Origin: Candidatus Omnitrophota bacterium
Lineage (GTDB): Bacteria; Omnitrophota; Omnitrophia; Omnitrophales; Aquincolibacteriaceae
Direction: 5' to 3'
DNA length: 64,000 nucleotides
NCBI GenBank assembly: GCA_035352955.1
Contig: DAOPYQ010000004.1
Coordinates: 99,903 to 163,902 of the forward strand
Below are positions 1-64,000 of the stretch, in pieces. The notes beneath the pieces were generated by a model. That model had not been told where the DNA came from and made no database searches. It saw only the letters and a list, made by a program, of their open reading frames with translations. The position numbers were made by a program, and so were the translations under genes. The number at the start of each line of letters is the position of its first letter. Position 1 is the first letter of the stretch.

Positions 1-27
1 CCCCGGACGAGTCGGCGCTAATGCGGA

Positions 28-1302
28 CTAGACGCGTTCGCCGCGGATCAGGTCCTGGCAGGTCTCGCGTTTGCGAACGACCTTGAAACCCGCACCTTTA
101 ACCATCACCTCGCAGGCGCGCGGGCGCGAATTATAGTTCGAGGACATTGTAAATCCGTACGCCCCGGCCGTCATCAGCGCCAGCAGGTCCCCGGAACGAA
201 CCTCCTCAAGCTCGCGATCTTTCGCGAAAAAATCACCGCTCTCGCAAATCGGACCGACGACATCGTAAACCCAGTGGGCGCCATTTTCCCTCTTCAGCAC
301 CGGCCAAAGATTGTGGTGGGCATTATAAAAGGCCGGACGAATGAGATCGTTCATCCCCGCATCCACGATCGCAAAATGCTTCACGTTTGTCTCTTTGACA
401 TAGATGACCCGTGTCAGTAGAATTCCGCTGTTTGCCGCGACAAAGCGCCCGGGTTCGAAAATCAGCTGGAATTTTCGCTTTTTGAAAAGCGGCAGAATTT
501 TTTCCGCGAATTCTTCGGCCGTTTGGGGATTTTCGTCGCTATAGATTGCCCCGAGCCCGCCGCCAAGATTCAGAAACCGGATCTTCGCACCGGCCATTTC
601 GAGCTCATCGATAAATTCCAGGATCTTCTTGAACGCTTCAACGAACGGATCCCCTGTTTCGATCTGGGAACCAATGTGAACATGGATCCCGGAAAGCACC
701 AGATTCGAAAGACGCTTGCTATCCGCAAAGATCGCCCGGGCATTCTCGAAATCGATCCCAAACTTCGTCTCGGCCTTTCCGGTCGTGATGTAATCGTGCG
801 TATGCGGGTCGACGTTCGGATTGATCCGGAGCGATACGTTCACTTTCTTTCGCATTTTTTTCGCCACGGCATTGATCATTTCAAGTTCCGGCAACGATTC
901 GGCGTTAAAAAGGAGGATTCGGGCGCGGATCGCATCGCGGATCTCGACTTCCGTCTTTCCGACCCCCGCATAAACGATCTTCTTTCCCTGACATTTCACT
1001 TTCTTCGCGCGGAAAAGTTCTCCCCCGGAAACGATGTCGAGACCGGCGCCTTTTTTGACAAGTGCGCGGAGCACAGCCAGGTTGGAATTCGCTTTTACGG
1101 AATAACAGATCATCGGCTTCGCAGCGCGGAACGCCTTCTGAAGTTTCGCAAGGTGGTTCGTAAAGGTCTTATAGCTATAAATATACGCGGGCGTGCCGCA
1201 TTGCTTCGCGATCTTGCCTACGCGAACCTTCTCGCAATAGAGCTCCCCATTCTTATAGTAAAACTCGTGCATTTTTTCTTCGCTGAAATCAATGTGACTC
1301 AT
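28..1302 (-). CDS. lysA: diaminopimelate decarboxylase
   Basis: 424-aa ORF with a PLP-dependent Orn/DAP decarboxylase layout (YSVKANSN, GGGLG, ESGD motifs). A purine-rich SD-like tract GGGAGAGAAAGAAGGA sits immediately upstream. It is the last gene of the arg cluster. Confidence 0.88.
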   Translation of the reverse strand: MSHIDFSEEKMHEFYYKNGELYCEKVRVGKIAKQCGTPAYIYSYKTFTNHLAKLQKAFRAAKPMICYSVKANSNLAVLRALVKKGAGLDIVSGGELFRAKKVKCQGKKIVYAGVGKTEVEIRDAIRARILLFNAESLPELEMINAVAKKMRKKVNVSLRINPNVDPHTHDYITTGKAETKFGIDFENARAIFADSKRLSNLVLSGIHVHIGSQIETGDPFVEAFKKILEFIDELEMAGAKIRFLNLGGGLGAIYSDENPQTAEEFAEKILPLFKKRKFQLIFEPGRFVAANSGILLTRVIYVKETNVKHFAIVDAGMNDLIRPAFYNAHHNLWPVLKRENGAHWVYDVVGPICESGDFFAKDRELEEVRSGDLLALMTAGAYGFTMSSNYNSRPRACEVMVKGAGFKVVRKRETCQDLIRGERV

Positions 1303-1357
1303 GATATTCCTTCTTTCTCTCCCCGACCCGCTCAGGAGAACCGGCCCCTTGGAGGGT

Positions 1358-2737
1358 TCAGGCGAGGGTCTTTTTCCAGACAGCGATCGCCTGCTTCACG
1401 CGCGCGGGGTGCGTGCTCCCGATCGTTTTCTTTCCACGGACCGAATCCTTCGGATCAAAAAGATCGTGTATGTCCGCGTCGAATTTCGGAGAAAACTTTT
1501 TCCACTCCTGGATGGACAACTGACTCATGTTCTTTTCCGCCTCGGCCGCATACCGGACGATCCTGCCGACCAGTTGATGGGCCTCGCTGAACGCCACATC
1601 GCGCCGCACAAGATATTCCAGGATGTCCGTCGCAAAAAGACTGTCTTCCTGCACCGCCGCCGCCATGGCCTCTTTGTTCCAGGTGGCGGAACCGACCGTC
1701 AACGCCAGAAGCTCGAGCGCCGTCAGCGTCTTTTTGACCGCGTCGAACACACCGGGTTTGTCCTCTTGAAGGTCCCGGTTATAGGAAAGCGGCAGGCCCT
1801 TCTGTACCGTAAGGATCGCCTGCAACTGGCCGAACACGACACCGGCCCGGCCGCGCACCAGCTCGAACACGTCGGGATTCTTCTTTTGCGGCATCAGGCT
1901 CGAACCCGTTGCGAACGCGTCGTCGAGTTCGACGTAGCCGAACGCCTCGTTGTTCCAGAGGATAAAATCCTCGGCGAGCCTTGAAAAATGGACCCAAAGG
2001 ATCGAGAGCGCGCCCAGGATCTCCGCAAGAAATCCCCGGTCGCTCACCGCAGCAAGGCTGTTCGGAGCGATCGCGGAAAAACCGAGTTCTTTCGCGAGAA
2101 ACTTCTGATCGAGCGGAAGCGCCGAACCCGCGAGCGCCGCGGACCCGAGCGGAAGAACGTTGATCCGCTTCATGGAATCGGCGAGCCGCGCGTTGTCCTC
2201 GTCCAGCATTTCGACATAGGCCAAAAGATGATGCGCGAGAAGCACAGGCTGGGCCTTCCGGAGATGCGTCATGCCGGGAAGAATGATCCCTTCGGCCTTT
2301 TCGGCCACGGCCACGAGCGCCTTCTGGAGTTTTTTGACCCCGATCCAGATCTCGGAAACTTTCTCCCGCAGATAGATCCGGGTCGACGTCACGACCAGAT
2401 CGTTCCGGCTCCGGCCGGTGTGGATCTTCTTGGCCACCGCTCCCGCTTTCTTCTCGAGTTCCTGCTGGATCAGCGTGTGAATATCTTCATATTTGCAGAC
2501 ACAGGCCTTGAGGTCTTCGCAGGTGAAACTTTTTCCGATAACCCGAAGCGCCTGGATGATCTTGCGGCTTTCCGCAACCGTCAAGATCCCGATCTTTGCG
2601 AGCATCTTGGCATACGCCTCGTTCACCCGGAGTTCCGCCGAAAAAAGTTTGCGATCGGTCTCAAGAGAATAACTGAAACACTTGAGCGCCGGATGCATTT
2701 CCTTTTTAAATCTCCCGCCCCACATTTTCTTCGCCAT
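1358..2737 (-). CDS. argH: argininosuccinate lyase
   Basis: Fumarate-lyase family signature GSSxMPxKxN (TGSSLMPQKKNPD) and an N-terminal MAKKMWGGRF typical of ArgH. The ORF extends to 2758, but the start at 2737 fits the family N-terminus. Confidence 0.88.
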   Translation of the reverse strand: MAKKMWGGRFKKEMHPALKCFSYSLETDRKLFSAELRVNEAYAKMLAKIGILTVAESRKIIQALRVIGKSFTCEDLKACVCKYEDIHTLIQQELEKKAGAVAKKIHTGRSRNDLVVTSTRIYLREKVSEIWIGVKKLQKALVAVAEKAEGIILPGMTHLRKAQPVLLAHHLLAYVEMLDEDNARLADSMKRINVLPLGSAALAGSALPLDQKFLAKELGFSAIAPNSLAAVSDRGFLAEILGALSILWVHFSRLAEDFILWNNEAFGYVELDDAFATGSSLMPQKKNPDVFELVRGRAGVVFGQLQAILTVQKGLPLSYNRDLQEDKPGVFDAVKKTLTALELLALTVGSATWNKEAMAAAVQEDSLFATDILEYLVRRDVAFSEAHQLVGRIVRYAAEAEKNMSQLSIQEWKKFSPKFDADIHDLFDPKDSVRGKKTIGSTHPARVKQAIAVWKKTLA

Positions 2738-2846
2738 GATTAGCACCATATTCTGCAAAAATTAAAGATCAAAATTAAAATATCAAAACCATGGCAGCGC
2801 TAAAAGCGCTCTCATTCATTTTGCTCTTTGATCTTTGCCCTTTGCT

Positions 2847-4031
2847 TTATTTTTTGTACATTCCCTCGTACGGAAGGCCCCAGATCTTCATGAATCCGGT
2901 CGCTGCCTTCCGGTCAAAAATGTCGCCCTTGGAATAGGTCGCGAGCTTTTCCTTGTAGAGGGCGAATTTCGATTCCCGGCCGACACAAACCGCGTGTCCA
3001 TGCTCGAGCTTGAACCGGACCTTACCGGTCACGCGCACCTGGTTCGATGCAAAGAACGCATCCAGCGCCCGCTTCAGCGGCGAGAACCAGAGCCCGAAAT
3101 AAACGAGCTCGGCATATTTCTCGGAAAGGACCCTCTTATAGTGAAGGAATTCCCGGTCCATAACGAACCCTTCGAGCTCCTCGTGAGCTTTCAACAGAAC
3201 GTCGGCGGCCGGCGCTTCATACACCTCGCGGCTTTTGATCCCGACCAGCCGGTTCTCGATCATATCAAAACGTCCCACGCCGTATTCGCCGGCGATCCTG
3301 TTAAGGTTTTCGATAAGCGCCACAAGCGCCATTTTCTTGCCGTTCAATCTTACCGGAACACCTTTCACGAAATCGATCTCGATGTAACGCGGCGTCTTCG
3401 GCGTCTTGCCGGAAGCCTTCGTCATCACATATGCGTCTTCGGGCGGCTCCACCATCGGATCTTCGAGGATCCCCGCTTCGATCGCGATTCCCCAGATATT
3501 TTTGTCGATGGAGTAAATGCTTTTTTTCGTCACATCGATCGGGATGTTCCGCTCCTTCGCGTATTCGATCTCTTCTTCCCGCGTCTTGAATTCCCATTCC
3601 CTGAGCGGCGCGATGATCTTGAGCTCCGGATTGAGCGTTCTCACTCCGACCTCAAGCCGGACCTGGTCGTTCCCTTTGCCGGTGCAGCCGTGTGCCACGA
3701 ACCCGGCACCTTCCCGCTCCGCCACGTCAACAAGGTGCTTCGCAATAAGCGGCCGGCCGAGCGCCGTCGCAAGAGGATACTTCCCCTCATAGCGGGCATG
3801 GGCCCAAACCGCGGGCATGATGTAATCGCTCGCGAACTCTTCTTTAAGATCAACGATGAAAGTTTTCACGGCCCCCGCGGCTTCGGCGCGTTTTTGGATC
3901 TTCGTCTTGTTCTTCACTTCACCGATGAACGCCGAAAAACAGATGACATCGAGACCGTATTGCTCCTGCAACCATTTCACCGCACAGGAGGTGTCAAGTC
4001 CTCCGGAATATGCTAACACCACTTTTTTCAT
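2847..4031 (-). CDS. argG: argininosuccinate synthase
   Basis: 394-aa ORF. The N-terminal AYSGGLDTS PP-loop and overall ArgG architecture are unmistakable. Confidence 0.93.
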   Translation of the reverse strand: MKKVVLAYSGGLDTSCAVKWLQEQYGLDVICFSAFIGEVKNKTKIQKRAEAAGAVKTFIVDLKEEFASDYIMPAVWAHARYEGKYPLATALGRPLIAKHLVDVAEREGAGFVAHGCTGKGNDQVRLEVGVRTLNPELKIIAPLREWEFKTREEEIEYAKERNIPIDVTKKSIYSIDKNIWGIAIEAGILEDPMVEPPEDAYVMTKASGKTPKTPRYIEIDFVKGVPVRLNGKKMALVALIENLNRIAGEYGVGRFDMIENRLVGIKSREVYEAPAADVLLKAHEELEGFVMDREFLHYKRVLSEKYAELVYFGLWFSPLKRALDAFFASNQVRVTGKVRFKLEHGHAVCVGRESKFALYKEKLATYSKGDIFDRKAATGFMKIWGLPYEGMYKK

Positions 4032-4963
4032 TGAATCGCTCCTTGTTGATGAAGATAAAGCAGGACCGCTTTCTGGATATGGAGCCGGTTCTCCGCCTCG
4101 TCGAACACGATACAGTTCTTGCTTTCCATCACGCTATCCGTGATCTCTTCGCCCCGGTGCGCCGGCAGGCAGTGCATGATGAGCGCTCCTTTTTTAGCCT
4201 TCGCAACGAGCTCCTTATTGACTTGCATGCCCTGAAAGTCCTTGAGCTTCTTCTTCCGCATGGCTTCCTCGCCCATACTGACCCACACATCCGTATAAAT
4301 GGCATCCGCGTCTTTCACAGCTTCGGCCGGGTCAAAGAATCCTTCGATCACGGCGCCGGTCTTCTGGGCGATCTCTTGGGCGGCTTTGACGATCTTCGGA
4401 TCGGGCTGATACTTTTTCGGCGTCGCATACCGGATCTTCGCGCCGAGTTTCGCCGCCACAAGCATAAGCGAATTTAACACGTTGTTGCCGTCCCCCACGA
4501 ACGCGAGAACGGGATCCTTTTCGGCCGGGATCTTTTCATAAATCGTCATGTAATCCGCAAGCGCCTGGCACGGATGCTCCTTGTCGCTCAGGCCGTTGAT
4601 CACCGGTTTTTCAAAATAATCCCGGAATTCCGTAATGGTCCAGTGTGAAAACGTCCGCATGACCACGCCCGCCAGATACCGGTTCAGCACCCGCGCCACA
4701 TCACGCACTTCTTCCCGCACGCCGAGTTTGATGTCCTCGGGCCCGAGATAGATCACGCCGCCGCCCATGGAAAAAATACCGGATTGAAAAGAAACCCAGG
4801 TCCGGGTCGACGGTTTTTCGAAAATAAAACCGAACATCCGGCCTTCAAGGACATTGCGAAAATCCTGAGGCCTTTTTTTGAGGTCAGCCGCAAGAGACAG
4901 CAATTGTCTGACTTCTTCCGCACTGAGGTCGTTAATGGAAATCAGTGAGTTGAACATGAACAA
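4028..4963 (-). CDS. argF: ornithine carbamoyltransferase
   Basis: 311 aa with the STRTR carbamoyl-phosphate binding motif (EKPSTRTWVSF) and HCLP motif (MHCLPAHRGEE). It overlaps the argG start by 4 nt. Confidence 0.87.
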   Translation of the reverse strand: MFMFNSLISINDLSAEEVRQLLSLAADLKKRPQDFRNVLEGRMFGFIFEKPSTRTWVSFQSGIFSMGGGVIYLGPEDIKLGVREEVRDVARVLNRYLAGVVMRTFSHWTITEFRDYFEKPVINGLSDKEHPCQALADYMTIYEKIPAEKDPVLAFVGDGNNVLNSLMLVAAKLGAKIRYATPKKYQPDPKIVKAAQEIAQKTGAVIEGFFDPAEAVKDADAIYTDVWVSMGEEAMRKKKLKDFQGMQVNKELVAKAKKGALIMHCLPAHRGEEITDSVMESKNCIVFDEAENRLHIQKAVLLYLHQQGAIQ

Positions 4964-6162
4964 CCTTCGCTTTTCTTGGAAAGTTTCGCGAACACCCCGT
5001 TCAGGATATTCACGCTAAGCTTGATCTCTTTCGTGCTCACCGTCATCGGGGGCATAATCCTGAGCACATCGCCCTGCGTGGCGTTGATGAGAAGCCCCCT
5101 CGCCCGCGCTTCATCGGCATAGGGTGCCGCGGGTTCTTTCAATTTCAGGCCCCGCATAAGTCCCGTCCCAAGGATGCTTTCGATCACCGGATACCTGTCC
5201 TGCAGCTTGGCAAACTCCCCGGCAAGCAGCTCCCCCATCCTAACGGTGTTCGTCAAAAGCTTTTCTTTTTTGATCGCTTTGAAGACTGCAAGCGCCGCCG
5301 CGCACACGAGCGGGTTCCCGCCGAAAGTCGATCCGTGCATGCCCGCCGTCAACACTTCCTTGGCGATCTTCCGGTTCACAACAAAGGCCCCGATCGGTGC
5401 GCCACCGCCAAGGGTTTTGGCGAGCGTCATGATATCGGGCTCAAGGTTGTAATGCTGGTACGCAAACATCTTGCCCGTACGCCCCATGCCGGTCTGAACC
5501 TCATCCAGGATCATCAGCATGTCTTTTTCGTCGCAAAGATTCCGGATGCCCTGAAGGAACTCTGGCGTTGCCGTCTGAACGCCGCCTTCACCCAGGATCG
5601 GCTCAAGCATGATCGCAATGGTTTTCGACGTCACAAGCCTCTTCACGGATTCAAGATCATTGAACTCCGCATAAAGGAATTTTTCCATGAGCGGCTGGAA
5701 CCCCTGATGAAACTTTTCCTGCCCCGTCGCGGTCATCGCCGCAAGCGTCCGCCCGTGAAACGACCGTTTCATGGTAATGATCTCGTAACGGCCGGTTTCG
5801 CTGCCGTATCTTTTGGCAAACTTGATCGCGCCTTCATTCGCCTCCGCGCCGCTATTCCCGAAGAATACGCGCGACGGAAAAGACGCTTCCGAGATCGCTT
5901 TCGCCAGCTCGCTCTGTTTGATGCTTAGAAAATTGTTGGAAATGTGAAGCATCTTGCCCGCCTGTTCGCGGATCGCGCTCACCACGGCCGGATGGCAATG
6001 CCCGATCCCCGAAACCGCCCAACCGGGAAAGAAATCCAGATACTCTTTCCCTTCAAGGTCCCAAACGCGCGAGCCCTTCCCTTTGACCAGGCAGATCGGC
6101 AGCCGGGCGTAGGTCGGCATCACATAGTGATCATAAAGTTTTTGAACGTCAGTGGTTTTCAT
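4942..6162 (-). CDS. argD: acetylornithine aminotransferase
   Basis: Class-III aminotransferase motifs: GNSGAEANEGAIK, and DEVQTGMGRTGK containing the PLP lysine. The ORF runs to 6351, but ATG at 6162 (MKTTDVQKLYDHYVMPTY) matches the family N-terminus. Confidence 0.85.
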   Translation of the reverse strand: MKTTDVQKLYDHYVMPTYARLPICLVKGKGSRVWDLEGKEYLDFFPGWAVSGIGHCHPAVVSAIREQAGKMLHISNNFLSIKQSELAKAISEASFPSRVFFGNSGAEANEGAIKFAKRYGSETGRYEIITMKRSFHGRTLAAMTATGQEKFHQGFQPLMEKFLYAEFNDLESVKRLVTSKTIAIMLEPILGEGGVQTATPEFLQGIRNLCDEKDMLMILDEVQTGMGRTGKMFAYQHYNLEPDIMTLAKTLGGGAPIGAFVVNRKIAKEVLTAGMHGSTFGGNPLVCAAALAVFKAIKKEKLLTNTVRMGELLAGEFAKLQDRYPVIESILGTGLMRGLKLKEPAAPYADEARARGLLINATQGDVLRIMPPMTVSTKEIKLSVNILNGVFAKLSKKSEGCSCSTH

Positions 6163-6235
6163 AAAAACAGGCCTCAGGTCTTCGATTCTTAGATCCCCGT
6201 CGCCAGGACCGAGGACCGGTATTCGGGGACCGGTT

Positions 6236-7090
6236 CTATAATGTGATTTCCGTCCCGATACCCTGATCGGTAAAGATCTCAAGCAGCAGCGCGTGCGTGA
6301 TGCGGCCGTCGATGATGTGCGCTTTCGGAACACCGCCCTTGAGGGCGTCAATGCAAGCCTTCACTTTGGGGATCATGCCCCCGGAAATAATGCCCTGGTC
6401 GATCAGCTTCTGCGTATCGTTCACATGGAGTGACGGGATCAAAGTGCTCTCGTCCTTAAAATCCCGGAGAATCCCTTTCACGTTCGTCAGGACCATAAAC
6501 TTGTGCGTGCCCATCGCCGCTGCGATATTGGCCGCCGCTTCATCCGCGTTCACATTGTACATTTCACCATCCGGCCCCTTCCCCACCGGGAAGATCACCG
6601 GGATCCTGCCAAACTCCGTAAGCTCCTTGAGCGGCACGGTATTGACCGACGAAACATCGCCGACAAACCCGACATCCCCGCTTTCCGTATGCTTCACGAC
6701 GTTCAGGATCTCCGCATCATAACCGGAAAGGCCGACCGCGGAGCCGCCGAGCCGTTCGATATCGCGAACGATGCTCCGGTTCAGTTCGGCCAGCGTCTCG
6801 TTCACGACCGAGATCGCCGCCTTGTCGGTCACGCGCAAACCATTCACGAACTCACTCTGCACGCCCTTCTTTTTCATGTTCTCGGTAATATATTTGCCGC
6901 CACCGTGGATCAGGATCGGACGGATGCCGACATAGCTCATGAACACGAGGTCCTGGAGCACCATGTCGCGGACCTCCTGGTACGTCAGGGCCGCACCGCC
7001 GTATTTGATCAGAACTTCCTTGCCGCGGAATTTCTGAATATACGGAAGGGCCTCGATCAGAACACTCGCTTTTTCGATAAGTTGCTGCAT
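6236..7090 (-). CDS. argB: acetylglutamate kinase
   Basis: 284 aa, amino-acid kinase family, with VLIKYGG and LIHGGG motifs. Confidence 0.9.
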   Translation of the reverse strand: MQQLIEKASVLIEALPYIQKFRGKEVLIKYGGAALTYQEVRDMVLQDLVFMSYVGIRPILIHGGGKYITENMKKKGVQSEFVNGLRVTDKAAISVVNETLAELNRSIVRDIERLGGSAVGLSGYDAEILNVVKHTESGDVGFVGDVSSVNTVPLKELTEFGRIPVIFPVGKGPDGEMYNVNADEAAANIAAAMGTHKFMVLTNVKGILRDFKDESTLIPSLHVNDTQKLIDQGIISGGMIPKVKACIDALKGGVPKAHIIDGRITHALLLEIFTDQGIGTEITL

Positions 7091-7111
7091 TGTTAGCGTC
7101 CAGGGTTCAGC

Positions 7112-7154
7112 GGATAGGGTATAGAAAAACTCTTCTATACCCTAAACCCTATCC
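7112..7154 (-). promoter_or_regulatory. intra-operon palindrome between argJ and argB (possible processing site or attenuator)
   Basis: GGATAGGG-TATAGAA-[AAACTC]-TTCTATA-CCCTAAA-CCCTATCC. The 10-bp perfect stem GGGTATAGAA/TTCTATACCC (7117-7126/7133-7142) is flanked by a GGATAGGG/CCCTATCC outer stem. It lies in the 72-bp argJ-argB spacer. Confidence 0.4.
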
Positions 7155-7162
7155 CCTATCTC

Positions 7163-8382
7163 CTAGGAGTATGCCGCGTTAATGAGAACGTATTTCGTCG
7201 TGAGATCGGACGTGATGAACTCCGCCCGCCCGCGTCCTTTTCCGATCACCACATCGATCGTGAATTCTTTTTTCTGGAGGATCCTGCGCGCCTTCGGAAT
7301 ATTGAGAACACGGAGCCGACCCTGGTGGACCACCTGCGCATCCCCGAAGGAAATGCTCATGTCTTTAAAATTAAAATCGACACCGCTCGCGCCCACCGCG
7401 GCCGCAATACGGCCCCAGTTCGGGTTCGATCCCGCAAGCATCGTTTTAAAGAGCATGGAATTCGCGATCTGCCGCGCGGCCCGTTCGGCATCCGTCGGCG
7501 TCTTCGCCCCAGAGACCCGCAGCCGACAGACATGCGTCACGCCTTCGCCATCCATGATCATTTCGTGCGCAATATAGCGCATGACTTCTTCGAGCGTCTC
7601 CCGGAACATCCAGTAATCCTTGCCGATCTTCTGGATCGTCGGATTCCCGGCCTCGCCATTCGCAAGACACAGCACCGTATCGTTCGTGCTCATGTCGTTG
7701 TCGATCGCCATCTGGTTGAACGTATCGTCCGCCGCGTGACGCACCGCGCGCCGCAGCATCTGCTTTGTGATCGCACAATCCGTCGTGATGAAGCAAAGCA
7801 TCGTCGCCATGTTCGGATGGACCATGCCGGCGCCTTTCGCGCACGCGGCGATAGTGACCTTTTTACCGCCGAGTTCGATCGAAAGAGCGATCTCCTTGGT
7901 CGAAAGGTCCGTCGTCAGGATCCCCTTCGCCGCCCCGTGTCCGCCTTTTTCGGAAAGCTTGCTAACAAGCTTGGGCATCGCCCGTTTTACGCAGGTGATC
8001 GGAAACGGCACGCCGATGATCCCCGTTTGGGAGATCAAAACCTCGTTCGGAAGAACCTCAAGGTGCTTCGCCGCTTCCCACGTCAACTCATCAACGGCTT
8101 TTTTACCGATCGGACCGTTCAAGCAGTTCGCGTTCCCGCTGGTACCGAGGATCGCGTGGTGCTTCGGGGCATGCATCGCCTTCATCGACTGGATCACGGG
8201 CCACGCCTTTGCCCGGTTCGTCGTAAATGTCCCGGCCGCAACGCAGGGGGTCTTGGAATAAATCATCGAGACATCGTATTTCTTTTTCTTCTTCTTAATC
8301 CCTGCATGGATCCCGCCCGCGACAAACCCTCGCGGCGTAGTGACGGAACCGTTCTTCTCCCGCTTCCAAAAAGGTTTTTTCA
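7163..8382 (-). CDS. argJ: bifunctional glutamate N-acetyltransferase / ornithine acetyltransferase
   Basis: ArgJ family, including the autoproteolytic ATML site (NMATMLCFITTD). ATG at 8382 (MKKPFWK) overlaps the argC stop in a TAATG arrangement. The upstream extension of the ORF to 8530 is rejected. Confidence 0.9.
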
Positions 8383-9405
8383 TTAGCTGAGTCCCGCCTC
8401 CTCGGGGAATCCGAACCGGATGTTCATATTCTGGACGGCCTGCCCGGCCGCACCCTTGACAAGATTGTCGATCGCCGTCAGGATCACGAGACGTCCCGTT
8501 CTGGCATCCAGCGAAAGGCCGATGTCGCAAAAATTCGCATGTTGAACGTCCTTGATCGCCGGGAATTTCCCTTCGGGTTTGATCCTGACAAAAGGTTCTT
8601 TCCGGTACCGGGTCTCGAGCGTCTGACGGATCATCGCCTCGGTCACTTTTTTCGCCGGTTCGGCGTAGATCGTCGCAAGAATCCCCCGCGAAATCGGAAG
8701 AAGATGCGGCACAAACGTGATCTTCACATCCCGCCCCGCCGCTTCGGAAAGATTCTGCTCGATCTCCGGCGTGTGCTGATGTTTATTCACTTTATACGCA
8801 TTGTAATTCCCGTCAACTTCGCAAAAATGCGTCGCAGTAACAAGCTTTTTCCCGGCACCGCTGACCCCGGAGGCGGCATTGATGATAATGGATCTCGGAT
8901 CGATCAATTTTTCTTTCAAAAGCGGGATCAGGGCCAGCGACGGCCCCGTAGGATAACAACCGGGATTTGAAATGAGATCGGCCTTCTTGATCCTAGCCCG
9001 ATGGATCTCGCAAAGTCCGTAGACCGCTTCTTTCAGCCTTTCCGGGAACACATGCTCCACCCCGTACCATTTCGGATAGAGCCCGGGATCCTTCAGGCGA
9101 AAATCTGCGGAAAGATCGATCACGACCTTGCCGGCATTACGGAACTGATCCCCGGCGGTCATCGCTTCCGTATGCGGAAGGCAAAGAAACACCACTTCCG
9201 CCTTTTTTTTGACCTCTTCGAATGAATAAGGAGTGATTTCGAGCCCGATCGTCTTGGAAACGCCCGGCAGAACATCGTTTAGCGGAATGGGTTTTTCCTG
9301 CCTTGTGGTCAGAACAGAGACCCGGACGTTCGGATGCGACAAAAGGAGCTTTGTAAGCTCGACCCCTGTGTATCCTGTGGCTCCAAGAACCGCGCAGCTA
9401 AGCAT
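8383..9405 (-). CDS. argC: N-acetyl-gamma-glutamyl-phosphate reductase
   Basis: 340 aa with an N-terminal GATGYTG Rossmann motif and the active-site region ISNPGCYPT. It is the first gene of the operon, with a GGAGAG SD upstream. Confidence 0.92.
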   Translation of the reverse strand: MLSCAVLGATGYTGVELTKLLLSHPNVRVSVLTTRQEKPIPLNDVLPGVSKTIGLEITPYSFEEVKKKAEVVFLCLPHTEAMTAGDQFRNAGKVVIDLSADFRLKDPGLYPKWYGVEHVFPERLKEAVYGLCEIHRARIKKADLISNPGCYPTGPSLALIPLLKEKLIDPRSIIINAASGVSGAGKKLVTATHFCEVDGNYNAYKVNKHQHTPEIEQNLSEAAGRDVKITFVPHLLPISRGILATIYAEPAKKVTEAMIRQTLETRYRKEPFVRIKPEGKFPAIKDVQHANFCDIGLSLDARTGRLVILTAIDNLVKGAAGQAVQNMNIRFGFPEEAGLS

Positions 9406-9485
9406 GTTCCTCGTGTATCTCTCCTTTAAGGGAATTCCCGGCAGTCTTCTTTGAAAAAAGGAAAGCTCGGGATAGCGGATTCGGT

Positions 9486-9514
9486 ATTATAGGAATGGCT
9501 CTATCCTTTGTCAA
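9486..9514 (-). promoter_or_regulatory. sigma70-type promoter of the arg operon
   Basis: On the minus strand: TTGACA (9514-9509), a 17-nt spacer, then TATAAT (9491-9486). Both hexamers match consensus perfectly. It is ~80 nt upstream of the argC ATG. Confidence 0.55.
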
Positions 9515-9607
9515 TTTAAGAAGTTACAGAAAACAGTCTTCCACCATGTTCTGGATGAATATACACTCTATCCCCTAAGAATCAAAGGGGTTACAGCATT
9601 TTCTCTA

Positions 9608-9636
9608 TTGACAGGACTTGGGAAAACTTTTATGGT
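9608..9636 (+). promoter_or_regulatory. promoter of rnc; the -10 lies 9 nt from the ATG (likely leaderless)
   Basis: TTGACA (9608-9613), a 17-nt spacer, then TATGGT (9631-9636). The ATG is at 9646 with no SD in between. Confidence 0.4.
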
Positions 9637-9645
9637 ACGTGCATC

Positions 9646-10365
9646 ATGAAGAAAGCGATCCAAAAAGACCCTCAGGCAAAAACAATTTTAAGAACGGTCA
9701 TCGGTATTCCCGTCAGGGATCTTTCTCTATACAAAGCGGCGCTCACCCACCCTTCGTTCCGTAATGAGTATTTCAAAAAAGAACGCCTCGAAGACTTCGA
9801 CCGGCTTGAGTTTCTCGGCGATTCCATCCTAAACGAGATCATCTGCCAGAAACTTTTTTCGAAATTTCCCGATGCGGACGAAGGGATGCTTTCAAAGCTC
9901 CGCTCAATCCTGGTTTCGCAACGGATCCTGAGCCGCATCGCGAAATCCCTGAAACTTCAAACCGTCCTCCGCCTCGGCAACAGTCTGCGGCATCAGTTCA
10001 AAGGCCCGCTCCAGACCAAACTTTTGACAGACGCCTTTGAGGCCCTCCTCGCAGCGATCTATTTTGATCACGGCCACGACAAGGTCGAACGGTTCATTCT
10101 GAAAAATTTCAAAGGATATTTCGATCCAAAACTTCTCTTCCGCCTCGACCCCAATCCCAAAAGCACCCTCCAGGAAATGACGCTCAAACGTTGGCAGAAA
10201 CTCCCCGAATATACCTACACTTATTCGGAAAAAGGCGTCAAAACCACGGTCGCGGTCGACCGCAGAAGAAGAGCTTCGGGGCTCCACAAGATCAAACGGG
10301 AATCCGAGCTCAAAGCCGCACGAGCCCTGATCCAGCGTTTGCGGAAAGAACTTCGAAAGAAATAG
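9646..10365 (+). CDS. rnc: ribonuclease III
   Basis: RNase III signature ERLEFLGDS plus a C-terminal dsRBD; 239 aa. Confidence 0.9.
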   Translation: MKKAIQKDPQAKTILRTVIGIPVRDLSLYKAALTHPSFRNEYFKKERLEDFDRLEFLGDSILNEIICQKLFSKFPDADEGMLSKLRSILVSQRILSRIAKSLKLQTVLRLGNSLRHQFKGPLQTKLLTDAFEALLAAIYFDHGHDKVERFILKNFKGYFDPKLLFRLDPNPKSTLQEMTLKRWQKLPEYTYTYSEKGVKTTVAVDRRRRASGLHKIKRESELKAARALIQRLRKELRKK

Positions 10366-10374
10366 AAGCGGGGT

Positions 10375-12885
10375 TTATTCCAGAACGAGCTCGTAAAGAA
10401 GCTCTTTGGCTTTCTTGCGACGAATTTTGTCGCTTAATGTTTCCCCCTGTATCGGATCGAACTTCACCGCGGGCGCGGCAAGCGGTCCGGAAAGAAGAAC
10501 GGAAATCGGACCAAAATGGGCCTTGGTTTCCTTGTTAAAAGCGGAAGCCATCTTGGGGAAAAGACGTGCCGCAAGAGCCGTCGACAAATAGACTTCGCTC
10601 CGGAAATTGGCAAGCCCCTCAAGATCAAGCGTCCCTTCGGCATCCATCACATAATCTTTCTGCTTCACAAGAAGATCCTCTGTGAAAATCTTGCCTCCGG
10701 AAAGCTTCCAGTGAAAATCCATCGCGTCAAAATCCCTGATGGAAGGCACAACCTCGCCAATGGCCGAAAAAGGCTCCATCGTCGCAAGCGTATCTTTGAG
10801 ATCAAAAGTCTGGAATTTCCCGTTCACGAGTGAAAAACTCCCCTCCCCGCCAAGGGACTTACCCCAAGCCTCTTTCCCCCACCCGCGGCCTTCAAGAAAG
10901 CCCTGAAGAGTTAAATTGCCATCGAGAACCTTTGTATTCGTATCTTTCCTACCGGTATAGAGCCCGAGATCAAGCCCCTTGACCTCCCCGTCGCAACGGT
11001 ACTGGGGTTCTTTGTCCGCAAAATCCATCATTCCCCGCAATGCGACCTGTCCCTGATAGGCCGTGAACACAAGCTCCGAAACATCCCACTTCTTGCCACG
11101 ATAGCGCACACTCGTCGAAAAATCCTTGAGTGCCTGATCCTGCGGAAACAAGACTTCGATTGAATTCGCCACCTGATCATAAAGATCGGGTGCCGCACCT
11201 GCTTCCGGAGCTTTGGAACGGCACAATCCTACAACCGCCTGCCAGGCCTCACGAGGTTTCAACTCAAGGGAAACAACCCTTACCTCAGTCTGCCGATCCT
11301 CGGCTCCCCCCCAGATCTTGAGATCCGCGACGACGGAAGAATTCCCAATATCAAATTTCATCTGACGGCCCTCAAGCATCATGGGGCTATAGTCAAAAGC
11401 CAGAGTGGCATTATGAATACCTTTTCCGTCGGAAACCACCAGAGAACCTTTTTCGATAGTGACGTTGAAAATATGTTCGGCCTTCTCCAGTTTCCGAAGA
11501 TCCCCTTTCCAGTTCGCAAGAAGCTTTGCGTCCCCCTGAATCTTGTACTGCTGCAACGCCGGAATATATTGCTCCCATCCGTTCATAGAAAATTTATTCG
11601 TAAGTAAATTCAATTGTCCGTTCCCGGTCGCGAGATCCAAATCCTTAAGGTTGCCTTTCAAACTCATCTTTTCGAACTTAACCGCAAAGTCCCCTGAAAG
11701 CGTGGCTCCTTTTTGCACCAAATAATCAAAAGAAACGTTCAGCGGAATATCTTTCGGCTTTAAAAAATACTGACCGTACGTCAAAAGCACTTTAGTGAGG
11801 TCCCAGTCAAGATGGATCGACAGGTGATCTAGCGTTCCGTCCGCAGAAACCACCCACTTGCTCGGACCTGAAAACCCAATATGGAACGGAATGGCCTTCT
11901 CAATGGCAGGGCAATATTTCAGCAGGTCTTCAAGCACCATATCTGAGACCGCAAAATGGATCCCGGAAATCTCCCCCGTCCCGAGTTTCACAGCGCCGTT
12001 CGCCTCAATGTTTCCAATCGGGCTTTTAACCTTCATTTTGTGGACCTTCAATTCTTCTGTATCGTGGTTCCAAGCTCCGGTCATGTTCCACTCCGCGTCA
12101 AACGAAGGCGGTGCAGTCCATGTCTTATCCTGGAGCACTTCGTAGGCCAATCCTTTCCCGCTTCCCTCGGCACTCAACTCTACAAAGGGTTCCCGGATCT
12201 TTTTCGTGATCTCGAGGGTCGTGCGGATCTCTCCATCCTTAAAAAAAACAGAGCGCCTCGGATCATAGCTCGGCTCCCGAGAGACATGATGAAGAACGAT
12301 ATCTTTGAGTTCGACCGCAAGATGGCCGCTGGTCTTTTCCCAGCTCCATTTCTTGAGAGAATCCACCATGAGATGGCCCTTTACCACGAGAGCGTCCGGT
12401 TTCCCTCCGACACCGCTTGTAAATTGCAACGGGATAGGGATATTGGGGCGAACCGCGCCCATCTTCAGAGAGAAATTCTCGAGTTTTACAGAACCCGTAC
12501 CCCCGATCACGGAACCCGGCAACGGCAAAAGAGAAAGCGGAATCTCCGACATCCCCCCGAGGGCATAAACGGCGGAGGGCTCGACGCGACCGATCAAGAG
12601 CGGAAGGATATTGACGTCAAAGCGGAACCTGTCCGCCTCGATCACAAGAGGACTTCCCGGAAAAGTAAGTTTCGCCTGCTCGAGGACAACCCGGGGTTGG
12701 GGAAAATAACCCACTTGAAATTTCTGGCAACTTAACGTTCCTTCGGTAATAGCTTGAACTCTCTGGACAAGCACTTCCTGGACTTTCTGGGAAGGAAGCA
12801 GGCGATTGGCCTGGAACCATAGCGCCGCCAACGACACCGCCGCGAGGGAAACGACAATAAGCAGGATTTGATGGCGTTTTTTCAT
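10375..12885 (-). CDS. AsmA-family envelope protein (N-terminal TM anchor, large periplasmic domain)
   Basis: 836 aa, a single N-terminal TM helix (ILLIVVSLAAVSLAALWF) and a composition and length typical of AsmA/DUF3971-like proteins. No catalytic motifs recognised. Confidence 0.45.
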   Translation of the reverse strand: MKKRHQILLIVVSLAAVSLAALWFQANRLLPSQKVQEVLVQRVQAITEGTLSCQKFQVGYFPQPRVVLEQAKLTFPGSPLVIEADRFRFDVNILPLLIGRVEPSAVYALGGMSEIPLSLLPLPGSVIGGTGSVKLENFSLKMGAVRPNIPIPLQFTSGVGGKPDALVVKGHLMVDSLKKWSWEKTSGHLAVELKDIVLHHVSREPSYDPRRSVFFKDGEIRTTLEITKKIREPFVELSAEGSGKGLAYEVLQDKTWTAPPSFDAEWNMTGAWNHDTEELKVHKMKVKSPIGNIEANGAVKLGTGEISGIHFAVSDMVLEDLLKYCPAIEKAIPFHIGFSGPSKWVVSADGTLDHLSIHLDWDLTKVLLTYGQYFLKPKDIPLNVSFDYLVQKGATLSGDFAVKFEKMSLKGNLKDLDLATGNGQLNLLTNKFSMNGWEQYIPALQQYKIQGDAKLLANWKGDLRKLEKAEHIFNVTIEKGSLVVSDGKGIHNATLAFDYSPMMLEGRQMKFDIGNSSVVADLKIWGGAEDRQTEVRVVSLELKPREAWQAVVGLCRSKAPEAGAAPDLYDQVANSIEVLFPQDQALKDFSTSVRYRGKKWDVSELVFTAYQGQVALRGMMDFADKEPQYRCDGEVKGLDLGLYTGRKDTNTKVLDGNLTLQGFLEGRGWGKEAWGKSLGGEGSFSLVNGKFQTFDLKDTLATMEPFSAIGEVVPSIRDFDAMDFHWKLSGGKIFTEDLLVKQKDYVMDAEGTLDLEGLANFRSEVYLSTALAARLFPKMASAFNKETKAHFGPISVLLSGPLAAPAVKFDPIQGETLSDKIRRKKAKELLYELVLE

Positions 12886-12940
12886 GGCTTTTAAACTCGC
12901 CCCAGGGACGCAGGCCCGAAAAAGCCGGACCGGTTTGAAT

Positions 12941-12977
12941 CAAAAAAATGGGCTCCCCCGACGCATCAGGAGAGCCC
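12941..12977 (-). terminator. rho-independent terminator downstream of rpsI
   Basis: Minus-strand hairpin GGGCTCTCC-TGATGCGTC-GGGGAGCCC followed by ATTTTTTT. Confidence 0.6.
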
Positions 12978-13106
12978 GTGATCACATATTTGAATTGATC
13001 CCCGGTGCCGCCACGGGGTGATAATTGTAATCTTCCATGAACGCCTGACAACCTGACAACATCAGTGCAAGCGCCAGAACCCAAAGGCCCAAGGAAAGGG
13101 AGCGCA

Positions 13107-13508
13107 TTAACGCTTCGTGAACTGGAAGCCTCTGCGCGCGCCTTTACGACCGGGTTTCTTTCTTTCTTTTTCCCGCGGATCACGCGTCATGAACCCTCCC
13201 TTGCGCATTGAGGACCGCGCTTCAGGATTCTGCTGCACAAGCGCTCTCGCAATACCAAGCCGGATCGCGCCGGCCTGACCTGCGACGCCTCCGCCTTCCA
13301 CCCGGGCACGGATACGGACCTGGCCCAGAAGATTAGCGGTTTTGAGAGGCTGTTCGACAAGCATCTGAAGATTCGCACGTTTGAGATACTTGTCGGAATC
13401 CTGGCCGTTGACCTTGAAACCTTTTTGGCCCGGAAAAATCCAGACGCGAGCGACGGCGGATTTACGACGTCCTGTACCGTAAAAGATCGTTGAAGATGAT
13501 GTGGTCAT
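13107..13508 (-). CDS. rpsI: 30S ribosomal protein S9
   Basis: 133 aa with the conserved C-terminal KKPGRKGARRGFQFTKR tail. The start overlaps the rplM stop (TAATG). Confidence 0.93.
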   Translation of the reverse strand: MTTSSSTIFYGTGRRKSAVARVWIFPGQKGFKVNGQDSDKYLKRANLQMLVEQPLKTANLLGQVRIRARVEGGGVAGQAGAIRLGIARALVQQNPEARSSMRKGGFMTRDPREKERKKPGRKGARRGFQFTKR

Positions 13509-13939
13509 TAAGCAACCTCGATTAGAGTGGGTTTTTGAGCTTTGTTCCGGTACTCGGAACCGACGTAAACGCGGAGCCTTTTAAGCATCACATCGCCGTT
13601 GCGGGTCTTCGGAAGCATACGGGAAACGGCGCGGAGAATGATCTCTGCGGGTTTCTTGGCCATCAGGTCCTCATAGGTACAAGTCCGCAAGCCGCCGGGA
13701 AACCCCGTAAAATGCTTGTAGACCTTGTCCTCTTTCTTGTTCCCCGTCACATGAATCTTCTCGGCGTTAATGATGATGACCTGATCGCCGACAAGCATGT
13801 CCTTGGCAAAGCAGGTCTTTCCTTTGCCGATGAGGAGAGAAGCAACGCGGGTCGCGAGACGACCCAAGGTCTTCCCCGATGCATCGATCAGATAACTTTT
13901 GCGGTTGATGTCTTTGTCTTTGGGAATAAAAGTTTTCAT
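13508..13939 (-). CDS. rplM: 50S ribosomal protein L13
   Basis: 143 aa with an L13 N-terminus (KTFIPK…WYLIDA-like, here SYLIDASGKTLGRLAT). Confidence 0.93.
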   Translation of the reverse strand: MKTFIPKDKDINRKSYLIDASGKTLGRLATRVASLLIGKGKTCFAKDMLVGDQVIIINAEKIHVTGNKKEDKVYKHFTGFPGGLRTCTYEDLMAKKPAEIILRAVSRMLPKTRNGDVMLKRLRVYVGSEYRNKAQKPTLIEVA

Positions 13940-14103
13940 AGCTCTCTTTTCTTAGATGAATTAGGGAGAAATCACAAGGCAGGAGAACCCTCTTGCGACT
14001 CGAAGTACCCTGAAAAAGTTGCCGAAGTATACCAGACCCCCGTTAATCCTGTCAAACTTTTCTATTACCTTATCCTTTCCCCGGAGATCCCGCCGCCTTG
14101 GGT

Positions 14104-14140
14104 CAAAAAAAGACTACCGCTCGGAATCCGAGCGGTAGTC
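14104..14140 (-). terminator. rho-independent terminator of the repeat-protein gene
   Basis: 14-bp perfect palindrome GACTACCGCTCGGA/TCCGAGCGGTAGTC followed on the minus strand by TTTTTTT. It lies 30 nt after the stop at 14170. Confidence 0.65.
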
Positions 14141-14169
14141 CGGATTGCCGTCCCTTTGGAGCTTTCAGA

Positions 14170-16671
14170 TCATGCCGTATAAGCCTCCCACTTTTTGGTC
14201 ACGGGATCATAGCTCTTCAAAACCGTAGAGCGCCCGACCCTGACCGAATAGATCTCTTTCAGACCAGTTTCGGTGATCACGTAATAGAGGCCGCTCCGGA
14301 TACTCCCCTGGTTCTGGGAAGTGGGTTTTTCGGAAACATTACCTGTCCAAAGATCCATGACACGGACCTGATTTCCGCTGATCACCTGGTACGCCAAAGT
14401 CGAAATCGACGGCACAGCGGTCCATCCGGTCGGTACCGGCCGAGGTACGGCCTTCAAAGAGGTCATGTCCACCCAGACCTGCTTACCGTCTGTTTTCGTG
14501 ATCACCGCAAGATTCCCGTCAAACGAGACATCCTTGAGTTTTCCGGAAATTATTAATTTCTTAGCGGAATTGGCGATCTTCTGGATATAAACAGTGGAGG
14601 AAACTCCATAGACCACCGTCGACCCATCAGGGGAAACATCATAATCCTGAGCCAGTACTTCGTTGCCCCGTACGACAGTGACCGTCTGAACCTTCCCCGT
14701 CGTAAGATCCATCAAGGAAAGGGTCTTCATGGTCGGGTTTCCCGTCAGGCGGAACGCAAAGTTCTCGTTGCTTGTCGCGCGCGTCCAATCGGCCGGAACC
14801 GGAGGAGGAACCACCTTTAACGTGTTAAGGGCTACCCACGTCGAAACACCGCTTGTTAAAGTCAGTTTCACAACCTGACCGTTATTTTCGAAACTGATAC
14901 CGCTCAAGACTCCGTCCAGATAAAAAACATTCTGGTTGGTCGTATCCGCCAGAAGTTTCACGGCGGTTTTTGAAACGCCTGCCGACGTGTAGCTAAAAAT
15001 AACCGCCGTCCCGTCGGGAGACACATCATAAATCGTCGGGATGGTGGTCGATCCGGCCACTCCCGCAATCAGCAGTTGCTCCTTGCCGGTATTGAGATCA
15101 AGCAGGTAAAGACTTGTGGCATTGCTCCCGTTAATTTTTTCCGAACGCACCTGAAATGCAAAACGCGCGTTCGATGTCGCGCGCGTCCAACCGGTGGGCA
15201 CCATGGGGATCGCGTTCTGGAGATACTCCTGTTCGGTAATGCTCACATAGAACCCGACCGGATAGCTGTACCTCATGTTGTAGAGCTGATAGATCTCCTT
15301 CGTACCGGTAGCGCCCGTCCGCCTCCAGTGCAAAAAGATCATGTCCTGGGAGGCCCGCACGGTTTCAACCAGAGAATCACCGTTCGCAGGGCTGATTTCG
15401 GAAACCTTGCTCCAGTATCCTTCGAGGAACAGATAGTAAGCGTCGGACGACTGATACACGCCGTACCCCGCACCGTTAAAAACATTTTTCAGTTCAGAAA
15501 ATGAACCGATATCGACGTAAACCGTACGGGTATTCCACGACGGATTCACAGACACCGTATTCTCCAGATTAAGCGTCAATACTTTGGAAACACGGTTATA
15601 CCCTGTGGAAGTCACGTAACCTTGCAATGTGATCTTTCCGGCCGACGTCCCCATCTTCTGCACATAAGTCGTGCTGCCATAAGGAGGCTGCGTGGTCCCG
15701 TAGATCACAGCGCTCCCGTCCGCAAGTACGTCATAGTTCGAATCAATATGCGCGGGATAAGGCACGCTTCCATCCACGCGAATAAGTTCGGTCTCCGCCC
15801 CGGTCAAAAGATCTTTGACCTTTAAAACCGCCATCGAACCACTCCCCGAAACTTGAAATGCATAATAAGCATTGCTGACCGCGCGCGTCCAACCTGCTGG
15901 GACCTTGATATATCCCGTGGCAAGTTCGATCTCGTAAGTTTTTGTCTGCCCATTTTGAGTGACCGTTACTTGCGCCGTATCCGAAGCGGCGAACTGAACA
16001 TTTCCGAGCGTTCCCTGAAGAATCGCGCGCCCGTCGGCCACCACCTCCCAGCCGTTCCCCAAACCAACCGAAGAACTATACACATTCCGGCTACAAAACA
16101 CGTGGGCTCCGTCCGGCGAAACATAGACCATCGACCCTACCGAGCTAACTCCGGTAAATTCACCGTAAACCACCAAATCCGTTTCGGCGCCGCTCCGCAG
16201 ATCCATTAAATAGAGCGTGTAATTAAACCTTCCGAGACGCGGTTCTCCCGAAACCCGGGTTTGAAAAGCAAAGTTTGCGTTCCCCTCCGTGCGTGTCCAA
16301 CCGCTCGGGACCGCAGGAACACTGGCTGTCGTCGCATTTGCCGTTTGCGCGTTAGCTTGCGAAGCAGCGGCCTTGGTGTTCTCCTGAGACTTCCCTTGTC
16401 CCAAAGAAAGCGGGCTCGGGTTTTGGATAGCGGAGCCCGATGGAACTTCGGGCGATACCGCTGTCTGTTTGGCATTTGCCTGCGCCAACGTCACGGTGGC
16501 TGCCGGCCGGTTGGTGTCATCGGTGATCAGGACCATATCCGCCAAAGAAACAGGCGCAGGGATCCCGCTAAAAACAAAAAGAACGGTTACAAAACTTGCG
16601 ACCGTTCTATACATTGCCCCATTTTTTTTAAAGAGTTTCATTTCTTTTTTTGCACCGTTTTTTGCGTTCAT
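14170..16671 (-). CDS. secreted tandem-repeat protein (5 repeats of ~90-230 aa, PD40-like SPDG motifs); function unknown
   Basis: The 833-aa ORF has an N-terminal signal peptide (MYRTVASFVTVLFVFSGIPAPVSLA) and an Ala/Gln/Thr/Ser-rich linker. Five repeats start at aa 121, 257, 491, 625 and 746 (nt 16311, 15903, 15201, 14799, 14436). Each opens with VP(S/A/T)GWTR(A/T)xSNAxFAFQ and contains (L/M)xL(M/L)DLxTG and (Y)DVSPDG(S/T)xV(V/I)(F/Y). A GAGAGGTG SD is upstream, with an AT-rich promoter region at 16672-16836. Confidence 0.7.
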   Translation of the reverse strand: MNAKNGAKKEMKLFKKNGAMYRTVASFVTVLFVFSGIPAPVSLADMVLITDDTNRPAATVTLAQANAKQTAVSPEVPSGSAIQNPSPLSLGQGKSQENTKAAASQANAQTANATTASVPAVPSGWTRTEGNANFAFQTRVSGEPRLGRFNYTLYLMDLRSGAETDLVVYGEFTGVSSVGSMVYVSPDGAHVFCSRNVYSSSVGLGNGWEVVADGRAILQGTLGNVQFAASDTAQVTVTQNGQTKTYEIELATGYIKVPAGWTRAVSNAYYAFQVSGSGSMAVLKVKDLLTGAETELIRVDGSVPYPAHIDSNYDVLADGSAVIYGTTQPPYGSTTYVQKMGTSAGKITLQGYVTSTGYNRVSKVLTLNLENTVSVNPSWNTRTVYVDIGSFSELKNVFNGAGYGVYQSSDAYYLFLEGYWSKVSEISPANGDSLVETVRASQDMIFLHWRRTGATGTKEIYQLYNMRYSYPVGFYVSITEQEYLQNAIPMVPTGWTRATSNARFAFQVRSEKINGSNATSLYLLDLNTGKEQLLIAGVAGSTTIPTIYDVSPDGTAVIFSYTSAGVSKTAVKLLADTTNQNVFYLDGVLSGISFENNGQVVKLTLTSGVSTWVALNTLKVVPPPVPADWTRATSNENFAFRLTGNPTMKTLSLMDLTTGKVQTVTVVRGNEVLAQDYDVSPDGSTVVYGVSSTVYIQKIANSAKKLIISGKLKDVSFDGNLAVITKTDGKQVWVDMTSLKAVPRPVPTGWTAVPSISTLAYQVISGNQVRVMDLWTGNVSEKPTSQNQGSIRSGLYYVITETGLKEIYSVRVGRSTVLKSYDPVTKKWEAYTA

Positions 16672-16836
16672 ATAGCACCTCTCTTTTTTTTATTTTTTGT
16701 CTCTTTTAGAGACTAAAAGCTTTTTAAATTTCGTTAAAAAGACACCATAAAAAAAAGAAACTTCATTCCAAGATTAACATGTTTTAATAATATGTCAAGA
16801 CTGTGCTATTTCTTATGATGAAAAACCTTGAAATCG

Positions 16837-17595
16837 CTAGTAGGAAACCCTCTGAAGGAACAGTCCTTCAGAGGGAGCGGTATTCCCGGAAAAACGGCGG
16901 GATTTTGCCCCTAGTATGGAAGGAATATCGGATGGTTTTCGCTTTCCCCTGCCAACCTCAAGAAGCGTTCCGACAAGGTTACGGACCATATGGTAAAGGA
17001 ACCCGTCCGCCTCAAAATGAAAGGTCAAAAGAGAACCCACCTTCGTGATTCGGACAACTTTTAAGGTTCTGACAAAATCAGCCTCTTTTTTCCCTCGCCC
17101 CTTAAGGACCGCCGTTTCGGAAGTGAAGGAACGAAAATCATGGCGACCGGTGAAATGTTTTGCGGCACGGCGCATTGCGGAAAGATCCAGAGAATACGGC
17201 ACGTGAAATGCACGGCCGGCCGTAAGCGGCGAGCGAAACGGACTATTCCAGGCACGGTATTCGTAAACCTTGGACTTGGCGTTGTAACGCGCGTGGAAAT
17301 CAGCGGGAACCTCTTCGGCGGATTTTACGACGATCTCGGGCGGGAGATGCGCATTCAAACCTTTTTGAATCTTCCGGAGATCGCGATCGCTTGAGGTCTT
17401 GAAATTAACAACCTGCCCCGCAGCGTGGACCCCGGCATCGGTTCGCCCGCTCGCAGAAGCGATCTTCATTTTACGATCGAAGAACGCGGAAAGGGCTTTC
17501 TCGAGAGACTCCTGGATGGTAGGTCTGCCGGGCTGCCGCTGAAATCCGAAGAACGCGGAACCGTCGTACTCTAAAACCAGCTTGATATTACGCAT
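16837..17595 (-). CDS. truA: tRNA pseudouridine(38-40) synthase
   Basis: TruA N-terminus MRNIKLVLEYDG and catalytic RTDAGVHA. The GTG-extended ORF to 17613 is less likely. Confidence 0.87.
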   Translation of the reverse strand: MRNIKLVLEYDGSAFFGFQRQPGRPTIQESLEKALSAFFDRKMKIASASGRTDAGVHAAGQVVNFKTSSDRDLRKIQKGLNAHLPPEIVVKSAEEVPADFHARYNAKSKVYEYRAWNSPFRSPLTAGRAFHVPYSLDLSAMRRAAKHFTGRHDFRSFTSETAVLKGRGKKEADFVRTLKVVRITKVGSLLTFHFEADGFLYHMVRNLVGTLLEVGRGKRKPSDIPSILGAKSRRFSGNTAPSEGLFLQRVSY

Positions 17596-17647
17596 GATCG
17601 TTCCACGGGCCACGTCCCACGAGAAATCTTTTTAGGTGGATCGCGGC

Positions 17648-18655
17648 TCAGCCCTTGAAAAGAATTTCCGCGATCTGAACCGCGTTCGTCGCGGCGCCTT
17701 TTCGGATCTGATCGCCGGAAACGAACATCACAAGGCCATGTTTCACGGTCGGATCGATACGCAAACGGCCGACAAAAACATCGTCCTGCCCCGTCGTCTC
17801 AAGCGGCATCGGGAAGTAGTTCTTCTCGCGATCGTCGACGATCTTCACGCCCGGTGCTTTAGCGAGAAGGGCGCGCGCCTCGTCCGACGTGATGGGCCGT
17901 TCCGTCTCAACGGTCAGCGCTTCGGAATGGGCGCGAAGCACGGGCACGCGAACGCAAGTCGCGGTGATCTGGATATCCGGATCGTGGAAAATCTTCCGGG
18001 TTTCTTTCACCATTTTGGTCTCTTCCTCGTTGTAACCGTCGGGTCCGATCTTGGAATTGTGCGAGAACACGTTGAACGCGATCTGATGCGGCAGAACATT
18101 TTTCCGAACAGGTCTTCCGGCCAGAAAATCCTTCGCCTGAAGCTCAAGCTCTTCCATCGCTTTCGCGCCGGCGCCGCTTGCAGCCTGATAGGTTGCCGCG
18201 ACAACGCGTTTGATCTTCGCAGCTTTATGGATCGGCCAAAGCGGAACAAGCGCGATGATCGTGGAACAATTCGGATTCGCAATGATCCCCTTGTGCTTCG
18301 CGATATCCTCAGGATTGATCTCGGGGATCACTAGCGGCACTTCCGGATCCATCCGGAACGCGCTCGTGTTATCCACCACAACCGCGCCCGCTTTCACGGC
18401 GTGTGGTGCCAAGGCTTTCGAGATCGAGCCGCCCGCGCTCGCAAGCACAAGGTCGATCCCCTTGAAAGAATCCGGGGTCGCCTCTTCGATCCTGTAGGTC
18501 TTGCCCATGAACTTTTGCTCTTTCCCCGCCGAACGGCCCGAAGCAAGCATTTTCAGCGACGCGAACGGGAACTTCCGTTCTTCGATAATGGCCAAAAGTT
18601 CCTGGCCGACCGCACCGGTGACACCCAGAATTGCGACCTTAAGATCCTTTTTCAT
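17648..18655 (-). CDS. asd: aspartate-semialdehyde dehydrogenase
   Basis: 335 aa with the N-terminal AILGVTGAVGQ Rossmann motif and the active-site cysteine context ANPNCSTI. Confidence 0.9.
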   Translation of the reverse strand: MKKDLKVAILGVTGAVGQELLAIIEERKFPFASLKMLASGRSAGKEQKFMGKTYRIEEATPDSFKGIDLVLASAGGSISKALAPHAVKAGAVVVDNTSAFRMDPEVPLVIPEINPEDIAKHKGIIANPNCSTIIALVPLWPIHKAAKIKRVVAATYQAASGAGAKAMEELELQAKDFLAGRPVRKNVLPHQIAFNVFSHNSKIGPDGYNEEETKMVKETRKIFHDPDIQITATCVRVPVLRAHSEALTVETERPITSDEARALLAKAPGVKIVDDREKNYFPMPLETTGQDDVFVGRLRIDPTVKHGLVMFVSGDQIRKGAATNAVQIAEILFKG

Positions 18656-18675
18656 TTTTTCACCCCTAGATTGGA

Positions 18676-19746
18676 TTAATGAATTCTCTCGACGACCAGA
18701 TCGCCCATCTTCGCGCAGCCGACCTTCGTCGTGCCCTCGGTATAAATGTCCGCCGACCGGTATCCTTCGGCAAGCGTCTTCTCCACCGCGGCCTCAACGG
18801 CCCGCGCGGCCTTGCTCTGATGAAAACTGTATTCGAGCATCATGGCGAGGGACAGGATCGTCGCAAGCGGATTCGCCATATCCTTGCCCGCGATATCGGG
18901 CGCGGAACCGTGAACGGGCTCATACATCGCCACTTTGTCCCCCAAAGAAGCGGAAGGAAGCATCCCGATCGAACCAGTCAACATCGCCGACTCGTCACTT
19001 AAAATATCCCCGAACAGATTGCTCGTTACGATCACGTCAAATTGTTTCGGGTCCCGGATCAGTTGCATCGCGCAATCATCCACATAGCGGTGACTGAGCT
19101 CGACATCCGGGTAACCTTTGGCGACCTCGACCACAACTTTGCGCCAAAGCTGGCTGACGTCCAGAACATTCGCCTTATCGACCGAAGTCAATTTCTTGCG
19201 GCGTTTACGGGCGAACTCAAACGCCATCCGCGCGATCCTTTGGACTTCGGAAGCGGTGTAAGCCATGGTGTTGAACCCGCGCTCTTCTCCGTTCGGGAGT
19301 TTCTCAATCCCACGCGGCATCCCGAAGTAGACACCGCTCACAAGCTCGCGAAGAATAATGAAATCGAGCCCCTTCACAACCTCTTCTTTGAGGGGAGAAC
19401 GTGCCACGAGCTGGGAGAACATCTTCACCGGCCGGAGGTTCGCGTAAGCATTCAACCCCTTGCGCAATCCCAACAACCCTTTTTCGGGACGCTTGTCCGA
19501 TGGCAACGCGTCCCATTTCGGACCGCCGACCGCGCCAAGAAAAACCGCATCGGATTTCTTGGCTTTTTCCAAGGCCTCGGGAGTCAAAGGGACTCCGTGC
19601 TTATCGATCGAAGCGCCTCCTGCTAAAAGCTCTTCTGTTTCAAATTTCAGGTTTGAAATTCCTTCAACCTTGCGGAGGACCTTCAGCGCCTGCGCCGTCA
19701 CTTCGATCCCGATACCATCTCCGGGGAAAACCGCGATCCGATTCAT
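18676..19746 (-). CDS. leuB: 3-isopropylmalate dehydrogenase
   Basis: 356 aa. IDH/IMDH family motif NLFGDILSD and start [10 protein letters not shown]. Confidence 0.9.
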
Positions 19747-19815
19747 GTTCTTTCCTTATGATTGATCCAGAGTGAATAGTAAACAACCTGCGGAAAAGCC
19801 GGCAACCGCCGGTTC

Positions 19816-21285
19816 TCAATCGTTGGTGACCTTGACCGGCCGCCGCTTGACGGTCTCATAAAGCTGGGTATATTTTCGGGCTGACGACGCCCAAGAAAAA
19901 TCACTTTCCATCGCGTTTTTCACGAGGGCTTTCCAGAGCTTTTCCTGTTTGAAAACCTTGCAAGCCCGGAGGATCGTGGACAAAAACGCCTCGCCGGAGT
20001 ATTCCTCAAAAAGGAACCCGTTCCCTTTTTGGGTCGAGATCTCGAACTCCCGGATCGTATCGGCAAGCCCGCCCGTCGCGCGAGCGACCGGAACCGTTCC
20101 GTACCGAAGCCCGATGATCTGCCCCAACCCGCACGGTTCATAATAGGACGGGAAAAGAAGCATGTCGCAACCCGCATAGATCCGCTTGGCCATCTTCGGA
20201 TCGAACAGGATGTGGACTCCGAACCATTTTTTGTTCCGCTTGGCAATGTCACGAAGGATCTGGTGGTATTTTTCCTCCCCCGTCCCGAGGATGACAAGCT
20301 GAACCTCCTCTTTCGACAATTGCTCAAGGATCGGGATCAAAATATCCACACCCTTTTGATCCACCAATCGCGCCACAAGCCCGAGCACCGGGATACTTTT
20401 GTCGACCTTGAACCCGTTCTCTTTCTGAAGAGCGGCTTTATTAAGCTCTTTCCTCGAAGGGTTGCCGAGGCTGAACTGCGCTTCAATGTCGGAGTCCGTT
20501 TCCGGGTCCCAGTCTTTCGGGTCGATCCCGTTCACGATCCCTGTGACACTGTCCTTGCGTGCGGCAAGAACGCCTTCCATCCCGCAACCGGATTCCTTCG
20601 TCTGGATCTCCCGGCTGTAGCGTTCGCTAACGGTCGTGACCTCATCGGCAAAAACAAGTCCGCCTTTGAGGAAGCTGAACTTTCCATAAAACTCGAGGAA
20701 ATCGGATTTGTAAAGCTCCCACCCGAATCCCGTCGCCGGAAAAGAATCCGGCGGATAGTTCCCTTGATACGCGAGATTATGGATCGTGAAAAGGGTCCGC
20801 GCCTTCGGAAAAGGCGCGGCCTCCGTCCCGGGAACTTTGAGATAAACCGGAATGAGACCCGTCTGCCAGTCATGGCAATGGATCACATCCGGATTCAACT
20901 TCAGTTTTTCGGCCGCTTTCAAAACCGCCCGCTGGAAATACGTGAAACGGCGGTCATTGTCCTGATAATCCCCCACGGCGGTTCCGTAAAGTTCGTCGCG
21001 CATGAAATAATCGGGATGCTCGACGAAATAAACTTTAACGCCGTTGGGGAGTTTTTTCAGGAAGATCCGCGTGGCTTCGAGCTGGTTGCCGATGATCATT
21101 TCAAAATAATCGACAACAATCTCGAGTCCCAGTTGCTGGATGTCGATCCGCTTATACCTCGGCAGGAAAACAGAAACGTCGTGTCCCAGACCGCGCACAG
21201 CTCCGGTCAGAGAACCGACAACCTCCCCTAGCCCCCCAGTAGTCGCAAAGGGGGCCATCTCGGAAGCGACAAAAAGGATCTTCAC
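19816..21285 (-). CDS. glgA: glycogen synthase (ADP-glucose type)
   Basis: 489 aa GT5/GT-B enzyme with the N-terminal KILFVASEMAPFATTGGLGEV (KxGGL) motif. Confidence 0.9.
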   Translation of the reverse strand: MKILFVASEMAPFATTGGLGEVVGSLTGAVRGLGHDVSVFLPRYKRIDIQQLGLEIVVDYFEMIIGNQLEATRIFLKKLPNGVKVYFVEHPDYFMRDELYGTAVGDYQDNDRRFTYFQRAVLKAAEKLKLNPDVIHCHDWQTGLIPVYLKVPGTEAAPFPKARTLFTIHNLAYQGNYPPDSFPATGFGWELYKSDFLEFYGKFSFLKGGLVFADEVTTVSERYSREIQTKESGCGMEGVLAARKDSVTGIVNGIDPKDWDPETDSDIEAQFSLGNPSRKELNKAALQKENGFKVDKSIPVLGLVARLVDQKGVDILIPILEQLSKEEVQLVILGTGEEKYHQILRDIAKRNKKWFGVHILFDPKMAKRIYAGCDMLLFPSYYEPCGLGQIIGLRYGTVPVARATGGLADTIREFEISTQKGNGFLFEEYSGEAFLSTILRACKVFKQEKLWKALVKNAMESDFSWASSARKYTQLYETVKRRPVKVTND

Positions 21286-21310
21286 GGAATTTCTTCTGTC
21301 GGAAGAGGTC

Positions 21311-21613
21311 TTACTTTACTTCAACGACGCAATTCCAGCTCCCGAAAGCGTTCGGGATGCACTCGACGGGCTCTTGCGCATTCTGCCACGCGCCGTCCAC
21401 AAGATACCGGTACTCATAACGTCCCTTGGCCAACGTCACGGACGTTTTCCAGTTCCCCGTCGCGTCTTTCTTGAGGGGATTCTTGTCGGCCTTCCAACCG
21501 TTGAAGGTTCCGCCCAAAGAGACTTTCTTGGCTTTGGGGGCATAAAATTTAAAGTCCGTTGTTTTTTCACAAGGGGTGGTCGCACTGGTGCAGCACTTGG
21601 TCAACTTTGCCAT
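21311..21613 (-). CDS. standalone CBM48-like (AMPK-beta/isoamylase-N type) glycogen-binding domain protein
   Basis: 100 aa. TDFKFYAPKAKKVSLGGTFNGWKAD…RYEYRYLVDGAWQN matches the CBM48/E-set fold consensus (W…G.Y.YKF.VDG.W). Lies 25 nt upstream of glgA. Confidence 0.55.
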   Translation of the reverse strand: MAKLTKCCTSATTPCEKTTDFKFYAPKAKKVSLGGTFNGWKADKNPLKKDATGNWKTSVTLAKGRYEYRYLVDGAWQNAQEPVECIPNAFGSWNCVVEVK

Positions 21614-21696
21614 ATTCTTGCTCCTTTTTAGTTGTTGAATGGAACATATATCGAGGAAATTTGAAACTTGGCTCAGTATATATCAGAAAAAAGCGC

Positions 21697-21724
21697 TTGC
21701 CAAGATACATCTCGTCACTATAAT
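21697..21724 (+). promoter_or_regulatory. promoter of rpmB; the -10 TATAAT lies 9 nt from the ATG (likely leaderless)
   Basis: TTGCCA (21697-21702), a 16-nt spacer, then TATAAT (21719-21724). The ATG is at 21734 with no SD. Confidence 0.45.
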
Positions 21725-21733
21725 GAGCGGCTT

Positions 21734-21997
21734 ATGAGAACATGCACTGTCTGCCATAAGAAACCCCTTGTGGGAAATTCCATCGCACGCCGCGGTCTTG
21801 CAAAGAAGACCGGCGGTATTGGTAAGAAAATTACCGGCATCACTCGCCGCCGTTTCTTCCCGAACCTTCAGAAGGTGAAGGTTCAGTTTCCGAACGGAAC
21901 GGTCCGTCGCGTGAACGTCTGTGTGAAGTGCCTCAAGGCCGGTAAGATCAAAAAGGCCCCGTCCAGACGTCTCGTTGAAGTAAAAGCAGCAGCGTAA
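21734..21997 (+). CDS. rpmB: 50S ribosomal protein L28
   Basis: The N-terminal MRTCTVCHKKPLVGN resembles E. coli L28 MSRVCQVTGKRP, and it carries the RRFFPNLQ motif. The longer ORF from 21668 is rejected. Confidence 0.82.
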   Translation: MRTCTVCHKKPLVGNSIARRGLAKKTGGIGKKITGITRRRFFPNLQKVKVQFPNGTVRRVNVCVKCLKAGKIKKAPSRRLVEVKAAA

Positions 21998-22014
21998 GCT
22001 ATCCGCTAGTCCGC

Positions 22015-23649
22015 TTATTCCTTTAATTCTTTGACGTTCAGGACGAGTGTCTCCAAACCATTCCACTGTTTCGTCTTCACGGTATAGACCGCCTCAAATC
22101 CGGCGTCCGGGCGCGATGCCGCGCAGACCATCATCTGCTTTTCATTAAGGTGGGCCTGATAATTCAGAAGCCCGTCCGTCAATACGACCTCATAGGTCTC
22201 CCCATAAAGCCGCCTGGCCTTCGTCCGCGCGCGAAGGCCGCGACTGCGGAACGACGGCCGAGGATTCCCGATACCGTGAGGTTCCAAAAGAGCAAGCTCC
22301 CGTAAGAAATTCCCTGTCAGTTCTTTAAGTTCAAGCTCCATATCCGCCACAATGCGCGGTTTGAGGGCCTCGAATGACAAATGCTCCTGCGCATAAACGT
22401 TGATCTTCTCGCGCAATTCCGGGATCTTCGTCTCAAGAACGGTCAAGCCCGCCGCCTGCTCGTGTCCTCCGAACGCCTCCAGAGAAGAAGCGCACGATTC
22501 CAGCGCCTTGAACAGGTGGAACCCCTTAATCGAACGGCCGGACCCTCGGCCCGTCCCCTCTTCGACCGAGATCACGATCGCGGGTCTTGAAAATTTTTCG
22601 ACCAGCCGCGAAGCAACGATCCCGATCACACCGCGATGCCAACCTTTTCCCTCCACCACAATGATCCGCTCCCGGTTGAAATTGACCGTCCGCTCGACTT
22701 TCCGTATTGCGTCCTGGGTGGTTTCCTTTTCGGTCAGTTGACGCGCCTTATTTTCCGCATCAAGGATCTTCGCGAGGCTTTCCGCTTCGCGGGGTTCAGG
22801 GGTCAGTAAAAGACGGAGCGCGGTATCCGGCGAACTCATCCGCCCAGCCGCATTGATCCTGGGACCAAGGATAAAACCCACATGCCCCGTGTCCACTTTC
22901 GCCGCTTTCATCTTCGCCACTTCCGAAAGCGCCCGGATCCCCGGTTTTTTTCTCTCAGAAAGAAGCTCGAGCCCTTTTTTTACCAGGATCCGGTTCTCGC
23001 CCGTAAGCGGCGCGATATCGCTGATCGTCGAAAGCGCCACAAAATCAAGAAATTCCATCGCCCCATCGCCCAAAAGCGTCTGGCTCAATTTAAAAACAAG
23101 CCCCGCCGCGGAAAGATCCTTAAAAGGATAACCGCAATCCTCCTGTATCGGATTCAGGATCAGCGGCGTGTCGGGAAGACCTTCCGCGGGCAGCCGGTGG
23201 TGATCGATCACGATCACATCCATACCAAGTTTGCGCGCGATCTCGATCTCGATTTTGGCCGTGATCCCGCAATCGACCGTCACAACAAGCGACGCGCCGT
23301 TCTCCCCGGCTTTCCGGATCGCGTCTTCACTGACGCCGTAGCCGTCCCGCTCGCGCTCCGGAAGGAACGTCGTAAATTTTCCGCCCAGTTTTTCGAGCGT
23401 CCTGGCCATGATCGCGACTCCGGTGATTCCGTCGACGTCATAATCGCCGTGAACCATTATGGCCTCACCTCGCTGGACGGCGCGCTCGATGCGGATTTTC
23501 ACTTCCCGCATGTTCTTCATGAGAAAAGGATCGTGAAGGAACTCAAGACCTGAAAAAAGGAAGGATTCGATAGCTGAGGGATTTATAAATCCGCGCTTTT
23601 CGAGTAACGCGAGAAATGTTGGCGAAAATTTATTGCTCTTCTTTTCCAA
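22015..23649 (-). CDS. recJ: single-stranded-DNA-specific exonuclease RecJ
   Basis: 544 aa. DHH motifs (VHGDYDVDGITG, VIDHH) and a DHHA1 region (GGHEQAAG). Confidence 0.87.
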   Translation of the reverse strand: MEKKSNKFSPTFLALLEKRGFINPSAIESFLFSGLEFLHDPFLMKNMREVKIRIERAVQRGEAIMVHGDYDVDGITGVAIMARTLEKLGGKFTTFLPERERDGYGVSEDAIRKAGENGASLVVTVDCGITAKIEIEIARKLGMDVIVIDHHRLPAEGLPDTPLILNPIQEDCGYPFKDLSAAGLVFKLSQTLLGDGAMEFLDFVALSTISDIAPLTGENRILVKKGLELLSERKKPGIRALSEVAKMKAAKVDTGHVGFILGPRINAAGRMSSPDTALRLLLTPEPREAESLAKILDAENKARQLTEKETTQDAIRKVERTVNFNRERIIVVEGKGWHRGVIGIVASRLVEKFSRPAIVISVEEGTGRGSGRSIKGFHLFKALESCASSLEAFGGHEQAAGLTVLETKIPELREKINVYAQEHLSFEALKPRIVADMELELKELTGNFLRELALLEPHGIGNPRPSFRSRGLRARTKARRLYGETYEVVLTDGLLNYQAHLNEKQMMVCAASRPDAGFEAVYTVKTKQWNGLETLVLNVKELKE

Positions 23650-23701
23650 GTTTTCCTTTTAAGAAAAAAATCGCCTCTAGAGGTGAACCTTTCACCTTCA
23701 T

Positions 23702-23747
23702 GAAAAAAAAGAAGGGAACAGGCAGTCAAGGATTGCCTGTCCCCTTC
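23702..23747 (-). terminator. rho-independent terminator after secDF
   Basis: Minus strand: GAAGGGGACAGGCA-ATCCTTGAC-TGCCTGTTCCCTTC followed by TTTTTTTT. Confidence 0.6.
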
Positions 23748-23783
23748 TTTGACGCTTACAACTCACCGGCGACCACACGCCTC

Positions 23784-25958
23784 TTACTTATGCGCTTTCC
23801 AGTCCACAACCAACGCCGAAGCTACGAAAACGGTCGAATAAGTCCCGATCAAAAACCCAAGGGTCAAGATGAACGCAAAATCGCTAATCGCGCTTCCGCC
23901 GAAGAAAAGCAGCGACAAGGACCCGAAAATCACGGTCAAGGTCGTCAGAATCGTGCGGCTCAAACACTGATTGACGCTCAAATTCACGACTTCGATAAAC
24001 GGTGTCTTGCGCATCAGTTTGAGATTGTCCCTGAGGCGGTCAAAAATCACGATGGTATCGTTGACGGAAAAACCGATGATCGTCATGATCGCCGCGACTG
24101 TCGTGAGATTGATTTCACGTCCGCAGAGCGCATAGACACCGAAAGAAAAAAGGGTGTCATGCACAAGCGCGATGACGGCAGCCAGGGCATATTTCCACTC
24201 AAAGCGCCATCCGACATAGATCAGGATACCGAGCCAAGACCAAACGATGGCCCAAAACGCTTTATCTCTCAAGCTGCTACTCACCGAAGGACCGACTTGA
24301 TCGACTTTATCGATCGTGAAACCGCTCTTGCCAACAAGCGCTTCCGCGGCCGCCCCTACTTTGGAAGGATTCCCCTCCGCCATTTTGACGATGTATTGGT
24401 GGCTGGATGCCTCGCCGTATTGCTGGAGGGTAACGGATCTGAGCCCCTGCTTTTCGAGCTGCTCTCTCAATTTCCCGGGATCGACATTCTGCTTGAAGCC
24501 CACTTGCACAAACGTACCGCCGGTAAACTCAACGCCGTAATTTTTCGCTGAGGGAGAAACGATCGCAAAAATGCCCAGCGCCACGCAAATCACGGAAAAT
24601 CCGTAAGCCCAAAACCGCCCCTTCAAGAAAGGGATGTTCGGGGTCTTCAGAAGTTCGATCATCTTGAAAACCTTGTTCGGGTTCTTTTTCACGACATAAT
24701 CAAATATCGTACGCGTGACAAAGATCGACGAAAAAAGGCTCGCGATAAGACCGATGGAAAGAGTCACCGCAAAACCCTGGATCGGCCCCGTCCCGAAAAT
24801 AAAAAGCAGGGCCGATGTGATCAGGGTCGTTACGTTCGAGTCCAGAATCGCGGAAAAAGCGCGATGGAACCCCGCCGACACTACGGCGCGCGCGGTCTTT
24901 CCTGTCGCCGTTTCTTCGCGCATTCTCTCGAAGATCAGAACATTCGCGTCGACCGCCATGCCAATGGACAAAATAAAACCCGCAATACCCGGCAAGGTCA
25001 GCGTTTGGCTCATCGCCGCCATACTGCCCGCGATAAGAATGACATAAACGACCAGTCCGAGATTCGCGATCCAGCCGCAAAAGAGGTAATAGAGCGGCAT
25101 AAACACGATGACGAAAAGCACGCCGAAAAGGCTCGCCCGGATCCCGCTTTTGATCGAATCTTTTCCAAGACTCGGCCCGATGGTCCTTTCTTCCACGACC
25201 GTGACCGGGGCCGGAAGGGCGCCGGCGCGCAACACAAGCGCTAGATCGCTTGCTTCTGCGGCTTTGAAATTCCCGGAGATCTGAGCCTTTCCGTTCGGGA
25301 TCCTGTCGCGGATCACCGGTGCGGAATAGACCTGCCCGTCCAGCACAATGGCGAGCCTTTTACCGATGTTCTGGAACGTGACCTTATCAAAGAGCTTTCC
25401 CCCTTCACGGTCAAGCGTCAAAGAAACGACAGCCTGGCCGTACTGATCAAACGAAACGGCCGCCGTCGTGAGGTGTTCTCCCGTCAACACGGGTTTCATG
25501 TCCAGAAGCACCATTTCCTCGTTGGGACTTTCCTTGATCTTCTTGTATTCAAATCCAGCCGGGACAGCGCCTTCATCGGCCTTCTGGATCAGCGCGGTAT
25601 CTTCGGAAACGATCTTGAATTCCAGGTGGGCCGCCTTCCCGGCGATCTCTTTGGCACGTTCGCGATCCGTCACGCCGGGCAGTTTAACGACAACCTGGTC
25701 TTTGCCCTGCGTCGTGATCTCAGGTTCCTTGACACCGAATTCGTCGATACGGTTACGGATGATCTCCGCGACACGCGCCGTCACGTCCTTGCGCGCCGCC
25801 TCGGGGACCTTATCCATTTCGACCTGCAAGAGCAGCTGGACGCCACCCTGGAGGTCAAGACCCAGATTGATCTTATCCTTCGGCGGATAGGCCTTCCAGA
25901 TGGAAAACGCAACGAGCCCGATGATCAGCAGTACTTTCCACTTATAGTTTTTGTCCAT
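23784..25958 (-). CDS. secDF: protein translocase subunit SecDF (fused)
   Basis: 724 aa polytopic protein with a SecD N-terminal periplasmic domain and a SecF C-terminal half. Follows yajC. Confidence 0.9.
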   Translation of the reverse strand: MDKNYKWKVLLIIGLVAFSIWKAYPPKDKINLGLDLQGGVQLLLQVEMDKVPEAARKDVTARVAEIIRNRIDEFGVKEPEITTQGKDQVVVKLPGVTDRERAKEIAGKAAHLEFKIVSEDTALIQKADEGAVPAGFEYKKIKESPNEEMVLLDMKPVLTGEHLTTAAVSFDQYGQAVVSLTLDREGGKLFDKVTFQNIGKRLAIVLDGQVYSAPVIRDRIPNGKAQISGNFKAAEASDLALVLRAGALPAPVTVVEERTIGPSLGKDSIKSGIRASLFGVLFVIVFMPLYYLFCGWIANLGLVVYVILIAGSMAAMSQTLTLPGIAGFILSIGMAVDANVLIFERMREETATGKTARAVVSAGFHRAFSAILDSNVTTLITSALLFIFGTGPIQGFAVTLSIGLIASLFSSIFVTRTIFDYVVKKNPNKVFKMIELLKTPNIPFLKGRFWAYGFSVICVALGIFAIVSPSAKNYGVEFTGGTFVQVGFKQNVDPGKLREQLEKQGLRSVTLQQYGEASSHQYIVKMAEGNPSKVGAAAEALVGKSGFTIDKVDQVGPSVSSSLRDKAFWAIVWSWLGILIYVGWRFEWKYALAAVIALVHDTLFSFGVYALCGREINLTTVAAIMTIIGFSVNDTIVIFDRLRDNLKLMRKTPFIEVVNLSVNQCLSRTILTTLTVIFGSLSLLFFGGSAISDFAFILTLGFLIGTYSTVFVASALVVDWKAHK

Positions 25959-25961
25959 GAC

Positions 25962-26282
25962 TTACTCCTGTGTGCGCAGAGCGATAATGGCGCTTTTGAG
26001 AACTTCCATTTTAGTGCTTTCAGAATCCCCGATCTTGAGGACGAAATAGTCGTTTTGAATTCCGGTAATGACCCCGATAATGCCGCCCGACGTGATAACA
26101 CGATCACCCTTTTTCAGGTTGGCGATCATGTTCTGCAGTTCCTTCTGCTTCTTCTGTTGCGGCCGGATCATGAAAAAATAGAAGACCACAAAGATCATGA
26201 CGTACATGGGGAGGAACGTCATGAGCGCTCCACCCTGTCCTGCCGGTGCCCCGTCTGCTGCGTATGCGATAGATTCGAACAT
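25962..26282 (-). CDS. yajC: preprotein translocase subunit YajC
   Basis: 106 aa, a single TM helix followed by the conserved KKGDRVITSGGIIG motif. Confidence 0.85.
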   Translation of the reverse strand: MFESIAYAADGAPAGQGGALMTFLPMYVMIFVVFYFFMIRPQQKKQKELQNMIANLKKGDRVITSGGIIGVITGIQNDYFVLKIGDSESTKMEVLKSAIIALRTQE

Positions 26283-26378
26283 GTTTTCCTTTCGATAGCG
26301 TTGAACGTTAAAGGATAAGTGCTAAATGAAGAGCGGAAGAATCGATCTTTCTTGCCGCCTGCCGCTTACCACTTACGG

Positions 26379-27500
26379 TTATCTCGAATTCGGATCAAAA
26401 CGGTTCAAAAACTGCTTTTTGAATTTCAAAAAGGTCCCCTGACGGATATGGCCCCTCATGGACTTCACTAAGTTTACAAAAAAATGGACGTTATGCAAAG
26501 TAATCAATTGCGCGCCAAGGATCTCGTGACTGTTCACCAGGTGCCTCAAATACGCCCTCGAGAAGTCCCTGCAGGCGTAACAATCGCAATCCTTCTGGAT
26601 CGGCTTCGGGTCTTTTTGATATTTCCCATTGCGCACAACCACCAGACCGTCGCTCGTGAAGGCCGTTCCGTTCCTCCCGTAGCGCGTGGGGTTCACGCAA
26701 TCGAACATATCCGCGCCGCGCTCCACCGCCTCGAAGAAATCAAGCGGTGTCCCGACGCCCATCAGATACCTTGGCTGATCCGCAGGCATCATCGGCAGGA
26801 TCGCCTCGAGACATTCCAGCATCTCAGGCTTGGGTTCTCCGACCGAAAGCCCGCCGAGCGCGTATCCGTCAAAACCGATCTCAAGCGTTCGCTCGAGCGA
26901 CTCCTTCCGGAGGTCCTTGAACGTCCCGCCTTGCACGATCCCAAAGAGCGCCTGCGTTTTGAGCTTGTGGTGCTTTTTCGCACGCTTCGCCCATCGCAGG
27001 GTGATATTAACGGCTTTTTCGATCAGATGTTTATCCTTTGTCGCGGCGGGACATTCATCAAAGATCATCGCGATGTCGCTTCCGAACACTTCCTGGATCT
27101 CGACCACTTTCTCCGGCGTCAAATGGATCTCGCGCCCGTCGAAGTGGGAATTGAACGTGACACCGTCTTCCGTGATCTTCCGGAGCTTGCTCAGGGAAAA
27201 GACCTGGTAACCGCCGCTATCGGTAAGGATCGGGCCGTCCCAGCCCATGAACTTGTGGAGCCCGCCGAGCTTTTTAATGACCTCGAGGCCGGGACGGATA
27301 TAAAGATGGTAGGCGTTTGAAAGGATGATCTCGCTTCCCGCTTCCTTCACGTCCCGCGGCGTAAGCGCTTTCACGCTCCCCTGCGTTCCAACCGGCATGA
27401 AAACCGGCGTCTCGATCTCCCCGTGCGGCGTCGCGATGCGGCCGACGCGTGCGTTACATTTCTTATCCGTTCCTAAAAGTTTAAATCCAAATTTCTTCAT
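26379..27500 (-). CDS. tgt: queuine tRNA-ribosyltransferase
   Basis: 373 aa with the TGT signature and the zinc site CDCYAC…H. Confidence 0.93.
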   Translation of the reverse strand: MKKFGFKLLGTDKKCNARVGRIATPHGEIETPVFMPVGTQGSVKALTPRDVKEAGSEIILSNAYHLYIRPGLEVIKKLGGLHKFMGWDGPILTDSGGYQVFSLSKLRKITEDGVTFNSHFDGREIHLTPEKVVEIQEVFGSDIAMIFDECPAATKDKHLIEKAVNITLRWAKRAKKHHKLKTQALFGIVQGGTFKDLRKESLERTLEIGFDGYALGGLSVGEPKPEMLECLEAILPMMPADQPRYLMGVGTPLDFFEAVERGADMFDCVNPTRYGRNGTAFTSDGLVVVRNGKYQKDPKPIQKDCDCYACRDFSRAYLRHLVNSHEILGAQLITLHNVHFFVNLVKSMRGHIRQGTFLKFKKQFLNRFDPNSR

Positions 27501-27545
27501 TTTAGAAAATATACTCTTTCATTAAAAAAATAAACTCGCCTGCTT

Positions 27546-27938
27546 TTACAATTTGGCCAATTCGGCCTTGGAACAACCCATAATGCCGACTTTGAGTCCG
27601 CCGGCTTTCAAGATCCTGGTCGAACTTCCGAACAAAGAAGCCAGAACCACAAGGTTTACGAGCGGAACGATCAATCCAATCGCGTAGAGGAACGGCACAT
27701 CTTTTTTCAGTGCTTTGGCCAAACGGTATATCAGGATGATAAAATAAACAACAAGCACAAGAACGACTAGGCTCAGAAATAAATTTACCAGCACAGCCAC
27801 GGCGTTCGTTTTATCGAGCGGTATAAAGATTCCGACGATCCGCAAACCGAGGATCGTCAAAAAGCACCAAAGCGGCTTGCTTTGTGCTTTCGCAAGATTC
27901 AGCAATTCTTCTTTTTCGAAAATCGGTTTTTCGCCCAT
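27546..27938 (-). CDS. small integral membrane protein, function unknown
   Basis: 130 aa with 3 predicted TM helices and no recognisable motif. Confidence 0.45.
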   Translation of the reverse strand: MGEKPIFEKEELLNLAKAQSKPLWCFLTILGLRIVGIFIPLDKTNAVAVLVNLFLSLVVLVLVVYFIILIYRLAKALKKDVPFLYAIGLIVPLVNLVVLASLFGSSTRILKAGGLKVGIMGCSKAELAKL

Positions 27939-28044
27939 ATTTCCCTCCGCGTTTCAAGTTGCATTTCGCAAATATCCCATCTCCAACCTTACAACAGCCT
28001 GCCAGCTCACGCGATAAACATGGCCGCACCGTAGACGGCTATCA

Positions 28045-28108
28045 CTAAAAAGTCACGGTGCGATACTTATCCATTGGGGATAAGTGCATCGCCGCCCTAA
28101 AGGGCGGC
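28045..28108 (-). terminator. tandem hairpins downstream of queA (probable terminator)
   Basis: GCCGCCC-TAAA-GGGCGGC (28091-28108) and GCGATACTTATCC-ATTGG-GGATAAGTGCATCGC (28060-28092). A TTTTT run follows on the minus strand. Confidence 0.45.
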
Positions 28109-28116
28109 TTGCCAAC

Positions 28117-29280
28117 TTACGCAATAAACATTGCATCGCCATAACTCGCGAAACGGTAATCTTCTCTCAGGGCGGTATTGTACGCATTCATCATCTTGTC
28201 GTAATCTAAAAAAGCGGCGACCATGACAAGGAGCGTGCTCTTCGGCATATGAAAGTTGGTGATCAAAGCATCGACGATCTTAAATTCATAAGGCGGATGA
28301 ATAAAGATCGAGGTGTTTGCCCTGCCCGAAACGACCCCCCTCTGTGACCGGGGCTCGATAAGATTGGCCGCGGATTCGAGGGCGCGGACGCAAGTCGTGC
28401 CACAGACCACGACACGCCGGCCTTCGCGCTTGGCTTTATTGATCCGCGCCGCGGCATCTTCCGTGATCTCGTATTCTTCCTCGAACATTTTGTGCCGCTC
28501 GATCTCCTCGACCGCGATCGGCTGAAAAGTGCCGTAACTCACATGGAGCGTCACGGGAACAATTTCGACGCCCTTCCGGCGGATCTTCTCCAACAGCGCG
28601 TCGTCAAAATGAAGCCCCGCCGTCGGCGACGCCACAGCGCCTTCCTTTTCCGCAAAAACCGTCTGATACATGCTCCGGTCAAGCTCAATGTCATCACGAT
28701 CAATATACGGCGGAAGCGGAATATGCCCGAGTTTTTTGATCTTATCTTTCACGTCCGCGCCTTCAAAACGAATCCTGCGTTTCCCGGAATGCGGCTCGGC
28801 AGATGCGATCACTGTACCAACAAGCGAGATCGCTTCGTCACCACCCCCACTCCTCGCATGGACCGGCGACCGGCTTCCCTCCTTCTGAGCGACGCGAAGG
28901 ATCCCCCCCTGAGATCCTTCGTCAGGCCGTGGGTCTTCCTCAGGATGACGGATAAAAGTAATCCGCTCGCCGTCTTTGATCCGGCCGCCGGGTTTGAGCA
29001 ACGTCTCCCAAACGTTCGCGCCGACTTCCTTCAGCAAAAGCGCCTCGACCTTTCCGCCCGTCACCTTTTTCCCGAAAAGCCTCGCCGGAAGAACTTTGGT
29101 ATTGTTCAGAACGAGCAGGTCCGTGGGGTTCAGAAGACCCGGCAGATCGGAAAAGACACGGTGCGAGCAGACACCGCTCACCTTGTCGATGCACAAAAGT
29201 TTCGCGCCGGTACGTTGCTCGTCCGGGAACAGCGCGATCTTTTCTTTCGGCAAGGGATAATCAAAATCGGAGAGTTTCAT
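28117..29280 (-). CDS. queA: S-adenosylmethionine:tRNA ribosyltransferase-isomerase
   Basis: QueA N-terminus MKLSDFDYPLPKEKIA and C-terminal FASYGDAMFIA. At 387 aa it is ~30 aa longer than typical QueA, with an internal insertion. Confidence 0.9.
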   Translation of the reverse strand: MKLSDFDYPLPKEKIALFPDEQRTGAKLLCIDKVSGVCSHRVFSDLPGLLNPTDLLVLNNTKVLPARLFGKKVTGGKVEALLLKEVGANVWETLLKPGGRIKDGERITFIRHPEEDPRPDEGSQGGILRVAQKEGSRSPVHARSGGGDEAISLVGTVIASAEPHSGKRRIRFEGADVKDKIKKLGHIPLPPYIDRDDIELDRSMYQTVFAEKEGAVASPTAGLHFDDALLEKIRRKGVEIVPVTLHVSYGTFQPIAVEEIERHKMFEEEYEITEDAAARINKAKREGRRVVVCGTTCVRALESAANLIEPRSQRGVVSGRANTSIFIHPPYEFKIVDALITNFHMPKSTLLVMVAAFLDYDKMMNAYNTALREDYRFASYGDAMFIA

Positions 29281-29322
29281 AAGGTTCAGGAAATAGGGTT
29301 TAACAGATCGTTTTCCGAAGCT

Positions 29323-29928
29323 CTAGCTCCTGTGCCCTGTCAATATTTTCAGAGCTTCGGAAAGAGTGGATGCTAAATAAAAATTTTCGGGGATCTTAAG
29401 CGAGGGGTCTTTCTTCAAGAATTTCACCAGGTTCCGCAGCCGCTTCCCGAGGAGGATGACAGGCTTTGCGTGAAGTTTCTTGTTCGCCATTTCCCAGACA
29501 AAAAGAAGCTCCGTAAGCGTCCCCGTCGCACCGTCGAGAAAAACGTAGGCGTCACTCATCTTGATCAGTTTGAGAAGGCGTCTCTCCCAGGACGGCATCG
29601 CGATCTCGGCATCCACCCAGCGATTCCGGGGACTGGCTCTTTTTTGAAGAAGGACAGGAACCCCGCCTCGCGCGGGAGAGCTCGTCAAACCGAAGGTGCC
29701 TGTCCCCTTTTTTTGAATCGTGATCCCGGTGTTGTGCCCGCCGCCCAAGCGGCACCCTCTCGCAACCCCTTCCATCACCCCGCCGTACCCCCCATGGCAA
29801 ACATTGAACCCGGCTTGGGCAAGATGCAATCCAAGCTGCACGGATTGCTTATAAACGGGGCTGTTTTCCGCAACGGTACCGCTTCCGAGCACAGCGACCC
29901 AGCGGATCCTAGATTTTCGGGGATTCAA
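29323..29928 (-). CDS. LOG/TIGR00730-family Rossmann-fold protein (cytokinin riboside 5'-monophosphate phosphoribohydrolase-like)
   Basis: Motifs HGGYGGVMEGVARG and LDGATGTLTEL resemble the LOG-family GGGxGxMe / PGGxGTxeEl motifs. There is an internal ~45-aa insertion. Confidence 0.55.
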   Translation of the reverse strand: MNPRKSRIRWVAVLGSGTVAENSPVYKQSVQLGLHLAQAGFNVCHGGYGGVMEGVARGCRLGGGHNTGITIQKKGTGTFGLTSSPARGGVPVLLQKRASPRNRWVDAEIAMPSWERRLLKLIKMSDAYVFLDGATGTLTELLFVWEMANKKLHAKPVILLGKRLRNLVKFLKKDPSLKIPENFYLASTLSEALKILTGHRS

Positions 29929-30604
29929 CCTTCTCGCCTTTCAGGATCTCGGGAATAGGCTTGGCGTCGATCACGATTCCACCGGCATGTTCAATGCGAA
30001 GGGTGTAGATCGTGCCGGGAAGAAACATGGACCCGGGCGCTTCGATCTGGGCATGTTTGATGCCGGCCCGCTCGCGCTTTTGAGGATCCAGCGCATAGTT
30101 CCAGAAATCCGTCCAGAGTTTTTGTTGGAACTCATCCTGCTCCCGGTTCCCTTCGACCCGATAACCTCCGGGGACCTCCCCCGCCTTATTGATCACGCAT
30201 TCCTGGGTCTTCGCACCGTCGAGGACGAACGCCTTCATAAAAAGATAGGCACTTTTCCCGCGCAAACGGTCTCCCGCCGCCACAAACTTGTCAGCGAACC
30301 GGATCACAAGCGACTGAAACTGGATGAGATTGCCTTCGAACGTGAAATACTTCGGTTCAAGCGGTTTCCCCTTGGCATCATATTCGAGGAATTTGATCGT
30401 GGTCTTGATCTTTTTCGTCGCCTCGTCGAACTCGCTTTTGGTCACGAGCACTTCGGCCACGCGCGTCTCGGCAGTAAGCCGGTCGATGATCCTGCGGAGC
30501 ATCCGTTCTTTTCCGATCCACTGATTCACCCCGAGGCTGCCCAAGACCAGCGCAATGCCGACCAAAATGCCGACGATCAGATTGAAGATCTTTGAATTTT
30601 TCAT
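29909..30604 (-). CDS. membrane-anchored hypothetical protein
   Basis: ATG at 30604 (MKNSKIFNLIVGILVGIALVLG) gives an N-terminal TM anchor and ~200 aa of extracytoplasmic domain. No motif hits. Confidence 0.45.
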   Translation of the reverse strand: MKNSKIFNLIVGILVGIALVLGSLGVNQWIGKERMLRRIIDRLTAETRVAEVLVTKSEFDEATKKIKTTIKFLEYDAKGKPLEPKYFTFEGNLIQFQSLVIRFADKFVAAGDRLRGKSAYLFMKAFVLDGAKTQECVINKAGEVPGGYRVEGNREQDEFQQKLWTDFWNYALDPQKRERAGIKHAQIEAPGSMFLPGTIYTLRIEHAGGIVIDAKPIPEILKGEKVESPKI

Positions 30605-30664
30605 GGGAGCATATCCCTCAAAGGGTTCCGGAAACCCCATGGAATTGACGGCTGCGCTAAAGGG

Positions 30665-30738
30665 TGCGCCCGGGCAGGGTCGAACTGCCAACCTTCGCCT
30701 TCGGAGGGCGACACTCTATCCAATTGAGCTACGGGCGC
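30665..30738 (-). tRNA. tRNA-Arg (anticodon CCG)
   Basis: Manual cloverleaf: GCGCCCG-TA-GCTC-AATTGGATA-GAGT-G-TCGCC-CTCCGAA-GGCGA-AGGTT-GGCAG-TTCGACC-CTGCC-CGGGCGC-A. 74 nt, with a CCG anticodon in a 7-nt loop. Confidence 0.85.
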
Positions 30739-30859
30739 AAATCTCAATAATTTTTCTTTTGATAAAAGCTTATTTGCGCCAGCACTTTAGCGCGGGCGCA
30801 AATCTCAGTAATTGTTCTTTTGATAAAAGCTCATTTGCGTCCGCACCATGGTGCGGACG
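30732..30859. repeat. tandem ~64-bp direct duplication of the tRNA-Arg 5' flank, including the first 7 nt of the tRNA
   Basis: CGGGCGCAAATCTCA(-/G)TAATT(T/G)TTCTTTTGATAAAAGCT(T/C)ATTTGCG… occurs at 30732 and at 30796. The second copy ends in the palindrome GTCCGCACCATGGTGCGGAC. Confidence 0.6.
30820..30858 (-). terminator. candidate terminator after the distal pilin gene
   Basis: Perfect palindrome GTCCGCAC-CATG-GTGCGGAC (30839-30858), followed on the minus strand by GCAAATGAGCTTTTATC. Confidence 0.35.
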
Positions 30860-30978
30860 CTTTCCTTCGGCAAAAACCACAACGGCCTGTTACGGCGGGA
30901 AAGTATACCAGATTTTTTAAAACCAGTCTTGAAGGACTTTAGAAAGGCCCGCCCAAACGAGCCGAAGGAGTACGAAAT

Positions 30979-31398
30979 TTAACAGGCAACACCCGTACCC
31001 GGCGCGTAGGGATCATCTCCGGTCCACGTGCCATTCTGATCCAAACAAATACTGACATGGTGAGCGCCATCCAAGCGTTGAGCCTTTGCAATAAACCCGA
31101 CGGGCGAGGCCGTTGCCCCAACCCACCAAAACGTGTAAGTGTCCGACACGACATCAACGCCCAATACTGATTTTATTTCTGCCTGATGGCAATCATCCGC
31201 AATCGGGCAGGCATAAGCGCCGCTATGGCTTGCGAAATAAACTTTCTGAGCGGCCCGAATACGTTTGAGAGCATCGATAGCCTGTTTCGCAGCTGTCTTT
31301 TCAAGGATCTTCGTATAACTGGGGACCGCGATCGCGGCAAGGATCCCCACAACGATCACCACCATCAAAAGCTCAGCCAGAGTAAATCCTCTTTTCAT
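30979..31398 (-). CDS. type IV pilin (prepilin-type N-terminal methylation domain)
   Basis: N-terminal MKRGFTLAELLMVVIVVGILAAIAVP, a class III signal with G-1/F+1/E+5, and a C-terminal Cys pair. Confidence 0.85.
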   Translation of the reverse strand: MKRGFTLAELLMVVIVVGILAAIAVPSYTKILEKTAAKQAIDALKRIRAAQKVYFASHSGAYACPIADDCHQAEIKSVLGVDVVSDTYTFWWVGATASPVGFIAKAQRLDGAHHVSICLDQNGTWTGDDPYAPGTGVAC

Positions 31399-31509
31399 CC
31401 AGATCTTCCTCTTTATTATTGGACCCGGCGCCGGAGCACGCGCCCTGACCGGCGACCCGCATCAAGCGGGAGAACCGTCATCAAAATACCGTTCCAAACA
31501 GGTCCGAAC

Positions 31510-31926
31510 CTAACAGGGAGCGCCCGCCGCCGGCTTAAAAGCGTCAGTCCCGCCCCAAACACAGGCATCCGTGAGCGTAATCGTATTACCACTGCCGTCT
31601 TTCCGGGTCGCCGTCGCGGTAAACGTGGTCGCCGGATTCCCTGCCACGACGTTAAAGGTGTAATTCTCTGCCGTAATCTCGAGATTGAGCACGTTTTTTA
31701 TCTCCTGGGGAGTTGCGCACGACGTTCCCGCGGCGCAAGCATAAACGCCGCCATTGTTCGAAGCGTAGATCTTCTGGGCGCTCCGGATGAGTTGGAGATA
31801 AGCAATGGCCTGCTTGGCCTTTCCTTTTTCGACCGACTTTGAAAAGTTAGGCAAAGCCATCGCCGCCAGAATTCCCGCGACGACGATCACCATCAAAAGT
31901 TCGGCCAACGTAAAACCTTTTTTCAT
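31510..31926 (-). CDS. type IV pilin, paralog of 30979-31398
   Basis: N-terminal MKKGFTLAELLMVIVVAGILAAMALP. Its first ~60 aa are ~60% identical to the neighbouring pilin. Confidence 0.85.
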   Translation of the reverse strand: MKKGFTLAELLMVIVVAGILAAMALPNFSKSVEKGKAKQAIAYLQLIRSAQKIYASNNGGVYACAAGTSCATPQEIKNVLNLEITAENYTFNVVAGNPATTFTATATRKDGSGNTITLTDACVWGGTDAFKPAAGAPC

Positions 31927-31971
31927 AAAAGCCTTCCCTCTCCCCGTGAACCGGCGGCCGAACGCGACCGC

Positions 31972-32325
31972 TTAATTGGCGGTGACTTCGATATCGATCT
32001 TGTACAACCCGTTGAACGCGCCGCTCGTCTGTTTGACCATCGTAATGGTGTTGGGCACTCCATAAAATTCCGGGAAATTGGTCAGATCGTTGGAAGGAAC
32101 CGCGAGTTGCGCGGTATTACAGGCCCCACCCAGCCTCTTGCAGTCCGCAATCGCGTACTGCATCGCCGCTTCGGCAAGATAAGCCGCCCGGATCTCCTGC
32201 TGGCCGGAATATTTTAGGGAAGAATAACTCATAATGAGCGGGAGCAACGCCGCAGTCACGAGTCCGATAAGGATCGTCACCACAAGCACGGTCACGAGCG
32301 CAAAACCTTTTGTTGTTTTCTTCAT
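31972..32325 (-). CDS. PilX-like minor pilin/pseudopilin
   Basis: 117 aa with N-terminal KGFALVTVLVVTILIGLVTAALL (PilX_N-like). Confidence 0.55.
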   Translation of the reverse strand: MKKTTKGFALVTVLVVTILIGLVTAALLPLIMSYSSLKYSGQQEIRAAYLAEAAMQYAIADCKRLGGACNTAQLAVPSNDLTNFPEFYGVPNTITMVKQTSGAFNGLYKIDIEVTAN

Positions 32326-32870
32326 TGAGAGCTCCTTTGGCGCGCGACCACCGTCGTTTCAATGACCTCGCTTGGACCGCCTTTCACTCCTTCTTCATTT
32401 CGTGCTCGCGCCGTCAACTTGATCGTCACAATGTTCGGCACGCCCGGATGAAGGGTAAAAACAAGGCTTTGAAGATCCGTTGCTACTGTGCGCTGTTCCT
32501 GCGTTCCGTCACTCAATCTTGTTTTCGTACATATCAGATACTTCGAGGTCATATCAACGAATTGATAATTATAGGCCGTATCGTCCGCGGGATCAGAAAA
32601 GGTCGGCGTCGCATTTTCATCGACAAACGCTACGAGGTTGGTCGGATTAACGGTAATTCTGTTCGCAATGGCAACCCTGTGAACGATCTCCTCAACCGCG
32701 CCGTAGACGGTATTGGCAAGCGATGCCTCGTCCTTTGTAAAATTAAAAAACGCCCGGTTGTAATGAAGCAAAAGCGCAGTCGCGGTAAAACCGACTACCG
32801 CAAGAAGCGTGGTCGCAACGATCAGCTCGAAAAGTCCCAGCCCGCTCTCGTTTATTTTTAGTCGTTCCAT
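32322..32870 (-). CDS. PilW-like minor pilin (prepilin-type cleavage motif)
   Basis: 182 aa. N-terminal GLGLFELIVATTLLAVVGF has a class III signal-like G/LFELIV motif. Confidence 0.55.
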   Translation of the reverse strand: MERLKINESGLGLFELIVATTLLAVVGFTATALLLHYNRAFFNFTKDEASLANTVYGAVEEIVHRVAIANRITVNPTNLVAFVDENATPTFSDPADDTAYNYQFVDMTSKYLICTKTRLSDGTQEQRTVATDLQSLVFTLHPGVPNIVTIKLTARARNEEGVKGGPSEVIETTVVARQRSSQ

Positions 32871-33297
32871 GTGACCGTCGCCGTCACTTTCTTGTAAGCC
32901 ACGCCGCCGTTCCCGTCAGCAACGTCCCAAACTTTATATTTTCTTGCGCCGCCCTTCGCCAAAAGGGGAACTCCGGCGGGCAAATCTGTTAGCGCTGTGT
33001 TGGTGTATTCCGTCCCGCTGCCGCAGGGCATGCCGAAAGCTTTTCCCGAGCAGGACGCCGTTGAGTCCACGAGCGGAGCCCCCGTCTGCCCTGCCGCAGT
33101 TTGGGCGCTGACGGCATTCCTAAGATTTTCGAGGACTCCGCGAGCGTAGTGCGTGGCCTGAAGATCAAAGCTCCCGCTGGGGCTCCGGCGCTTGTCCCCG
33201 CTCATCAGTGAGGTCATCGAAGTGATCCCCAACGCGAGAATGGCCAAAAGGACGAAACTGACCATTACCTCCAGCAACGACATTCCTCTGCGATCCA
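32858..33297 (-). CDS. PilV-like minor pilin
   Basis: ATG at 33297 gives MDRRGMSLLEVMVSFVLLAILALGI, a prepilin N-terminus. The longer ORF to 33415 is rejected. Confidence 0.6.
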
Positions 33298-33458
33298 TGG
33301 CGCTCCCTTCCTTTCCACTCCTCACAAAAAAAAACGCTTGAGTTATGATAGCACCGGCAACGAAAAGGTCAAATGGCGACAAATCCGTTCCGCGCAACCC
33401 CCGGCCCGTCTTCACCTTCCTCTTTTATCGGCCGTCACGGCGATTCCAAAAGCTTTCG

Positions 33459-34667
33459 TTATTCGGAAAATCCCTGGATCTTCGAGACCTGAGCGCCGGG
33501 ATAATAGTATCCGAGGATCTCCTGATAGCTATAACCGAGCTCTCCGAGATATTTCATCCCGTACTGGCAAAGCCCCACGCCGTGCCCCCACCCCCGTCCA
33601 CGAAACACAAAAACGCCGCCCGCCCCCGTCCCGATCCGCGTGATCAAATTGCTTTTCAGACGCATCGGATCGATCCAGACACGGAACGCATCCGCATCCA
33701 GATTCTTCTCCCACCAAGTGCTTTTAATGGTCAGGGTGTGCACACGGCCCGTTTTGTCGATCTTTCCGGTCTTGATGCTCAAAACCTCATTAACCGGCAT
33801 CCCGTGTTTCGCCAGTTTTTCCTTGATCTCCGCCGCCGTGACTTTCGCCTCCCACCGGTAATGCGGGGAATTCTCGCAAAACCGGCACTCGACGCCGCCT
33901 AACGCGGGGTTCGGCTTCACGGGCCAGACCAAATCCGCGGCCGTCGTCGCCCCTCCGCAGGTCGAATGGAAGTAAGCCGGAAAAATTTTCCCGTTGGAGG
34001 TCAGGACCTGCCCCTTCGTGGCCTCGATCGCTTCGGTCGTTTTTTCGTTCTCGATGCGTTTCCCCGCATAGACCTGACTGTTCATGCCGGAGGAAACATC
34101 ATATTCATCGCTCTGGCGTCCCAGCATTTTAAAAAGAGCGAAAGTCCTCGACACCACCGCCTGAGCCTTGAGCGATTCGGCGGACCATTTTGGATTTCCT
34201 TCGAACGGCAGCACCCCTTTCAAATAGTCCTCGAGTTCCGCTTTATTGATAAGATCCAGGCTGCCTTTTTCGTTCCGGTAGATCAAAACCATGTCCCGGA
34301 AAAGGCCGATACGGCTGACACGGACACCGCTCCCCGCGCTCTGGATCACGATAAATTTTCCCGGAACAGTCTTATCCCACCATCGGATCCCTCCGAGGGC
34401 CGGCTTCACGGTCACGCCCGAAAGTTTTTCACCCCGGAAGATCGATCGCCCCTGATCGTCCCAAGCTTCAAACGGCCCCGCGCAACTGATCTGGATCTCG
34501 GATTTGTCCCGCGCGACAAGAATTCGGATCTTCCTGAACGGTTTCATATCCGCGGGCAACGAAAGCGCGCTTTCCTGGCGGTTTTCTCCGGCGCAGAGAA
34601 CTCCGGAAAGGAAGAAAAAGAAAAGACCGGTTACAAAGATCTTTCTGATCTGGATGTGGGTCGGCAT
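33459..34667 (-). CDS. SpoIID/LytB-domain protein (peptidoglycan lytic transglycosylase/amidase-enhancer family)
   Basis: Signal peptide; SpoIID motifs LEDYLKGVLPFEGNPKWSAESLKAQAVVSRTFAL and FHSTCGGATT. It is the first gene of the pilin cluster. Confidence 0.8.
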   Translation of the reverse strand: MPTHIQIRKIFVTGLFFFFLSGVLCAGENRQESALSLPADMKPFRKIRILVARDKSEIQISCAGPFEAWDDQGRSIFRGEKLSGVTVKPALGGIRWWDKTVPGKFIVIQSAGSGVRVSRIGLFRDMVLIYRNEKGSLDLINKAELEDYLKGVLPFEGNPKWSAESLKAQAVVSRTFALFKMLGRQSDEYDVSSGMNSQVYAGKRIENEKTTEAIEATKGQVLTSNGKIFPAYFHSTCGGATTAADLVWPVKPNPALGGVECRFCENSPHYRWEAKVTAAEIKEKLAKHGMPVNEVLSIKTGKIDKTGRVHTLTIKSTWWEKNLDADAFRVWIDPMRLKSNLITRIGTGAGGVFVFRGRGWGHGVGLCQYGMKYLGELGYSYQEILGYYYPGAQVSKIQGFSE

Positions 34668-34703
34668 AGGAGGTGTATTGTAGCAAGGAAGCGCGGCGGG
34701 AGC

Positions 34704-34746
34704 TAAAAATAAAAAACCGGTTGGGCCCTCAAGGAACCCAACCGGT
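34704..34746 (-). terminator. rho-independent terminator after the PG-binding lipoprotein gene
   Basis: 10-bp perfect stem ACCGGTTGGG/CCCAACCGGT, followed on the minus strand by TTTTTTATTTTT. Confidence 0.65.
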
Positions 34747-34767
34747 CTTTAAAATTCTGAAGCGGTC

Positions 34768-35262
34768 TTATTTGATGGAATCGAGATAAGACTTCAGCTT
34801 CGCCCAGGTCTTACGGCCGCAAACGCCGTCAGCCTTGAAGCCGTTGTCTTTCTGGAAAGCCCGGATCGCGTCACGGGTCGCGGGACCGATCTTGCCGTCC
34901 AGCTTGCCGTCGTAGTAACCGGCCTTCTTGAGGGCCTTCTGAATGTTCACGGAAGGAAGCTCAAAACCGGAAGGCGTGCGATAGATACCTTTGATCACGC
35001 CCTCTTCTTCCTGCAGCGCACCGATCTGTGACTCGGTCGCACCTAATTCACCTTGGAGCTGGCCTTTTTTGGCTTCTTCGGCCTGGAGAGCAGCGCGGGT
35101 ATCCTGGAGCGACTGATCCAAACGCACGAGCTCATCGGTCACCACGCCCATTTGCGCCTGAAGCGTATCCACCTTGCGCGAAGTTTTTCTAGACGCGCAA
35201 CCACTCAACGCGATCACGCCGATCATAAGGAACACCACTGTCAAACGAGCTGCTTTTCCCAT
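34768..35262 (-). CDS. lipoprotein with coiled-coil and C-terminal peptidoglycan-binding (PG_binding_1) domain
   Basis: Lipobox LSGCAS, a heptad-rich middle region, and a C-terminal YDGKLDGKIGPATRDAIRAFQKDNGFKADGVCGRKTW resembling PF01471. Confidence 0.65.
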   Translation of the reverse strand: MGKAARLTVVFLMIGVIALSGCASRKTSRKVDTLQAQMGVVTDELVRLDQSLQDTRAALQAEEAKKGQLQGELGATESQIGALQEEEGVIKGIYRTPSGFELPSVNIQKALKKAGYYDGKLDGKIGPATRDAIRAFQKDNGFKADGVCGRKTWAKLKSYLDSIK

Positions 35263-35321
35263 ATTTTTTCTCCTGTTTAAAGTCTTTTGAAGGTGAAAAA
35301 TAAAAGCTTTTGTACAACGGG

Positions 35322-36164
35322 CTAAAGTGTACCAGAAGGGGTCTCCGGAATCAACGGTAAATCTTGCGCGGGCTCGTCCGCGGGACGCACTGCGAACAGC
35401 ATGAATTCCGTGTGCCCGATCATTCTCTGGACTGGACGTGTCTTACCTCCGCGCGCGAGGATCTCTCGCTCTAAAAGTTCGCGGCTTTCCACAAGAATGA
35501 ATCCCTGGGCTCTTAATTCCTCGGCCATCTTTTCGATCTGATTGAACGTGGGGTTGAGACTGACGAGGCGGCCGCCGCCTTTGAGCGCGGCCTTCACCAC
35601 CGAAACCTCTTCCCACGGCTGCGGAATATCCAGAATGACCGCATCAAAACCGGTTTCCGCAAAAGACTCCGTCGCCTGCCGCTGGCAGAATGTCACATGC
35701 GGCCGCAGACCCGCGCGGTCGATGTTCTTGTAGGCGTTCTTCGGAAGATCTTCGCGCCGGTCATAAGTGAACACATGCCCGTCCGGCGCGACGGCTTGCG
35801 CGAGCGCCATCGTCAGGGACCCTGAACCCGTACCGATCTCCATGACCTTGGACCCGCTATGAATGCCGGCCTTCATGATCAACAGCGCTGCGTCCTTCGG
35901 GTAAATGATCCCGCTTTCGCGCGAAGCCTTCATCATGAGATCTTCCATCGTCGGTTTCAAAAGATAGCCGAAGCCGTGCTCGCACACGACCTTTTTGCCG
36001 AACGGCTGGCCGATCCAGCTTTCGACATCCAGCGGCTTGCCGCAGTGGATGGAGGCGCGTTTCCCCCGCGCAACTTCGATCATATAAGTGCGTTCGTCAT
36101 CGAACCAAAGAAGGACAAGGTCCCCTTCTTTGATCCCGCCTGTTATTTCCATTGGATTTCCCAT
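35322..36164 (-). CDS. trmI: tRNA (adenine-N1)-methyltransferase (TrmI/Gcd14 family)
   Basis: SAM-binding motif VMEIGTGSGSLT and overall Gcd14 architecture. An AGGGAA SD is upstream. Confidence 0.8.
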   Translation of the reverse strand: MGNPMEITGGIKEGDLVLLWFDDERTYMIEVARGKRASIHCGKPLDVESWIGQPFGKKVVCEHGFGYLLKPTMEDLMMKASRESGIIYPKDAALLIMKAGIHSGSKVMEIGTGSGSLTMALAQAVAPDGHVFTYDRREDLPKNAYKNIDRAGLRPHVTFCQRQATESFAETGFDAVILDIPQPWEEVSVVKAALKGGGRLVSLNPTFNQIEKMAEELRAQGFILVESRELLEREILARGGKTRPVQRMIGHTEFMLFAVRPADEPAQDLPLIPETPSGTL

Positions 36165-36233
36165 GTCTTTATTCCCTGAAACTGCTCCGTGAATTTCGAT
36201 CGGGACAGGTACGATAGCCTTTCCCAGAATAAT

Positions 36234-36884
36234 TTACCACCCTTTTTCTTTCGCGAGCCGGAGTAACTCGGAAAAATCACGGACGATATGATCCGGTTTG
36301 GCTTCGCGCAGAACCGCTTCACTCGCGAAACCGTGGGACAACGTTACCACCTCCACCCCGCCGTTCCGTGCCGCTTCAATATCGATCGGGCTGTCGCCTA
36401 CAAACAGGACCTCGCCGGCTTCCGACCCCGTCGTTTCCATCAGGTGATGGATCGCGGCCGGATCCGGCTTGAACGGCAAGCCGTTGTCGCCCGCCAGAAT
36501 GGCAATAAAATGATCCGCGACGCCAAGCGACGCGAGGATCTGCGAAGAAAAGGGATTGGGCTTGTTCGTGATCACCGCCTGCTGACGGTCTTTGAAATAT
36601 TCCAGAAATTCGCGCGCGCCCGGGTAAAGGGACGAATGATCAAGCATGTGTTCCTTATAGTGGGCCCGGTAGAGCTTTGCGCCCTTGTCCGCGAGAACGT
36701 CATCCTGGGTGCGAAACACCTGTTTGATCAAGGAATGCAGTCCGGTCCCCACGCAATCCTTGATCTCGTCATCGGTAAGCTCCGGTCCGCTCAATGCTTT
36801 GAGCGCATACCGCACGCTGTTGATGATATCGCGGCGCGTATCGACGAGTGTCCCGTCTAGATCGTACAAAATAAGTTTTTTCAT
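36234..36884 (-). CDS. HAD-family phosphatase (phosphoglycolate phosphatase-like)
   Basis: HAD motif I LYDLDGTLVDT and motif IV GDSPIDIEAARNGG. Confidence 0.75.
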   Translation of the reverse strand: MKKLILYDLDGTLVDTRRDIINSVRYALKALSGPELTDDEIKDCVGTGLHSLIKQVFRTQDDVLADKGAKLYRAHYKEHMLDHSSLYPGAREFLEYFKDRQQAVITNKPNPFSSQILASLGVADHFIAILAGDNGLPFKPDPAAIHHLMETTGSEAGEVLFVGDSPIDIEAARNGGVEVVTLSHGFASEAVLREAKPDHIVRDFSELLRLAKEKGW

Positions 36885-37834
36885 ATGATTTTTGATGGAG
36901 TTCCAGTCGCGGGGATCTTGTCTTCCGTTAAAATGCGTCCGAAAACGTCGGGCATGGCGCTGGTGAAAACCACGGGTTCACCGGTCACGGGATGCATCAG
37001 GGCAAGATGAAATGCGTGAAGCGCGAGGCGTCCGGCCGGATTCGTCTTCGCGCCGTAACGGTCGTCTCCCGCGATCGGATGGCCCATGTCGGAAAGATGG
37101 ACGCGGATCTGGTGTTTGCGCCCGGTCTCAAGCTCCACTTCCAGAAGCGAATAGTGCGCACTTGAACGGAGGACCCTGTAGTGCGTGGTCGAACGTTTGG
37201 CGCCAGCTTCTTCCTTTTTCGTGCTGTAAACTTTCAAAAATTTGTTCTCGCGCAGAAAACTCGTGAGCGTCCCCGCCGGTTTCTGGGGGATCCCTTCCAC
37301 GACTGCATAATATTTTTTCCGGACCTCGGTCCACCCGGACTGAAGCCGCGTCTTGATCTCGAGGTCCTTTGCAAAGATGAGAAGCCCCGACGCTTCCCGG
37401 TCGAGCCGGTGAACGATAAAGATCTTTTTTCTCCGGACCAGTTTTTCGCCCGGCCGGCACGGTCGCCCGGAATTCGCGGCATCCGTTTTGCACACATGTT
37501 CGTTCGCGGCATAAAAAGCAGTCTGCGTCCCAACGCTCTCGGTCGAAACGGTCAAGAGCCCGGAGGGTTTTTCGATCACGAGGATCGCGTCATCCTCATA
37601 CACAATCGTGATGCCGAACTTCGGACGTGCTTCGGGCCGCGCCTCTTTAAGCGAAAGGATCCCGACCTGGTCTCCCGGCACAAGTGGGTGATCGAACTGC
37701 GTGACAATCGCGCCGTTCACTAAGACCGTCCGGAATTTCAGGAGTTGCCGCACGCGCGTCTTCGACGTGTCGGAAAGTTCCTTAAAAAGATATTCCAGAA
37801 GCTTCCCGCCCGACCGGACCTCAAAAGTTCTCAT
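36881..37834 (-). CDS. RluA-family pseudouridine synthase with N-terminal S4 domain (RluC/RluD type)
   Basis: ATG at 37834 (MRTFEV…). It has an S4-like N-terminus and the catalytic motif HRLDREASGLLIFAK. The 95-codon upstream extension of the ORF lacks homology and is rejected. Confidence 0.8.
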   Translation of the reverse strand: MRTFEVRSGGKLLEYLFKELSDTSKTRVRQLLKFRTVLVNGAIVTQFDHPLVPGDQVGILSLKEARPEARPKFGITIVYEDDAILVIEKPSGLLTVSTESVGTQTAFYAANEHVCKTDAANSGRPCRPGEKLVRRKKIFIVHRLDREASGLLIFAKDLEIKTRLQSGWTEVRKKYYAVVEGIPQKPAGTLTSFLRENKFLKVYSTKKEEAGAKRSTTHYRVLRSSAHYSLLEVELETGRKHQIRVHLSDMGHPIAGDDRYGAKTNPAGRLALHAFHLALMHPVTGEPVVFTSAMPDVFGRILTEDKIPATGTPSKII

Positions 37835-38415
37835 GAATACTGCCTGCCTTTCTCTTTGATCTTCAAAAGCTGTCTCTGACGAGGATCCAACTCGCGCCAC
37901 TTCCCCTCCGCGAGACTCCCCAACTCGAAGGCTCCGATAGCGGTACGAACGAGCCGGAGCGTGGGAAATCCCACCGCCGCCGTCATGCGCCGCACCTGCC
38001 GATTCTTGCCTTCTATAAGTTTCAGCTCGACCCAGCTGGTCGGAACGGAAAGACGGAATCGGATCGGCGGATCCCTCGGCGGATAACCCGGATCCGCGAT
38101 CAACCGTGCCTGACACGGCTCGGTCTTGCGCCCCTGGATCATCACTCCCTTTCGCAGCTGCGCCATCGCCTCTTCGGTCGCCAAACCCTCCACCTGAGCG
38201 TGATACGTCCGCTCATGGCCATGCCGCGGATGAAGCAAAAGATCGTTCCATTCCTTCTCATCGCTCAAAAGTAGCAGCCCCTCACTGTCCCAATCGAGTC
38301 GCCCGATCGGATAAACCTGTTCCGGAAATCCGAATTCCGCAAGCGTCCGGTGCTCCGGCTCCTGTTGGGTGAACTGCGATAGGATCCCGTAAGGTTTATG
38401 AAATGCAAGGATCAT
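37831..38415 (-). CDS. rluE: 23S rRNA pseudouridine synthase RluE (RsuA family)
   Basis: Close recall-level match to E. coli RluE: [71 protein letters not shown] at 38415. Confidence 0.85.
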
Positions 38416-38714
38416 AATATTTCTCGAAAACCTTCGTCTTGCTCGCGGGCGGCTTTTTTGCGCTCCGCCTTCAAACACTGATGGCAGAACTTCTTGTAAA
38501 GATCCTCGACCTTGGCCCGGGCCCACGGCGTCTTCCGAAGGAAGGTCAGGCTCGACTTGACGCTCGGATCAAAATGAAAGCACCGGATCCGGATCTGCTC
38601 CCCCATTTTTTTCCAGCCGTAGGCCTCCACGAGCCGGGTGAGGATCGTCTCGAGCGTGACACCGTGCAACGGATCTTTCGGATGTTGCGCAGGCATCCCA
38701 TCCTTAGTCTGCAT
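38412..38714 (-). CDS. DUF2132 (VF530-like) small protein
   Basis: 100 aa with [24 protein letters not shown]…[16 protein letters not shown], a conserved DUF2132 pattern. Confidence 0.55.
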
Positions 38715-39465
38715 TCGTCTCTCTCGTCTGGTTCAATAACAGATCAAAACAAGGCGGAATGGCCGAGGTAAGCTTCACGGCCTCGCCAGTCACGGGATGC
38801 CGGAATTCGAGTCGCGATGCATGTAGCAAAAGCCGCTCCGCCCGAACCACCGGCCGCATTTCTTCCCGCCAGCCTTCCTGAATATACCGCTCAAAGATCC
38901 GCGGGTCGATGTAGATCTTATCACCCGCAATGGGATGCCCCAAAAAAGCCAGGTGGGCGCGGATCTGGTGCGTGCGCCCGGTGTAAGGAACGATCTTAAG
39001 AAGCGAATAATCGCCGGCGCTTTCCAGGACCTGATAGTCCGTCCGCGCCGTTTCCCCCGCGGCATCCGGCGTCCGGATGTTGTGCCCGCTCGCAACATCG
39101 GTCCCAAGCGGCGTCGTGATCGTTCCTTGCTTCTGTTCCGGCGTTCCGATCACGATCGCATGATATTCCTTCAGGACTTCGCGCCGCTCAAAAAGAATGC
39201 CGAGCTTGCCCGCCATCAAGCTCGACCGGGAGACCAGCACGAGCCCGCTCGTTTCGGAATCAAGCCGGTTCACGATCTGAAAACCTTCCGGCCCCGGGCG
39301 AAGATCTTTTTTTAGAAGGCTGAGAAGATTTTTCTCCTTGAATCTCCCGACCGGATGGACCGGAAGCGGCGCCGGTTTCTCGACCGCAAGAAAGAAACCG
39401 TCCTCATAAAGGATCCTGTAGCCTGTCTCGACGTAAAGATCTGCTTCGGTCCGCAAAGGCCTCAC
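38704..39465 (-). CDS. RluA-family pseudouridine synthase (RluA/TruC type, no S4 domain)
   Basis: Catalytic motif [15 protein letters not shown] and a C-terminal [10 protein letters not shown]. Confidence 0.8.
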
Positions 39466-39468
39466 CTG

Positions 39469-42400
39469 TCACCCTTCCGCGGGAACGGGCGCGGTCGCCA
39501 TGCGCTCATTCGAATAATCGAGGATCTTGTGCTGGAGATCGCAGATCTTCTTTTCGAGTCCGTCAAAAAATGCTTCGGTCTTTTCCGCAGGGAACGGAAG
39601 GGTGACCGCTTTCTGATTCTTCAGATAATAAAGGATCCCCGAGCGGACAGGCAATTTCAGGATCTTCTGCGCCGCAAGCGCGTAGATCTCGAGCTGGAGA
39701 TCGTAGCTGCTTTTTTTCGCGGCCGCCTCGTCACCGGTCGCGGTCTTGTAATCGAGGATGTGCCATTCTCCCTGTTCGTCCTCGAAAAGTACGTCGAGCT
39801 TTCCGTAGATAAGACCGTGACGGCCGTTCAGGACAAAATCGGTCTCGCGTTCGATCCGTCTGGCTTTCTGCAATTGTTTGAACACCGGACTCTGGATAAA
39901 ACCTTTGACGAGCTCGCGCGCCCCGGCAACGGATTCTTTTCCAAAATGGCCGAAGAGTCTTTCCAGGGATCCGGATTCCAGGCAAAGCTCCGGTTGTTTG
40001 AGATCGAGGTGTTCAAAGAACGTATGCATCGCCGTCCCGAAATCGGCCGCGCGAACCTCCTCGCCCTTCCAGTCGGGATCTTTCCCCGCCCATTCGTTCT
40101 CGACAGCCGGCCCGATCCCTGTCACCTTTTCCTGATCCTCCGGAACAAAGACCGTCCATCCGATCTGATACCGCCGCCAAAACTCGCCGGGATCTTTCCG
40201 GAAAAGCACGAACGCGGACACCGGAAGGTCGATCGTCCGCGGCTGCGCCCGTTCGCTTTTATCCCGGAGCCCGGGGAAAGTCCCCGCACCCCGCACGGCC
40301 TGCGCTTCGAACTTTTCGACAATGCGCGCGATCTTTTCTTTTTCAACCGCCGGCCTGCGCACCGGGATCCCGGAATCCTTATCCGCATCACAGGTGATCC
40401 GGACGCCGAGGCCTTCGGCAAGGGCCATCGCCCAGTCCATCCAGCTCGTCATCTCGGAAAAAAGTTCTTTTTCCTTTTTCTTTTTCGCGTAGACCCCGCT
40501 CAGGAAAAGGCGCGACTTCGCGCGGGTCACGGCGACGTAAAAAAGCCGTTTCCATTCTTCGTTTTCCCGTTTTTTGACGGCCCGATCGATCGCTTTGTAA
40601 AAATAAGGTTCTTCGGGTTCAAGATCTTTTTCGTTGCGGAAGCGCATGCTGAAACCCTCGGCGGCGTGCGCGATCACGGTCTTCGCTTCTCCATGCCGGC
40701 CCTGATGCCCCATGTCCGCGACGAACACCGCCCCGAACTCAAGCCCCTTCGCCGCGTGAACGCTCATCATCCGCACCGCTTGCGCGCCGTCCTCAAGGGC
40801 GATCTGCGCCTCGGACTCGCGAACGTCCCGGGCCCGCAACCGTTCGAGGATGTTCAAAAAAACCGCGAGAGGAACGCGTTCATAGGTTTCATATTCGCGA
40901 ACGATCGCAATAAGCTTTTTGAGATTGGCAAAACGGCGAACCCCCGACGGTCCGGCCAGCGCCGAAAGCTCATATCCCGTGCGTTCAAGGATCCGGTCGA
41001 TCAGCTCCGCGAGGGAAACACGGTCTTTGAGGCCCCGGAGCTCGGCGGCCACGGCCGTAAATGCCCGCAGTTGCCGTTTCTGTTCTTCCGCGATCTCCGA
41101 GATCCCGTCCGCGCGTTTCACGGCCTCATAGAGCGGCGCCGCGTCGTTATTATTTTTTTTCGCGTCCCGCGACAGCCAGAAAAGCGTGTCATCCGTAACA
41201 TGGAAGAACGGCGACCGGAGCACCGCCGCCAGGGGAATATCGGAAAGCGGCTTTTCAAGATGCGTCAGAAAACTCATCATGTCCTGGATCTCGGGCTGTT
41301 CATAAAACCCGCGACCCGCCACGATAAAATAAGGAACGCCGGCCGTTTTCAATGCGTCCTCATAAATCCCGCTCACCGTCATGGCCTGAAAAAGTATCGC
41401 CATCTCGCCGTACGGAACGCCCTTTTCATGGAGCTCCCCGATCCGCAGGGCGATCGCCCGCGCCTCCCGCATCCGCGCGTGCTCTTTTTCCTCGTCCCCT
41501 TCGACCTCGGTGACAAGCAGCTCGACGGCCGGCGCTTCGCTCTCCTGTTTCTTCTTCGCGGCAAGAGGCTCGAACGAAAACCCGTCTTCATCCCACAACG
41601 CCGCGAAAAAACCGTTCACGAAATCCACCACAAGCGGCTCACTGCGGAAACTTTCCGCCAGGAAAATACGTTCGCCCGCTTCCCCGTCCGCGTAAAACGC
41701 TTCCTTTTCCAGGAAAAGGCGCGGTTCAGCGCCCCGGAAACCGTAAATGGATTGTTTGTAGTCGCCGACCATAAACAGGTTGTCGCCGGACGACAGGAGT
41801 TCGGCAAAACGCATTTGGAGAAAATTCGTGTCCTGGAACTCGTCGATCAGGATATATTTGAACTGCTTTTGATAACGCTCGCGCAGCTTCGCCAGAACGG
41901 ACCCGGTCCCGGCAAAAAGCCCCACGGCCATCCTCTGAAGGTCGTCGAAATCCAGCAGTCCTTTTTCTTTTTTCTTCGCGTCGTAAGCCTCTTCAAAAAG
42001 AAGCGCCAGGGTCTCGAGTTTCTTCTGCCAGGGAACGGCCAGCGGCCCGATCCGAAGTGCGGCAAGATCCTCGAGAAGTCCGCGCCATTCTTTCCAGCCT
42101 TCCTTGCGCTTCCCCTTATAAAGCGAGCTCCACTCCCAAAAATCCGAAAGCGTCTCCCAATCCCATGTTTTGTTCCTGAAAAACCGCTCCCATGCGCCGG
42201 CGTCGATCTCCGGAAGTTTTTCAATAAGCGCCGGAGCTTCGCCCGCAAGTTCTTTTTCCCTCCGGGCGGACACCGCCTCGCGCTGGGTGTCATTTTCTTC
42301 GAAAAATTCCCGCAGGAGCTTGCCTTCGTGGCGCGCGGCAGTGAAGACCTTTAAAATACCGGCCCGGGCGGAGTCTTCGCCGTAAGCCGCAAGAAGTTCG

Positions 42401-42828
42401 AACGCATCATTTTTTGTTTCGTAAACTTTTTCGATCGTCGCCTGGAGCGCCTCTTCCTTGAGAAGTTCCGACTGTTCGGACTCGAGCACCCGGAATTCCG
42501 GATCGACACCTGCCTCGACCGGATGCTCTTTCAGGAGCCGCGATGCGAAACCGTGGAACGTAGAAATAGCGGCCCGTTCAAGGTCGCGGCGCGGCCGCTC
42601 CATCCCGGCCTTCCGGAGTTCGACCGAAAGGCGTCCTTTGATCTCATTCGCGGCTTTTTCGGTGAACGTAAGGACCAGAAGTTCGGTGATCCGGGCCTTT
42701 TCTGTTTTCAGTAGATGCAGGATCCGCTCAACCAAAACACGCGTTTTCCCGGTTCCGGCTCCGGCTGAAACGAGAAGGTTCTTCCCAAGGGACTGAACCG
42801 CTTTTTCTTGAGCGCTGGTGAGTGTCAT
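39469..42828 (-). CDS. AddA-like ATP-dependent helicase/nuclease (UvrD/PcrA SF1 helicase with C-terminal RecB-family PD-(D/E)xK nuclease)
   Basis: 1119 aa. Walker A motif AGAGTGKT. The C-terminus has the RecB-nuclease motifs GKLDVLFEDE…ILDYKTA…QLEIYALA. Confidence 0.8.
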   Translation of the reverse strand: MTLTSAQEKAVQSLGKNLLVSAGAGTGKTRVLVERILHLLKTEKARITELLVLTFTEKAANEIKGRLSVELRKAGMERPRRDLERAAISTFHGFASRLLKEHPVEAGVDPEFRVLESEQSELLKEEALQATIEKVYETKNDAFELLAAYGEDSARAGILKVFTAARHEGKLLREFFEENDTQREAVSARREKELAGEAPALIEKLPEIDAGAWERFFRNKTWDWETLSDFWEWSSLYKGKRKEGWKEWRGLLEDLAALRIGPLAVPWQKKLETLALLFEEAYDAKKKEKGLLDFDDLQRMAVGLFAGTGSVLAKLRERYQKQFKYILIDEFQDTNFLQMRFAELLSSGDNLFMVGDYKQSIYGFRGAEPRLFLEKEAFYADGEAGERIFLAESFRSEPLVVDFVNGFFAALWDEDGFSFEPLAAKKKQESEAPAVELLVTEVEGDEEKEHARMREARAIALRIGELHEKGVPYGEMAILFQAMTVSGIYEDALKTAGVPYFIVAGRGFYEQPEIQDMMSFLTHLEKPLSDIPLAAVLRSPFFHVTDDTLFWLSRDAKKNNNDAAPLYEAVKRADGISEIAEEQKRQLRAFTAVAAELRGLKDRVSLAELIDRILERTGYELSALAGPSGVRRFANLKKLIAIVREYETYERVPLAVFLNILERLRARDVRESEAQIALEDGAQAVRMMSVHAAKGLEFGAVFVADMGHQGRHGEAKTVIAHAAEGFSMRFRNEKDLEPEEPYFYKAIDRAVKKRENEEWKRLFYVAVTRAKSRLFLSGVYAKKKKEKELFSEMTSWMDWAMALAEGLGVRITCDADKDSGIPVRRPAVEKEKIARIVEKFEAQAVRGAGTFPGLRDKSERAQPRTIDLPVSAFVLFRKDPGEFWRRYQIGWTVFVPEDQEKVTGIGPAVENEWAGKDPDWKGEEVRAADFGTAMHTFFEHLDLKQPELCLESGSLERLFGHFGKESVAGARELVKGFIQSPVFKQLQKARRIERETDFVLNGRHGLIYGKLDVLFEDEQGEWHILDYKTATGDEAAAKKSSYDLQLEIYALAAQKILKLPVRSGILYYLKNQKAVTLPFPAEKTEAFFDGLEKKICDLQHKILDYSNERMATAPVPAEG

Positions 42829-42934
42829 AAATTGCTAGTTCTTGATTTCTTTTGATTTCATCTATTTTTTAAGAATTACACATCTAAAAATGCATTATAC
42901 AAAAAAAGCCTGGCGCTATGGCAAAAATGAAATT

Positions 42935-43393
42935 ATGCGTTATACTTTTGCCGTGGAAAATGAAAAGCGCGAATTTTTCAGGCACCCCATCAAGGTACCG
43001 ATCCAGCTGACGAAAGTCGCCGATGAAAGTTCCGCCGCCCTGAAGACCGAGGACCTGTCCCAAGGCGGTCTTTCTTTTTTCTGGCCGGAAAATCTCCCGG
43101 AAGGAATGCACCTTCAACTTTCGATCCCGGTGGAGAAACAGCTTTTCAAGATGAGCGCGCATGTGGCCTACTGCAGAAAAGACACGGGCACCGGGCTTTT
43201 CAAAACGGGGGTCTGTTTTGAGGACGCCGCGAGCGCTTTCCGCGCAAAACTCGCCGAAGAGATCATCCAGATCCGTCAGTACTGCGAAAAGATGTCACTC
43301 CTCCGCGGCCGCTCGATCTCCGAACAGGAGGCCGCCGAAATGTGGATCGATAAGAACGCCCGGAATTTCGCAGGCCGGATGGGAGCGAATTAG
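42935..43393 (+). CDS. PilZ-domain c-di-GMP binding protein
   Basis: PilZ motifs RxxxR (REFFRHPIKVP) and D.S.GG (DLSQGGLSF). Start chosen at ATG 42935; the ORF opens at 42842. Confidence 0.65.
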   Translation: MRYTFAVENEKREFFRHPIKVPIQLTKVADESSAALKTEDLSQGGLSFFWPENLPEGMHLQLSIPVEKQLFKMSAHVAYCRKDTGTGLFKTGVCFEDAASAFRAKLAEEIIQIRQYCEKMSLLRGRSISEQEAAEMWIDKNARNFAGRMGAN

Positions 43394-43455
43394 ATCCCCT
43401 TCTCTAAAGTTCTCACGGACTTGCAGGCTCCGGCCCCGGTCAACGCTGTCCGGAA

Positions 43456-44202
43456 TTAGGAATGAGGAGTTTCCAGAGAGAAGATCAGTTCCCTGGAAGG
43501 TCTTGCGAGGTAGAATCCCTGTCCATAGCGGATCCCCATATTGCGGAGAAGATCAAGATCCTCTTTGTTCTCAACCCCTTCCGCCACCATTTCGGAACCA
43601 TTCATCCGACCGAGGTGGACCATCTCACGGACGATCTGCTGATTAAGCGGATTGTTAGCGATCCCGTGAATGAGCTGAAGGTCGATCTTGAAGAACTCCG
43701 GCTTCAAAGAAGCTAACTGCGTGATCTTGGAACCGATCTCTGCGATATCGTCGAGCGCAAAACGGTAGCCGAGAGAACGAATGAATTCGACACCCTTTTC
43801 GATAAATTCAAAATCTGATTTCTTGACGCCTTCCGTCAGCTCAAAAACCATCTTGTCCGAATGGACCCTCATGTTCCGGAGGAACTCTTCCCCCGCCTGA
43901 CCTCTCGAAAAAGCCTTTTCCAGCGTCAACGGTTCGATATTCAGGAACAGACATTGCCCCTTCGCGAGCTTCGGCAGGACCTTGATCGCGGCGTCAAGAC
44001 AGTGAATGTCAAAAGGAATGACCGTCCCTTTGGCGTAGGCGTTGCGGAACATCTCAACCGGAGTTTCTTTTTCGCTCCGAGCCAGCGCCTCATAAGCGAT
44101 CACATCCCAGGTCGCAATGTCGACGATGGGCTGATAGACCGAGTAAATATTTTCCTTGAACTCGGCGCGCTGTTTTTTAAAAAGATTGATCCTGAATTCC
44201 AT
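43456..44202 (-). CDS. standalone EAL-domain c-di-GMP phosphodiesterase
   Basis: 248 aa with the EAL signature YQPIVD…YEALAR and DDxxxG-type metal-binding residues (FALDDIAEIG, EGVE). Confidence 0.85.
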   Translation of the reverse strand: MEFRINLFKKQRAEFKENIYSVYQPIVDIATWDVIAYEALARSEKETPVEMFRNAYAKGTVIPFDIHCLDAAIKVLPKLAKGQCLFLNIEPLTLEKAFSRGQAGEEFLRNMRVHSDKMVFELTEGVKKSDFEFIEKGVEFIRSLGYRFALDDIAEIGSKITQLASLKPEFFKIDLQLIHGIANNPLNQQIVREMVHLGRMNGSEMVAEGVENKEDLDLLRNMGIRYGQGFYLARPSRELIFSLETPHS

Positions 44203-44338
44203 GAACCGGAGGTCCTTTACAAGTGGATAAAAAAGGGAATGCCGAAGTATACACGAAGCCCCCGCGAATTGCCAGCATCCGAGAGCTTTTTAAACAAAAC
44301 GCGTCCGGAACTGAGATTTTTCTTACTCCGAAAATTTC

Positions 44339-45241
44339 TCATTTCAAAATTGTCGCAAGCGCCTCCGGCAAATCCGGATACCGGAACGCATACCCCGCCC
44401 GGAGGAGTTTTTGAGGAACAACTTTCTGCCCCTCAAGGACCATGGCCGCCATTTCTCCCATCACAAACCGGAGCACGAAGCCGGGAACGGGCAACCACGA
44501 AGGCCGGCCGAGAACTTTTCCGAGCACCGAGCAGAATTCTTTCATGGGGACGCCCCCCGGAGCGGCAATGTTCACGGGCCCCGAAAGGTCGGAACGCTCC
44601 ATTAAAAAAAGCAACGCGCGGATCACATCTTCCCGGTGGACCCACGGCACCCCCTGCCGTCCCGAACCCAACGGCCCGCCCAAAAAGAACCGGAACGGCG
44701 CAAGCATTTTGGGAAGCATGCCTCCGCTTTTTTCGAGGACCGGCGCAAACCGGGCCAGGACAACGCGAACGCCCAACGAACCCGCTCTCAGAGCTTCCCG
44801 CTCCCATGCTTCGCACACATCCGCGAGAAACCCAACTCCGCGGCCGCGCTCTTCCGTCGCGGCGCCCTCCGGAACATTTCCGTAATATCCGACCGCAGAA
44901 GCATTGATCAGAAGCGAGGGCCTCCGGCGGGCCATTTCGATCGCGCGGACGATCGCGCGCGTGGCATCGATCCGGCTTGAAAGGATCTTTTCTTTTTGTT
45001 GCGGCGTCCAGAGTCGCGCGGCGATACTTTCGCCCGCAAGATCGATCACGGCATCGGCCCCGTCGAAAACATCAGCCCAACTTCCCACGGTCTTCCCGTC
45101 CCAGAACACAAGCTGTTCTCGTTCGCGCACAGATCCCGCTCCGCGCAAGGAAAGAACAACGAGAGAATGACCTTCGGCGAGCAACGTATCACGCAGCGGC
45201 GTCCCGATAAAACCCGTGGCTCCGGCAAGGATGATCTTCAT
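44339..45241 (-). CDS. TIGR01777/YfcH-family NAD-dependent epimerase/dehydratase (DUF1731 C-terminus)
   Basis: N-terminal MKIILAGATGFIG Rossmann motif. Confidence 0.7.
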   Translation of the reverse strand: MKIILAGATGFIGTPLRDTLLAEGHSLVVLSLRGAGSVREREQLVFWDGKTVGSWADVFDGADAVIDLAGESIAARLWTPQQKEKILSSRIDATRAIVRAIEMARRRPSLLINASAVGYYGNVPEGAATEERGRGVGFLADVCEAWEREALRAGSLGVRVVLARFAPVLEKSGGMLPKMLAPFRFFLGGPLGSGRQGVPWVHREDVIRALLFLMERSDLSGPVNIAAPGGVPMKEFCSVLGKVLGRPSWLPVPGFVLRFVMGEMAAMVLEGQKVVPQKLLRAGYAFRYPDLPEALATILK

Positions 45242-45247
45242 TTTCTC

Positions 45248-45309
45248 GCACAACGCTCAACGGTCAACGCAAAACGAGAGGACCCTTCGTTTCGCGTTGC
45301 GCGTTGTGC
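45248..45309. repeat. GC-rich palindromic intergenic element (core GCACAACGC … GCGTTGTGC) with a nested hairpin
   Basis: Left arm GCACAACGCTCAACGGTCAACGC. The inner hairpin is AAACGA-GAGGACCCT-TCGTTT. Right arm GCGTTGCGCGTTGTGC. The same core recurs at 62966-63034. Confidence 0.45.
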
Positions 45310-45363
45310 CCGCCTCGCCGGCAACCGGGCGTTGCTTCTTGAAAAACGATCCATAAAAGATCT

Positions 45364-45849
45364 CTAGTAAGTTTGTTTATTTTTCTGACGATCCCAGGCG
45401 TTGAGAAGATCGAGGCATTCTTTCTTCATGAACCCGGGACGGATATCGACCCGGCTTTTACCGCAACGTTTCATCGTGGCGCTCGGGATCGAAAGCTCGT
45501 TGAACCCGCGCCGCTGAACATCGGGGATAGCGGTCCCGAAAACAACCCGGGAGATCCGCGCCCAATGGATCGCGGAAAAACACATCGGACAAGGCTCGGT
45601 CGTCGAATAGATCACGCAGCCGGAAAGATCGAACGTCCCCAGCTTCCGCGATGCCCTACGGATCGCGTTAATCTCGGCGTGGCACGTCGCGTCTTTAGTT
45701 TTCAGCACGGTATTGTGCGCAACGGCGATCACTTTCCCCTTCCGCACGAGACAAGCACCAAACGGCCCCCCGTCGAAACGCTTGATCCCCCGGGATGCCG
45801 ATCGGATCGCACGATCCATCCATCTTTTTTGAGATTTGAAATCTTTCAT
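45364..45849 (-). CDS. CMP/dCMP-type zinc deaminase (TadA/guanine-deaminase-like)
   Basis: Zinc-binding motifs HAEINAI and PCPMC. Confidence 0.8.
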   Translation of the reverse strand: MKDFKSQKRWMDRAIRSASRGIKRFDGGPFGACLVRKGKVIAVAHNTVLKTKDATCHAEINAIRRASRKLGTFDLSGCVIYSTTEPCPMCFSAIHWARISRVVFGTAIPDVQRRGFNELSIPSATMKRCGKSRVDIRPGFMKKECLDLLNAWDRQKNKQTY

Positions 45850-46838
45850 GAAACCCTCTTCTGCAGTACGCCAAGCACGACATCATGAAAACGCCCGTTC
45901 GTCGCCAAAAAACCCGGACTCCGCGTCAGGATCTTCCCCGCACCGTAATCGATCGGATCCCCGAGGAGGTCCGTCACTCGCCCCCCCGCTTCCTCGATCG
46001 CAAAAGCTCCGGGCGCGACATCCCATATTTTTTCCCGGAACTCCGGATTACGTTGCGGCAATGTTCTAAAGAATATCTCCGCGCCGCCGGAAGCAAGCAC
46101 CACATGCTTGGCTTGGCTGTCCAACGGAACCGGCTCCGGAACGATCCCGAGCGCTTCGCGAAGTTTCCGGCTCTTTTCAATATTCTGGTGACGCAACTCG
46201 AATGAATCGAGAATGCGCGCCCGGGCAATGTCTTCACAGCCGGAAACCCTGACCGGGACCCAGCGTCGTTCGTCATCGATCGAAGCTCCCCAGCAGCCTT
46301 GCCCCCGCGCGGCCAGAACCATCAGTCCGGTGGTCCCGCCCAAAGTCTTCGGGGTTTCCAGCTCCGGGCAAGCAAGCGCTGCCAATTCCACTTTGCCGTC
46401 GCGGATAAGCGCCAGAGCGATCGCGTATTGCCCTCCCCTCAGAAATCCTTTCGTACCGTCGATCGGATCAAGCGTCCAGAATGAATCTCCCGCCGGCCCC
46501 TGCCCGCGATCGATCCATTCGCAAACCCGCGACGGATTCGCCCTCGGGAAAAAAGCATGCACATAGCTCGCGATCTTGTCGAGATCCTCTTCGCCTTTCC
46601 GGCTCCGGAGGTAGGTGGAACTTTCTTCCGCAACCATGATACTTTTCGGGAAATAGTGCTCCAATAGCGCCCCGGCTACGGCTTGGATCCCCATGTCGGC
46701 GAGCGTGACCGGAGAATCGTCCTGTTTGATAATGGTTTTGACGGAAGATTCAGCCCGCACGCGGCGGGCCAATTCACTTCCGAACTGGACCGTATCGATC
46801 GCAAACTGGACTTCGGGCCTTCTGAGATCAATTTCCAA
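45846..46838 (-). CDS. 3'(2'),5'-bisphosphate nucleotidase / inositol-monophosphatase family (HAL2/CysQ-like)
   Basis: IMPase-family motifs WTLDPIDGTKGF and WDVAPGA. The ORF extends to 46913, which would overlap the REC gene by 86 nt. A TTG at 46838 preceded by GGAGG is a more plausible start. Confidence 0.7.
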   Translation of the reverse strand: MEIDLRRPEVQFAIDTVQFGSELARRVRAESSVKTIIKQDDSPVTLADMGIQAVAGALLEHYFPKSIMVAEESSTYLRSRKGEEDLDKIASYVHAFFPRANPSRVCEWIDRGQGPAGDSFWTLDPIDGTKGFLRGGQYAIALALIRDGKVELAALACPELETPKTLGGTTGLMVLAARGQGCWGASIDDERRWVPVRVSGCEDIARARILDSFELRHQNIEKSRKLREALGIVPEPVPLDSQAKHVVLASGGAEIFFRTLPQRNPEFREKIWDVAPGAFAIEEAGGRVTDLLGDPIDYGAGKILTRSPGFLATNGRFHDVVLGVLQKRVS

Positions 46839-47226
46839 GCTCGAAGAACCTCCGGACGCGAAGGACGAGATCTTCCCCGCTAATGGGTTTCGGAATGAAC
46901 GGGTTTTTCGCACCCTTGGAACTCCGGGCGGCCTCTCCCGGCGTCATTAAGGAAGTCATAAAGATGACGGGAGTCGAGGAAAGCTCGGAATCCGCACGCA
47001 AGAGGGCGGCAACCTCCCCGCCGTCGGTATGAGGCATCATGACATCAAGAAGAACAAGGTCCGGGCGCCATCCCCGGACAAATTCCATCGCCCGCGTGCT
47101 ATCATTACAGATCCCGACCCGATACAGCCCTGATTTATCCAGAAACATCTTGGCCATTTCAGAAAAGTCGACATCATCATCAATGAGGAGAATGGTTTTT
47201 TGATTCTCCGTGATTTTTTTCTCCAT
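46828..47226 (-). CDS. standalone response-regulator receiver (CheY-like REC) protein
   Basis: 132 aa with the acidic pocket LLIDDD, the phospho-acceptor LLDVMMP and a conserved K (PKP). Confidence 0.8.
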   Translation of the reverse strand: MEKKITENQKTILLIDDDVDFSEMAKMFLDKSGLYRVGICNDSTRAMEFVRGWRPDLVLLDVMMPHTDGGEVAALLRADSELSSTPVIFMTSLMTPGEAARSSKGAKNPFIPKPISGEDLVLRVRRFFELGN

Positions 47227-47311
47227 AACCCCTCCGGTGACGGCAGTTTCTTTCTATAAACCGTTATATTTTATCACCCTTTTACCGATATAATACCTAT
47301 CAAAATAAGGG

Positions 47312-48034
47312 GTGACTCAACCAATGTTCCTTTTTCTCAAGCTTGTTCTGGCGCATCTGATCGCAGACTTCATCCTCCAGTTCGAAGAACTCTACCAGCT
47401 AAAAGTCCGGAGCCTCTGGGGACATATCCTCCACGTTGTGATCCACGGCATCGTTTCGATCGTGATGGTCTACCCGTACCTTGACCAGCTTTTCATGGGA
47501 TGCTTCCTGGGAGGCCTCGTCCTGCTGCACCTCCTCCAGGATTTTGTGAAGTACACTCTCACGAAAAAGATCCCGAAAAACACTTTCCTTTATTTTATCG
47601 GCGATCAGTTCGTTCACCTGATCGTCATCAGCACTATCCTTCTCTTCCCCATCAGCAACGAAATCCGCGGATTTCCCGTAGCAGGCATCCTGAACAGGGT
47701 CTATCTCGACTACCCTCTGACGTTGTTCTTTATTTTTTCCATCCTTCTGACGTTCGCCGGCAACTACACGTTCCACGCTTTTTACAAAAGCTACGTTGAA
47801 AACAGCCGCCCTCTTTGCTGGATCACTTCACCGGAGATTGCTTACGCCATTCTTGAACGGGGTGTCATTGCATCAGCCGTGATCTTCGCCGCGAAACCCC
47901 ACTGGGTTTTCGTTTCCCTGCTGATCGGGGTCCTACGTCTTCCCTTTCCCAACCTGCGAAATCTGCGGGATTTCCTTTTAAGCGCCATGTACACCGTCGC
48001 TCTGAGCGACATTTTCCTCCTGCTGCTCCCATGA
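47312..48034 (+). CDS. polytopic membrane protein (DUF3307-like)
   Basis: 240 aa with ~7 TM segments. An AAGGGGTGA SD lies 8 nt upstream. Confidence 0.5.
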   Translation: MTQPMFLFLKLVLAHLIADFILQFEELYQLKVRSLWGHILHVVIHGIVSIVMVYPYLDQLFMGCFLGGLVLLHLLQDFVKYTLTKKIPKNTFLYFIGDQFVHLIVISTILLFPISNEIRGFPVAGILNRVYLDYPLTLFFIFSILLTFAGNYTFHAFYKSYVENSRPLCWITSPEIAYAILERGVIASAVIFAAKPHWVFVSLLIGVLRLPFPNLRNLRDFLLSAMYTVALSDIFLLLLP

Positions 48035-49329
48035 CCCCAAACGAAGAAATGCCCTCCCGGGAAAAGGATTGCCCGGCCGACAAGATCCTTAACCTCCAGA
48101 AAGTCCTCGCGCTCAATAGCATCCTGAACTCCACGCTCGATCTGAACGCCCTCCTCAAGATCATTATGGAAACGTCCGCCGAAGTCATGAACGCCAAGGT
48201 CGCTTCGCTCATGCTGATCGATGAAGCGGCCGATGAGCTGGTCTTCCGCGTCGCGCTAGGGGACAAGGGCGCCGAGCTTGAGGAAAAATTCCGGATCCAG
48301 GTCGGAGAGGGCATCGCGGGAACGGTCGCGAAAACCGGTGAACCTCTTGTGATCAACGACCCGCAGAACGACCCGCGCTTCGCCAAACGTTTTGACAACT
48401 CCACCGGATTCCGAACCGAAGCGATTCTCTGTGTCCCTCTCAAGGTCCGCGGCCGCGTCACGGGAGTCCTCCAAGCCATCAATCCTCTGAAGAAAAAAGG
48501 GTTCTGCACAAGTGATCTGGATCTTTTCGCGACGTTCGCCCACCAGGCGGCAATCGCAATCGAAAACGCGAAACTCCACACAGAGATCGTGAAACAGGAA
48601 AAAGCCAAACAAGCCCTGAAGATCGCTCACGAGATCCAGCAGAATTTCCTTCCGGACCTGAAAAACCGCTCCTACGGAGTTGATGTCTTTGCGCAAAGCC
48701 TCCCCGCGCTCGATGTCGGCGGCGATCTGTACGACGTAAGCGTTCTCGACAACGATCGCGTCAGCATCATCCTGGGGGACGTTTCCGGCAAAGGCGTTCC
48801 GGCAGCACTCTATATGGTTCGCGCCATGTCCGAGTACCGGTTCCTTGCGCCCCTTGCGAAAGATCCCGGAGAACTTCTGACCCGGTTGAACCGCAAGCTT
48901 GCGGAGGGAAGCATGTTCGGGATGTTCCTCACACTCGTCTGCCTTTTCGTCGACAAAAATACGCGTACCATCCAATACGCCTCGGCCGGCCATCCACCGA
49001 TCCTGCTGCGGAACGCGCAAACTTCGCAGACCGAATTCCTCAAAGGCGCCCAAAGCGTTCCCCTCGGCATGGTCCCGGAAACGTCTTTTTATCTGAACTC
49101 GGTGCAAGTCGGAAAAGGTGCCGCCCTTTTCCTTTACACGGACGGCGTCAGCGAAGCGCGAAGCAAGAACGGCAAGGAGTACGGCGTGGAAAGACTGAAA
49201 GCCTGCGTGAAAGCACCCGCCGCTTCGGCGCGGGAATATTCGGAAAGAATTTTTGAAGACGTCCGCCAGTTCGCGGCCGGCGCCGAGCCACACGACGACG
49301 TCACCACGCTCACCCTCGTCATCCCCTGA
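48031..49329 (+). CDS. GAF-domain PP2C-type serine phosphatase (RsbU/SpoIIE family)
   Basis: N-terminal GAF domain (residues ~30-190) and a C-terminal PPM domain with the GDVSGKG metal-binding motif and a C-terminal DD(V/I)T. Confidence 0.8.
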   Translation: MTPNEEMPSREKDCPADKILNLQKVLALNSILNSTLDLNALLKIIMETSAEVMNAKVASLMLIDEAADELVFRVALGDKGAELEEKFRIQVGEGIAGTVAKTGEPLVINDPQNDPRFAKRFDNSTGFRTEAILCVPLKVRGRVTGVLQAINPLKKKGFCTSDLDLFATFAHQAAIAIENAKLHTEIVKQEKAKQALKIAHEIQQNFLPDLKNRSYGVDVFAQSLPALDVGGDLYDVSVLDNDRVSIILGDVSGKGVPAALYMVRAMSEYRFLAPLAKDPGELLTRLNRKLAEGSMFGMFLTLVCLFVDKNTRTIQYASAGHPPILLRNAQTSQTEFLKGAQSVPLGMVPETSFYLNSVQVGKGAALFLYTDGVSEARSKNGKEYGVERLKACVKAPAASAREYSERIFEDVRQFAAGAEPHDDVTTLTLVIP

Positions 49330-49393
49330 GAAGTCCAAGATCCCAAATCCCGGAGATCCGCCACTGAAGTTCTAAAATCGAGGATTGTCAGAA

Positions 49394-49651
49394 TTACTTT
49401 GGAAAAGCCCGAGGAAGCGTAAGGGTGAATTTCGTTCCTTCCCCCAGTTTGCTCTCAACCTTGATGTCGCCCTGATGCATTTTTACCGCGCGGGCCACCA
49501 CAAGAAGGCCCAACCCGGCGCCTTCCTTTCCCTTCGTCGTGAAGAACATCTCAAAAAGACGGGCCCGGACATCTTCCGGCATGCCGGAAGCGTTGTCCTC
49601 GACGATCAGCTCATACTTTTCCTGGCTGATCATCCGCGCAGTCACCTTCAC
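49394..49651 (-). pseudogene. truncated histidine-kinase ATP-binding domain remnant (G1/G2 boxes only)
   Basis: The 85-codon ORF encodes …LIVEDNASGMPEDVRARLFEMFFTTKGKEGAGLGLLVVAR…, the HATPase_c G1 (DNxxG) and G2 (GxGLGL) boxes. An in-frame TAG lies 2 codons upstream. No N-box, H-box or sensor region is present in any frame of the 325-bp upstream spacer. Confidence 0.55.
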
Positions 49652-49871
49652 GCGCCACTACCATTCCTGCTCCTTGTGCGACGGCATGATCCTCTGCAAA
49701 GTCCCGGGTTGCAGCGAAAATTCATTATACTGCACCGAATGCGATTATCTGATGTATACGAGCCGATTAAACAACGACAGCAAAAATACAGATCTCAAAA
49801 GGAGGGCCACCAACCAGGAAAGACCGATCTAAAAAAACAACGATCCGTTCCGCGATCGCATCCCATACCCG

Positions 49872-49906
49872 CCCCGCCGTAACGCGCACGGCGGGATTGG
49901 TTTTTT
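49872..49906 (+). terminator. orphan plus-strand rho-independent terminator
   Basis: CCCGCCGT-AACGCGC-ACGGCGGG followed by ATTGGTTTTTT. No annotated plus-strand gene ends nearby. Confidence 0.45.
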
Positions 49907-49976
49907 ATGGAAATCATTCCGGGCAAGGGACAGGCAAACACTTAATACCTGCCCTTCTCTTGTCGGATAAAGCCGT

Positions 49977-50996
49977 TTAGAAAAGCTGCTTGAGATTTTC
50001 GGGAGGTTTGACGCCGAAGTGCTGGTAAGTGAGCTCGGTGATGATGCGGCCAGCGGAGGTCCGTTTCATAAAACCCCTCTGGATAAGATAAGGTTCATAA
50101 ATTTCCTCGAGCGTCTCAGCGTCTTCCCCTACGCCCACCGCAAGACTGTTAACACCGACCGGCCCGCCTTTGCATTCCTTCAGAATATATTTCAGAATGC
50201 GTTTATCCATCGGATCAAGACCTTCCAGATCCACACCGAGCATCTTGAGACCTTGGTCCGCGACATCGGCCGTGATCCTGCCATCCGCCTTGACCTGGGC
50301 ATAGTCCCGGACGCGACGGAGCAGGCGGTTCGCGATACGCGGCGTACCACGGGCACGGCCCGCGATCTCAAACGCGCCTTTTTCGTCGATCCCGATATTC
50401 AGGATCTTCGCGGAGCGCTTCACGATCGTGGCAAGGTCTTCAGCCTCGTAATAATTAAGCCTTTCGACGATACCGAAACGGGAGCGAAGAGGAGCGGTCA
50501 GAAGCCCGCTGCGCGTGGTGGCGCCGATCAGCGTAAAACGAGGGATTTGCATCTTCACCGAACGGGCATGCGGCCCCTTGTCGATCATGATCTCGATCGA
50601 GAAATCTTCCATCGCGGAATACAGGTATTCTTCGACGACATGCGGGATACGGTGGATCTCGTCAATGAACAGCATATCGCCCTTTTCGAGGTTCGTAAGG
50701 ATCCCCGCAAGATCACCGGCGCGCTCAAGCACGGGACCGGACACCTGATGGATCTTGGCGCCCATGCGGTTGGCAATGATATTAGCGAGCGTGGTCTTGC
50801 CGAGGCCCGGAGGCCCAAAGAGAAGAATATGGTCGAGCGACTCCTTCCGTCCGAGCGCGGCCTCGATGAAAACCTTGAGGTTCTCCTTCACCTGCGTCTG
50901 GCCGATAAACTCATCGAGCGTGTTCGGCCGGAGCGTGACCTCGATCTCGATTTCTTCCGGCTTATATTCCTGGTCCAAGAACCGTTCTTCCGCCAT
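49977..50996 (-). CDS. ruvB: Holliday junction branch-migration ATPase RuvB
   Basis: Walker A motif [11 protein letters not shown]; 339 aa. Confidence 0.93.
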
Positions 50997-51238
50997 CAGA
51001 CTCCCCTACTTTTATCGCCGAGAAGCTCCCTTGCCGCTTCAGCGTCTTCTTTGCGAACCCATATTTGATTGCCTTTTGTAAAAGTAAACCCTTCCTGCGA
51101 AGGATCGGCAGCCGGGGTCAATATCGCTCTAATCCCGCCGCTTTCCAAAAGTCCCTTGGCAATCTCCGCTTCTTGCTCGCTCAGGAACACTTTAACGCAA
51201 ATCAACTCGGTATCATCTTGAAACCTGTCGTCTGTCAT
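50996..51238 (-). CDS. small DUF2007-like protein
   Basis: 80 aa from ATG 51238. Resemblance to DUF2007 is weak ([11 protein letters not shown]). Confidence 0.35.
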
Positions 51239-51297
51239 AATTAGCGGTCCACGGGCCAAGGGCCACGTGGTGCGTGGGTCGTGGTACGTGGCCCGAA

Positions 51298-51900
51298 TTA
51301 TACGTGCTTCAACGCCGCGCGGATGATCTCTTCCACCGACGGCTTCTTGCCCAGCAACGATTTCAGCGACTTCTGCACGGCCGCTTTGGCCTTCTGTTTT
51401 GTATAACCCAGCGCCACGAGCGCCAAAACCGAATCCTCAACCATTTGGTCGGAAACGCTCTGCTCATGCGCGATCTCTTTGCCGGCCGGGATATCGGCCT
51501 TGCCGATCTTGTCCTTGAGCTCGATCACGACGCGCTCTGCCGTCTTCTGTCCGATCCCAGAAATGGCGGTCAGCACGGGGATATTATGCTCCTGGATCGC
51601 CCGCTTAAGTTCCGGAAGGGTCACACCGGAAAGCAGCGTGATCGCAAGCTTCGGACCGATCCCGGAGATCGAAATAAGCAACCGGAAAACCTCGCGTTCT
51701 TCCTCGGTTGCGAATCCGTAAAGAAGCTGCGCATCCTCCCGAACGACGAAATGCGTAAAAAGCTTGGCCGGCTGCCCGAGACCCGGAAGGCTCGAAAACG
51801 TCGAAAGCGATACGCGCACCTCGTAGCCGATCCCGTTCACGTCCAGGATCACCGCCACCGGCGTCTTTTCCGCGATTTTTCCGTTCAAGTAGTGATACAT
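51298..51900 (-). CDS. ruvA: Holliday junction DNA helicase RuvA
   Basis: The N-terminal YLNGKIAEK…GYEV OB fold and tandem HhH (ISGIGPKLA, ISGIGQKTAERV). Confidence 0.9.
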   Translation of the reverse strand: MYHYLNGKIAEKTPVAVILDVNGIGYEVRVSLSTFSSLPGLGQPAKLFTHFVVREDAQLLYGFATEEEREVFRLLISISGIGPKLAITLLSGVTLPELKRAIQEHNIPVLTAISGIGQKTAERVVIELKDKIGKADIPAGKEIAHEQSVSDQMVEDSVLALVALGYTKQKAKAAVQKSLKSLLGKKPSVEEIIRAALKHV

Positions 51901-51924
51901 ACCCGGTCCCGTTTTTTTGAACTT

Positions 51925-52344
51925 TTATTCTATATGAGGAAAGAACGAAAAAGCCAAAACATACATTTTCCCTCCGGAGGACGCCATACTGACACGCGCC
52001 GCTGCCAGGCTCTTTTCGAATTTTATCTTAAATTCGAACGTCAGGCAAAAATAACCGCCGGAAAAGAATTTGCTGATGAGGAACGTTTCGAAGCTCTCCG
52101 CCTTCCCAAGGTCCGGATAAGCCTGCGCGATGAACTTTTCGAGCTCCTCCGGCGTGATCTTCTCTTTCGTTGAGGGATGGTTCATAGCATAGAGCTCGGC
52201 CGCATCCCTCTTCAGAAAACAATCCACGGCTTGATTCGCTCCGGCCATGGCCTTCAGATAAAAATTCCCGGCCCAAAAAGCGCCCACTCCCAAAAGAACC
52301 AACCCAAGCACCACCGCAAAACCGGCAGCCTGTCTTCGGGTCAT
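51925..52344 (-). CDS. membrane-anchored hypothetical protein inserted between ruvC and ruvA
   Basis: 139 aa with an N-terminal TM/signal segment and no motifs. Confidence 0.45.
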   Translation of the reverse strand: MTRRQAAGFAVVLGLVLLGVGAFWAGNFYLKAMAGANQAVDCFLKRDAAELYAMNHPSTKEKITPEELEKFIAQAYPDLGKAESFETFLISKFFSGGYFCLTFEFKIKFEKSLAAARVSMASSGGKMYVLAFSFFPHIE

Positions 52345-52823
52345 TTCAAAATGTTCCGCTTGGCGTTATGCAAATGACACATCGCGATGGCGAGGGCGTC
52401 GGAGGCATCCAGCGCCGGAGCTTCTTTCAGGTTGAGAAGCCGCTTCACCATGAATTGCACCTGCTCCTTCGACGCGCGACCGTTGCCCGTGACAGACTGC
52501 TTGACCGCCGTCGGAGCGTATTCTACCACCTCGATCCCTTCTTTAGAAGCTGCGAGCATGGCGCAAGCGCGCGCCTCCCCGATCCGCTCGACCGCACGGA
52601 TATCCTTGGCAAAAAAAAGCGTCTCGAGAGCGAGCACGTCCGGCTTATAGCTCTGGATATTTTTCTGGAGGGATTCAAAAACATGGAGAAGACGCTTGGC
52701 AATGGGATCCTTGGAGGCGGCACGGATCGTGCCGCAGATCACCAATTTGTAGTCGCGACCCGAAGTTTCGAGGATCCCGAACCCTGTCCGGTGCGTGCCG
52801 GGGTCAATCCCGAGGACTCTCAT
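52341..52823 (-). CDS. ruvC: crossover junction endodeoxyribonuclease RuvC
   Basis: N-terminal MRVLGIDPGT with the catalytic Asp; 160 aa. Confidence 0.9.
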   Translation of the reverse strand: MRVLGIDPGTHRTGFGILETSGRDYKLVICGTIRAASKDPIAKRLLHVFESLQKNIQSYKPDVLALETLFFAKDIRAVERIGEARACAMLAASKEGIEVVEYAPTAVKQSVTGNGRASKEQVQFMVKRLLNLKEAPALDASDALAIAMCHLHNAKRNILK

Positions 52824-52881
52824 ATTCCCCCGGGCATCAATACCGCTTCACGAACCCGGTTCGTGAAAGGGCGGGAAGACA

Positions 52882-53631
52882 TTAGGCGGACAGCTCTTTC
52901 ATCACTTCTTCCGGAATGTCCGCGTTCGAATAAACATTTTGAACGTCGTCGTGCTCCTCAAGCGCCTCGATCAGCTTGATCATCGTGCGACCCGTATTCG
53001 CCGACACCGCCAGAAGATTTTTCGGGATCATTGTAAGCGTCGCGCTTTCGATCTTGATCTTGGCCTTTTCAATCGCTTCGCGGACCGCCCAGAGGTCCTG
53101 CGGCGCGGTCGTCACCTCGAACATCGTGTCGGTCGAAGTCATGTCCTCGGCCCCGGCCCCAAGCGCAATTTCCATCAGCTGGTCCTCGGTCGTGGAAGTC
53201 TTGGCGATCACGACAAAACCTTTCTTTTCAAACATCCAGGCCACCGTGCCCGCGCCGCCCATGTTCCCGCCGTTCTTATTGAAAACGCTGCGGATCTCGG
53301 ACGCCGAGCGGTTCTTATTGTCCGTCAGGCACGCGACAAGCACCGCCGCGCCTTCCGGGCCGAACCCTTCGTAAGTCACTTCCTCGTACGTCACGCCTTC
53401 GAGTTCGCCCGTGCCTTTTTTAATGGCGCGTTCGATATTGTCCGCTGGCATGTTGGCATCCTTGCCCGTCTGGATGGCGGTACGGAGCCTCGGGTTGGTC
53501 GCAGGATCGCCGCCGCCCGTTTTCGCGGCGACGGTGATCTCACGGATAACCTTGGTGAAGGCCTGACCGCGTTTCGCGTCAACCAGCGCTTTTTTGTGTT
53601 TGATACTCGCCCACTTTGAATGTCCGGACAT
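52882..53631 (-). CDS. yebC: YebC/PmpR-family transcriptional regulator
   Basis: N-terminal MSGHSKWASIKHKK is diagnostic. Confidence 0.9.
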   Translation of the reverse strand: MSGHSKWASIKHKKALVDAKRGQAFTKVIREITVAAKTGGGDPATNPRLRTAIQTGKDANMPADNIERAIKKGTGELEGVTYEEVTYEGFGPEGAAVLVACLTDNKNRSASEIRSVFNKNGGNMGGAGTVAWMFEKKGFVVIAKTSTTEDQLMEIALGAGAEDMTSTDTMFEVTTAPQDLWAVREAIEKAKIKIESATLTMIPKNLLAVSANTGRTMIKLIEALEEHDDVQNVYSNADIPEEVMKELSA

Positions 53632-53708
53632 GTGTTATTCTCCCGTTACGTCTTAATTAAGGTTCCGAATCCCTGATTAAAAATTCAATACCTCTCCAAA
53701 TTTCAGGC

Positions 53709-54554
53709 TCAAACCGCCGGCTTGAGCTTTTTGATCGCTTCCGTCGTGCGGATCACATCCCGCATCGCCTTCACTTCGTGGACCCGGACGATCTGGATCC
53801 CCTTCTCCACCGCCATCGCAACACAGGCCGCAGTCCCAAACTCCCTCTCGTGGACCTCGCGCCCGGTCACATGCCCGATAAACGATTTTCGTGACGGCCC
53901 GAGCATGACGGGAAATCCCATCTCCTGAAAAACCTTCAAATTCCTGAGGATCTCAAAATTCTGGTCCGGGGTCTTCGCAAAACCGAGGCCCGGATCGATG
54001 ACGATCTGTTCCGTCGCGACGCCTCCTTTGAGCGCGATATGCACGCTTTCCGTCAGCTCGGTCACAACATCCAACGCGACATTCTTGTAATCCGACAACG
54101 TTTGCATCGTCTCCGGCGTGCCGCGGCTATGCATCAGTACAAGCCCCGCGCCAAACTTCTTGACCACCTTCGCCATCTCGATGCCGGACCGCTTCAACCC
54201 GCTCACATCATTGATAATGTCGGCACCGGCCTCGAGACATTTCTTCGCGACTTCCGGCTTCGTCGTATCGATCGAGATCGGAACGCGGTGCTCTTTATGA
54301 AGAAGCTGAACGACCGGGAGCAACCGCTCGAGTTCTTCCTTTGCCGTCACGGGTTGGGCGCCCGGCCGGGTCGATTCGCCACCCAGATCCAGGACGTCCG
54401 CGCCTTCCTCGATCATCTCCATCGCCCGGCCATACGCCGCTTCCGGATCGAGGTCTTTGCCACCATCGGAAAAAGAATCCGGCGTAACATTCAGCACCCC
54501 CATCAGGATGGTGCGGTCGAACGAAACGGTGTTCCTTCGGATCTGCCAGATCAC
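53709..54554 (-). CDS. folP: dihydropteroate synthase
   Basis: Pterin-binding motifs GVLNVTPDSFSDGG and DLGGESTRPG. Confidence 0.9.
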   Translation of the reverse strand: MIWQIRRNTVSFDRTILMGVLNVTPDSFSDGGKDLDPEAAYGRAMEMIEEGADVLDLGGESTRPGAQPVTAKEELERLLPVVQLLHKEHRVPISIDTTKPEVAKKCLEAGADIINDVSGLKRSGIEMAKVVKKFGAGLVLMHSRGTPETMQTLSDYKNVALDVVTELTESVHIALKGGVATEQIVIDPGLGFAKTPDQNFEILRNLKVFQEMGFPVMLGPSRKSFIGHVTGREVHEREFGTAACVAMAVEKGIQIVRVHEVKAMRDVIRTTEAIKKLKPAV

Positions 54555-56497
54555 GCGATAGGCTTTCCGCCCTGCACAGGTTCACCGCCACTCACCGGCG
54601 GAAGAGCATTGGCAAGGCCTGTGACATTTTTGATCTCTTCGGCATCCAATGTTTCTTTTTCCAGCAACAATTTGGCCAACGCCTCGAGTTTGTCCCGGTG
54701 TTCCGTCAGGACCTTTTTCGAGTGTTCGTAGCCTTCCTGGAGAATCCGCTTCACCTCGCCGTCGATCAGGCGCGCGGTGCCCTCAGAATAATTTTTTTCA
54801 TCCATAAGATCGCGGCCCAGGAAAACCATGCCGCCTTCTTTGCCGAAAACGATCGGGCCGATCTTATCGCTCATCCCGAAACGGCAAACCATCTCACGGG
54901 CGATCTGCGTCGCTTTCTGGAGATCGTTATGCGCGCCGGTCGTAATATCGTTAAAAACGAGCTCCTCGGCAACCCGCCCGCCCATCAGCACGGGGATCTC
55001 GGTCATAAAGAAGGTCCGGCTGTGCAGCGTACGGTCCTCTTCCGGAAGACTCACGGTATAGCCGCCGGCCAATCCCCGGGGGATGATCGTCACTTTGTGA
55101 ACGGGATCGGCTCCGGGCGTCAGAAGCGCCACAAGCGCATGCCCGGACTCGTGATACGCCACGATCTTCCGTTCCTTATCCGAAACTTTTTTACTCTTGC
55201 GCTGCGGTCCGGCCATGACCCGCTCGATGGATTCTTGAAGTTCGGTCATCCCGACGGTTTCTTTATTAAGCCGCGCCGCAAGAAGCGCCGCCTCGTTGAC
55301 AAGGTTCGCGAGATCCGCACCTGAGAAATAAGTCGTCTGCTTCGCGATCGTTTTAAAATCGACCACGGGATCCAGCTTCACTTTGATGGCATGGACCTTC
55401 AGGATCGCCTCACGGCCGATAAGGTCCGGAAGCGGCACGACCACCTGGCGGTCAAAACGGCCCGGACGAAGCAGCGCGGGATCGAGAACATCCGGTCGGT
55501 TCGTTGAGGCGATCAGGATCACGCCCGCATGCGTGTCAAATCCGTCCATTTCCACGAGAAGCGCGTTCAGCGTCTGCTCGCGCTCGTCATGCCCGCCGCC
55601 GATCCCTGCGAAACGCTGGCGGCCGACCGCATCAATCTCATCGATGAATATGATCGCGCCTTTGCCGCCGGCCTTGGCCGCCCGCTTGGCCTGTTCAAAA
55701 AGATCACGCACACGCGCCGCGCCGACGCCCACGAACATTTCCACGAAATCCGAACCGCTGATCGAAAAAAACGGCACGTCGGCCTCGCCGGCCACGGCCT
55801 TCGCGAGAAGCGTTTTCCCCGTTCCCGGGGGCCCCATCAAAAGCACTCCTTTGGGAATGCGCCCGCCTAGTTTCGTGAATCGCGCGGGTTCCTTCAAAAA
55901 TTCGATGATCTCCTGCAACTCTTCTTTGGCCTCTTCCACTCCGGCCACGTCCTTGAACGTGATACGGCTCTTTTCCTTGTCGTTGAGCTTCGCGCGCGAT
56001 TTCCCGAACGAAAAGACCTTGCTGCCGCCCTGCTGGACGCCCCGGTATACAAAGAACCAGAAGAAGGCGATCAGAAGAAGCGTAGGGATGATCCCGGAAA
56101 ACAGGTTACGCCAAAAGGTTTGCGGCGGATTGATCGAAAAATTCGCGACGTTCTTGCGGATCAGCGGGATCAGGTCGGGATCGTTGAGGGGAACATGGAC
56201 CTGGAAGTACGAACCCGTGATCATTTTCCCCTGGATCACATCCTCCACCATCTCGCAGGAAAGGATCTCGCCGGTCTCGGTATTGCGCGTAAGCATCCGG
56301 TAGAACTCTGAATAGCTCATCGCCTTTAGCTCGAACCCCGGGAACACGAACAGCTGGAGGAGAATAAAGATAGAGAGCGGGATAAGAAAAAGCAGGATCA
56401 ACCGCCGGCGGTCCGGCTCCTGGTTCGGGATCTTTTTGGGGACTTTGCGTCCATTCCTGGGAGGCGCGTTCTTCTTAAAATTACCGTTTGGACTCAT
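54551..56497 (-). CDS. ftsH: ATP-dependent zinc metalloprotease FtsH
   Basis: Two N-terminal TM segments, an AAA Walker A GPPGTGKT, a second region of homology, and the zinc motif HESGH. Confidence 0.93.
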
Positions 56498-56621
56498 GGC
56501 ATCCTGCTTGTTATGTTTGGTCGAAGTCGAAGGAGGCGTAGTCTAGCATGGGCTATAGAAGATATCAAATCTCATTGCTCGGCCTGGCTGGAGGAATAGT
56601 GGCTGGCCGGCAAAAGCGCTA

Positions 56622-56656
56622 CCCCCTTCGGAGACCCGGTCTCCGAAGGGGGTTTT
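56622..56656. terminator. strong palindromic hairpin (bidirectional terminator candidate)
   Basis: CCCCCTTCGGAGAC-CCG-GTCTCCGAAGGGGG, followed by TTTT on the plus strand and by TAGCGCTTTTGCC on the minus strand. Confidence 0.5.
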
Positions 56657-56704
56657 GCCCCAGAAACCCGGGGAAACAACTTTGAAGCAGCTCTCTACCG
56701 CAAA

Positions 56705-56950
56705 CTACTCTGCCTGAGTCCGCTGAATCCTTTTTCGGATCATTTCCTGGATTTTAGGAGGAAGGTTCTCGAAATTCGGAGGAAGCAACGGCCGTTTCAA
56801 AGAAGCGTCTCCCTGAGTGGAAACGATCCTCCGAGAAACGTTACGTTTGGACTTTCCGGAAAAATGCGGCAAAAGCAGAAAAACCAACACGCCGGTAAGA
56901 ATGATTAAAACGATCAATTTCACCAGAGGAAACTTTTCTTGCTCGCTCAT
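56705..56950 (-). CDS. small single-pass membrane protein
   Basis: 81 aa with a TM segment LVKLIVLIILTGVLVFLLL and a basic C-terminus. Immediately downstream of the pilin pair. Confidence 0.4.
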   Translation of the reverse strand: MSEQEKFPLVKLIVLIILTGVLVFLLLPHFSGKSKRNVSRRIVSTQGDASLKRPLLPPNFENLPPKIQEMIRKRIQRTQAE

Positions 56951-56970
56951 AATCGTTGCTCCTTATTTGA

Positions 56971-57450
56971 TTATTTGATTTTACAAGGGTTCACATCATC
57001 AGTGCCGGTGACGTTCGGCCCATCACAAGACCATTGCATCGAATCACCGTCGACAAAGTAAAACAACCAATTGCAATAAACAGGATCATCATCTTGAGCA
57101 TAAATTTGAAACCCTGAATCCCAGCCCCAGTATTCGTAACTCCAATGCGAAGATTTCGGAGCTTGCAAACCCAGCCCATCCCATCCTTCGCTGGTGTCTC
57201 CTCCCCAGCTAGAGGGACTGGAGTAAATATATCCGCCGTTAGGCGCAGGATATGCACCGCTCACACTCCCTCCGCGTTCTGCGGCTCTTTTTATTGCACC
57301 AACCATTTGAAGCCCCTCGGCAACTCGAGCTCTTTGTGTCTGCGCGGTCATCCGGGGAAGGATCAGGGACGCAAGAATCGCGATGATCACCACGACGATC
57401 AAGACTTCGATCAGCGTGAAACCTTTAGAACTCCGCTTAAGAGCGATCAT
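56971..57450 (-). CDS. type IV pilin / pseudopilin
   Basis: N-terminal KGFTLIEVLIVVVIIAILASLILP. Confidence 0.8.
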   Translation of the reverse strand: MIALKRSSKGFTLIEVLIVVVIIAILASLILPRMTAQTQRARVAEGLQMVGAIKRAAERGGSVSGAYPAPNGGYIYSSPSSWGGDTSEGWDGLGLQAPKSSHWSYEYWGWDSGFQIYAQDDDPVYCNWLFYFVDGDSMQWSCDGPNVTGTDDVNPCKIK

Positions 57451-57498
57451 GATTGTCTCCCTACTTTATGGTGCATGGCTTGGAAGAATCCCCATCAT

Positions 57499-57972
57499 TT
57501 ATTTCAAGGTACAAGGATCGAGCGCGGGCTCACCATCGCCACTGTTCGTGAAAATTCCAGAGCAGGTCCATCCTTGCCGGCCGCCATAGTACATGGCATC
57601 GCCTTTTCCGTTGGCAATCGATATTTCATAATCGGTGGCACTTCCCGAGTAAAAATAAGACCAAGATTTTGAACTCTCTAACCCTCGGAGCCCCAGTTCC
57701 GACCAATTCGGCAGATATGCTGCCCCCCAAACCCCCATGGGATCCGAGGCGATCTCACCGCTAGGGATCGCATAACTTCCCGTCAGATCGAACTGCCTCT
57801 CCGCTGCCCGTTTGATGGCACCGCTCATCTGGAATGCTTCGGCCGCCTGCGCCTTCCCTACTTGTGACGTCATCCGGGGAAGGATCAGGGACGCAAGAAT
57901 AGCGATGATCACCACAACGATCAATACTTCGATCAACGTAAAACCTTTAATGCTCCGCTTGAGAACCGTCAT
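57499..57972 (-). CDS. type IV pilin / pseudopilin, paralog of 56971-57450
   Basis: N-terminal MTVLKRSIKGFTLIEVLIVVVIIAILASLILPRMT. The first 60 aa are >80% identical to the neighbour. Confidence 0.8.
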   Translation of the reverse strand: MTVLKRSIKGFTLIEVLIVVVIIAILASLILPRMTSQVGKAQAAEAFQMSGAIKRAAERQFDLTGSYAIPSGEIASDPMGVWGAAYLPNWSELGLRGLESSKSWSYFYSGSATDYEISIANGKGDAMYYGGRQGWTCSGIFTNSGDGEPALDPCTLK

Positions 57973-58108
57973 CGTCCTCTCCCTATATTAGGCTACACGC
58001 CTTCGAATAACCGTCGCCGTTCGTTGTGTCCGGACCGTTGCAGCTCAAGAATTCGGTATTATCACACTCAAAAACGATATCGGCTCTTGCCTGAAATTCC
58101 TGTAAAAA

Positions 58109-59113
58109 TTATTTCCGGTAGAGAGTCACGCTCTTACGCGTCATGGAAAAATCGATGTCTTTGGGAAGCGAGTGACGATACGCCGGCCGCCCGAGGCCTC
58201 TGCGGAGTTTTTCCCAAGCTTCGAAGGAAAGCCCACTCTTGGGGTCGAGCCTCTTGAGAGCCCGTTCGAGGATCCGGAACTGGAGCGGCGCGGGGAATTT
58301 CAAGAAGGAGGCCCGTTGCAATGAGAGCTTTTTTTTCGTACATTTTTTGAATACTTTAGACCAGGCGGCCTCTTCAAGCTCCGAAAGCAGCGCGTTCTCT
58401 TCCGCTACGATCGCAGGAATGCGCGACAAGGCTTCCATCACCCGTGGGTTAAAATCACGGCGCAGTTGCGGGATCAGCTTGAGCCGGATGCGGTTGCGGA
58501 GGAACCGGAGAGAGTCGTTCGTTTCATCCTTACAAAACCGGAATTTCCCCGCATGAAGAAATTCGAGAAGTTCTTTTTTGCAGAAAGCAAGCAACGGACG
58601 CGCCAGAGTCACGCCGTCCCGCTTAAAACACTCCCGGATCCCCTCGAGGCCGCGGAGACCCGTTCCCTGAATAACCCTCATCAGAACGGTTTCGGCCTGG
58701 TCGTCTAAAGTATGCGCGAGAACAATCACCGGAAATTTCCGGGCGCGGGCGGTTTGGAGAAAAAAATCATAGCGCCTCTGGCGAGCACATTCCTCAAGGG
58801 AGATTTTCTCTTTTTTTGCGGCAAACGCAACATTCCCCCGTCCCGCAAAAAACGGGATCCGGCATTTTCTTGCCAACCGCCGGACGAACTGCTCATCCCG
58901 CTTGGCATTCCGGGGCCGGAGCTGATGATTGAAATGGAGCAACCCGAGCGTCCAACCGTTCGCGCGGGAAAGTTTTTCCATAAGATGAAAGAGCGCGACG
59001 GAGTCCGGGCCGCCGGAACAGGCCACAAGGATCCTCGCGCCGGGCTTGAAGAATTTTTTATGCTCGAGGTGTTCCTTAAAACGGGAGAGGAGATCTTGCG
59101 AATTCTTACCCAT
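58109..59113 (-). CDS. tilS: tRNA(Ile)-lysidine synthetase
   Basis: PP-loop SGGPDS; 334 aa. Confidence 0.88.
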   Translation of the reverse strand: MGKNSQDLLSRFKEHLEHKKFFKPGARILVACSGGPDSVALFHLMEKLSRANGWTLGLLHFNHQLRPRNAKRDEQFVRRLARKCRIPFFAGRGNVAFAAKKEKISLEECARQRRYDFFLQTARARKFPVIVLAHTLDDQAETVLMRVIQGTGLRGLEGIRECFKRDGVTLARPLLAFCKKELLEFLHAGKFRFCKDETNDSLRFLRNRIRLKLIPQLRRDFNPRVMEALSRIPAIVAEENALLSELEEAAWSKVFKKCTKKKLSLQRASFLKFPAPLQFRILERALKRLDPKSGLSFEAWEKLRRGLGRPAYRHSLPKDIDFSMTRKSVTLYRK

Positions 59114-59175
59114 GAGCTCCTTGGAAGAATCACAAATTTTGGGAATCCGACACAGCCGCGCCGGAACAAAAAAAC

Positions 59176-59249
59176 TGCCGGGGGCCAGGATTGAACTGGC
59201 GACCTAGGGCTTATGAGTCCCTCGCTCTAGCCAACTGAGCTACCCCGGC
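59176..59249 (-). tRNA. tRNA with CAU anticodon (tRNA-Met, or tRNA-Ile2 substrate of TilS)
   Basis: Manual fold: GCCGGGG-TA-GCTC-AGTTGGCTA-GAGC-G-AGGGA-CTCATAA-GCCCT-AGGTC-GCCAG-TTCAATC-CTGGC-CCCCGGC-A. G1-C72 pairs, so it is not an initiator. There is an A31·G39 mismatch in the anticodon stem. Confidence 0.8.
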
Positions 59250-59375
59250 ACGTAACCCTTAAAAGAACGGCCCAAAAGAAGCGGTATATTAGCACACCTT
59301 TCGGGAAACACACAAGCCGCCATCAACATGAAAATCGTCCTTTAATAGGGATTCCGGAAGTGCTACACTGGAGCC

Positions 59376-60374
59376 ATGTTGCGCAGGGTTCATCCTAAAT
59401 CTCACGTTCAGACTCCCCCTTCTGAAAAACACCGGTTCGACGGCGTCATTTTCGATATCGATAATGTCCTTGTGGACACGCGCCGCTCCTATCTGGAAGC
59501 CATCCGGAACACGGTCGAGCTCTACCTAACCCACGGCCCGGTGCCTTTTTACAGCCGCCCCGAAACGAGCTCTTTTACGGGACTTCTGACAGCCTCCGAC
59601 GTGGACCATTTCAAGCTGCTCGGCGGGTTCAATGACGACTGGGACTGCTGCTACGGCCTTCTCGTCTATCTCCTGTCACTTCCGATCACCAAACAGCGCA
59701 CGATCGAAGCCCTTAAAAAGGCGATCGACATTGAAAAATTCGCAAAAACCGTCAAAGACCGGCCTCTGCGCGTCAACGGGATCACCGCCCTCTTCGGGCG
59801 CCCGACGACCGTCACGATCGAAAAAGTCGCGAGAATTTTTCAAGAAGTCTATCTCGGTAAAGACATTTTCCCGAAACTCACGCAAAACAAAATGCGCTAT
59901 TGGAAAAAACGCGGACTGATCCACCGCGAAAAGCTCATCATAAAAAAGCCCTTCCTCAAACGGCTAAAAGACAGCGGGCTGAAGCTCGGCATCGCCACCG
60001 GCCGCCCCCACTACGAAGCCATGTTTGCGCTCAAGAGCTTCGGTATCGAGGAACTGTTCGATGCGGTCACGACGATGGATGACGTGAAAAAAGAGGAACG
60101 GGAAAAGAAGGAATCGCTCCGCAAACCCCACCCTTTTTCTCTGATCAAAACCGTCCAGGCGCTGGGTGCGAAGAAGAGCTTTCTTTACGTGGGGGACCTT
60201 CCGGACGATATCCTGGCGGCGAACCGCGCGAAAACCTTCGTCGCCATCAAAGGAGCGGCATTCCCGATGCTCGCCGCTGATCCTTTTCAGGCCATCAAAG
60301 AGATCGAGGCGGCAAAGCCTGACTTCATCCTCAAAACCCCTTCCGACCTGTTCAAAATCCTCGACATTAAATAA
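59376..60374 (+). CDS. HAD-superfamily hydrolase with large cap insertion
   Basis: Motif I VIFDIDNVLVD, and motifs III/IV K…GDLPDDILAAN. Confidence 0.65.
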   Translation: MLRRVHPKSHVQTPPSEKHRFDGVIFDIDNVLVDTRRSYLEAIRNTVELYLTHGPVPFYSRPETSSFTGLLTASDVDHFKLLGGFNDDWDCCYGLLVYLLSLPITKQRTIEALKKAIDIEKFAKTVKDRPLRVNGITALFGRPTTVTIEKVARIFQEVYLGKDIFPKLTQNKMRYWKKRGLIHREKLIIKKPFLKRLKDSGLKLGIATGRPHYEAMFALKSFGIEELFDAVTTMDDVKKEEREKKESLRKPHPFSLIKTVQALGAKKSFLYVGDLPDDILAANRAKTFVAIKGAAFPMLAADPFQAIKEIEAAKPDFILKTPSDLFKILDIK

Positions 60375-60423
60375 TTCGCGCAGCGCGTACCGGCCTTTTG
60401 TTTCGTTGTGCGCTGCCGAAAGA

Positions 60424-61503
60424 TCAGGAAATGACTGCTTTTCTGAGGAGAAAGACCCCGATCCCGATCAAAAGAACGTTCGGGAGCCAGAGGCTGATGA
60501 CCGGCGGAATACCGCCGCGGGTGGCAAGCACTTGCGCGAGGGCAAAAAGAACGTAATACAGGCACATCGCCCCCATGGAGATCCCGAAACTGATAATAAC
60601 CTCGCCGCGTTTGACGATCGCGGCGATCGGGATACCGATGAACATGAACACGAGAGATGCGAATGAAAAAGAGATCCTCTGGTGGAACACGGCCCAAAGC
60701 TCTCGTTTGTCTTTCCTCTCTGTTTTTTCCGAAACGTCCACAAGGATCTCGGCCAGGGTCATGTCCTTCTTCTTCTTATCCATCTTGCGGATATCATTCT
60801 CATTCAGGGCCGGGAATTTGTAGGTCTTGAACTGCACGGACTGGATCCCCTTGTCCTGGGACTCCGAAACGCTCCCGTCATAGAGCAAGATCTCGAGATT
60901 GCCGCTCACGGGATCCATGGCGATCTCCCCGCTTTCGGCAACGATCGTGCGAACCGGATTGTCCGAATCGACCCCTTCGTGGGCCACGATCTCTTTCATC
61001 TTGTTGCCTTCCACTTTCTTGGTAAGGAACAGGATGTTGTTGCTGAGCTTTACGAACCGCCCCGGTTCAATGAGCGCCATCGGATGTTTCATGATCATTT
61101 TCTTGGTCGCACGGCGGAATTCATACCGCGCCGGAGGCCCGACCTGGTCGTTGAAAACGAACATACAGACGCTCAGCGCAAGGCCGAGAATGAGCGGCGG
61201 CAGCATATACTTCAACGGGTGGACCCCGGAGGCTTTCATGGCCCGGAATTCGTTGTGCTGGGAGAGGCTTCCGAAAACGATCAGAACACCGGTCAGCAAG
61301 CTCATCGGAGCGGCCCAGCTGATCACGGACGGCATGATGAGGACCATGACATAAAGGGTCTGCGTAAACGGAACGCCACGGCCGATAATAAGATCCGCCA
61401 TTTTTACGAGATACCCGGCCAAAAAGATGAAGCAAAGCACGGAAAAACAGATGAGGCAAGGCAAAAGCAGCTCTTTAAGTACGTAACGCTGAAGGATCTT
61501 CAT
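60424..61503 (-). CDS. LptF/LptG-family (YjgP/YjgQ) LPS export permease
   Basis: N-terminal ILQRYVLKELL, a 3+3 TM arrangement, and a central periplasmic beta-jellyroll region. Confidence 0.8.
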   Translation of the reverse strand: MKILQRYVLKELLLPCLICFSVLCFIFLAGYLVKMADLIIGRGVPFTQTLYVMVLIMPSVISWAAPMSLLTGVLIVFGSLSQHNEFRAMKASGVHPLKYMLPPLILGLALSVCMFVFNDQVGPPARYEFRRATKKMIMKHPMALIEPGRFVKLSNNILFLTKKVEGNKMKEIVAHEGVDSDNPVRTIVAESGEIAMDPVSGNLEILLYDGSVSESQDKGIQSVQFKTYKFPALNENDIRKMDKKKKDMTLAEILVDVSEKTERKDKRELWAVFHQRISFSFASLVFMFIGIPIAAIVKRGEVIISFGISMGAMCLYYVLFALAQVLATRGGIPPVISLWLPNVLLIGIGVFLLRKAVIS

Positions 61504-61717
61504 GCCGGATTATTTCCTGGATTAAAAAGTGCGCGGTCTCTTTGCATCATAGAATCCCTTCCCTGCTTTGTCAAATAAATGCGCAACCCCGGAACGCCAA
61601 CCGCGCCATGCGTTGAAAAGGCCATACCTCTCAGCAGACAGGGACACGTTCATCCCGTCCACGAACGAAATCAACGGGCTAAAAAAAATTCTCGAACATG
61701 CAAGGGCCCCTTCGCCG

Positions 61718-62938
61718 TCAATGCTTTCCCGGAGAAAGATACCTTTTGAGACGCGAGGAGCGAAGGACGTCCAGGAATTCGGCAGCAGTCACAAAACCTT
61801 CCATGCGGATCTCCGGCACTTCCCGGCCTTTTTCATCCATGAAAATCACGGTGGGGACACCGAACACCTCAAACCGCCCGATCACGTCCCGGACCTCGTC
61901 CGTCTCGACCGAAGTCGTATCAACCTTGATCTTCCGGAAGTTCTTCAAAGCCTCAATGACCTTCGGTTTGGAATAAGTAAATTGATCGAGTTCGTGGCAA
62001 GGAATACACCAATCCGCGTAAAAATCCAGCACGACCGGCTGGCCCGAGACCTGCGCCTCTCCGAAGATCCCGGCACGGTAAGGTTCCCAAACGATCCCCT
62101 GCCTGGGCCCCATCAAGACAAAGAAAAGTCCCGCAAAAAACGCCAAGGTCCCGAGCGTGCGCTTGATCATGACAAACATCTTCGAATAACGGTCCGAACG
62201 CTCCCACCAGCCGAGATAGATCCCTCCGCCGAGAAGCGCTCCGGGAACGATCCACTTCAGCACCGGCCACTGGAACGCGATCGTGATGTAAAATGCCCCG
62301 AACGTGAGGAGCACGACCCCGAAAACCCTCTCGAACCAGACAAGCCAGGCCCCGGACTTCGGAAGTTTTTTGAGAAGCCCGGAAAAAGTCCCGAGGACCA
62401 GATACGGCAACCCGAGACCGAGCGCCATGACAAAGAAGAGCAGAAATCCCAAGAAAGCGTTCTGCAGCGTACTGACATAGGTCAGAAGCGCCAGGACTGC
62501 CGGCCCCATGCACGGCGCCGCAATGATCCCCACCAGCGCTCCGGAAGCATACAAACTCAAACAGGTGTGTTTGGAAGACCATCCTCCGGAGGGTATGAGC
62601 CAGGACGGCAATCGAAACTGGTAAAGGCCGAGCATACTGAACGCAAGTCCCGTCACGAGGATCCCGACACTCAACTGGACCCAGAAATTCTGGAGAAATT
62701 CCCCGAAAAAGCTTCCGGTGTAGGCCGCGAGAAGACCGAGACCGCTGTACATCGTGACCATCCCGAGCACATAGGCGAGGGCTTTAGGGAACGCATGACC
62801 GTGCAAGGGCTCTCCGTTGCCCCGGAAAAGCGATACCGTGATGGAAAGCATCGGATAGACGCACGGAGTCAAATTCAGGCCCAGGCCGAGAAAGAAGACG
62901 CTAGTGAATGTGATTGCCAAATTACCGTTATCTACCAT
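61718..62938 (-). CDS. thiol:disulfide interchange protein DsbD-like (CcdA/DsbD TM core plus C-terminal thioredoxin domain)
   Basis: TM-core cysteines (LTPCVYP, APCMGP) and a C-terminal thioredoxin motif WCIPC. The ATG at 62938 is preceded by AGGAA. The longer ORF to 62983 is rejected. Confidence 0.78.
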   Translation of the reverse strand: MVDNGNLAITFTSVFFLGLGLNLTPCVYPMLSITVSLFRGNGEPLHGHAFPKALAYVLGMVTMYSGLGLLAAYTGSFFGEFLQNFWVQLSVGILVTGLAFSMLGLYQFRLPSWLIPSGGWSSKHTCLSLYASGALVGIIAAPCMGPAVLALLTYVSTLQNAFLGFLLFFVMALGLGLPYLVLGTFSGLLKKLPKSGAWLVWFERVFGVVLLTFGAFYITIAFQWPVLKWIVPGALLGGGIYLGWWERSDRYSKMFVMIKRTLGTLAFFAGLFFVLMGPRQGIVWEPYRAGIFGEAQVSGQPVVLDFYADWCIPCHELDQFTYSKPKVIEALKNFRKIKVDTTSVETDEVRDVIGRFEVFGVPTVIFMDEKGREVPEIRMEGFVTAAEFLDVLRSSRLKRYLSPGKH

Positions 62939-62965
62939 TTCTATCAATTCCTGCCTTGTTCGGAC

Positions 62966-63034
62966 GCAACGCTCAACGCACAACGCTAAAACTTAAAACA
63001 AATTCGTTGTGCGTTGCGCGTAGTACGTTGCGCG
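62966..63034. repeat. GC-rich palindromic intergenic element of the GCACAACGC family
   Basis: Left arm GCAACGCTCAACGCACAACGC, a 19-nt AT-rich loop, then CGTTGTGCGTTGCGCG-TAGTA-CGTTGCGCG. Confidence 0.45.
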
Positions 63035-63037
63035 AGA

Positions 63038-63658
63038 TTAAAAAAGGCTCGCCGGGAAATCGGCCTTCGGCGCGGACTTCTTGTTCAGAAAATCTTCGGT
63101 GGCCTGCTTCCAGTTCACCGGGATCTCGTACGTCTTGAAATCCCAGGTCGACGTGAAAAAAATCTTTCCCTCACGGCAGCCGTAATCGTAGACCCCTTTC
63201 GTGAGGCGGACATCATCGAGACAGTATTTCTTAAGCTCCTCCAACCGGCCTTCCTTGAAAAGAACGAGCGCTTCGGCCCCGTCCCCGGACTTCCCCTCTT
63301 TAAGCGTCGCGCGCGCCACGCTGTCGAGACTCGCACGATGTCCGCGAACCCTCTCGATCTCATCCAAAAGATCCAGCACCGGGAACTGATCGACCGTCTT
63401 GAAAACATACGGCTGGAGGACCGGCATGTCGAACCGGCGGATATTGAAACCGATGATCATGTCCGCGGTCTGGAGCCGCTTGTCGAGTTCGGCGATCTCG
63501 CGCTCCTCGTAAGCGCGGTACTGGTCCGTCAAGTAATCGTAAACGCCCACGACCGAGATCTTCAGTTTCGAGAGGCTGTCGGCCTTCGACTTTCCGATCT
63601 CTTTGAACGATTTCTGCGTCTCGATGTCCAGAACCAAAATGTTATTATTTTTCGCCAT
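63038..63658 (-). CDS. standalone PolB-type/RNase H-like 3'-5' exonuclease domain protein (COG3298-like)
   Basis: Exo I motif LVLDIET and Exo II motif IGFNIRRFDMPVL. An AGGGA SD is upstream. Confidence 0.55.
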   Translation of the reverse strand: MAKNNNILVLDIETQKSFKEIGKSKADSLSKLKISVVGVYDYLTDQYRAYEEREIAELDKRLQTADMIIGFNIRRFDMPVLQPYVFKTVDQFPVLDLLDEIERVRGHRASLDSVARATLKEGKSGDGAEALVLFKEGRLEELKKYCLDDVRLTKGVYDYGCREGKIFFTSTWDFKTYEIPVNWKQATEDFLNKKSAPKADFPASLF

Positions 63659-63668
63659 TTAAATATCC

Positions 63669-64000
63669 CTAGATTAATTCTTTCAGGTTTTTGATCACGG
63701 TCACGAAATCCCGGTGGTCTTTTGCCAAGGTCTTGTGCCGGTCCGAACGGTCGAGCCAGATGGACCGGATGCCCGCCTCGTGCGCGCCGCGGATATCATC
63801 CTCCAGACTGTCCCCGATGTGGACCGTTTCGTCCGGCGAAACTTTAGCGAGCCGCAGAGCTTCGCGGAAGATCCGCGGGTCCGGCTTCGCGGCACCAAAG
63901 ACCGCCGAGATCACTTTGAAATCCAGATACGGGTCCAGTCCGAGCCCCGCACACAATTTCACGAGCCGGCTGTCCCAGTTCGAGACCAGACCCATACTAT
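63669..64000 (-). CDS. HAD-family hydrolase, C-terminal portion only (N-terminus beyond window edge)
   Basis: HAD motifs III/IV …AAKPDP…HIGDSLEDDIRGAHEAG. The ORF is open to the window end. Confidence 0.6.
   Translation of the reverse strand, partial: SMGLVSNWDSRLVKLCAGLGLDPYLDFKVISAVFGAAKPDPRIFREALRLAKVSPDETVHIGDSLEDDIRGAHEAGIRSIWLDRSDRHKTLAKDHRDFVTVIKNLKELI

Follow-up and report, generated by a model that had tools for sequence, protein, structure and literature searches.

We conclude that the pilin genes studied here, which come from a Candidatus Omnitrophota MAG, very probably form a stand-alone five-gene operon (30979-33298 of the window, the 64-kb stretch of DNA analysed as a whole) whose assembly machinery is encoded elsewhere and whose adjacency to a SpoIID/LytB gene is positional rather than functional. 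The operon belongs to the type IV filament superfamily and would comprise a GspI/PilV-class minor pilin, a W-like and an X-like subunit and two four-Cys type IVa-like pilins; it occupies a slot of variable content, flanked by tRNA-Arg(CCG) and a conserved SpoIID/LytB gene. A prepilin peptidase is predicted to first cut each precursor after the Gly of its leader. Judging from characterised systems, a priming or tip complex would be built from the three small subunits, and the two pilins would be polymerised beneath it, or one of them incorporated at a low level, with the peptidase, ATPase, platform and secretin presumably encoded elsewhere in the genome. This is an ordinary pilus-subunit operon of a known type and not a new machine.

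Gene content of the pilin locus

Six co-directional genes lie on the minus strand between positions 30979 and 34667, namely a SpoIID/LytB gene, three minor-pilin-like genes and two pilin genes (Table 1). Much of this layout had been described in the original prediction and is borne out: all six genes are found where it placed them; the stops and starts it described as overlapping do overlap (V-like/W-like by 13 nt, W-like/X-like by 4 nt); and the two pilin genes, given as paralogs of ~138 aa, encode 138 and 139 aa and are separated by the predicted 111 nt, inside which small hairpins occur. The X-like gene is 45 nt from pilin A, and 160 nt separate SpoIID from the first pilin gene. The V-like open reading frame spans 32858-33415, with its real start at the ATG at 33298, which lies behind a GGAAAGGAAGGGAG ribosome-binding site and is also used by two gene callers.

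Table 1. Positions of the features discussed (numbered along the window; the arrow marks the predicted cleavage after the leader Gly)
Feature	Position	Strand	Remarks
SpoIID/LytB protein, 402 aa	33459..34667	-	TIGR02669, Pfam SpoIID
V-like minor pilin, GspI/PilV class, 146 aa	32858..33298	-	leader MDRRG↓MSLLEV
W-like prepilin, GspJ/PilW position, 182 aa	32322..32870	-	leader MERLKINESG↓LGLFEL
X-like prepilin-like protein, GspK/PilX position, 117 aa	31972..32325	-	KG↓FALVT
Pilin A, type IVa-like, 138 aa	31510..31926	-	leader MKKG↓FTLAEL, four Cys
Pilin B, pilin A paralog, 139 aa	30979..31398	-	terminal gene, fast-diverging
Sigma-70-like promoter match	33345..33372	-	consensus match only, 10/12 positions
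Intrinsic-terminator-like hairpin	34712..34750	-	17-bp stem followed by a T run
Hairpin downstream of pilin B	30837..30860	-	perfect 10-bp palindrome
Tandem 61-nt direct repeat	30732..30853	-	units 85% identical
tRNA-Arg(CCG)	30662..30739	-	ARAGORN, Rfam
Second pilin paralog pair, 159 and 157 aa	56971..57972	-	between tilS and ftsH

Prepilins were recognised by a short basic leader that ends in Gly and is followed by a hydrophobic residue at +1, Glu at +5 and then ~20 hydrophobic residues. Such a class III signal peptide is present in the V-like and W-like proteins and in pilins A and B; the X-like protein has no Glu at +5, a trait of GspK/PilX-type subunits, and contains one Cys pair. The pattern is matched four times in 2.4 kb here versus six times across 80 other loci totalling 1.16 Mb, a clustering well beyond chance.

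The V-like protein scores 27.9 bits against Pfam N_methyl (cut-off 21.2), and its predicted fold, an N-terminal helix on a small antiparallel sheet, is that of GspI, EpsI and XcpV; it falls below the curated models for PilV (TIGR02523, 34.2 bits vs 52.2) and XpsI (22 vs 150). The W-like protein matches N_methyl only at E 0.066, below the cut-off, and a word-index search of 5.8 billion proteins returned no homolog besides itself, while the X-like protein has no Pfam match, N_methyl included. The putative classification of these two subunits leans mainly on motif and operon position.

Pilins A and B share the leader MK(K/R)G↓FTLAEL and exceed the N_methyl cut-off of 21.2 with 25.8 and 23.2 bits, respectively. 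Their layout is that of type IVa major pilins, for which we took a leader of <10 aa, ~130-160 aa in the mature protein and disulfide bonding in the C-terminal region: their leaders have 4 aa and the mature proteins 134 and 135 aa. Each carries four Cys (at 64, 70, about 120 and the C-terminus), among them the C-terminal pair that had been predicted, and disulfides may join 64 to 70 and about 120 to the C-terminus. The two proteins are 45% identical overall, with 57% in the N-terminal half (~60% in the original prediction) and 35% in the C-terminal half. The suggestion that tandem paralogs reflect diversification gains modest support, as the second pilin is only 53% identical in a related strain, compared with 86% for pilin A; the X-like protein is 88% identical there.

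The window also holds an unlinked second pair of pilin paralogs, absent from the original prediction (56971-57450 and 57499-57972, 45% identical to each other), which are likely other substrates of the same pilus machine.

None of the ~55 ORFs scanned across the 64-kb window contains a T2SSE, T2SSF, secretin, PilM/N/O or A24 peptidase domain, and the precomputed Pfam annotation of 10 kb beyond each window end (~84 kb surveyed in all) lists no assembly genes, in keeping with the claim that there are none nearby. That pilB, pilC and pilD are missing from the vicinity is nothing out of the ordinary for operons of pilins or minor pilins. Between SpoIID and the V-like gene lies a sigma-70 consensus match that includes an extended TG (TTGACC-16 nt-TATCAT). 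A scan of the coding strand between SpoIID and the first pilin gene found no terminator-like site, and read-through co-transcription from SpoIID into the pilin genes may occur in this organism.

A variable slot between SpoIID and tRNA-Arg

Six relatives were compared (L085, L086, L087, L088, L095 and the contig of P0003), in which SpoIID is 56-71% identical. The order AddA, HAD, TrmI, peptidoglycan-binding lipoprotein, SpoIID, slot, tRNA-Arg, 230-aa protein, QueA, Tgt, YajC and SecDF is kept in 6/6, as judged on the sides of the slot that each contig covers. The tRNA-Arg that follows SpoIID in the relatives as well anchors the slot, which is empty in four of them (L085, L086, L095 and L087, where the tRNA comes directly after SpoIID and the contig stops there), holds a 377-aa GDSL-lipase-like gene in P0003's contig and two CLIPPER/DUF11 adhesin-like repeat genes in L088, and contains pilins in the present organism only. 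Since the slot of the relatives is either empty or filled with other genes for surface or secreted proteins, we regard the adjacency of SpoIID and pilins as positional. Among 80 more distant SpoIID loci, no prepilin ORF was found within 3.5 kb downstream.

The pilin cassette is itself present on other contigs without SpoIID. The cassette of L091 (V149-W186-X95-pilin133-pilin128) adjoins surA-like and lpxD genes, its first three products being 49%, 36% and 49% identical to the V-like, W-like and X-like proteins, respectively; an ENA contig carries the arrangement V129-W195-X116-pilin131. Identity to the second cassette gene is 27% for the W-like protein in L089, and identity to the third is 88% in L090 and 36% in L089 for the X-like protein. 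This type of cassette thus recurs on other metagenome contigs, and a fast-evolving, poorly annotated gene set can be assigned to a putative tip-complex-plus-pilin class.

The tRNA-Arg duplication that had been reported beside the cluster is not there, as ARAGORN and Rfam each find one tRNA-Arg(CCG). The duplication instead concerns a 61-nt unit in tandem (30732-30792 and 30793-30853). Each copy joins a 24-nt acceptor-stem-like hairpin to 37 nt of A/T-rich tRNA leader, and the proximal one takes in the tRNA's first 8 nt. The hairpin downstream of pilin B, GCGTCCGCAC-CATG-GTGCGGACGC, lies in the distal copy and resembles the tRNA acceptor stem. Because the terminator scan lists this hairpin on the plus strand only, we can only infer that it terminates the minus-strand pilin operon. 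The variable slot beside a tRNA is in itself a minor curiosity.

These observations raise the question of whether the cassette is the cargo of a mobile genomic island integrated at tRNA-Arg, which we consider possible but rather doubtful. The differing contents of a slot that adjoins a tRNA would fit such an origin, as would the tRNA 5' sequence and acceptor-stem-like hairpins held in the tandem 61-nt repeats, the 12-nt tRNA 5' fragment upstream of the tRNA in L095, the inverted tRNA in L086 and the lower GC3 of the W-like gene and pilin B (0.52 in the latter). However, the slot does not show the mobility gene, both-border repeats and deviant composition of a tRNA-integrated island: no integrase, transposase or other mobility gene was found in it, the repeats are on the tRNA side only with no matching repeat at the SpoIID side, and overall GC is the same as in the flanks. 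Moreover, it is the tRNA's 5' end that is duplicated, whereas integration at tRNAs usually uses the 3' end. Mobility of this kind bears on the origin of the cassette and would not conflict with a stand-alone pilin operon. We tentatively speculate that in this Omnitrophota family the gap between SpoIID and tRNA-Arg(CCG) is a hotspot of recombination, at which cassettes of surface or secreted proteins are exchanged; its marks would be partial tRNA 5' copies and hairpins mimicking the acceptor stem, with no recognisable integrase seen. If this is true, the hotspot would be a site at which these possibly host-dependent nanobacteria vary their surface.

Affinity of the filament system

Most components of type IVa pili are reported to be encoded in most Omnitrophota genomes of every class, and attachment to hosts or prey is a function proposed for these pili (PMC10066038). 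Mapping the variable pilin loci could thus aid later studies of host range.

It is improbable, in our judgement, that the five genes encode type II secretion pseudopilins (GspI, GspJ and GspK with GspG/H-like subunits) of a split system. The type IVa reading is itself limited in that the pilin genes do not reach the curated thresholds for PilV (TIGR02523), GspG, GspH or PilA_Myxo; all Gsp matches are far under their cut-offs and confined to the N-terminal helix. In the PDB, pilin A finds its best sequence matches among type IVa major pilins (PilE, the PAK pilin and PilA of Myxococcus), with PilE at 4.7e-7 over 85 residues and GspG at 2e-4 over 56, while all NCBIfam equivalogs are far below cut-off. 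Both pilins have the C-terminal Cys pair typical of type IVa, and two diverging major-type paralogs together with a second pilin pair in the window fit pili better. None of GspC, GspD, GspE, GspF, GspL and GspM is present in the window or 10 kb beyond each end, and the phylum survey, in which type IVa pili are common, does not contain the phrase 'type II secretion' (PMC10066038). A weak sequence preference and the cysteine pattern would therefore favour type IVa over type II.

A competence pilus for DNA uptake, built from these pilins with pilin A serving as its ComP-like receptor for DNA, is highly unlikely, as the ComP_DUS match of pilin A just exceeds the Pfam cut-off (28.4 vs 27.3 bits) but is marginal and is below cut-off for pilin B, the weak matches to ComGC, ComGD and ComGE are N-terminal only and far under their cut-offs, and no com genes were found in the window.

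The SpoIID/LytB gene and comparison with known systems

The SpoIID protein belongs to the TIGR02669 family (8e-57, 193.2 bits, cut-off 83.3), matches Pfam SpoIID at 1.8e-22 and has a signal or anchor sequence at its N-terminus; it does not reach the sporulation equivalog TIGR02870 (150.6 bits vs 234.75). Its Glu156 aligns with the Glu of the GVxxxEM motif in structures 4RWR and 5I1T and is invariant in 22 SpoIID orthologs. The conserved partner of SpoIID in this clade is the upstream lipoprotein gene (34768-35262), which carries PG_binding_1 (8.5e-20) and, in line with the independent termination that had been proposed, has a terminator-like site just after it and just upstream of SpoIID. We suggest that SpoIID/LytB is probably a lytic transglycosylase for general cell-wall turnover or division, paired with this peptidoglycan-binding lipoprotein. 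It is a conserved neighbour that lies outside the pilin module.

The original prediction proposed that SpoIID/LytB may be a peptidoglycan gate dedicated to the pilus, expressed together with the pilins and opening the wall for the filament, and this has very little left to recommend it. The genes are co-directional with no coding-strand terminator-like hairpin in the 160-nt gap, the catalytic-motif Glu is conserved, and some other machines that span the envelope come with specialised lytic transglycosylases. However, conservation of SpoIID without pilins in relatives, which the original prediction had itself named as evidence to the contrary, is what the six relatives show: all keep the neighbours of SpoIID and have no pilins beside it, nor do the 80 distant loci. 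Because SpoIID is kept without pilins and the homologous cassette recurs without SpoIID in L091 and the ENA contig, the gate is largely refuted by synteny; the promoter-like site before the first pilin gene and the partnership with the PG_binding_1 lipoprotein also argue against it. Reading the pilin genes as a stand-alone operon does away with an attractive but spurious functional connection between a wall enzyme of the SpoIID type and a pilus, and has little significance beyond annotation.

SpoIID homologs act in division in the non-sporulating Chlamydiales (PMC6635528). At the sequence level, the present protein resembles the SpoIID/LytB transglycosylases of non-sporulators such as the SpoIID of the Waddlia chondrophila division septum: its domain scores above cut-off, the motif Glu is kept, its host belongs to a non-sporulating Gram-negative-type lineage, and it is conserved beside a peptidoglycan-binding partner.

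The three small subunits differ from the GspI-GspJ-GspK (XcpV-W-X) tip complex, as there are no gsp machinery genes nearby, the X-like protein has 117 aa versus roughly 300 aa for GspK, the accompanying pilins have type IVa-like Cys pairs, and Gsp HMMs match the N-terminal helix only. Other close parallels are the type IVa minor-pilin operon and the pilA island of Pseudomonas aeruginosa, as described in passages of PMC4628258 that cite Kus 2004 and Giltner 2010. Unlike the fimU-pilVWXY1E operon, the genes studied here include no PilY1-like adhesin and no distinguishable FimU or PilE, two major-type pilins share the operon with the minor pilins, and the subunits are much smaller (182 aa for the W-like protein) and do not reach the curated PilV model. 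The two nevertheless have in common stand-alone small prepilins in V-W-X order that are translationally coupled and located away from the assembly genes. The P. aeruginosa pilA 'pilin island' next to tRNA-Thr is likewise a variable, tRNA-adjacent pilin locus with fast-diverging pilins.

Subunits of the pilin operon

The five genes between the SpoIID/LytB gene and tRNA-Arg(CCG) make up a self-contained operon of type IV pilins and minor pilins, which resides in a variable, tRNA-adjacent slot. We confirmed from the sequence that the SpoIID/LytB gene and these five genes are co-directional, all on the minus strand, and lie at the coordinates of the original prediction. The V-like gene is separated from SpoIID by a 160-nt gap, and the three minor-pilin-like genes have, as proposed, overlapping stops and starts (13 nt for V/W, 4 nt for W/X). 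The prepilin pattern is found in four cluster genes within 2.4 kb, compared with six occurrences across 1.16 Mb of DNA from unrelated loci, and the clustering of the pilins is therefore not due to chance.

Features of the pilin cluster, its surroundings and related loci (empty locus cell, the window; ↓, end of the leader)
Feature	Locus	Position	Strand	Details
833-aa protein		14170-16671	-	secreted-looking; ~five internal repeats, P(A/T/S)GWTR...(Y/F)AFQ
tRNA-Arg(CCG)		30662-30739		single copy
Tandem 61-nt repeat		30732-30853		85% identical
Tandem units with hairpin arms		30732-30860	-	GCGTCCG...CGGACGC and GCGCCCG...TGGCGC
Pilin B		30979-31398	-	139 aa; MK(K/R)G↓FTLAEL; 111 nt past pilin A
Pilin A		31510-31926	-	138 aa; MK(K/R)G↓FTLAEL; 45 nt past X-like gene
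X-like protein		31972-32325	-	117 aa; KG↓FALVT; no Glu at +5
W-like prepilin		32322-32870	-	182 aa; ...NESG↓LGLFEL
V-like prepilin		32858-33298	-	146 aa; start ATG 33298; MDRRG↓MSLLEV; GGAAAGGAAGGGAG ribosome-binding site upstream of start
SpoIID/LytB-domain protein		33459-34667	-	402 aa; TIGR02669 193 bits (cut-off 83); Pfam SpoIID 1.8e-22
Lipoprotein gene		34768-35262		PG_binding_1; upstream of SpoIID
PilZ gene		42842-43393	+
EAL gene		43456-44202	-
81-aa ORF		56705-56950		accompanies second pilin pair
Second pilin pair		56971-57450, 57499-57972	-	159/157 aa; 45% identical; ...KG↓FTLIEV
Inverted tRNA	L086	9222-9297		directly after SpoIID
Two CLIPPER/DUF11 repeat genes	L088	9478-12726		follow SpoIID; then tRNA-Thr at contig end
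Motif-protein region	L091	4429-8546		3' of pilin cassette
ATP-synt_ab-domain gene	L093	15984-17036		350 aa; ~5 kb past the window's left end
tRNA-Arg 5'-end copy	L095	9314-9384		12 nt, GCGCCCGTAGCT, with inverted complement

Pilins A and B each contain four cysteines. They share 45% identity over their full length, and the N-terminal halves are more similar (57%) than the C-terminal ones (35%). The best sequence matches of pilin A among solved structures are type IVa major pilins (Neisseria PilE, 4.7e-7; Myxococcus PilA; PAK pilin), while its sequence-level match to GspG is weaker (2e-4). Matches of the V-like family profile to PDB sequences are confined to N-terminal helices. Signal motifs, place in the operon and conservation as members of the cassette (the V-W-X-pilin(-pilin) gene set) were the basis for classing the W-like and X-like proteins; the sole match of the W-like protein in a word-index search was itself, and its single-sequence AlphaFold model (pLDDT 48.6) was too poor for the fold search. 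A Verru_Chthon prepilin cassette was rejected; matches to TIGR02596 (E ~1e-3) are N-terminal only.

SpoIID and the cassette in relatives

The original prediction suggested that the SpoIID-type enzyme may be a dedicated cell-wall gate for the pilus. Such a functional link is not supported, since SpoIID is conserved without pilins in relatives, a finding that the original prediction itself had named, together with separate transcription, as refuting. A Candidatus Omnitrophota MAG (GCA_035403665.1) and digester metagenomes from JGI carry SpoIID copies that are 100% identical. Omnitrophota commonly have orthologs of 56-71% identity; six such orthologs, with contigs found by exact-protein look-ups, formed our comparison set. 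As far as the contigs extend, all six relatives keep the order AddA, HAD, TrmI, PG_binding_1 lipoprotein, SpoIID and slot, followed past the slot by tRNA-Arg(CCG), a 230-aa membrane protein, LOG (in some), QueA, Tgt, YajC and SecDF. The slot is empty in L085, L086 and L095 (contigs of orthologs P0006, P0045 and P0007), and in L087 (P0092) the tRNA directly follows SpoIID on a contig that stops short of any downstream gene. On the contig of P0003 the slot is occupied by a 377-aa GDSL-lipase-like gene, and in L088 (P0010) SpoIID is followed by CLIPPER/DUF11 repeat genes (506 and 560 aa). The cargo in these last two contigs consists entirely of surface or secreted-type proteins. Compared with the six relatives, only the window's own organism (loci L001-L004) has the slot filled by pilins. 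As a negative control we used 80 distant SpoIID loci (<=38% identity), taken from among the matches listed in a SpoIID-alignment search of genome contigs and comprising no close orthologs; none has a prepilin ORF within 3.5 kb downstream of SpoIID. The SpoIID-V gap holds a sigma-70-like promoter match (TTGACC-16 nt-TATCAT, extended TG); no terminator was detected in this gap, so that read-through transcription from SpoIID into the pilin genes is possible in the window's organism.

Glu156 of SpoIID lies in the motif GVLPFEGNP. In alignments with two solved SpoIID structures, 4RWR and 5I1T, this residue coincides with their GVxxxEM Glu, and it is invariant across 22 orthologs. The protein does not attain the cut-off of the sporulation-specific equivalog TIGR02870. 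The adjacent lipoprotein gene has a strong terminator at its 3' side, in agreement with its proposed independent termination, and its pairing with SpoIID is kept in all close relatives. Searches by phmmer with the lipoprotein and with the 230-aa protein found them in close relatives only (0 of the 80 distant loci listed); given its absence from these loci, the lipoprotein-SpoIID pair is specific to the Omnitrophota clade of close relatives. Most simply, SpoIID here would be a general peptidoglycan lytic transglycosylase partnering the adjacent peptidoglycan-binding lipoprotein. This proposed role resembles that of the septum-acting homolog of Chlamydiales, non-sporulating bacteria in which the SpoIID homolog works at the division septum (PMC6635528).

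The V-like family is small: of 1.84 billion representatives, 57 match at E<=1e-3. One member, on contig L091 (52% identity by phmmer, 49% by BLASTP), heads a collinear cassette, V149-W186-X95-pilin133-pilin128, that adjoins divergent surA-like and lpxD genes and has no SpoIID; identity to the window's proteins is 36% for its W-like protein and, across the N-terminal half, 49% for its X-like one. An ENA contig carries V129-W195-X116-pilin131, of which L089 is a partial copy (27%, 36% and 43% identity to the window for W, X and pilin). The terminal pilins thus number one or two across cassettes. In L090, from a close strain, the X-like protein and pilin A are 88% and 86% identical to those of the window and the second pilin is just 53% identical to pilin B, which marks the terminal pilin as the fast-changing position. 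On the downstream side of the L091 cassette, three proteins (94 aa, 73 aa and, with a Peptidase_S74 domain, 347 aa) share the N-terminal motif GEVELTTYYP(A/S)PxGEY, which was not found in the window; like a 596-aa Glug-domain protein encoded in the same region, these may be associated with the pilus or located at the surface.

The tRNA-Arg border of the slot

A tRNA-Arg duplication had been proposed at this border. Only one tRNA-Arg(CCG) is present, and Rfam gave no match besides this tRNA in 28000-37000; the duplicated piece is a tandem 61-nt repeat. The repeat unit consists of a 24-nt acceptor-stem-like hairpin and a 37-nt A/T-rich leader, and the proximal unit ends in the tRNA's first 8 nt. 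The two arms of the hairpin are similar to the two halves, 5' and 3', of the tRNA-Arg acceptor stem. The tandem units have the appearance of tRNA copies that collapsed or of scars left by recombination. In L095, the tRNA-Arg 5'-end copy and its inverted complement lie ~140 nt upstream of the tRNA. GC3 is 0.54 in the W-like gene and 0.52 in pilin B, while the neighbours are higher (0.64-0.70). The tRNA-5' tandem repeats, the L095 fragment, the inverted tRNA of L086 and the lower GC3 of these two genes point to repeated rearrangement at the slot.

The slot is bordered by a tRNA and its content varies among relatives; however, arrival of the cassette as a classical integrated island is counted against by the lack of an integrase, the lack of a repeat on the SpoIID side and an overall GC without a shift. 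The SpoIID-tRNA slot itself is a modest lead.

Assembly machinery and proposed mechanism

A Pfam scan of ~55 ORFs across the window bore out the proposal that no assembly genes lie nearby: the window has neither an ATPase for a pilus or for secretion nor a platform protein, a secretin, PilM/N/O or a prepilin peptidase. Pilus machinery was likewise not found in the 10 kb past either end. Besides pilins, the scan returned housekeeping genes only: the arginine biosynthesis operon, rnc, AsmA-family, rplM/rpsI, truA, asd, leuB, glgA, recJ, secDF, yajC, tgt, queA, LOG-family, trmI, HAD hydrolase, addA, PilZ and EAL domain genes, ruvABC, yebC, folP, ftsH, tilS, lptF/G and dsbD. RluA-type pseudouridine synthase genes of the window are known from precomputed annotation. 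The PilZ and EAL genes, which lie back to back and adjoin addA, were ruled out as members of the pilin module because they are conserved in pilin-less relatives. A second pilin pair lies between tilS and ftsH, and its resemblance to the main-cluster pilins is limited to the N-terminal helix. At E<=1e-5, no Pfam family matched the 833-aa repeat protein.

Most type IVa pilus component genes are reported in a large majority of Omnitrophota genomes, in every class (PMC10066038), and because of this near-general occurrence we expect the machinery at a distance. The same survey mentions F-type ATPases of an unusual kind that lie next to clusters of type IVa pilus genes (PMC10066038). The ATP-synt_ab-domain gene of L093 stands alone beside an ABC-F-type gene, and no type IVa pilus gene cluster was seen beside it.

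In the proposed mechanism, a prepilin peptidase would cleave the precursors past the leader Gly. A tip or priming complex would consist of the V-, W- and X-like subunits, a role suggested by the precedents of the GspI-J-K and PilV-W-X families, and pilins A and B would be polymerised below this tip by machinery encoded elsewhere. The arrangement resembles that of Pseudomonas aeruginosa, where separate minor-pilin islands and variable tRNA-adjacent pilin loci are well known (PMC4628258).

What the first reader, a model, noticed from the sequence alone, without database searches (positions are those of the whole stretch)
36234..42828. Operon coupling an AddA-like helicase-nuclease (no AddB partner) to three pseudouridine synthases, a DUF2132 protein and an HAD phosphatase
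From 42828 down to 36234 six genes are packed with overlapping or 4-nt-spaced boundaries. The first is a 1119-aa UvrD-type helicase with an intact C-terminal RecB-family nuclease. It is followed by an RluA-type Psi synthase, a DUF2132/VF530 protein, RluE, an S4-domain RluC/D-type Psi synthase, and an HAD phosphatase. trmI (tRNA m1A methyltransferase) lies just downstream. AddA normally works with AddB, encoded adjacently, but no AddB-like gene is within the window, and the divergent neighbour is a PilZ protein. Co-transcription of a DNA end-processing helicase-nuclease with three RNA pseudouridine synthases has not been described as far as I know. It may simply reflect operon packing of housekeeping genes. 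It could also indicate an RNA-directed role for this helicase-nuclease, or a standalone AdnAB/AddA-like enzyme.
Basis: partly seen in the sequence, partly recalled or inferred. Interest (0 to 1): 0.55.

Follow-up and report, generated by a model that had tools for sequence, protein, structure and literature searches.

The report
Ordinary AddA gene beside RNA-modification genes
The helicase-nuclease is an ordinary AddA DNA-repair subunit whose AddB partner is encoded elsewhere in the same genome, and the pseudouridine synthase genes next to it are a gene-order accident found only in this species, so the cluster is ordinary.

Summary
Six tightly packed minus-strand genes lie at 36234-42828: addA-like, an RluA-type Psi synthase, VF530, an RluE-like synthase, an RluD-like synthase and a HAD hydrolase. 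They continue into trmI and a peptidoglycan-binding gene and end at a strong terminator at 34712-34750. The window has no addB.

- **A partner exists.** The same assembly (Candidatus Omnitrophota MAG GCA_035403665.1) carries an intact 1055-aa AddB on another contig. It has a Walker A motif, a DYK nuclease motif and four Fe-S cysteines, and it sits in the gene context conserved for addB in relatives.
- **The gene order is not conserved.** In 24 of 24 relatives with downstream DNA, addA is followed by HAD-trmI. None has a Psi synthase or VF530 there.

In the sister clade the orthologue sits in a canonical PTPS-addB-addA-…-HAD-trmI row. In the window's clade about 15 genes separate addB from addA. 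The addA/HAD junction holds unrelated genes in different lineages, and the Psi/VF530 block is this species' occupant. It has native base composition and no mobile-element marks.

Best reading: a coincidental housekeeping operon. Interest is low. The conserved addA-HAD (phosphoglycolate-phosphatase-like) pairing is the only link worth a further look.

The parts
39469..42828 (-). addA: 1119-aa SF1 UvrD-type helicase with a C-terminal RecB-family nuclease. It is the AddA subunit of AddAB.
   Evidence: Pfam finds UvrD-helicase (1.4e-65), UvrD_C and PDDEXK_1. The best NCBIfam match is addA_Gpos at 471 bits, below the cutoff of 708. The best solved structure is B. subtilis AddA 3U44_A, E=6e-79, against UvrD/PcrA at about 1e-49, AdnB 3.6e-34 and RecB 2e-18. 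The Walker A motif GAGTGKT, the DEFQD motif and the nuclease motif ILDYKT align to the AddA catalytic sites. It is collinear end to end (46% identity) with orthologues that sit next to canonical addB.
38704..39465 (-). RluA-family pseudouridine synthase without an S4 domain (250-253 aa). First gene of the species-specific 4-gene insert.
   Evidence: PseudoU_synth_2 at 8.8e-31. TIGR00005 at 189.7 bits against a cutoff of 192.7. Absent at this position in 24 of 24 relatives.
38412..38714 (-). VF530/DUF2132 small protein (94-100 aa), predicted to bind nucleic acid, function unknown.
   Evidence: PF09905 at 6.9e-34. Homologues fall in 1470 representative clusters, and the best 150 are all small stand-alone proteins of 76-179 aa with no fusion to Psi synthases. 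The gene overlaps both neighbours.
37831..38415 (-). RsuA/RluB/E/F-family pseudouridine synthase without an S4 domain (RluE-like, 194 aa).
   Evidence: TIGR00093 at 167 bits, above its cutoff of 109. The RluE equivalog scores 170 bits, below its cutoff of 284. The gene call is 194 aa.
36881..37834 (-). RluA-family pseudouridine synthase with an S4-like N-terminus (RluD/C-like, 317 aa). Last gene of the insert.
   Evidence: TIGR00005 at 190.7 bits, covering model positions 4-294 of 298. PseudoU_synth_2 at 3.6e-31. NCBI names it an RluA family pseudouridine synthase.
36234..36884 (-). HAD-IA hydrolase resembling phosphoglycolate phosphatase (216 aa). It is the conserved downstream neighbour of addA.
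   Evidence: HAD_2 at 4.7e-36. NF009695 phosphoglycolate phosphatase at 169 bits, below the cutoff of 225. It follows addA in 24 of 24 relatives at 46-84% identity.
35322..36164 (-). trmI, tRNA (adenine-N1)-methyltransferase (280 aa).
   Evidence: GCD14 at 4.4e-36. NCBI name. Conserved after HAD wherever the relative's DNA reaches that far (22 of 24 loci), at 74-89% identity.
34768..35262 (-). Lipoprotein-like PG_binding_1 protein (164 aa). Probably the last gene of the transcription unit.
   Evidence: PG_binding_1 at 8.5e-20. Conserved after trmI in relatives.
34712..34750 (-). Intrinsic-terminator-like hairpin (17-bp stem, then a T run). Probable 3' end of the operon.
   Evidence: and the sequence read. 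This is a consensus match only. The total number of terminator-like sites in the region is no higher than in shuffled sequence, but this one is by far the longest stem.
42842..43393 (+). Divergent PilZ-domain gene. The short addA-PilZ spacer must hold the addA promoter.
   Evidence: PilZ at 1.6e-13. The EAL / PilZ <-> addA arrangement is conserved across the window's clade. A weak sigma-70-like match lies at 42959-42932 on the minus strand.
49394..49651 (-). Truncated remnant of a histidine-kinase-type ATPase gene. It marks a rearrangement breakpoint on the addB side of addA.
   Evidence: It aligns to residues 300-384 of the intact 387-aa protein in relative L009 (62% identity, E=1e-37). In relatives this gene leads through a cyclase, three FecR genes, a TPR gene and a DEAD/DSHCT helicase back to addB. 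In the window ruvB follows instead.

Best explanation
The 1119-aa protein is the AddA subunit of a conventional AddAB double-strand-break resection enzyme of a Candidatus Omnitrophota bacterium.

**How the gene order arose.**
- The ancestral order, still present in the sister clade, is PTPS-addB-addA-(variable)-HAD-trmI-PG_binding-spoIID.
- In the window's clade about 15 genes, mostly signalling genes, lie between addB and addA. addB stays behind PTPS. addA starts its own unit opposite a PilZ gene.
- In the window's species a further rearrangement put addB on another contig. The scar is the truncated ATPase gene at 49394-49651.
- The spot between the addA stop and the HAD start holds different unrelated genes in different lineages. 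In this species it holds a native 2.6-kb block: two RluA-family synthases, one RsuA/RluE-family synthase and VF530.

**How it works.** These genes are probably read through from the addA promoter together with HAD, trmI and the PG_binding gene. That is co-transcription without shared mechanism. AddA pairs with the unlinked AddB and resects DNA ends. The synthases modify rRNA or tRNA.

**Shown:** gene content, orthology, the intact partner, and lack of conservation of the pairing. **Inferred:** the single transcript, the heterodimer, and the order of the rearrangements.
For: **AddA identity.** Domains and motifs are. The best solved relative is B. subtilis AddA. The protein is collinear over its full length with orthologues whose start overlaps, or lies 2 nt after, a canonical 1068-1069-aa addB (ADDB_N + PDDEXK_1, Walker A, 4 Cys) in L007 and L008.

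**Partner in the same genome.** L047 is contig DAONFQ010000022.1 of GCA_035403665.1, the assembly that also holds the window's addA (L002). It carries PTPS followed by a 1055-aa AddB.
- Features: best NCBIfam match addB_Gpos at 1.4e-80, below its equivalog cutoff (271 bits against 904); Walker A GPAGCGKT; DYK at 918; cysteines C767, C1023, C1027 and C1033 invariant with canonical AddBs.
- The same AddB locus occurs in JGI sample 3300025858, and its flanking genes in Logan run SRR5007244. Both datasets also carry the window's addA locus.
- A neighbouring Fer4 gene has accessions HNX68066.1 and HPS37202.1. The window's AddA has HNX68687.1 and HPS36406.1.
- L047 has GC 0.546 and a tetranucleotide correlation of 0.982 with the window, equal to the window's internal value.
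- AddA and AddB identities co-vary with r=0.99 over 10 comparisons. This AddB fits the profile predicted from the window's AddA, with rmsd 1.7 percentage points.

**The split is clade-wide.**
- AddA HOW58160.1 and AddB HOW58145.1 lie 15 genes apart in one genome.
- Five AddA/AddB pairs share a contig without being adjacent.
- The right end of the addB loci and the left end of the addA loci share gene content.

**No conservation of the Psi pairing.** tblastn with all window proteins found HAD downstream of addA in 24 of 24 relatives (46-66% AddA identity), and trmI beyond it wherever the locus reaches that far. It found no Psi synthase or VF530 hits. The junction instead carries HAMP-HD, CBS, bestrophin, trypsin-like protease, FMN reductase, a GDSL-like gene, Fer4_5 or a response regulator in different lineages.

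**The block is native.** Its GC (0.55-0.58) and GC3 (0.66-0.70) match the flanking genes, and no flanking repeats were found.

**AddA is not evolving unusually.** Its identity relative to neighbouring genes is a ratio of 0.83, against 0.81-0.82 for other divergent lineages. It has 13 unique changes at otherwise invariant sites, against 12 for L028.
Against: - The tight overlaps (three ATGA junctions, no internal terminator) mean the Psi synthase genes really are embedded in the addA unit in this species, so co-expression is likely and could have some regulatory meaning.
- The genome is a metagenome-assembled bin. Assigning the addB contig to the same cell rests on binning, co-occurrence in three datasets, composition and co-evolution, not on a closed chromosome.
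- The closest AddA relatives (about 70% identity: P0050, P0053, P0058, P0099) are N-terminal fragments at contig ends. Whether a sister lineage shares the insert could not be checked.
- AddA and AddB both score below the NCBIfam equivalog cutoffs.
- No transcript or biochemical data exist.
Confidence: 0.87

Rival explanations
1. AddA here works without AddB. It is either a stand-alone or AdnAB-like helicase-nuclease, or an RNA-directed enzyme acting with the three pseudouridine synthases and VF530.
For: No addB lies in the 64-kb window. The genes are translationally coupled. Two AddB profile searches did not list an AddB from this genome.
Against: An intact AddB is present in the same assembly and in co-occurring datasets. 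The pairing is absent in 24 of 24 relatives. AddA is an orthologue of addB-adjacent AddAs, its catalytic motifs are unchanged, and its evolutionary rate is not accelerated. AdnB is a much weaker match than AddA. VF530 shows no fusion with synthases or helicases in the best 150 homologues.
Confidence: 0.02
2. The Psi/VF530 block arrived recently by horizontal transfer or a mobile element that landed in the addA-HAD junction.
For: The block is unique to this species among the relatives sampled. The junction is a variable spot with different cargo in different lineages.
Against: GC and GC3 cannot be told apart from the flanking genes. No flanking direct or inverted repeats, integrase or transposase were found. 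The junctions are seamless ATGA overlaps, which suggests long residence or an internal relocation. Where these genes sit in relatives could not be determined.
Confidence: 0.07
3. The co-transcription is adaptive at the level of regulation only. DNA-break repair, rRNA/tRNA modification and HAD/trmI share one growth- or stress-linked promoter, with no physical or mechanistic coupling.
For: There is a single plausible promoter region, no internal strong terminator, and overlapping start and stop codons down to HAD. The addA-HAD-trmI linkage is conserved across the phylum.
Against: The Psi synthase part is not conserved in any relative, so selection for that co-regulation is not visible. The variable cargo at the same junction argues for neutral accretion.
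Confidence: 0.1

Closest known systems
AddAB helicase-nuclease of Bacillus subtilis (structures 3U44, 3U4Q, 4CEH)
   Same: AddA has the same architecture: an SF1A UvrD-like motor plus a C-terminal RecB-family nuclease. The B. subtilis AddA is its best solved match at E=6e-79. The partner AddB has an ADDB_N helicase-like domain with a Walker A motif, a RecB nuclease and four cysteines placed as in the Fe-S cluster.
   Different: Sequence identity is low, and both subunits score below the NCBIfam equivalog cutoffs (471 of 708 bits for AddA, 271 of 904 for AddB). addB and addA are not adjacent in this genome.
AddAB of Helicobacter pylori, whose addA and addB genes are at separate chromosomal loci (from my own knowledge of Amundsen et al. 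2008; the paper was not held in the library)
   Same: It is a functional AddAB encoded by unlinked genes. This shows that adjacency is not required for the complex.
   Different: It belongs to a different phylum. The NCBIfam 'RecB-like helicase' models (accession series PRK13909), which from memory I take to be the epsilonproteobacterial AddA type, match the window protein less well than addA_Gpos (196 against 471 bits).
Canonical PTPS-addB-addA-HAD-trmI loci of other Omnitrophota (L007 from GCA_975752635.1, L008 from GCA_964434115.1)
   Same: They hold orthologous addA (46-47% identity, full length) and the same downstream synteny: HAD, trmI, then PG_binding and spoIID in L008, and queA, tgt, yajC and secDF in L008.
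   Different: There addB directly abuts or overlaps addA. In the window's clade about 15 genes separate them, and in the window's species they are on different contigs.
AdnAB (mycobacterial two-motor helicase-nuclease) and RecBCD
   Same: They share the UvrD-like motor plus RecB nuclease module. AdnB matches at 3.6e-34 and RecB at 2e-18.
   Different: Both matches are much weaker than AddA. The partner found is AddB-type (ADDB_N), not AdnA or RecC.

Membership tests
AddAB (AddA subunit) | SF1A UvrD/PcrA-type helicase core with Walker A and DExx motifs | tested here: met
   UvrD-helicase at 1.4e-65 and UvrD_C at 1.9e-33. GAGTGKT and LIDEFQDT are read in the translation and align to B. subtilis AddA.
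AddAB (AddA subunit) | C-terminal RecB-family PD-(D/E)XK nuclease with an intact catalytic motif | tested here: met
   PDDEXK_1 at 1.8e-13, residues 921-1103. GKLDVLFEDEQGEWHILDYKT and QLEIYALA align to the AddA nuclease region of 3U44_A.
AddAB (AddA subunit) | Closer to AddA than to PcrA/UvrD/Rep, RecB or AdnB | tested here: met
   NCBIfam gives addA_Gpos 471 bits, pcrA 283 and recB 225. PDB matches are AddA 6e-79, UvrD 2e-49, AdnB 3.6e-34 and RecB 2e-18.
AddAB (AddA subunit) | Score above NCBI's curated equivalog cutoff | tested here: not met
   471 bits against a cutoff of 707.65 for TIGR02785, and 238 against 860.75 for TIGR02784. This is expected for a deep-branching candidate phylum. NCBI names the protein only 'UvrD-helicase domain-containing protein', while JGI names relatives 'helicase/nuclease subunit A'.
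AddAB (complex) | An AddB partner in the same genome, with a helicase-like N-terminal domain, a RecB nuclease and a 4-Cys Fe-S cluster | tested here: met
   L047:13921-17088 in GCA_035403665.1, 1055 aa, with ADDB_N + UvrD_C + PDDEXK_1. Best NCBIfam match addB_Gpos at 1.4e-80, below its equivalog cutoff (271 bits against 904). GPAGCGKT, DYK918 and C767/C1023/C1027/C1033 are invariant with canonical AddBs.
AddAB (complex) | addB and addA adjacent in one operon (typical, not strictly defining) | tested here: not met
   There is no addB in the 64-kb window, and addB lies on a different contig. Orthologues in the sister clade are adjacent.
AddAB (complex) | Heterodimer formation, ATP-dependent DNA end resection, Chi recognition | not testable with these tools
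   This needs biochemistry or genetics. Co-variation of AddA and AddB identities (r=0.99) is only indirect support for a continuing partnership.
Functionally coupled operon (helicase-nuclease + pseudouridine synthases) | The gene neighbourhood is conserved across related genomes | tested here: not met
   None of 24 relatives with DNA downstream of addA has a Psi synthase or VF530 hit at E<=1e-8. None was found near addB either (L011-L017, L039-L048, scanned with tblastn or by the Pfam-annotated gene tables).
Functionally coupled operon (helicase-nuclease + pseudouridine synthases) | Domain fusions or other independent links between the components | tested here: not met
   The best 150 of 1470 VF530 representative homologues are 76-179 aa stand-alone proteins. 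A full-text search for VF530/DUF2132 returned three papers, none with either term in its title or abstract.
E. coli RluA / RluC / RluD / RluE equivalogs | Score above the equivalog cutoff, allowing a substrate to be assigned | tested here: not met
   RluE scores 170 of 284, RluD 114-124 of 351, RluC 91-107 of 378 and RluA 75-94 of 286. Only family-level membership holds: TIGR00093 is met, and TIGR00005 falls just under its cutoff.

The most novel reading that the evidence does not exclude
The link worth considering is not the one flagged. It is the phylum-wide pairing of addA with the next gene, a HAD-IA hydrolase resembling phosphoglycolate phosphatase, present in 24 of 24 relatives and often overlapping or within 30 nt. 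In E. coli, Gph disposes of the 2-phosphoglycolate released when 3'-phosphoglycolate DNA ends are repaired. A conserved addA-gph-like unit could therefore couple end resection to clearing that product. A weaker variant is that VF530 is an RNA-binding helper for the two S4-less synthases it sits between.
Probability: 0.15. Interest if true: 0.3.

Novelty: new member of a known kind. Interest (0 to 1): 0.1.

Why it matters
It matters little. The result removes a tempting false lead, a 'partner-less AddA with an RNA role', and shows it to be a standard AddAB system whose two genes were separated by rearrangement in one Omnitrophota clade. Unrelated housekeeping genes then accreted at a variable junction.

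Two modest points are useful.
- Split addA/addB arrangements occur outside the Epsilonproteobacteria, so the absence of an adjacent addB should not be read as loss of the partner.
- Absence from a word-indexed homology search was misleading here. The partner was found only by following conserved neighbours of addB.

The conserved addA-HAD pairing is a small, testable hypothesis about handling of phosphoglycolate ends.

Tried and rejected
**Searching the window for addB.** I checked all ORFs of 200 aa or more, and Pfam on every large or unassigned ORF. None is AddB-like. The 833-aa ORF at 14170-16671 has no family and no nuclease or helicase signal.

**AddB profile searches.** Neither listed the window genome's AddB. 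I first suspected P0203, which has the same source pattern. Accession prefixes showed it belongs to other assemblies (HOW/HRY against HNX/HPS). Ten window proteins are absent from those assemblies, so it comes from a different species.

**Other AddB candidates.** P0215 and P0225, chosen by source pattern, come from unrelated samples. P0181, chosen by the co-evolution profile, is the nearest lineage but not the same organism.

**Collection scans.**
- The genome-contig scan with P0203 returned only its own genome.
- The metagenome-contig scan with AddA returned no 100% match, so sample co-occurrence could not be read from it. It did give 20 relatives for the synteny test.

**Tetranucleotide composition.** It does not separate species within this clade: L039 scores 0.977 although it is a different organism. 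I use it only as supporting evidence.

**Relaxed or changed selection on AddA.** I found none.

**Mobile-element marks and RNA elements around the insert.** There are no flanking repeats. Rfam finds only two tRNAs, both elsewhere in the window.

**Literature.** A full-text search for VF530/DUF2132 returned three papers, none with either term in its title or abstract. The H. pylori addA/addB papers are not held in the library, so that precedent rests on my own knowledge.
Full report

| Gene | Coordinates | Size | Junction with the previous gene |
|---|---|---|---|
| Helicase-nuclease | 39469-42828 | 1119 aa | (first gene) |
| RluA-type synthase | 38704-39465 | 250-253 aa | starts 3 nt after the stop (GTG start) |
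| VF530 | 38412-38714 | 94-100 aa | 11-nt overlap |
| RluE-like synthase | 37831-38415 | 194 aa | ATGA 4-nt overlap |
| RluD/C-like synthase | 36881-37834 | 317 aa | ATGA 4-nt overlap |
| HAD hydrolase | 36234-36884 | 216 aa | ATGA 4-nt overlap |

I read the junctions directly. trmI follows after 69 nt, and a PG_binding lipoprotein gene after a further 59 nt. The only strong terminator-like hairpin (17-bp stem plus T run) lies at 34750-34712, just after that gene. The likely unit is therefore eight genes, not six.

One caveat applies. All matches to specific E. coli synthases (RluA, RluC, RluD, RluE) and to phosphoglycolate phosphatase fall below the curated cutoffs, so only family-level names are justified. 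PilZ is divergent at 42842-43393. No AddB-like ORF exists anywhere in the 64 kb.

**2. Whose genome is it?** The helicase-nuclease is identical to a protein of a Candidatus Omnitrophota metagenome-assembled genome, GCA_035403665.1, contig DAONFQ010000003.1. The same protein occurs in JGI and Logan assemblies of other metagenome samples and sequencing runs.

**3. What is the helicase-nuclease?** It is AddA.
- It carries a UvrD-type SF1 core with Walker A (GAGTGKT) and DEFQD motifs, and a C-terminal RecB-family nuclease with the ILDYKT and QxxxY motifs.
- Its best curated family is addA_Gpos at 471 bits. PcrA scores 283 and RecB 225.
- Its best solved structure is B. subtilis AddA at E=6e-79. 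UvrD and PcrA score about 1e-49, AdnB 3.6e-34 and RecB 2e-18.
- It falls below the NCBIfam equivalog cutoff, as expected for a deep candidate phylum.

**4. Gene order in relatives.** Annotated neighbourhoods of five homologues and 20 further loci from a metagenome scan were searched with all window proteins by tblastn.

In the more distant Omnitrophota clade (46-47% AddA identity; L007, L008) the orthologue sits in a textbook arrangement:
- The order is adh_short-PTPS-addB-addA, with the addA start overlapping or 2 nt after the addB stop.
- The 1068-1069-aa AddB has ADDB_N and PDDEXK_1 domains, a Walker A motif and four conserved cysteines.
- Downstream come HAD and trmI, then PG_binding, spoIID, queA, tgt, yajC and secDF in L008. 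This is the same series as in the window.

In the window's own clade (54-67% identity) every locus reads EAL, PilZ (divergent), addA, HAD, trmI, PG_binding, spoIID.
- HAD follows addA in 24 of 24 loci with downstream DNA.
- In 13 of them HAD starts within 112 nt of the addA stop.
- None has a pseudouridine synthase or VF530 hit.

Where there is a gap between addA and HAD, it holds unrelated genes:
- HAMP-HD, CBS, an unknown gene and bestrophin (L028);
- a GDSL-like gene (L031);
- a trypsin-like protease (L019, L021, L033);
- a protease plus FMN reductase (L037);
- Fer4_5 (L009);
- a response regulator (L008).

The addA/HAD junction is therefore a variable spot, and the 2.6-kb synthase/VF530 block is this species' particular occupant. 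Its GC (0.55-0.58) and GC3 (0.66-0.70) match the flanking genes. No repeats, integrase or transposase flank it. It looks native, not newly imported.

**5. Where is addB?**

*In the clade.* addB stays behind PTPS, in the context M48-Fer4-x-CoaE/deaminase-LytB-…-PTPS-addB-DEAD/DSHCT helicase-TPR-FecR×3-cyclase-ATPase. The right end of that context is the left end of the addA loci.
- In one genome the NCBI accessions are 15 apart: AddB HOW58145.1 and AddA HOW58160.1.
- Five AddA/AddB pairs share a contig without being adjacent.

*In the window.* The ATPase gene of that series survives only as a C-terminal remnant at 49394-49651, matching residues 300-384 of 387. ruvB follows it. This marks a further rearrangement.

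*Finding this genome's own addB took several steps.*
1. Two AddB profile searches failed to list it, and three candidates proved to belong to other organisms.
2. AddA and AddB identities co-vary tightly (r=0.99), which pointed to the P0181 lineage as nearest.
3. The 90%-identity cluster of that lineage's Fer4 neighbour contains a protein with accessions HNX68066.1 and HPS37202.1. These are the same two assemblies as the window's AddA, HNX68687.1 and HPS36406.1.
4. Looking that protein up gave contig DAONFQ010000022.1 of the same assembly, GCA_035403665.1. There PTPS is followed by a 1055-aa AddB, L047:13921-17088.

*The AddB is intact.*
- Its best NCBIfam match is addB_Gpos at 1.4e-80, though below the equivalog cutoff (271 bits against 904).
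- It has GPAGCGKT, DYK at 918, and C767, C1023, C1027 and C1033 invariant with canonical AddBs.

*It belongs to the same organism.*
- The same locus occurs in JGI sample 3300025858, and its flanking genes in SRR5007244. Both datasets also carry the window's addA locus.
- Its GC is 0.546 and its tetranucleotide correlation with the window is 0.982, equal to the window's internal value.
- Its identity profile fits the one predicted from the window's AddA, with rmsd 1.7 percentage points.

**6. Is AddA behaving oddly?** No. It is collinear with addB-adjacent orthologues. Its divergence relative to neighbouring genes (ratio 0.83) equals that of other divergent lineages (0.81-0.82). It has 13 unique changes at otherwise invariant sites, similar to L028 with 12.

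**7. VF530.** Homologues form 1470 representative clusters. The best 150 are all small stand-alone proteins, with no fusions to synthases or helicases. A full-text search for VF530/DUF2132 returned three papers, none with either term in its title or abstract. Its position between two S4-less synthases is noted but unexplained.

**8. Verdict.** An addB with the usual features lies elsewhere in the genome, and the gene order is not conserved. The cluster is a species-specific accretion of housekeeping RNA-modification genes into a variable junction of a conserved addA-HAD-trmI unit. AddA most likely works as conventional AddAB on DNA ends. Unlinked addA and addB have a precedent in Helicobacter pylori (my own knowledge; the papers were not held).

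The only association that is conserved is addA with the HAD hydrolase. That protein resembles phosphoglycolate phosphatase. E. coli Gph is described as acting in repair of 3'-phosphoglycolate DNA ends (review PMC7062713, which cites Pellicer et al. [quoted passage not shown] This is a modest hypothesis, not a finding.

Limits of this work: the genome is a bin, no transcript data exist, and the closest AddA relatives are truncated at contig ends.

Noticed in passing
window 36234-36884 with 39469-42828; relatives L006-L010, L018-L037: addA is followed by the same HAD-IA (phosphoglycolate-phosphatase-like) gene in 24 of 24 relatives across both Omnitrophota clades, and by trmI wherever the locus reaches that far. 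HAD is often overlapping or within 30 nt of addA. E. coli Gph handles the 2-phosphoglycolate released in repair of 3'-phosphoglycolate DNA ends, so this conserved pairing may be functional.
   Followed up: partly
junction between the addA stop and the HAD start (window 36884-39469); L008, L009, L019, L021, L028, L031, L033, L037: This junction is a variable spot. Different lineages carry unrelated same-strand genes there: HAMP-HD, CBS, bestrophin, trypsin-like protease, FMN reductase, a GDSL-like gene, Fer4_5 or a response regulator.
   Followed up: yes
window 49394-49651 (-): An 85-aa ORF is the C-terminal remnant (residues 300-384) of a 387-aa HATPase_c protein that is intact in relatives. 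ruvB follows it instead of the cyclase/FecR/addB series, so it marks a rearrangement scar.
   Followed up: yes
L047:13921-17088 (GCA_035403665.1 contig DAONFQ010000022.1): The genome's own 1055-aa AddB was not listed by two AddB profile searches, although it is 62-69% identical to the query members. Absence from that word-indexed search is not evidence of absence.
   Followed up: yes
window 38412-38714 (-): The VF530/DUF2132 gene is translationally coupled between two pseudouridine synthase genes that lack S4 domains. Its homologues are widespread small stand-alone proteins of unknown function. A role as an RNA-binding helper is conceivable but untested.
   Followed up: partly
window 14170-16671 (-): An 833-aa ORF has no Pfam family at E<=0.001 and only marginal hits above that. 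Its function is unknown.
   Followed up: no
window 22015-23649 (-) and 49977-52823 (-): Other recombination genes lie in the same window: recJ, and a ruvC-x-ruvA-DUF2007-ruvB row. YebC, folP and ftsH lie just beyond.
   Followed up: no
window 26379-29280 (-), 35322-39465 (-), 58109-59113 (-): The window has an unusual density of RNA-modification genes: tgt, queA, trmI, three Psi synthases and a tilS-like PP-loop gene. The tgt-queA and trmI positions are conserved in relatives. The Psi synthases are not.
   Followed up: partly
window 32858-33415 (-), 56971-57972 (-); L047 8860-9857: Several small genes encode type IV pilin-like proteins (N_methyl motif) and are scattered near the loci studied. 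One pair is inserted next to Fer4 in the addB locus of this species only.
   Followed up: no
window 61568-62989 (+): A 473-aa ORF with no family lies antisense to a DsbD-thioredoxin gene (61718-62983, -). It is probably a spurious shadow ORF, as is the 999-aa ORF 39355-42354 (+) antisense to addA.
   Followed up: partly
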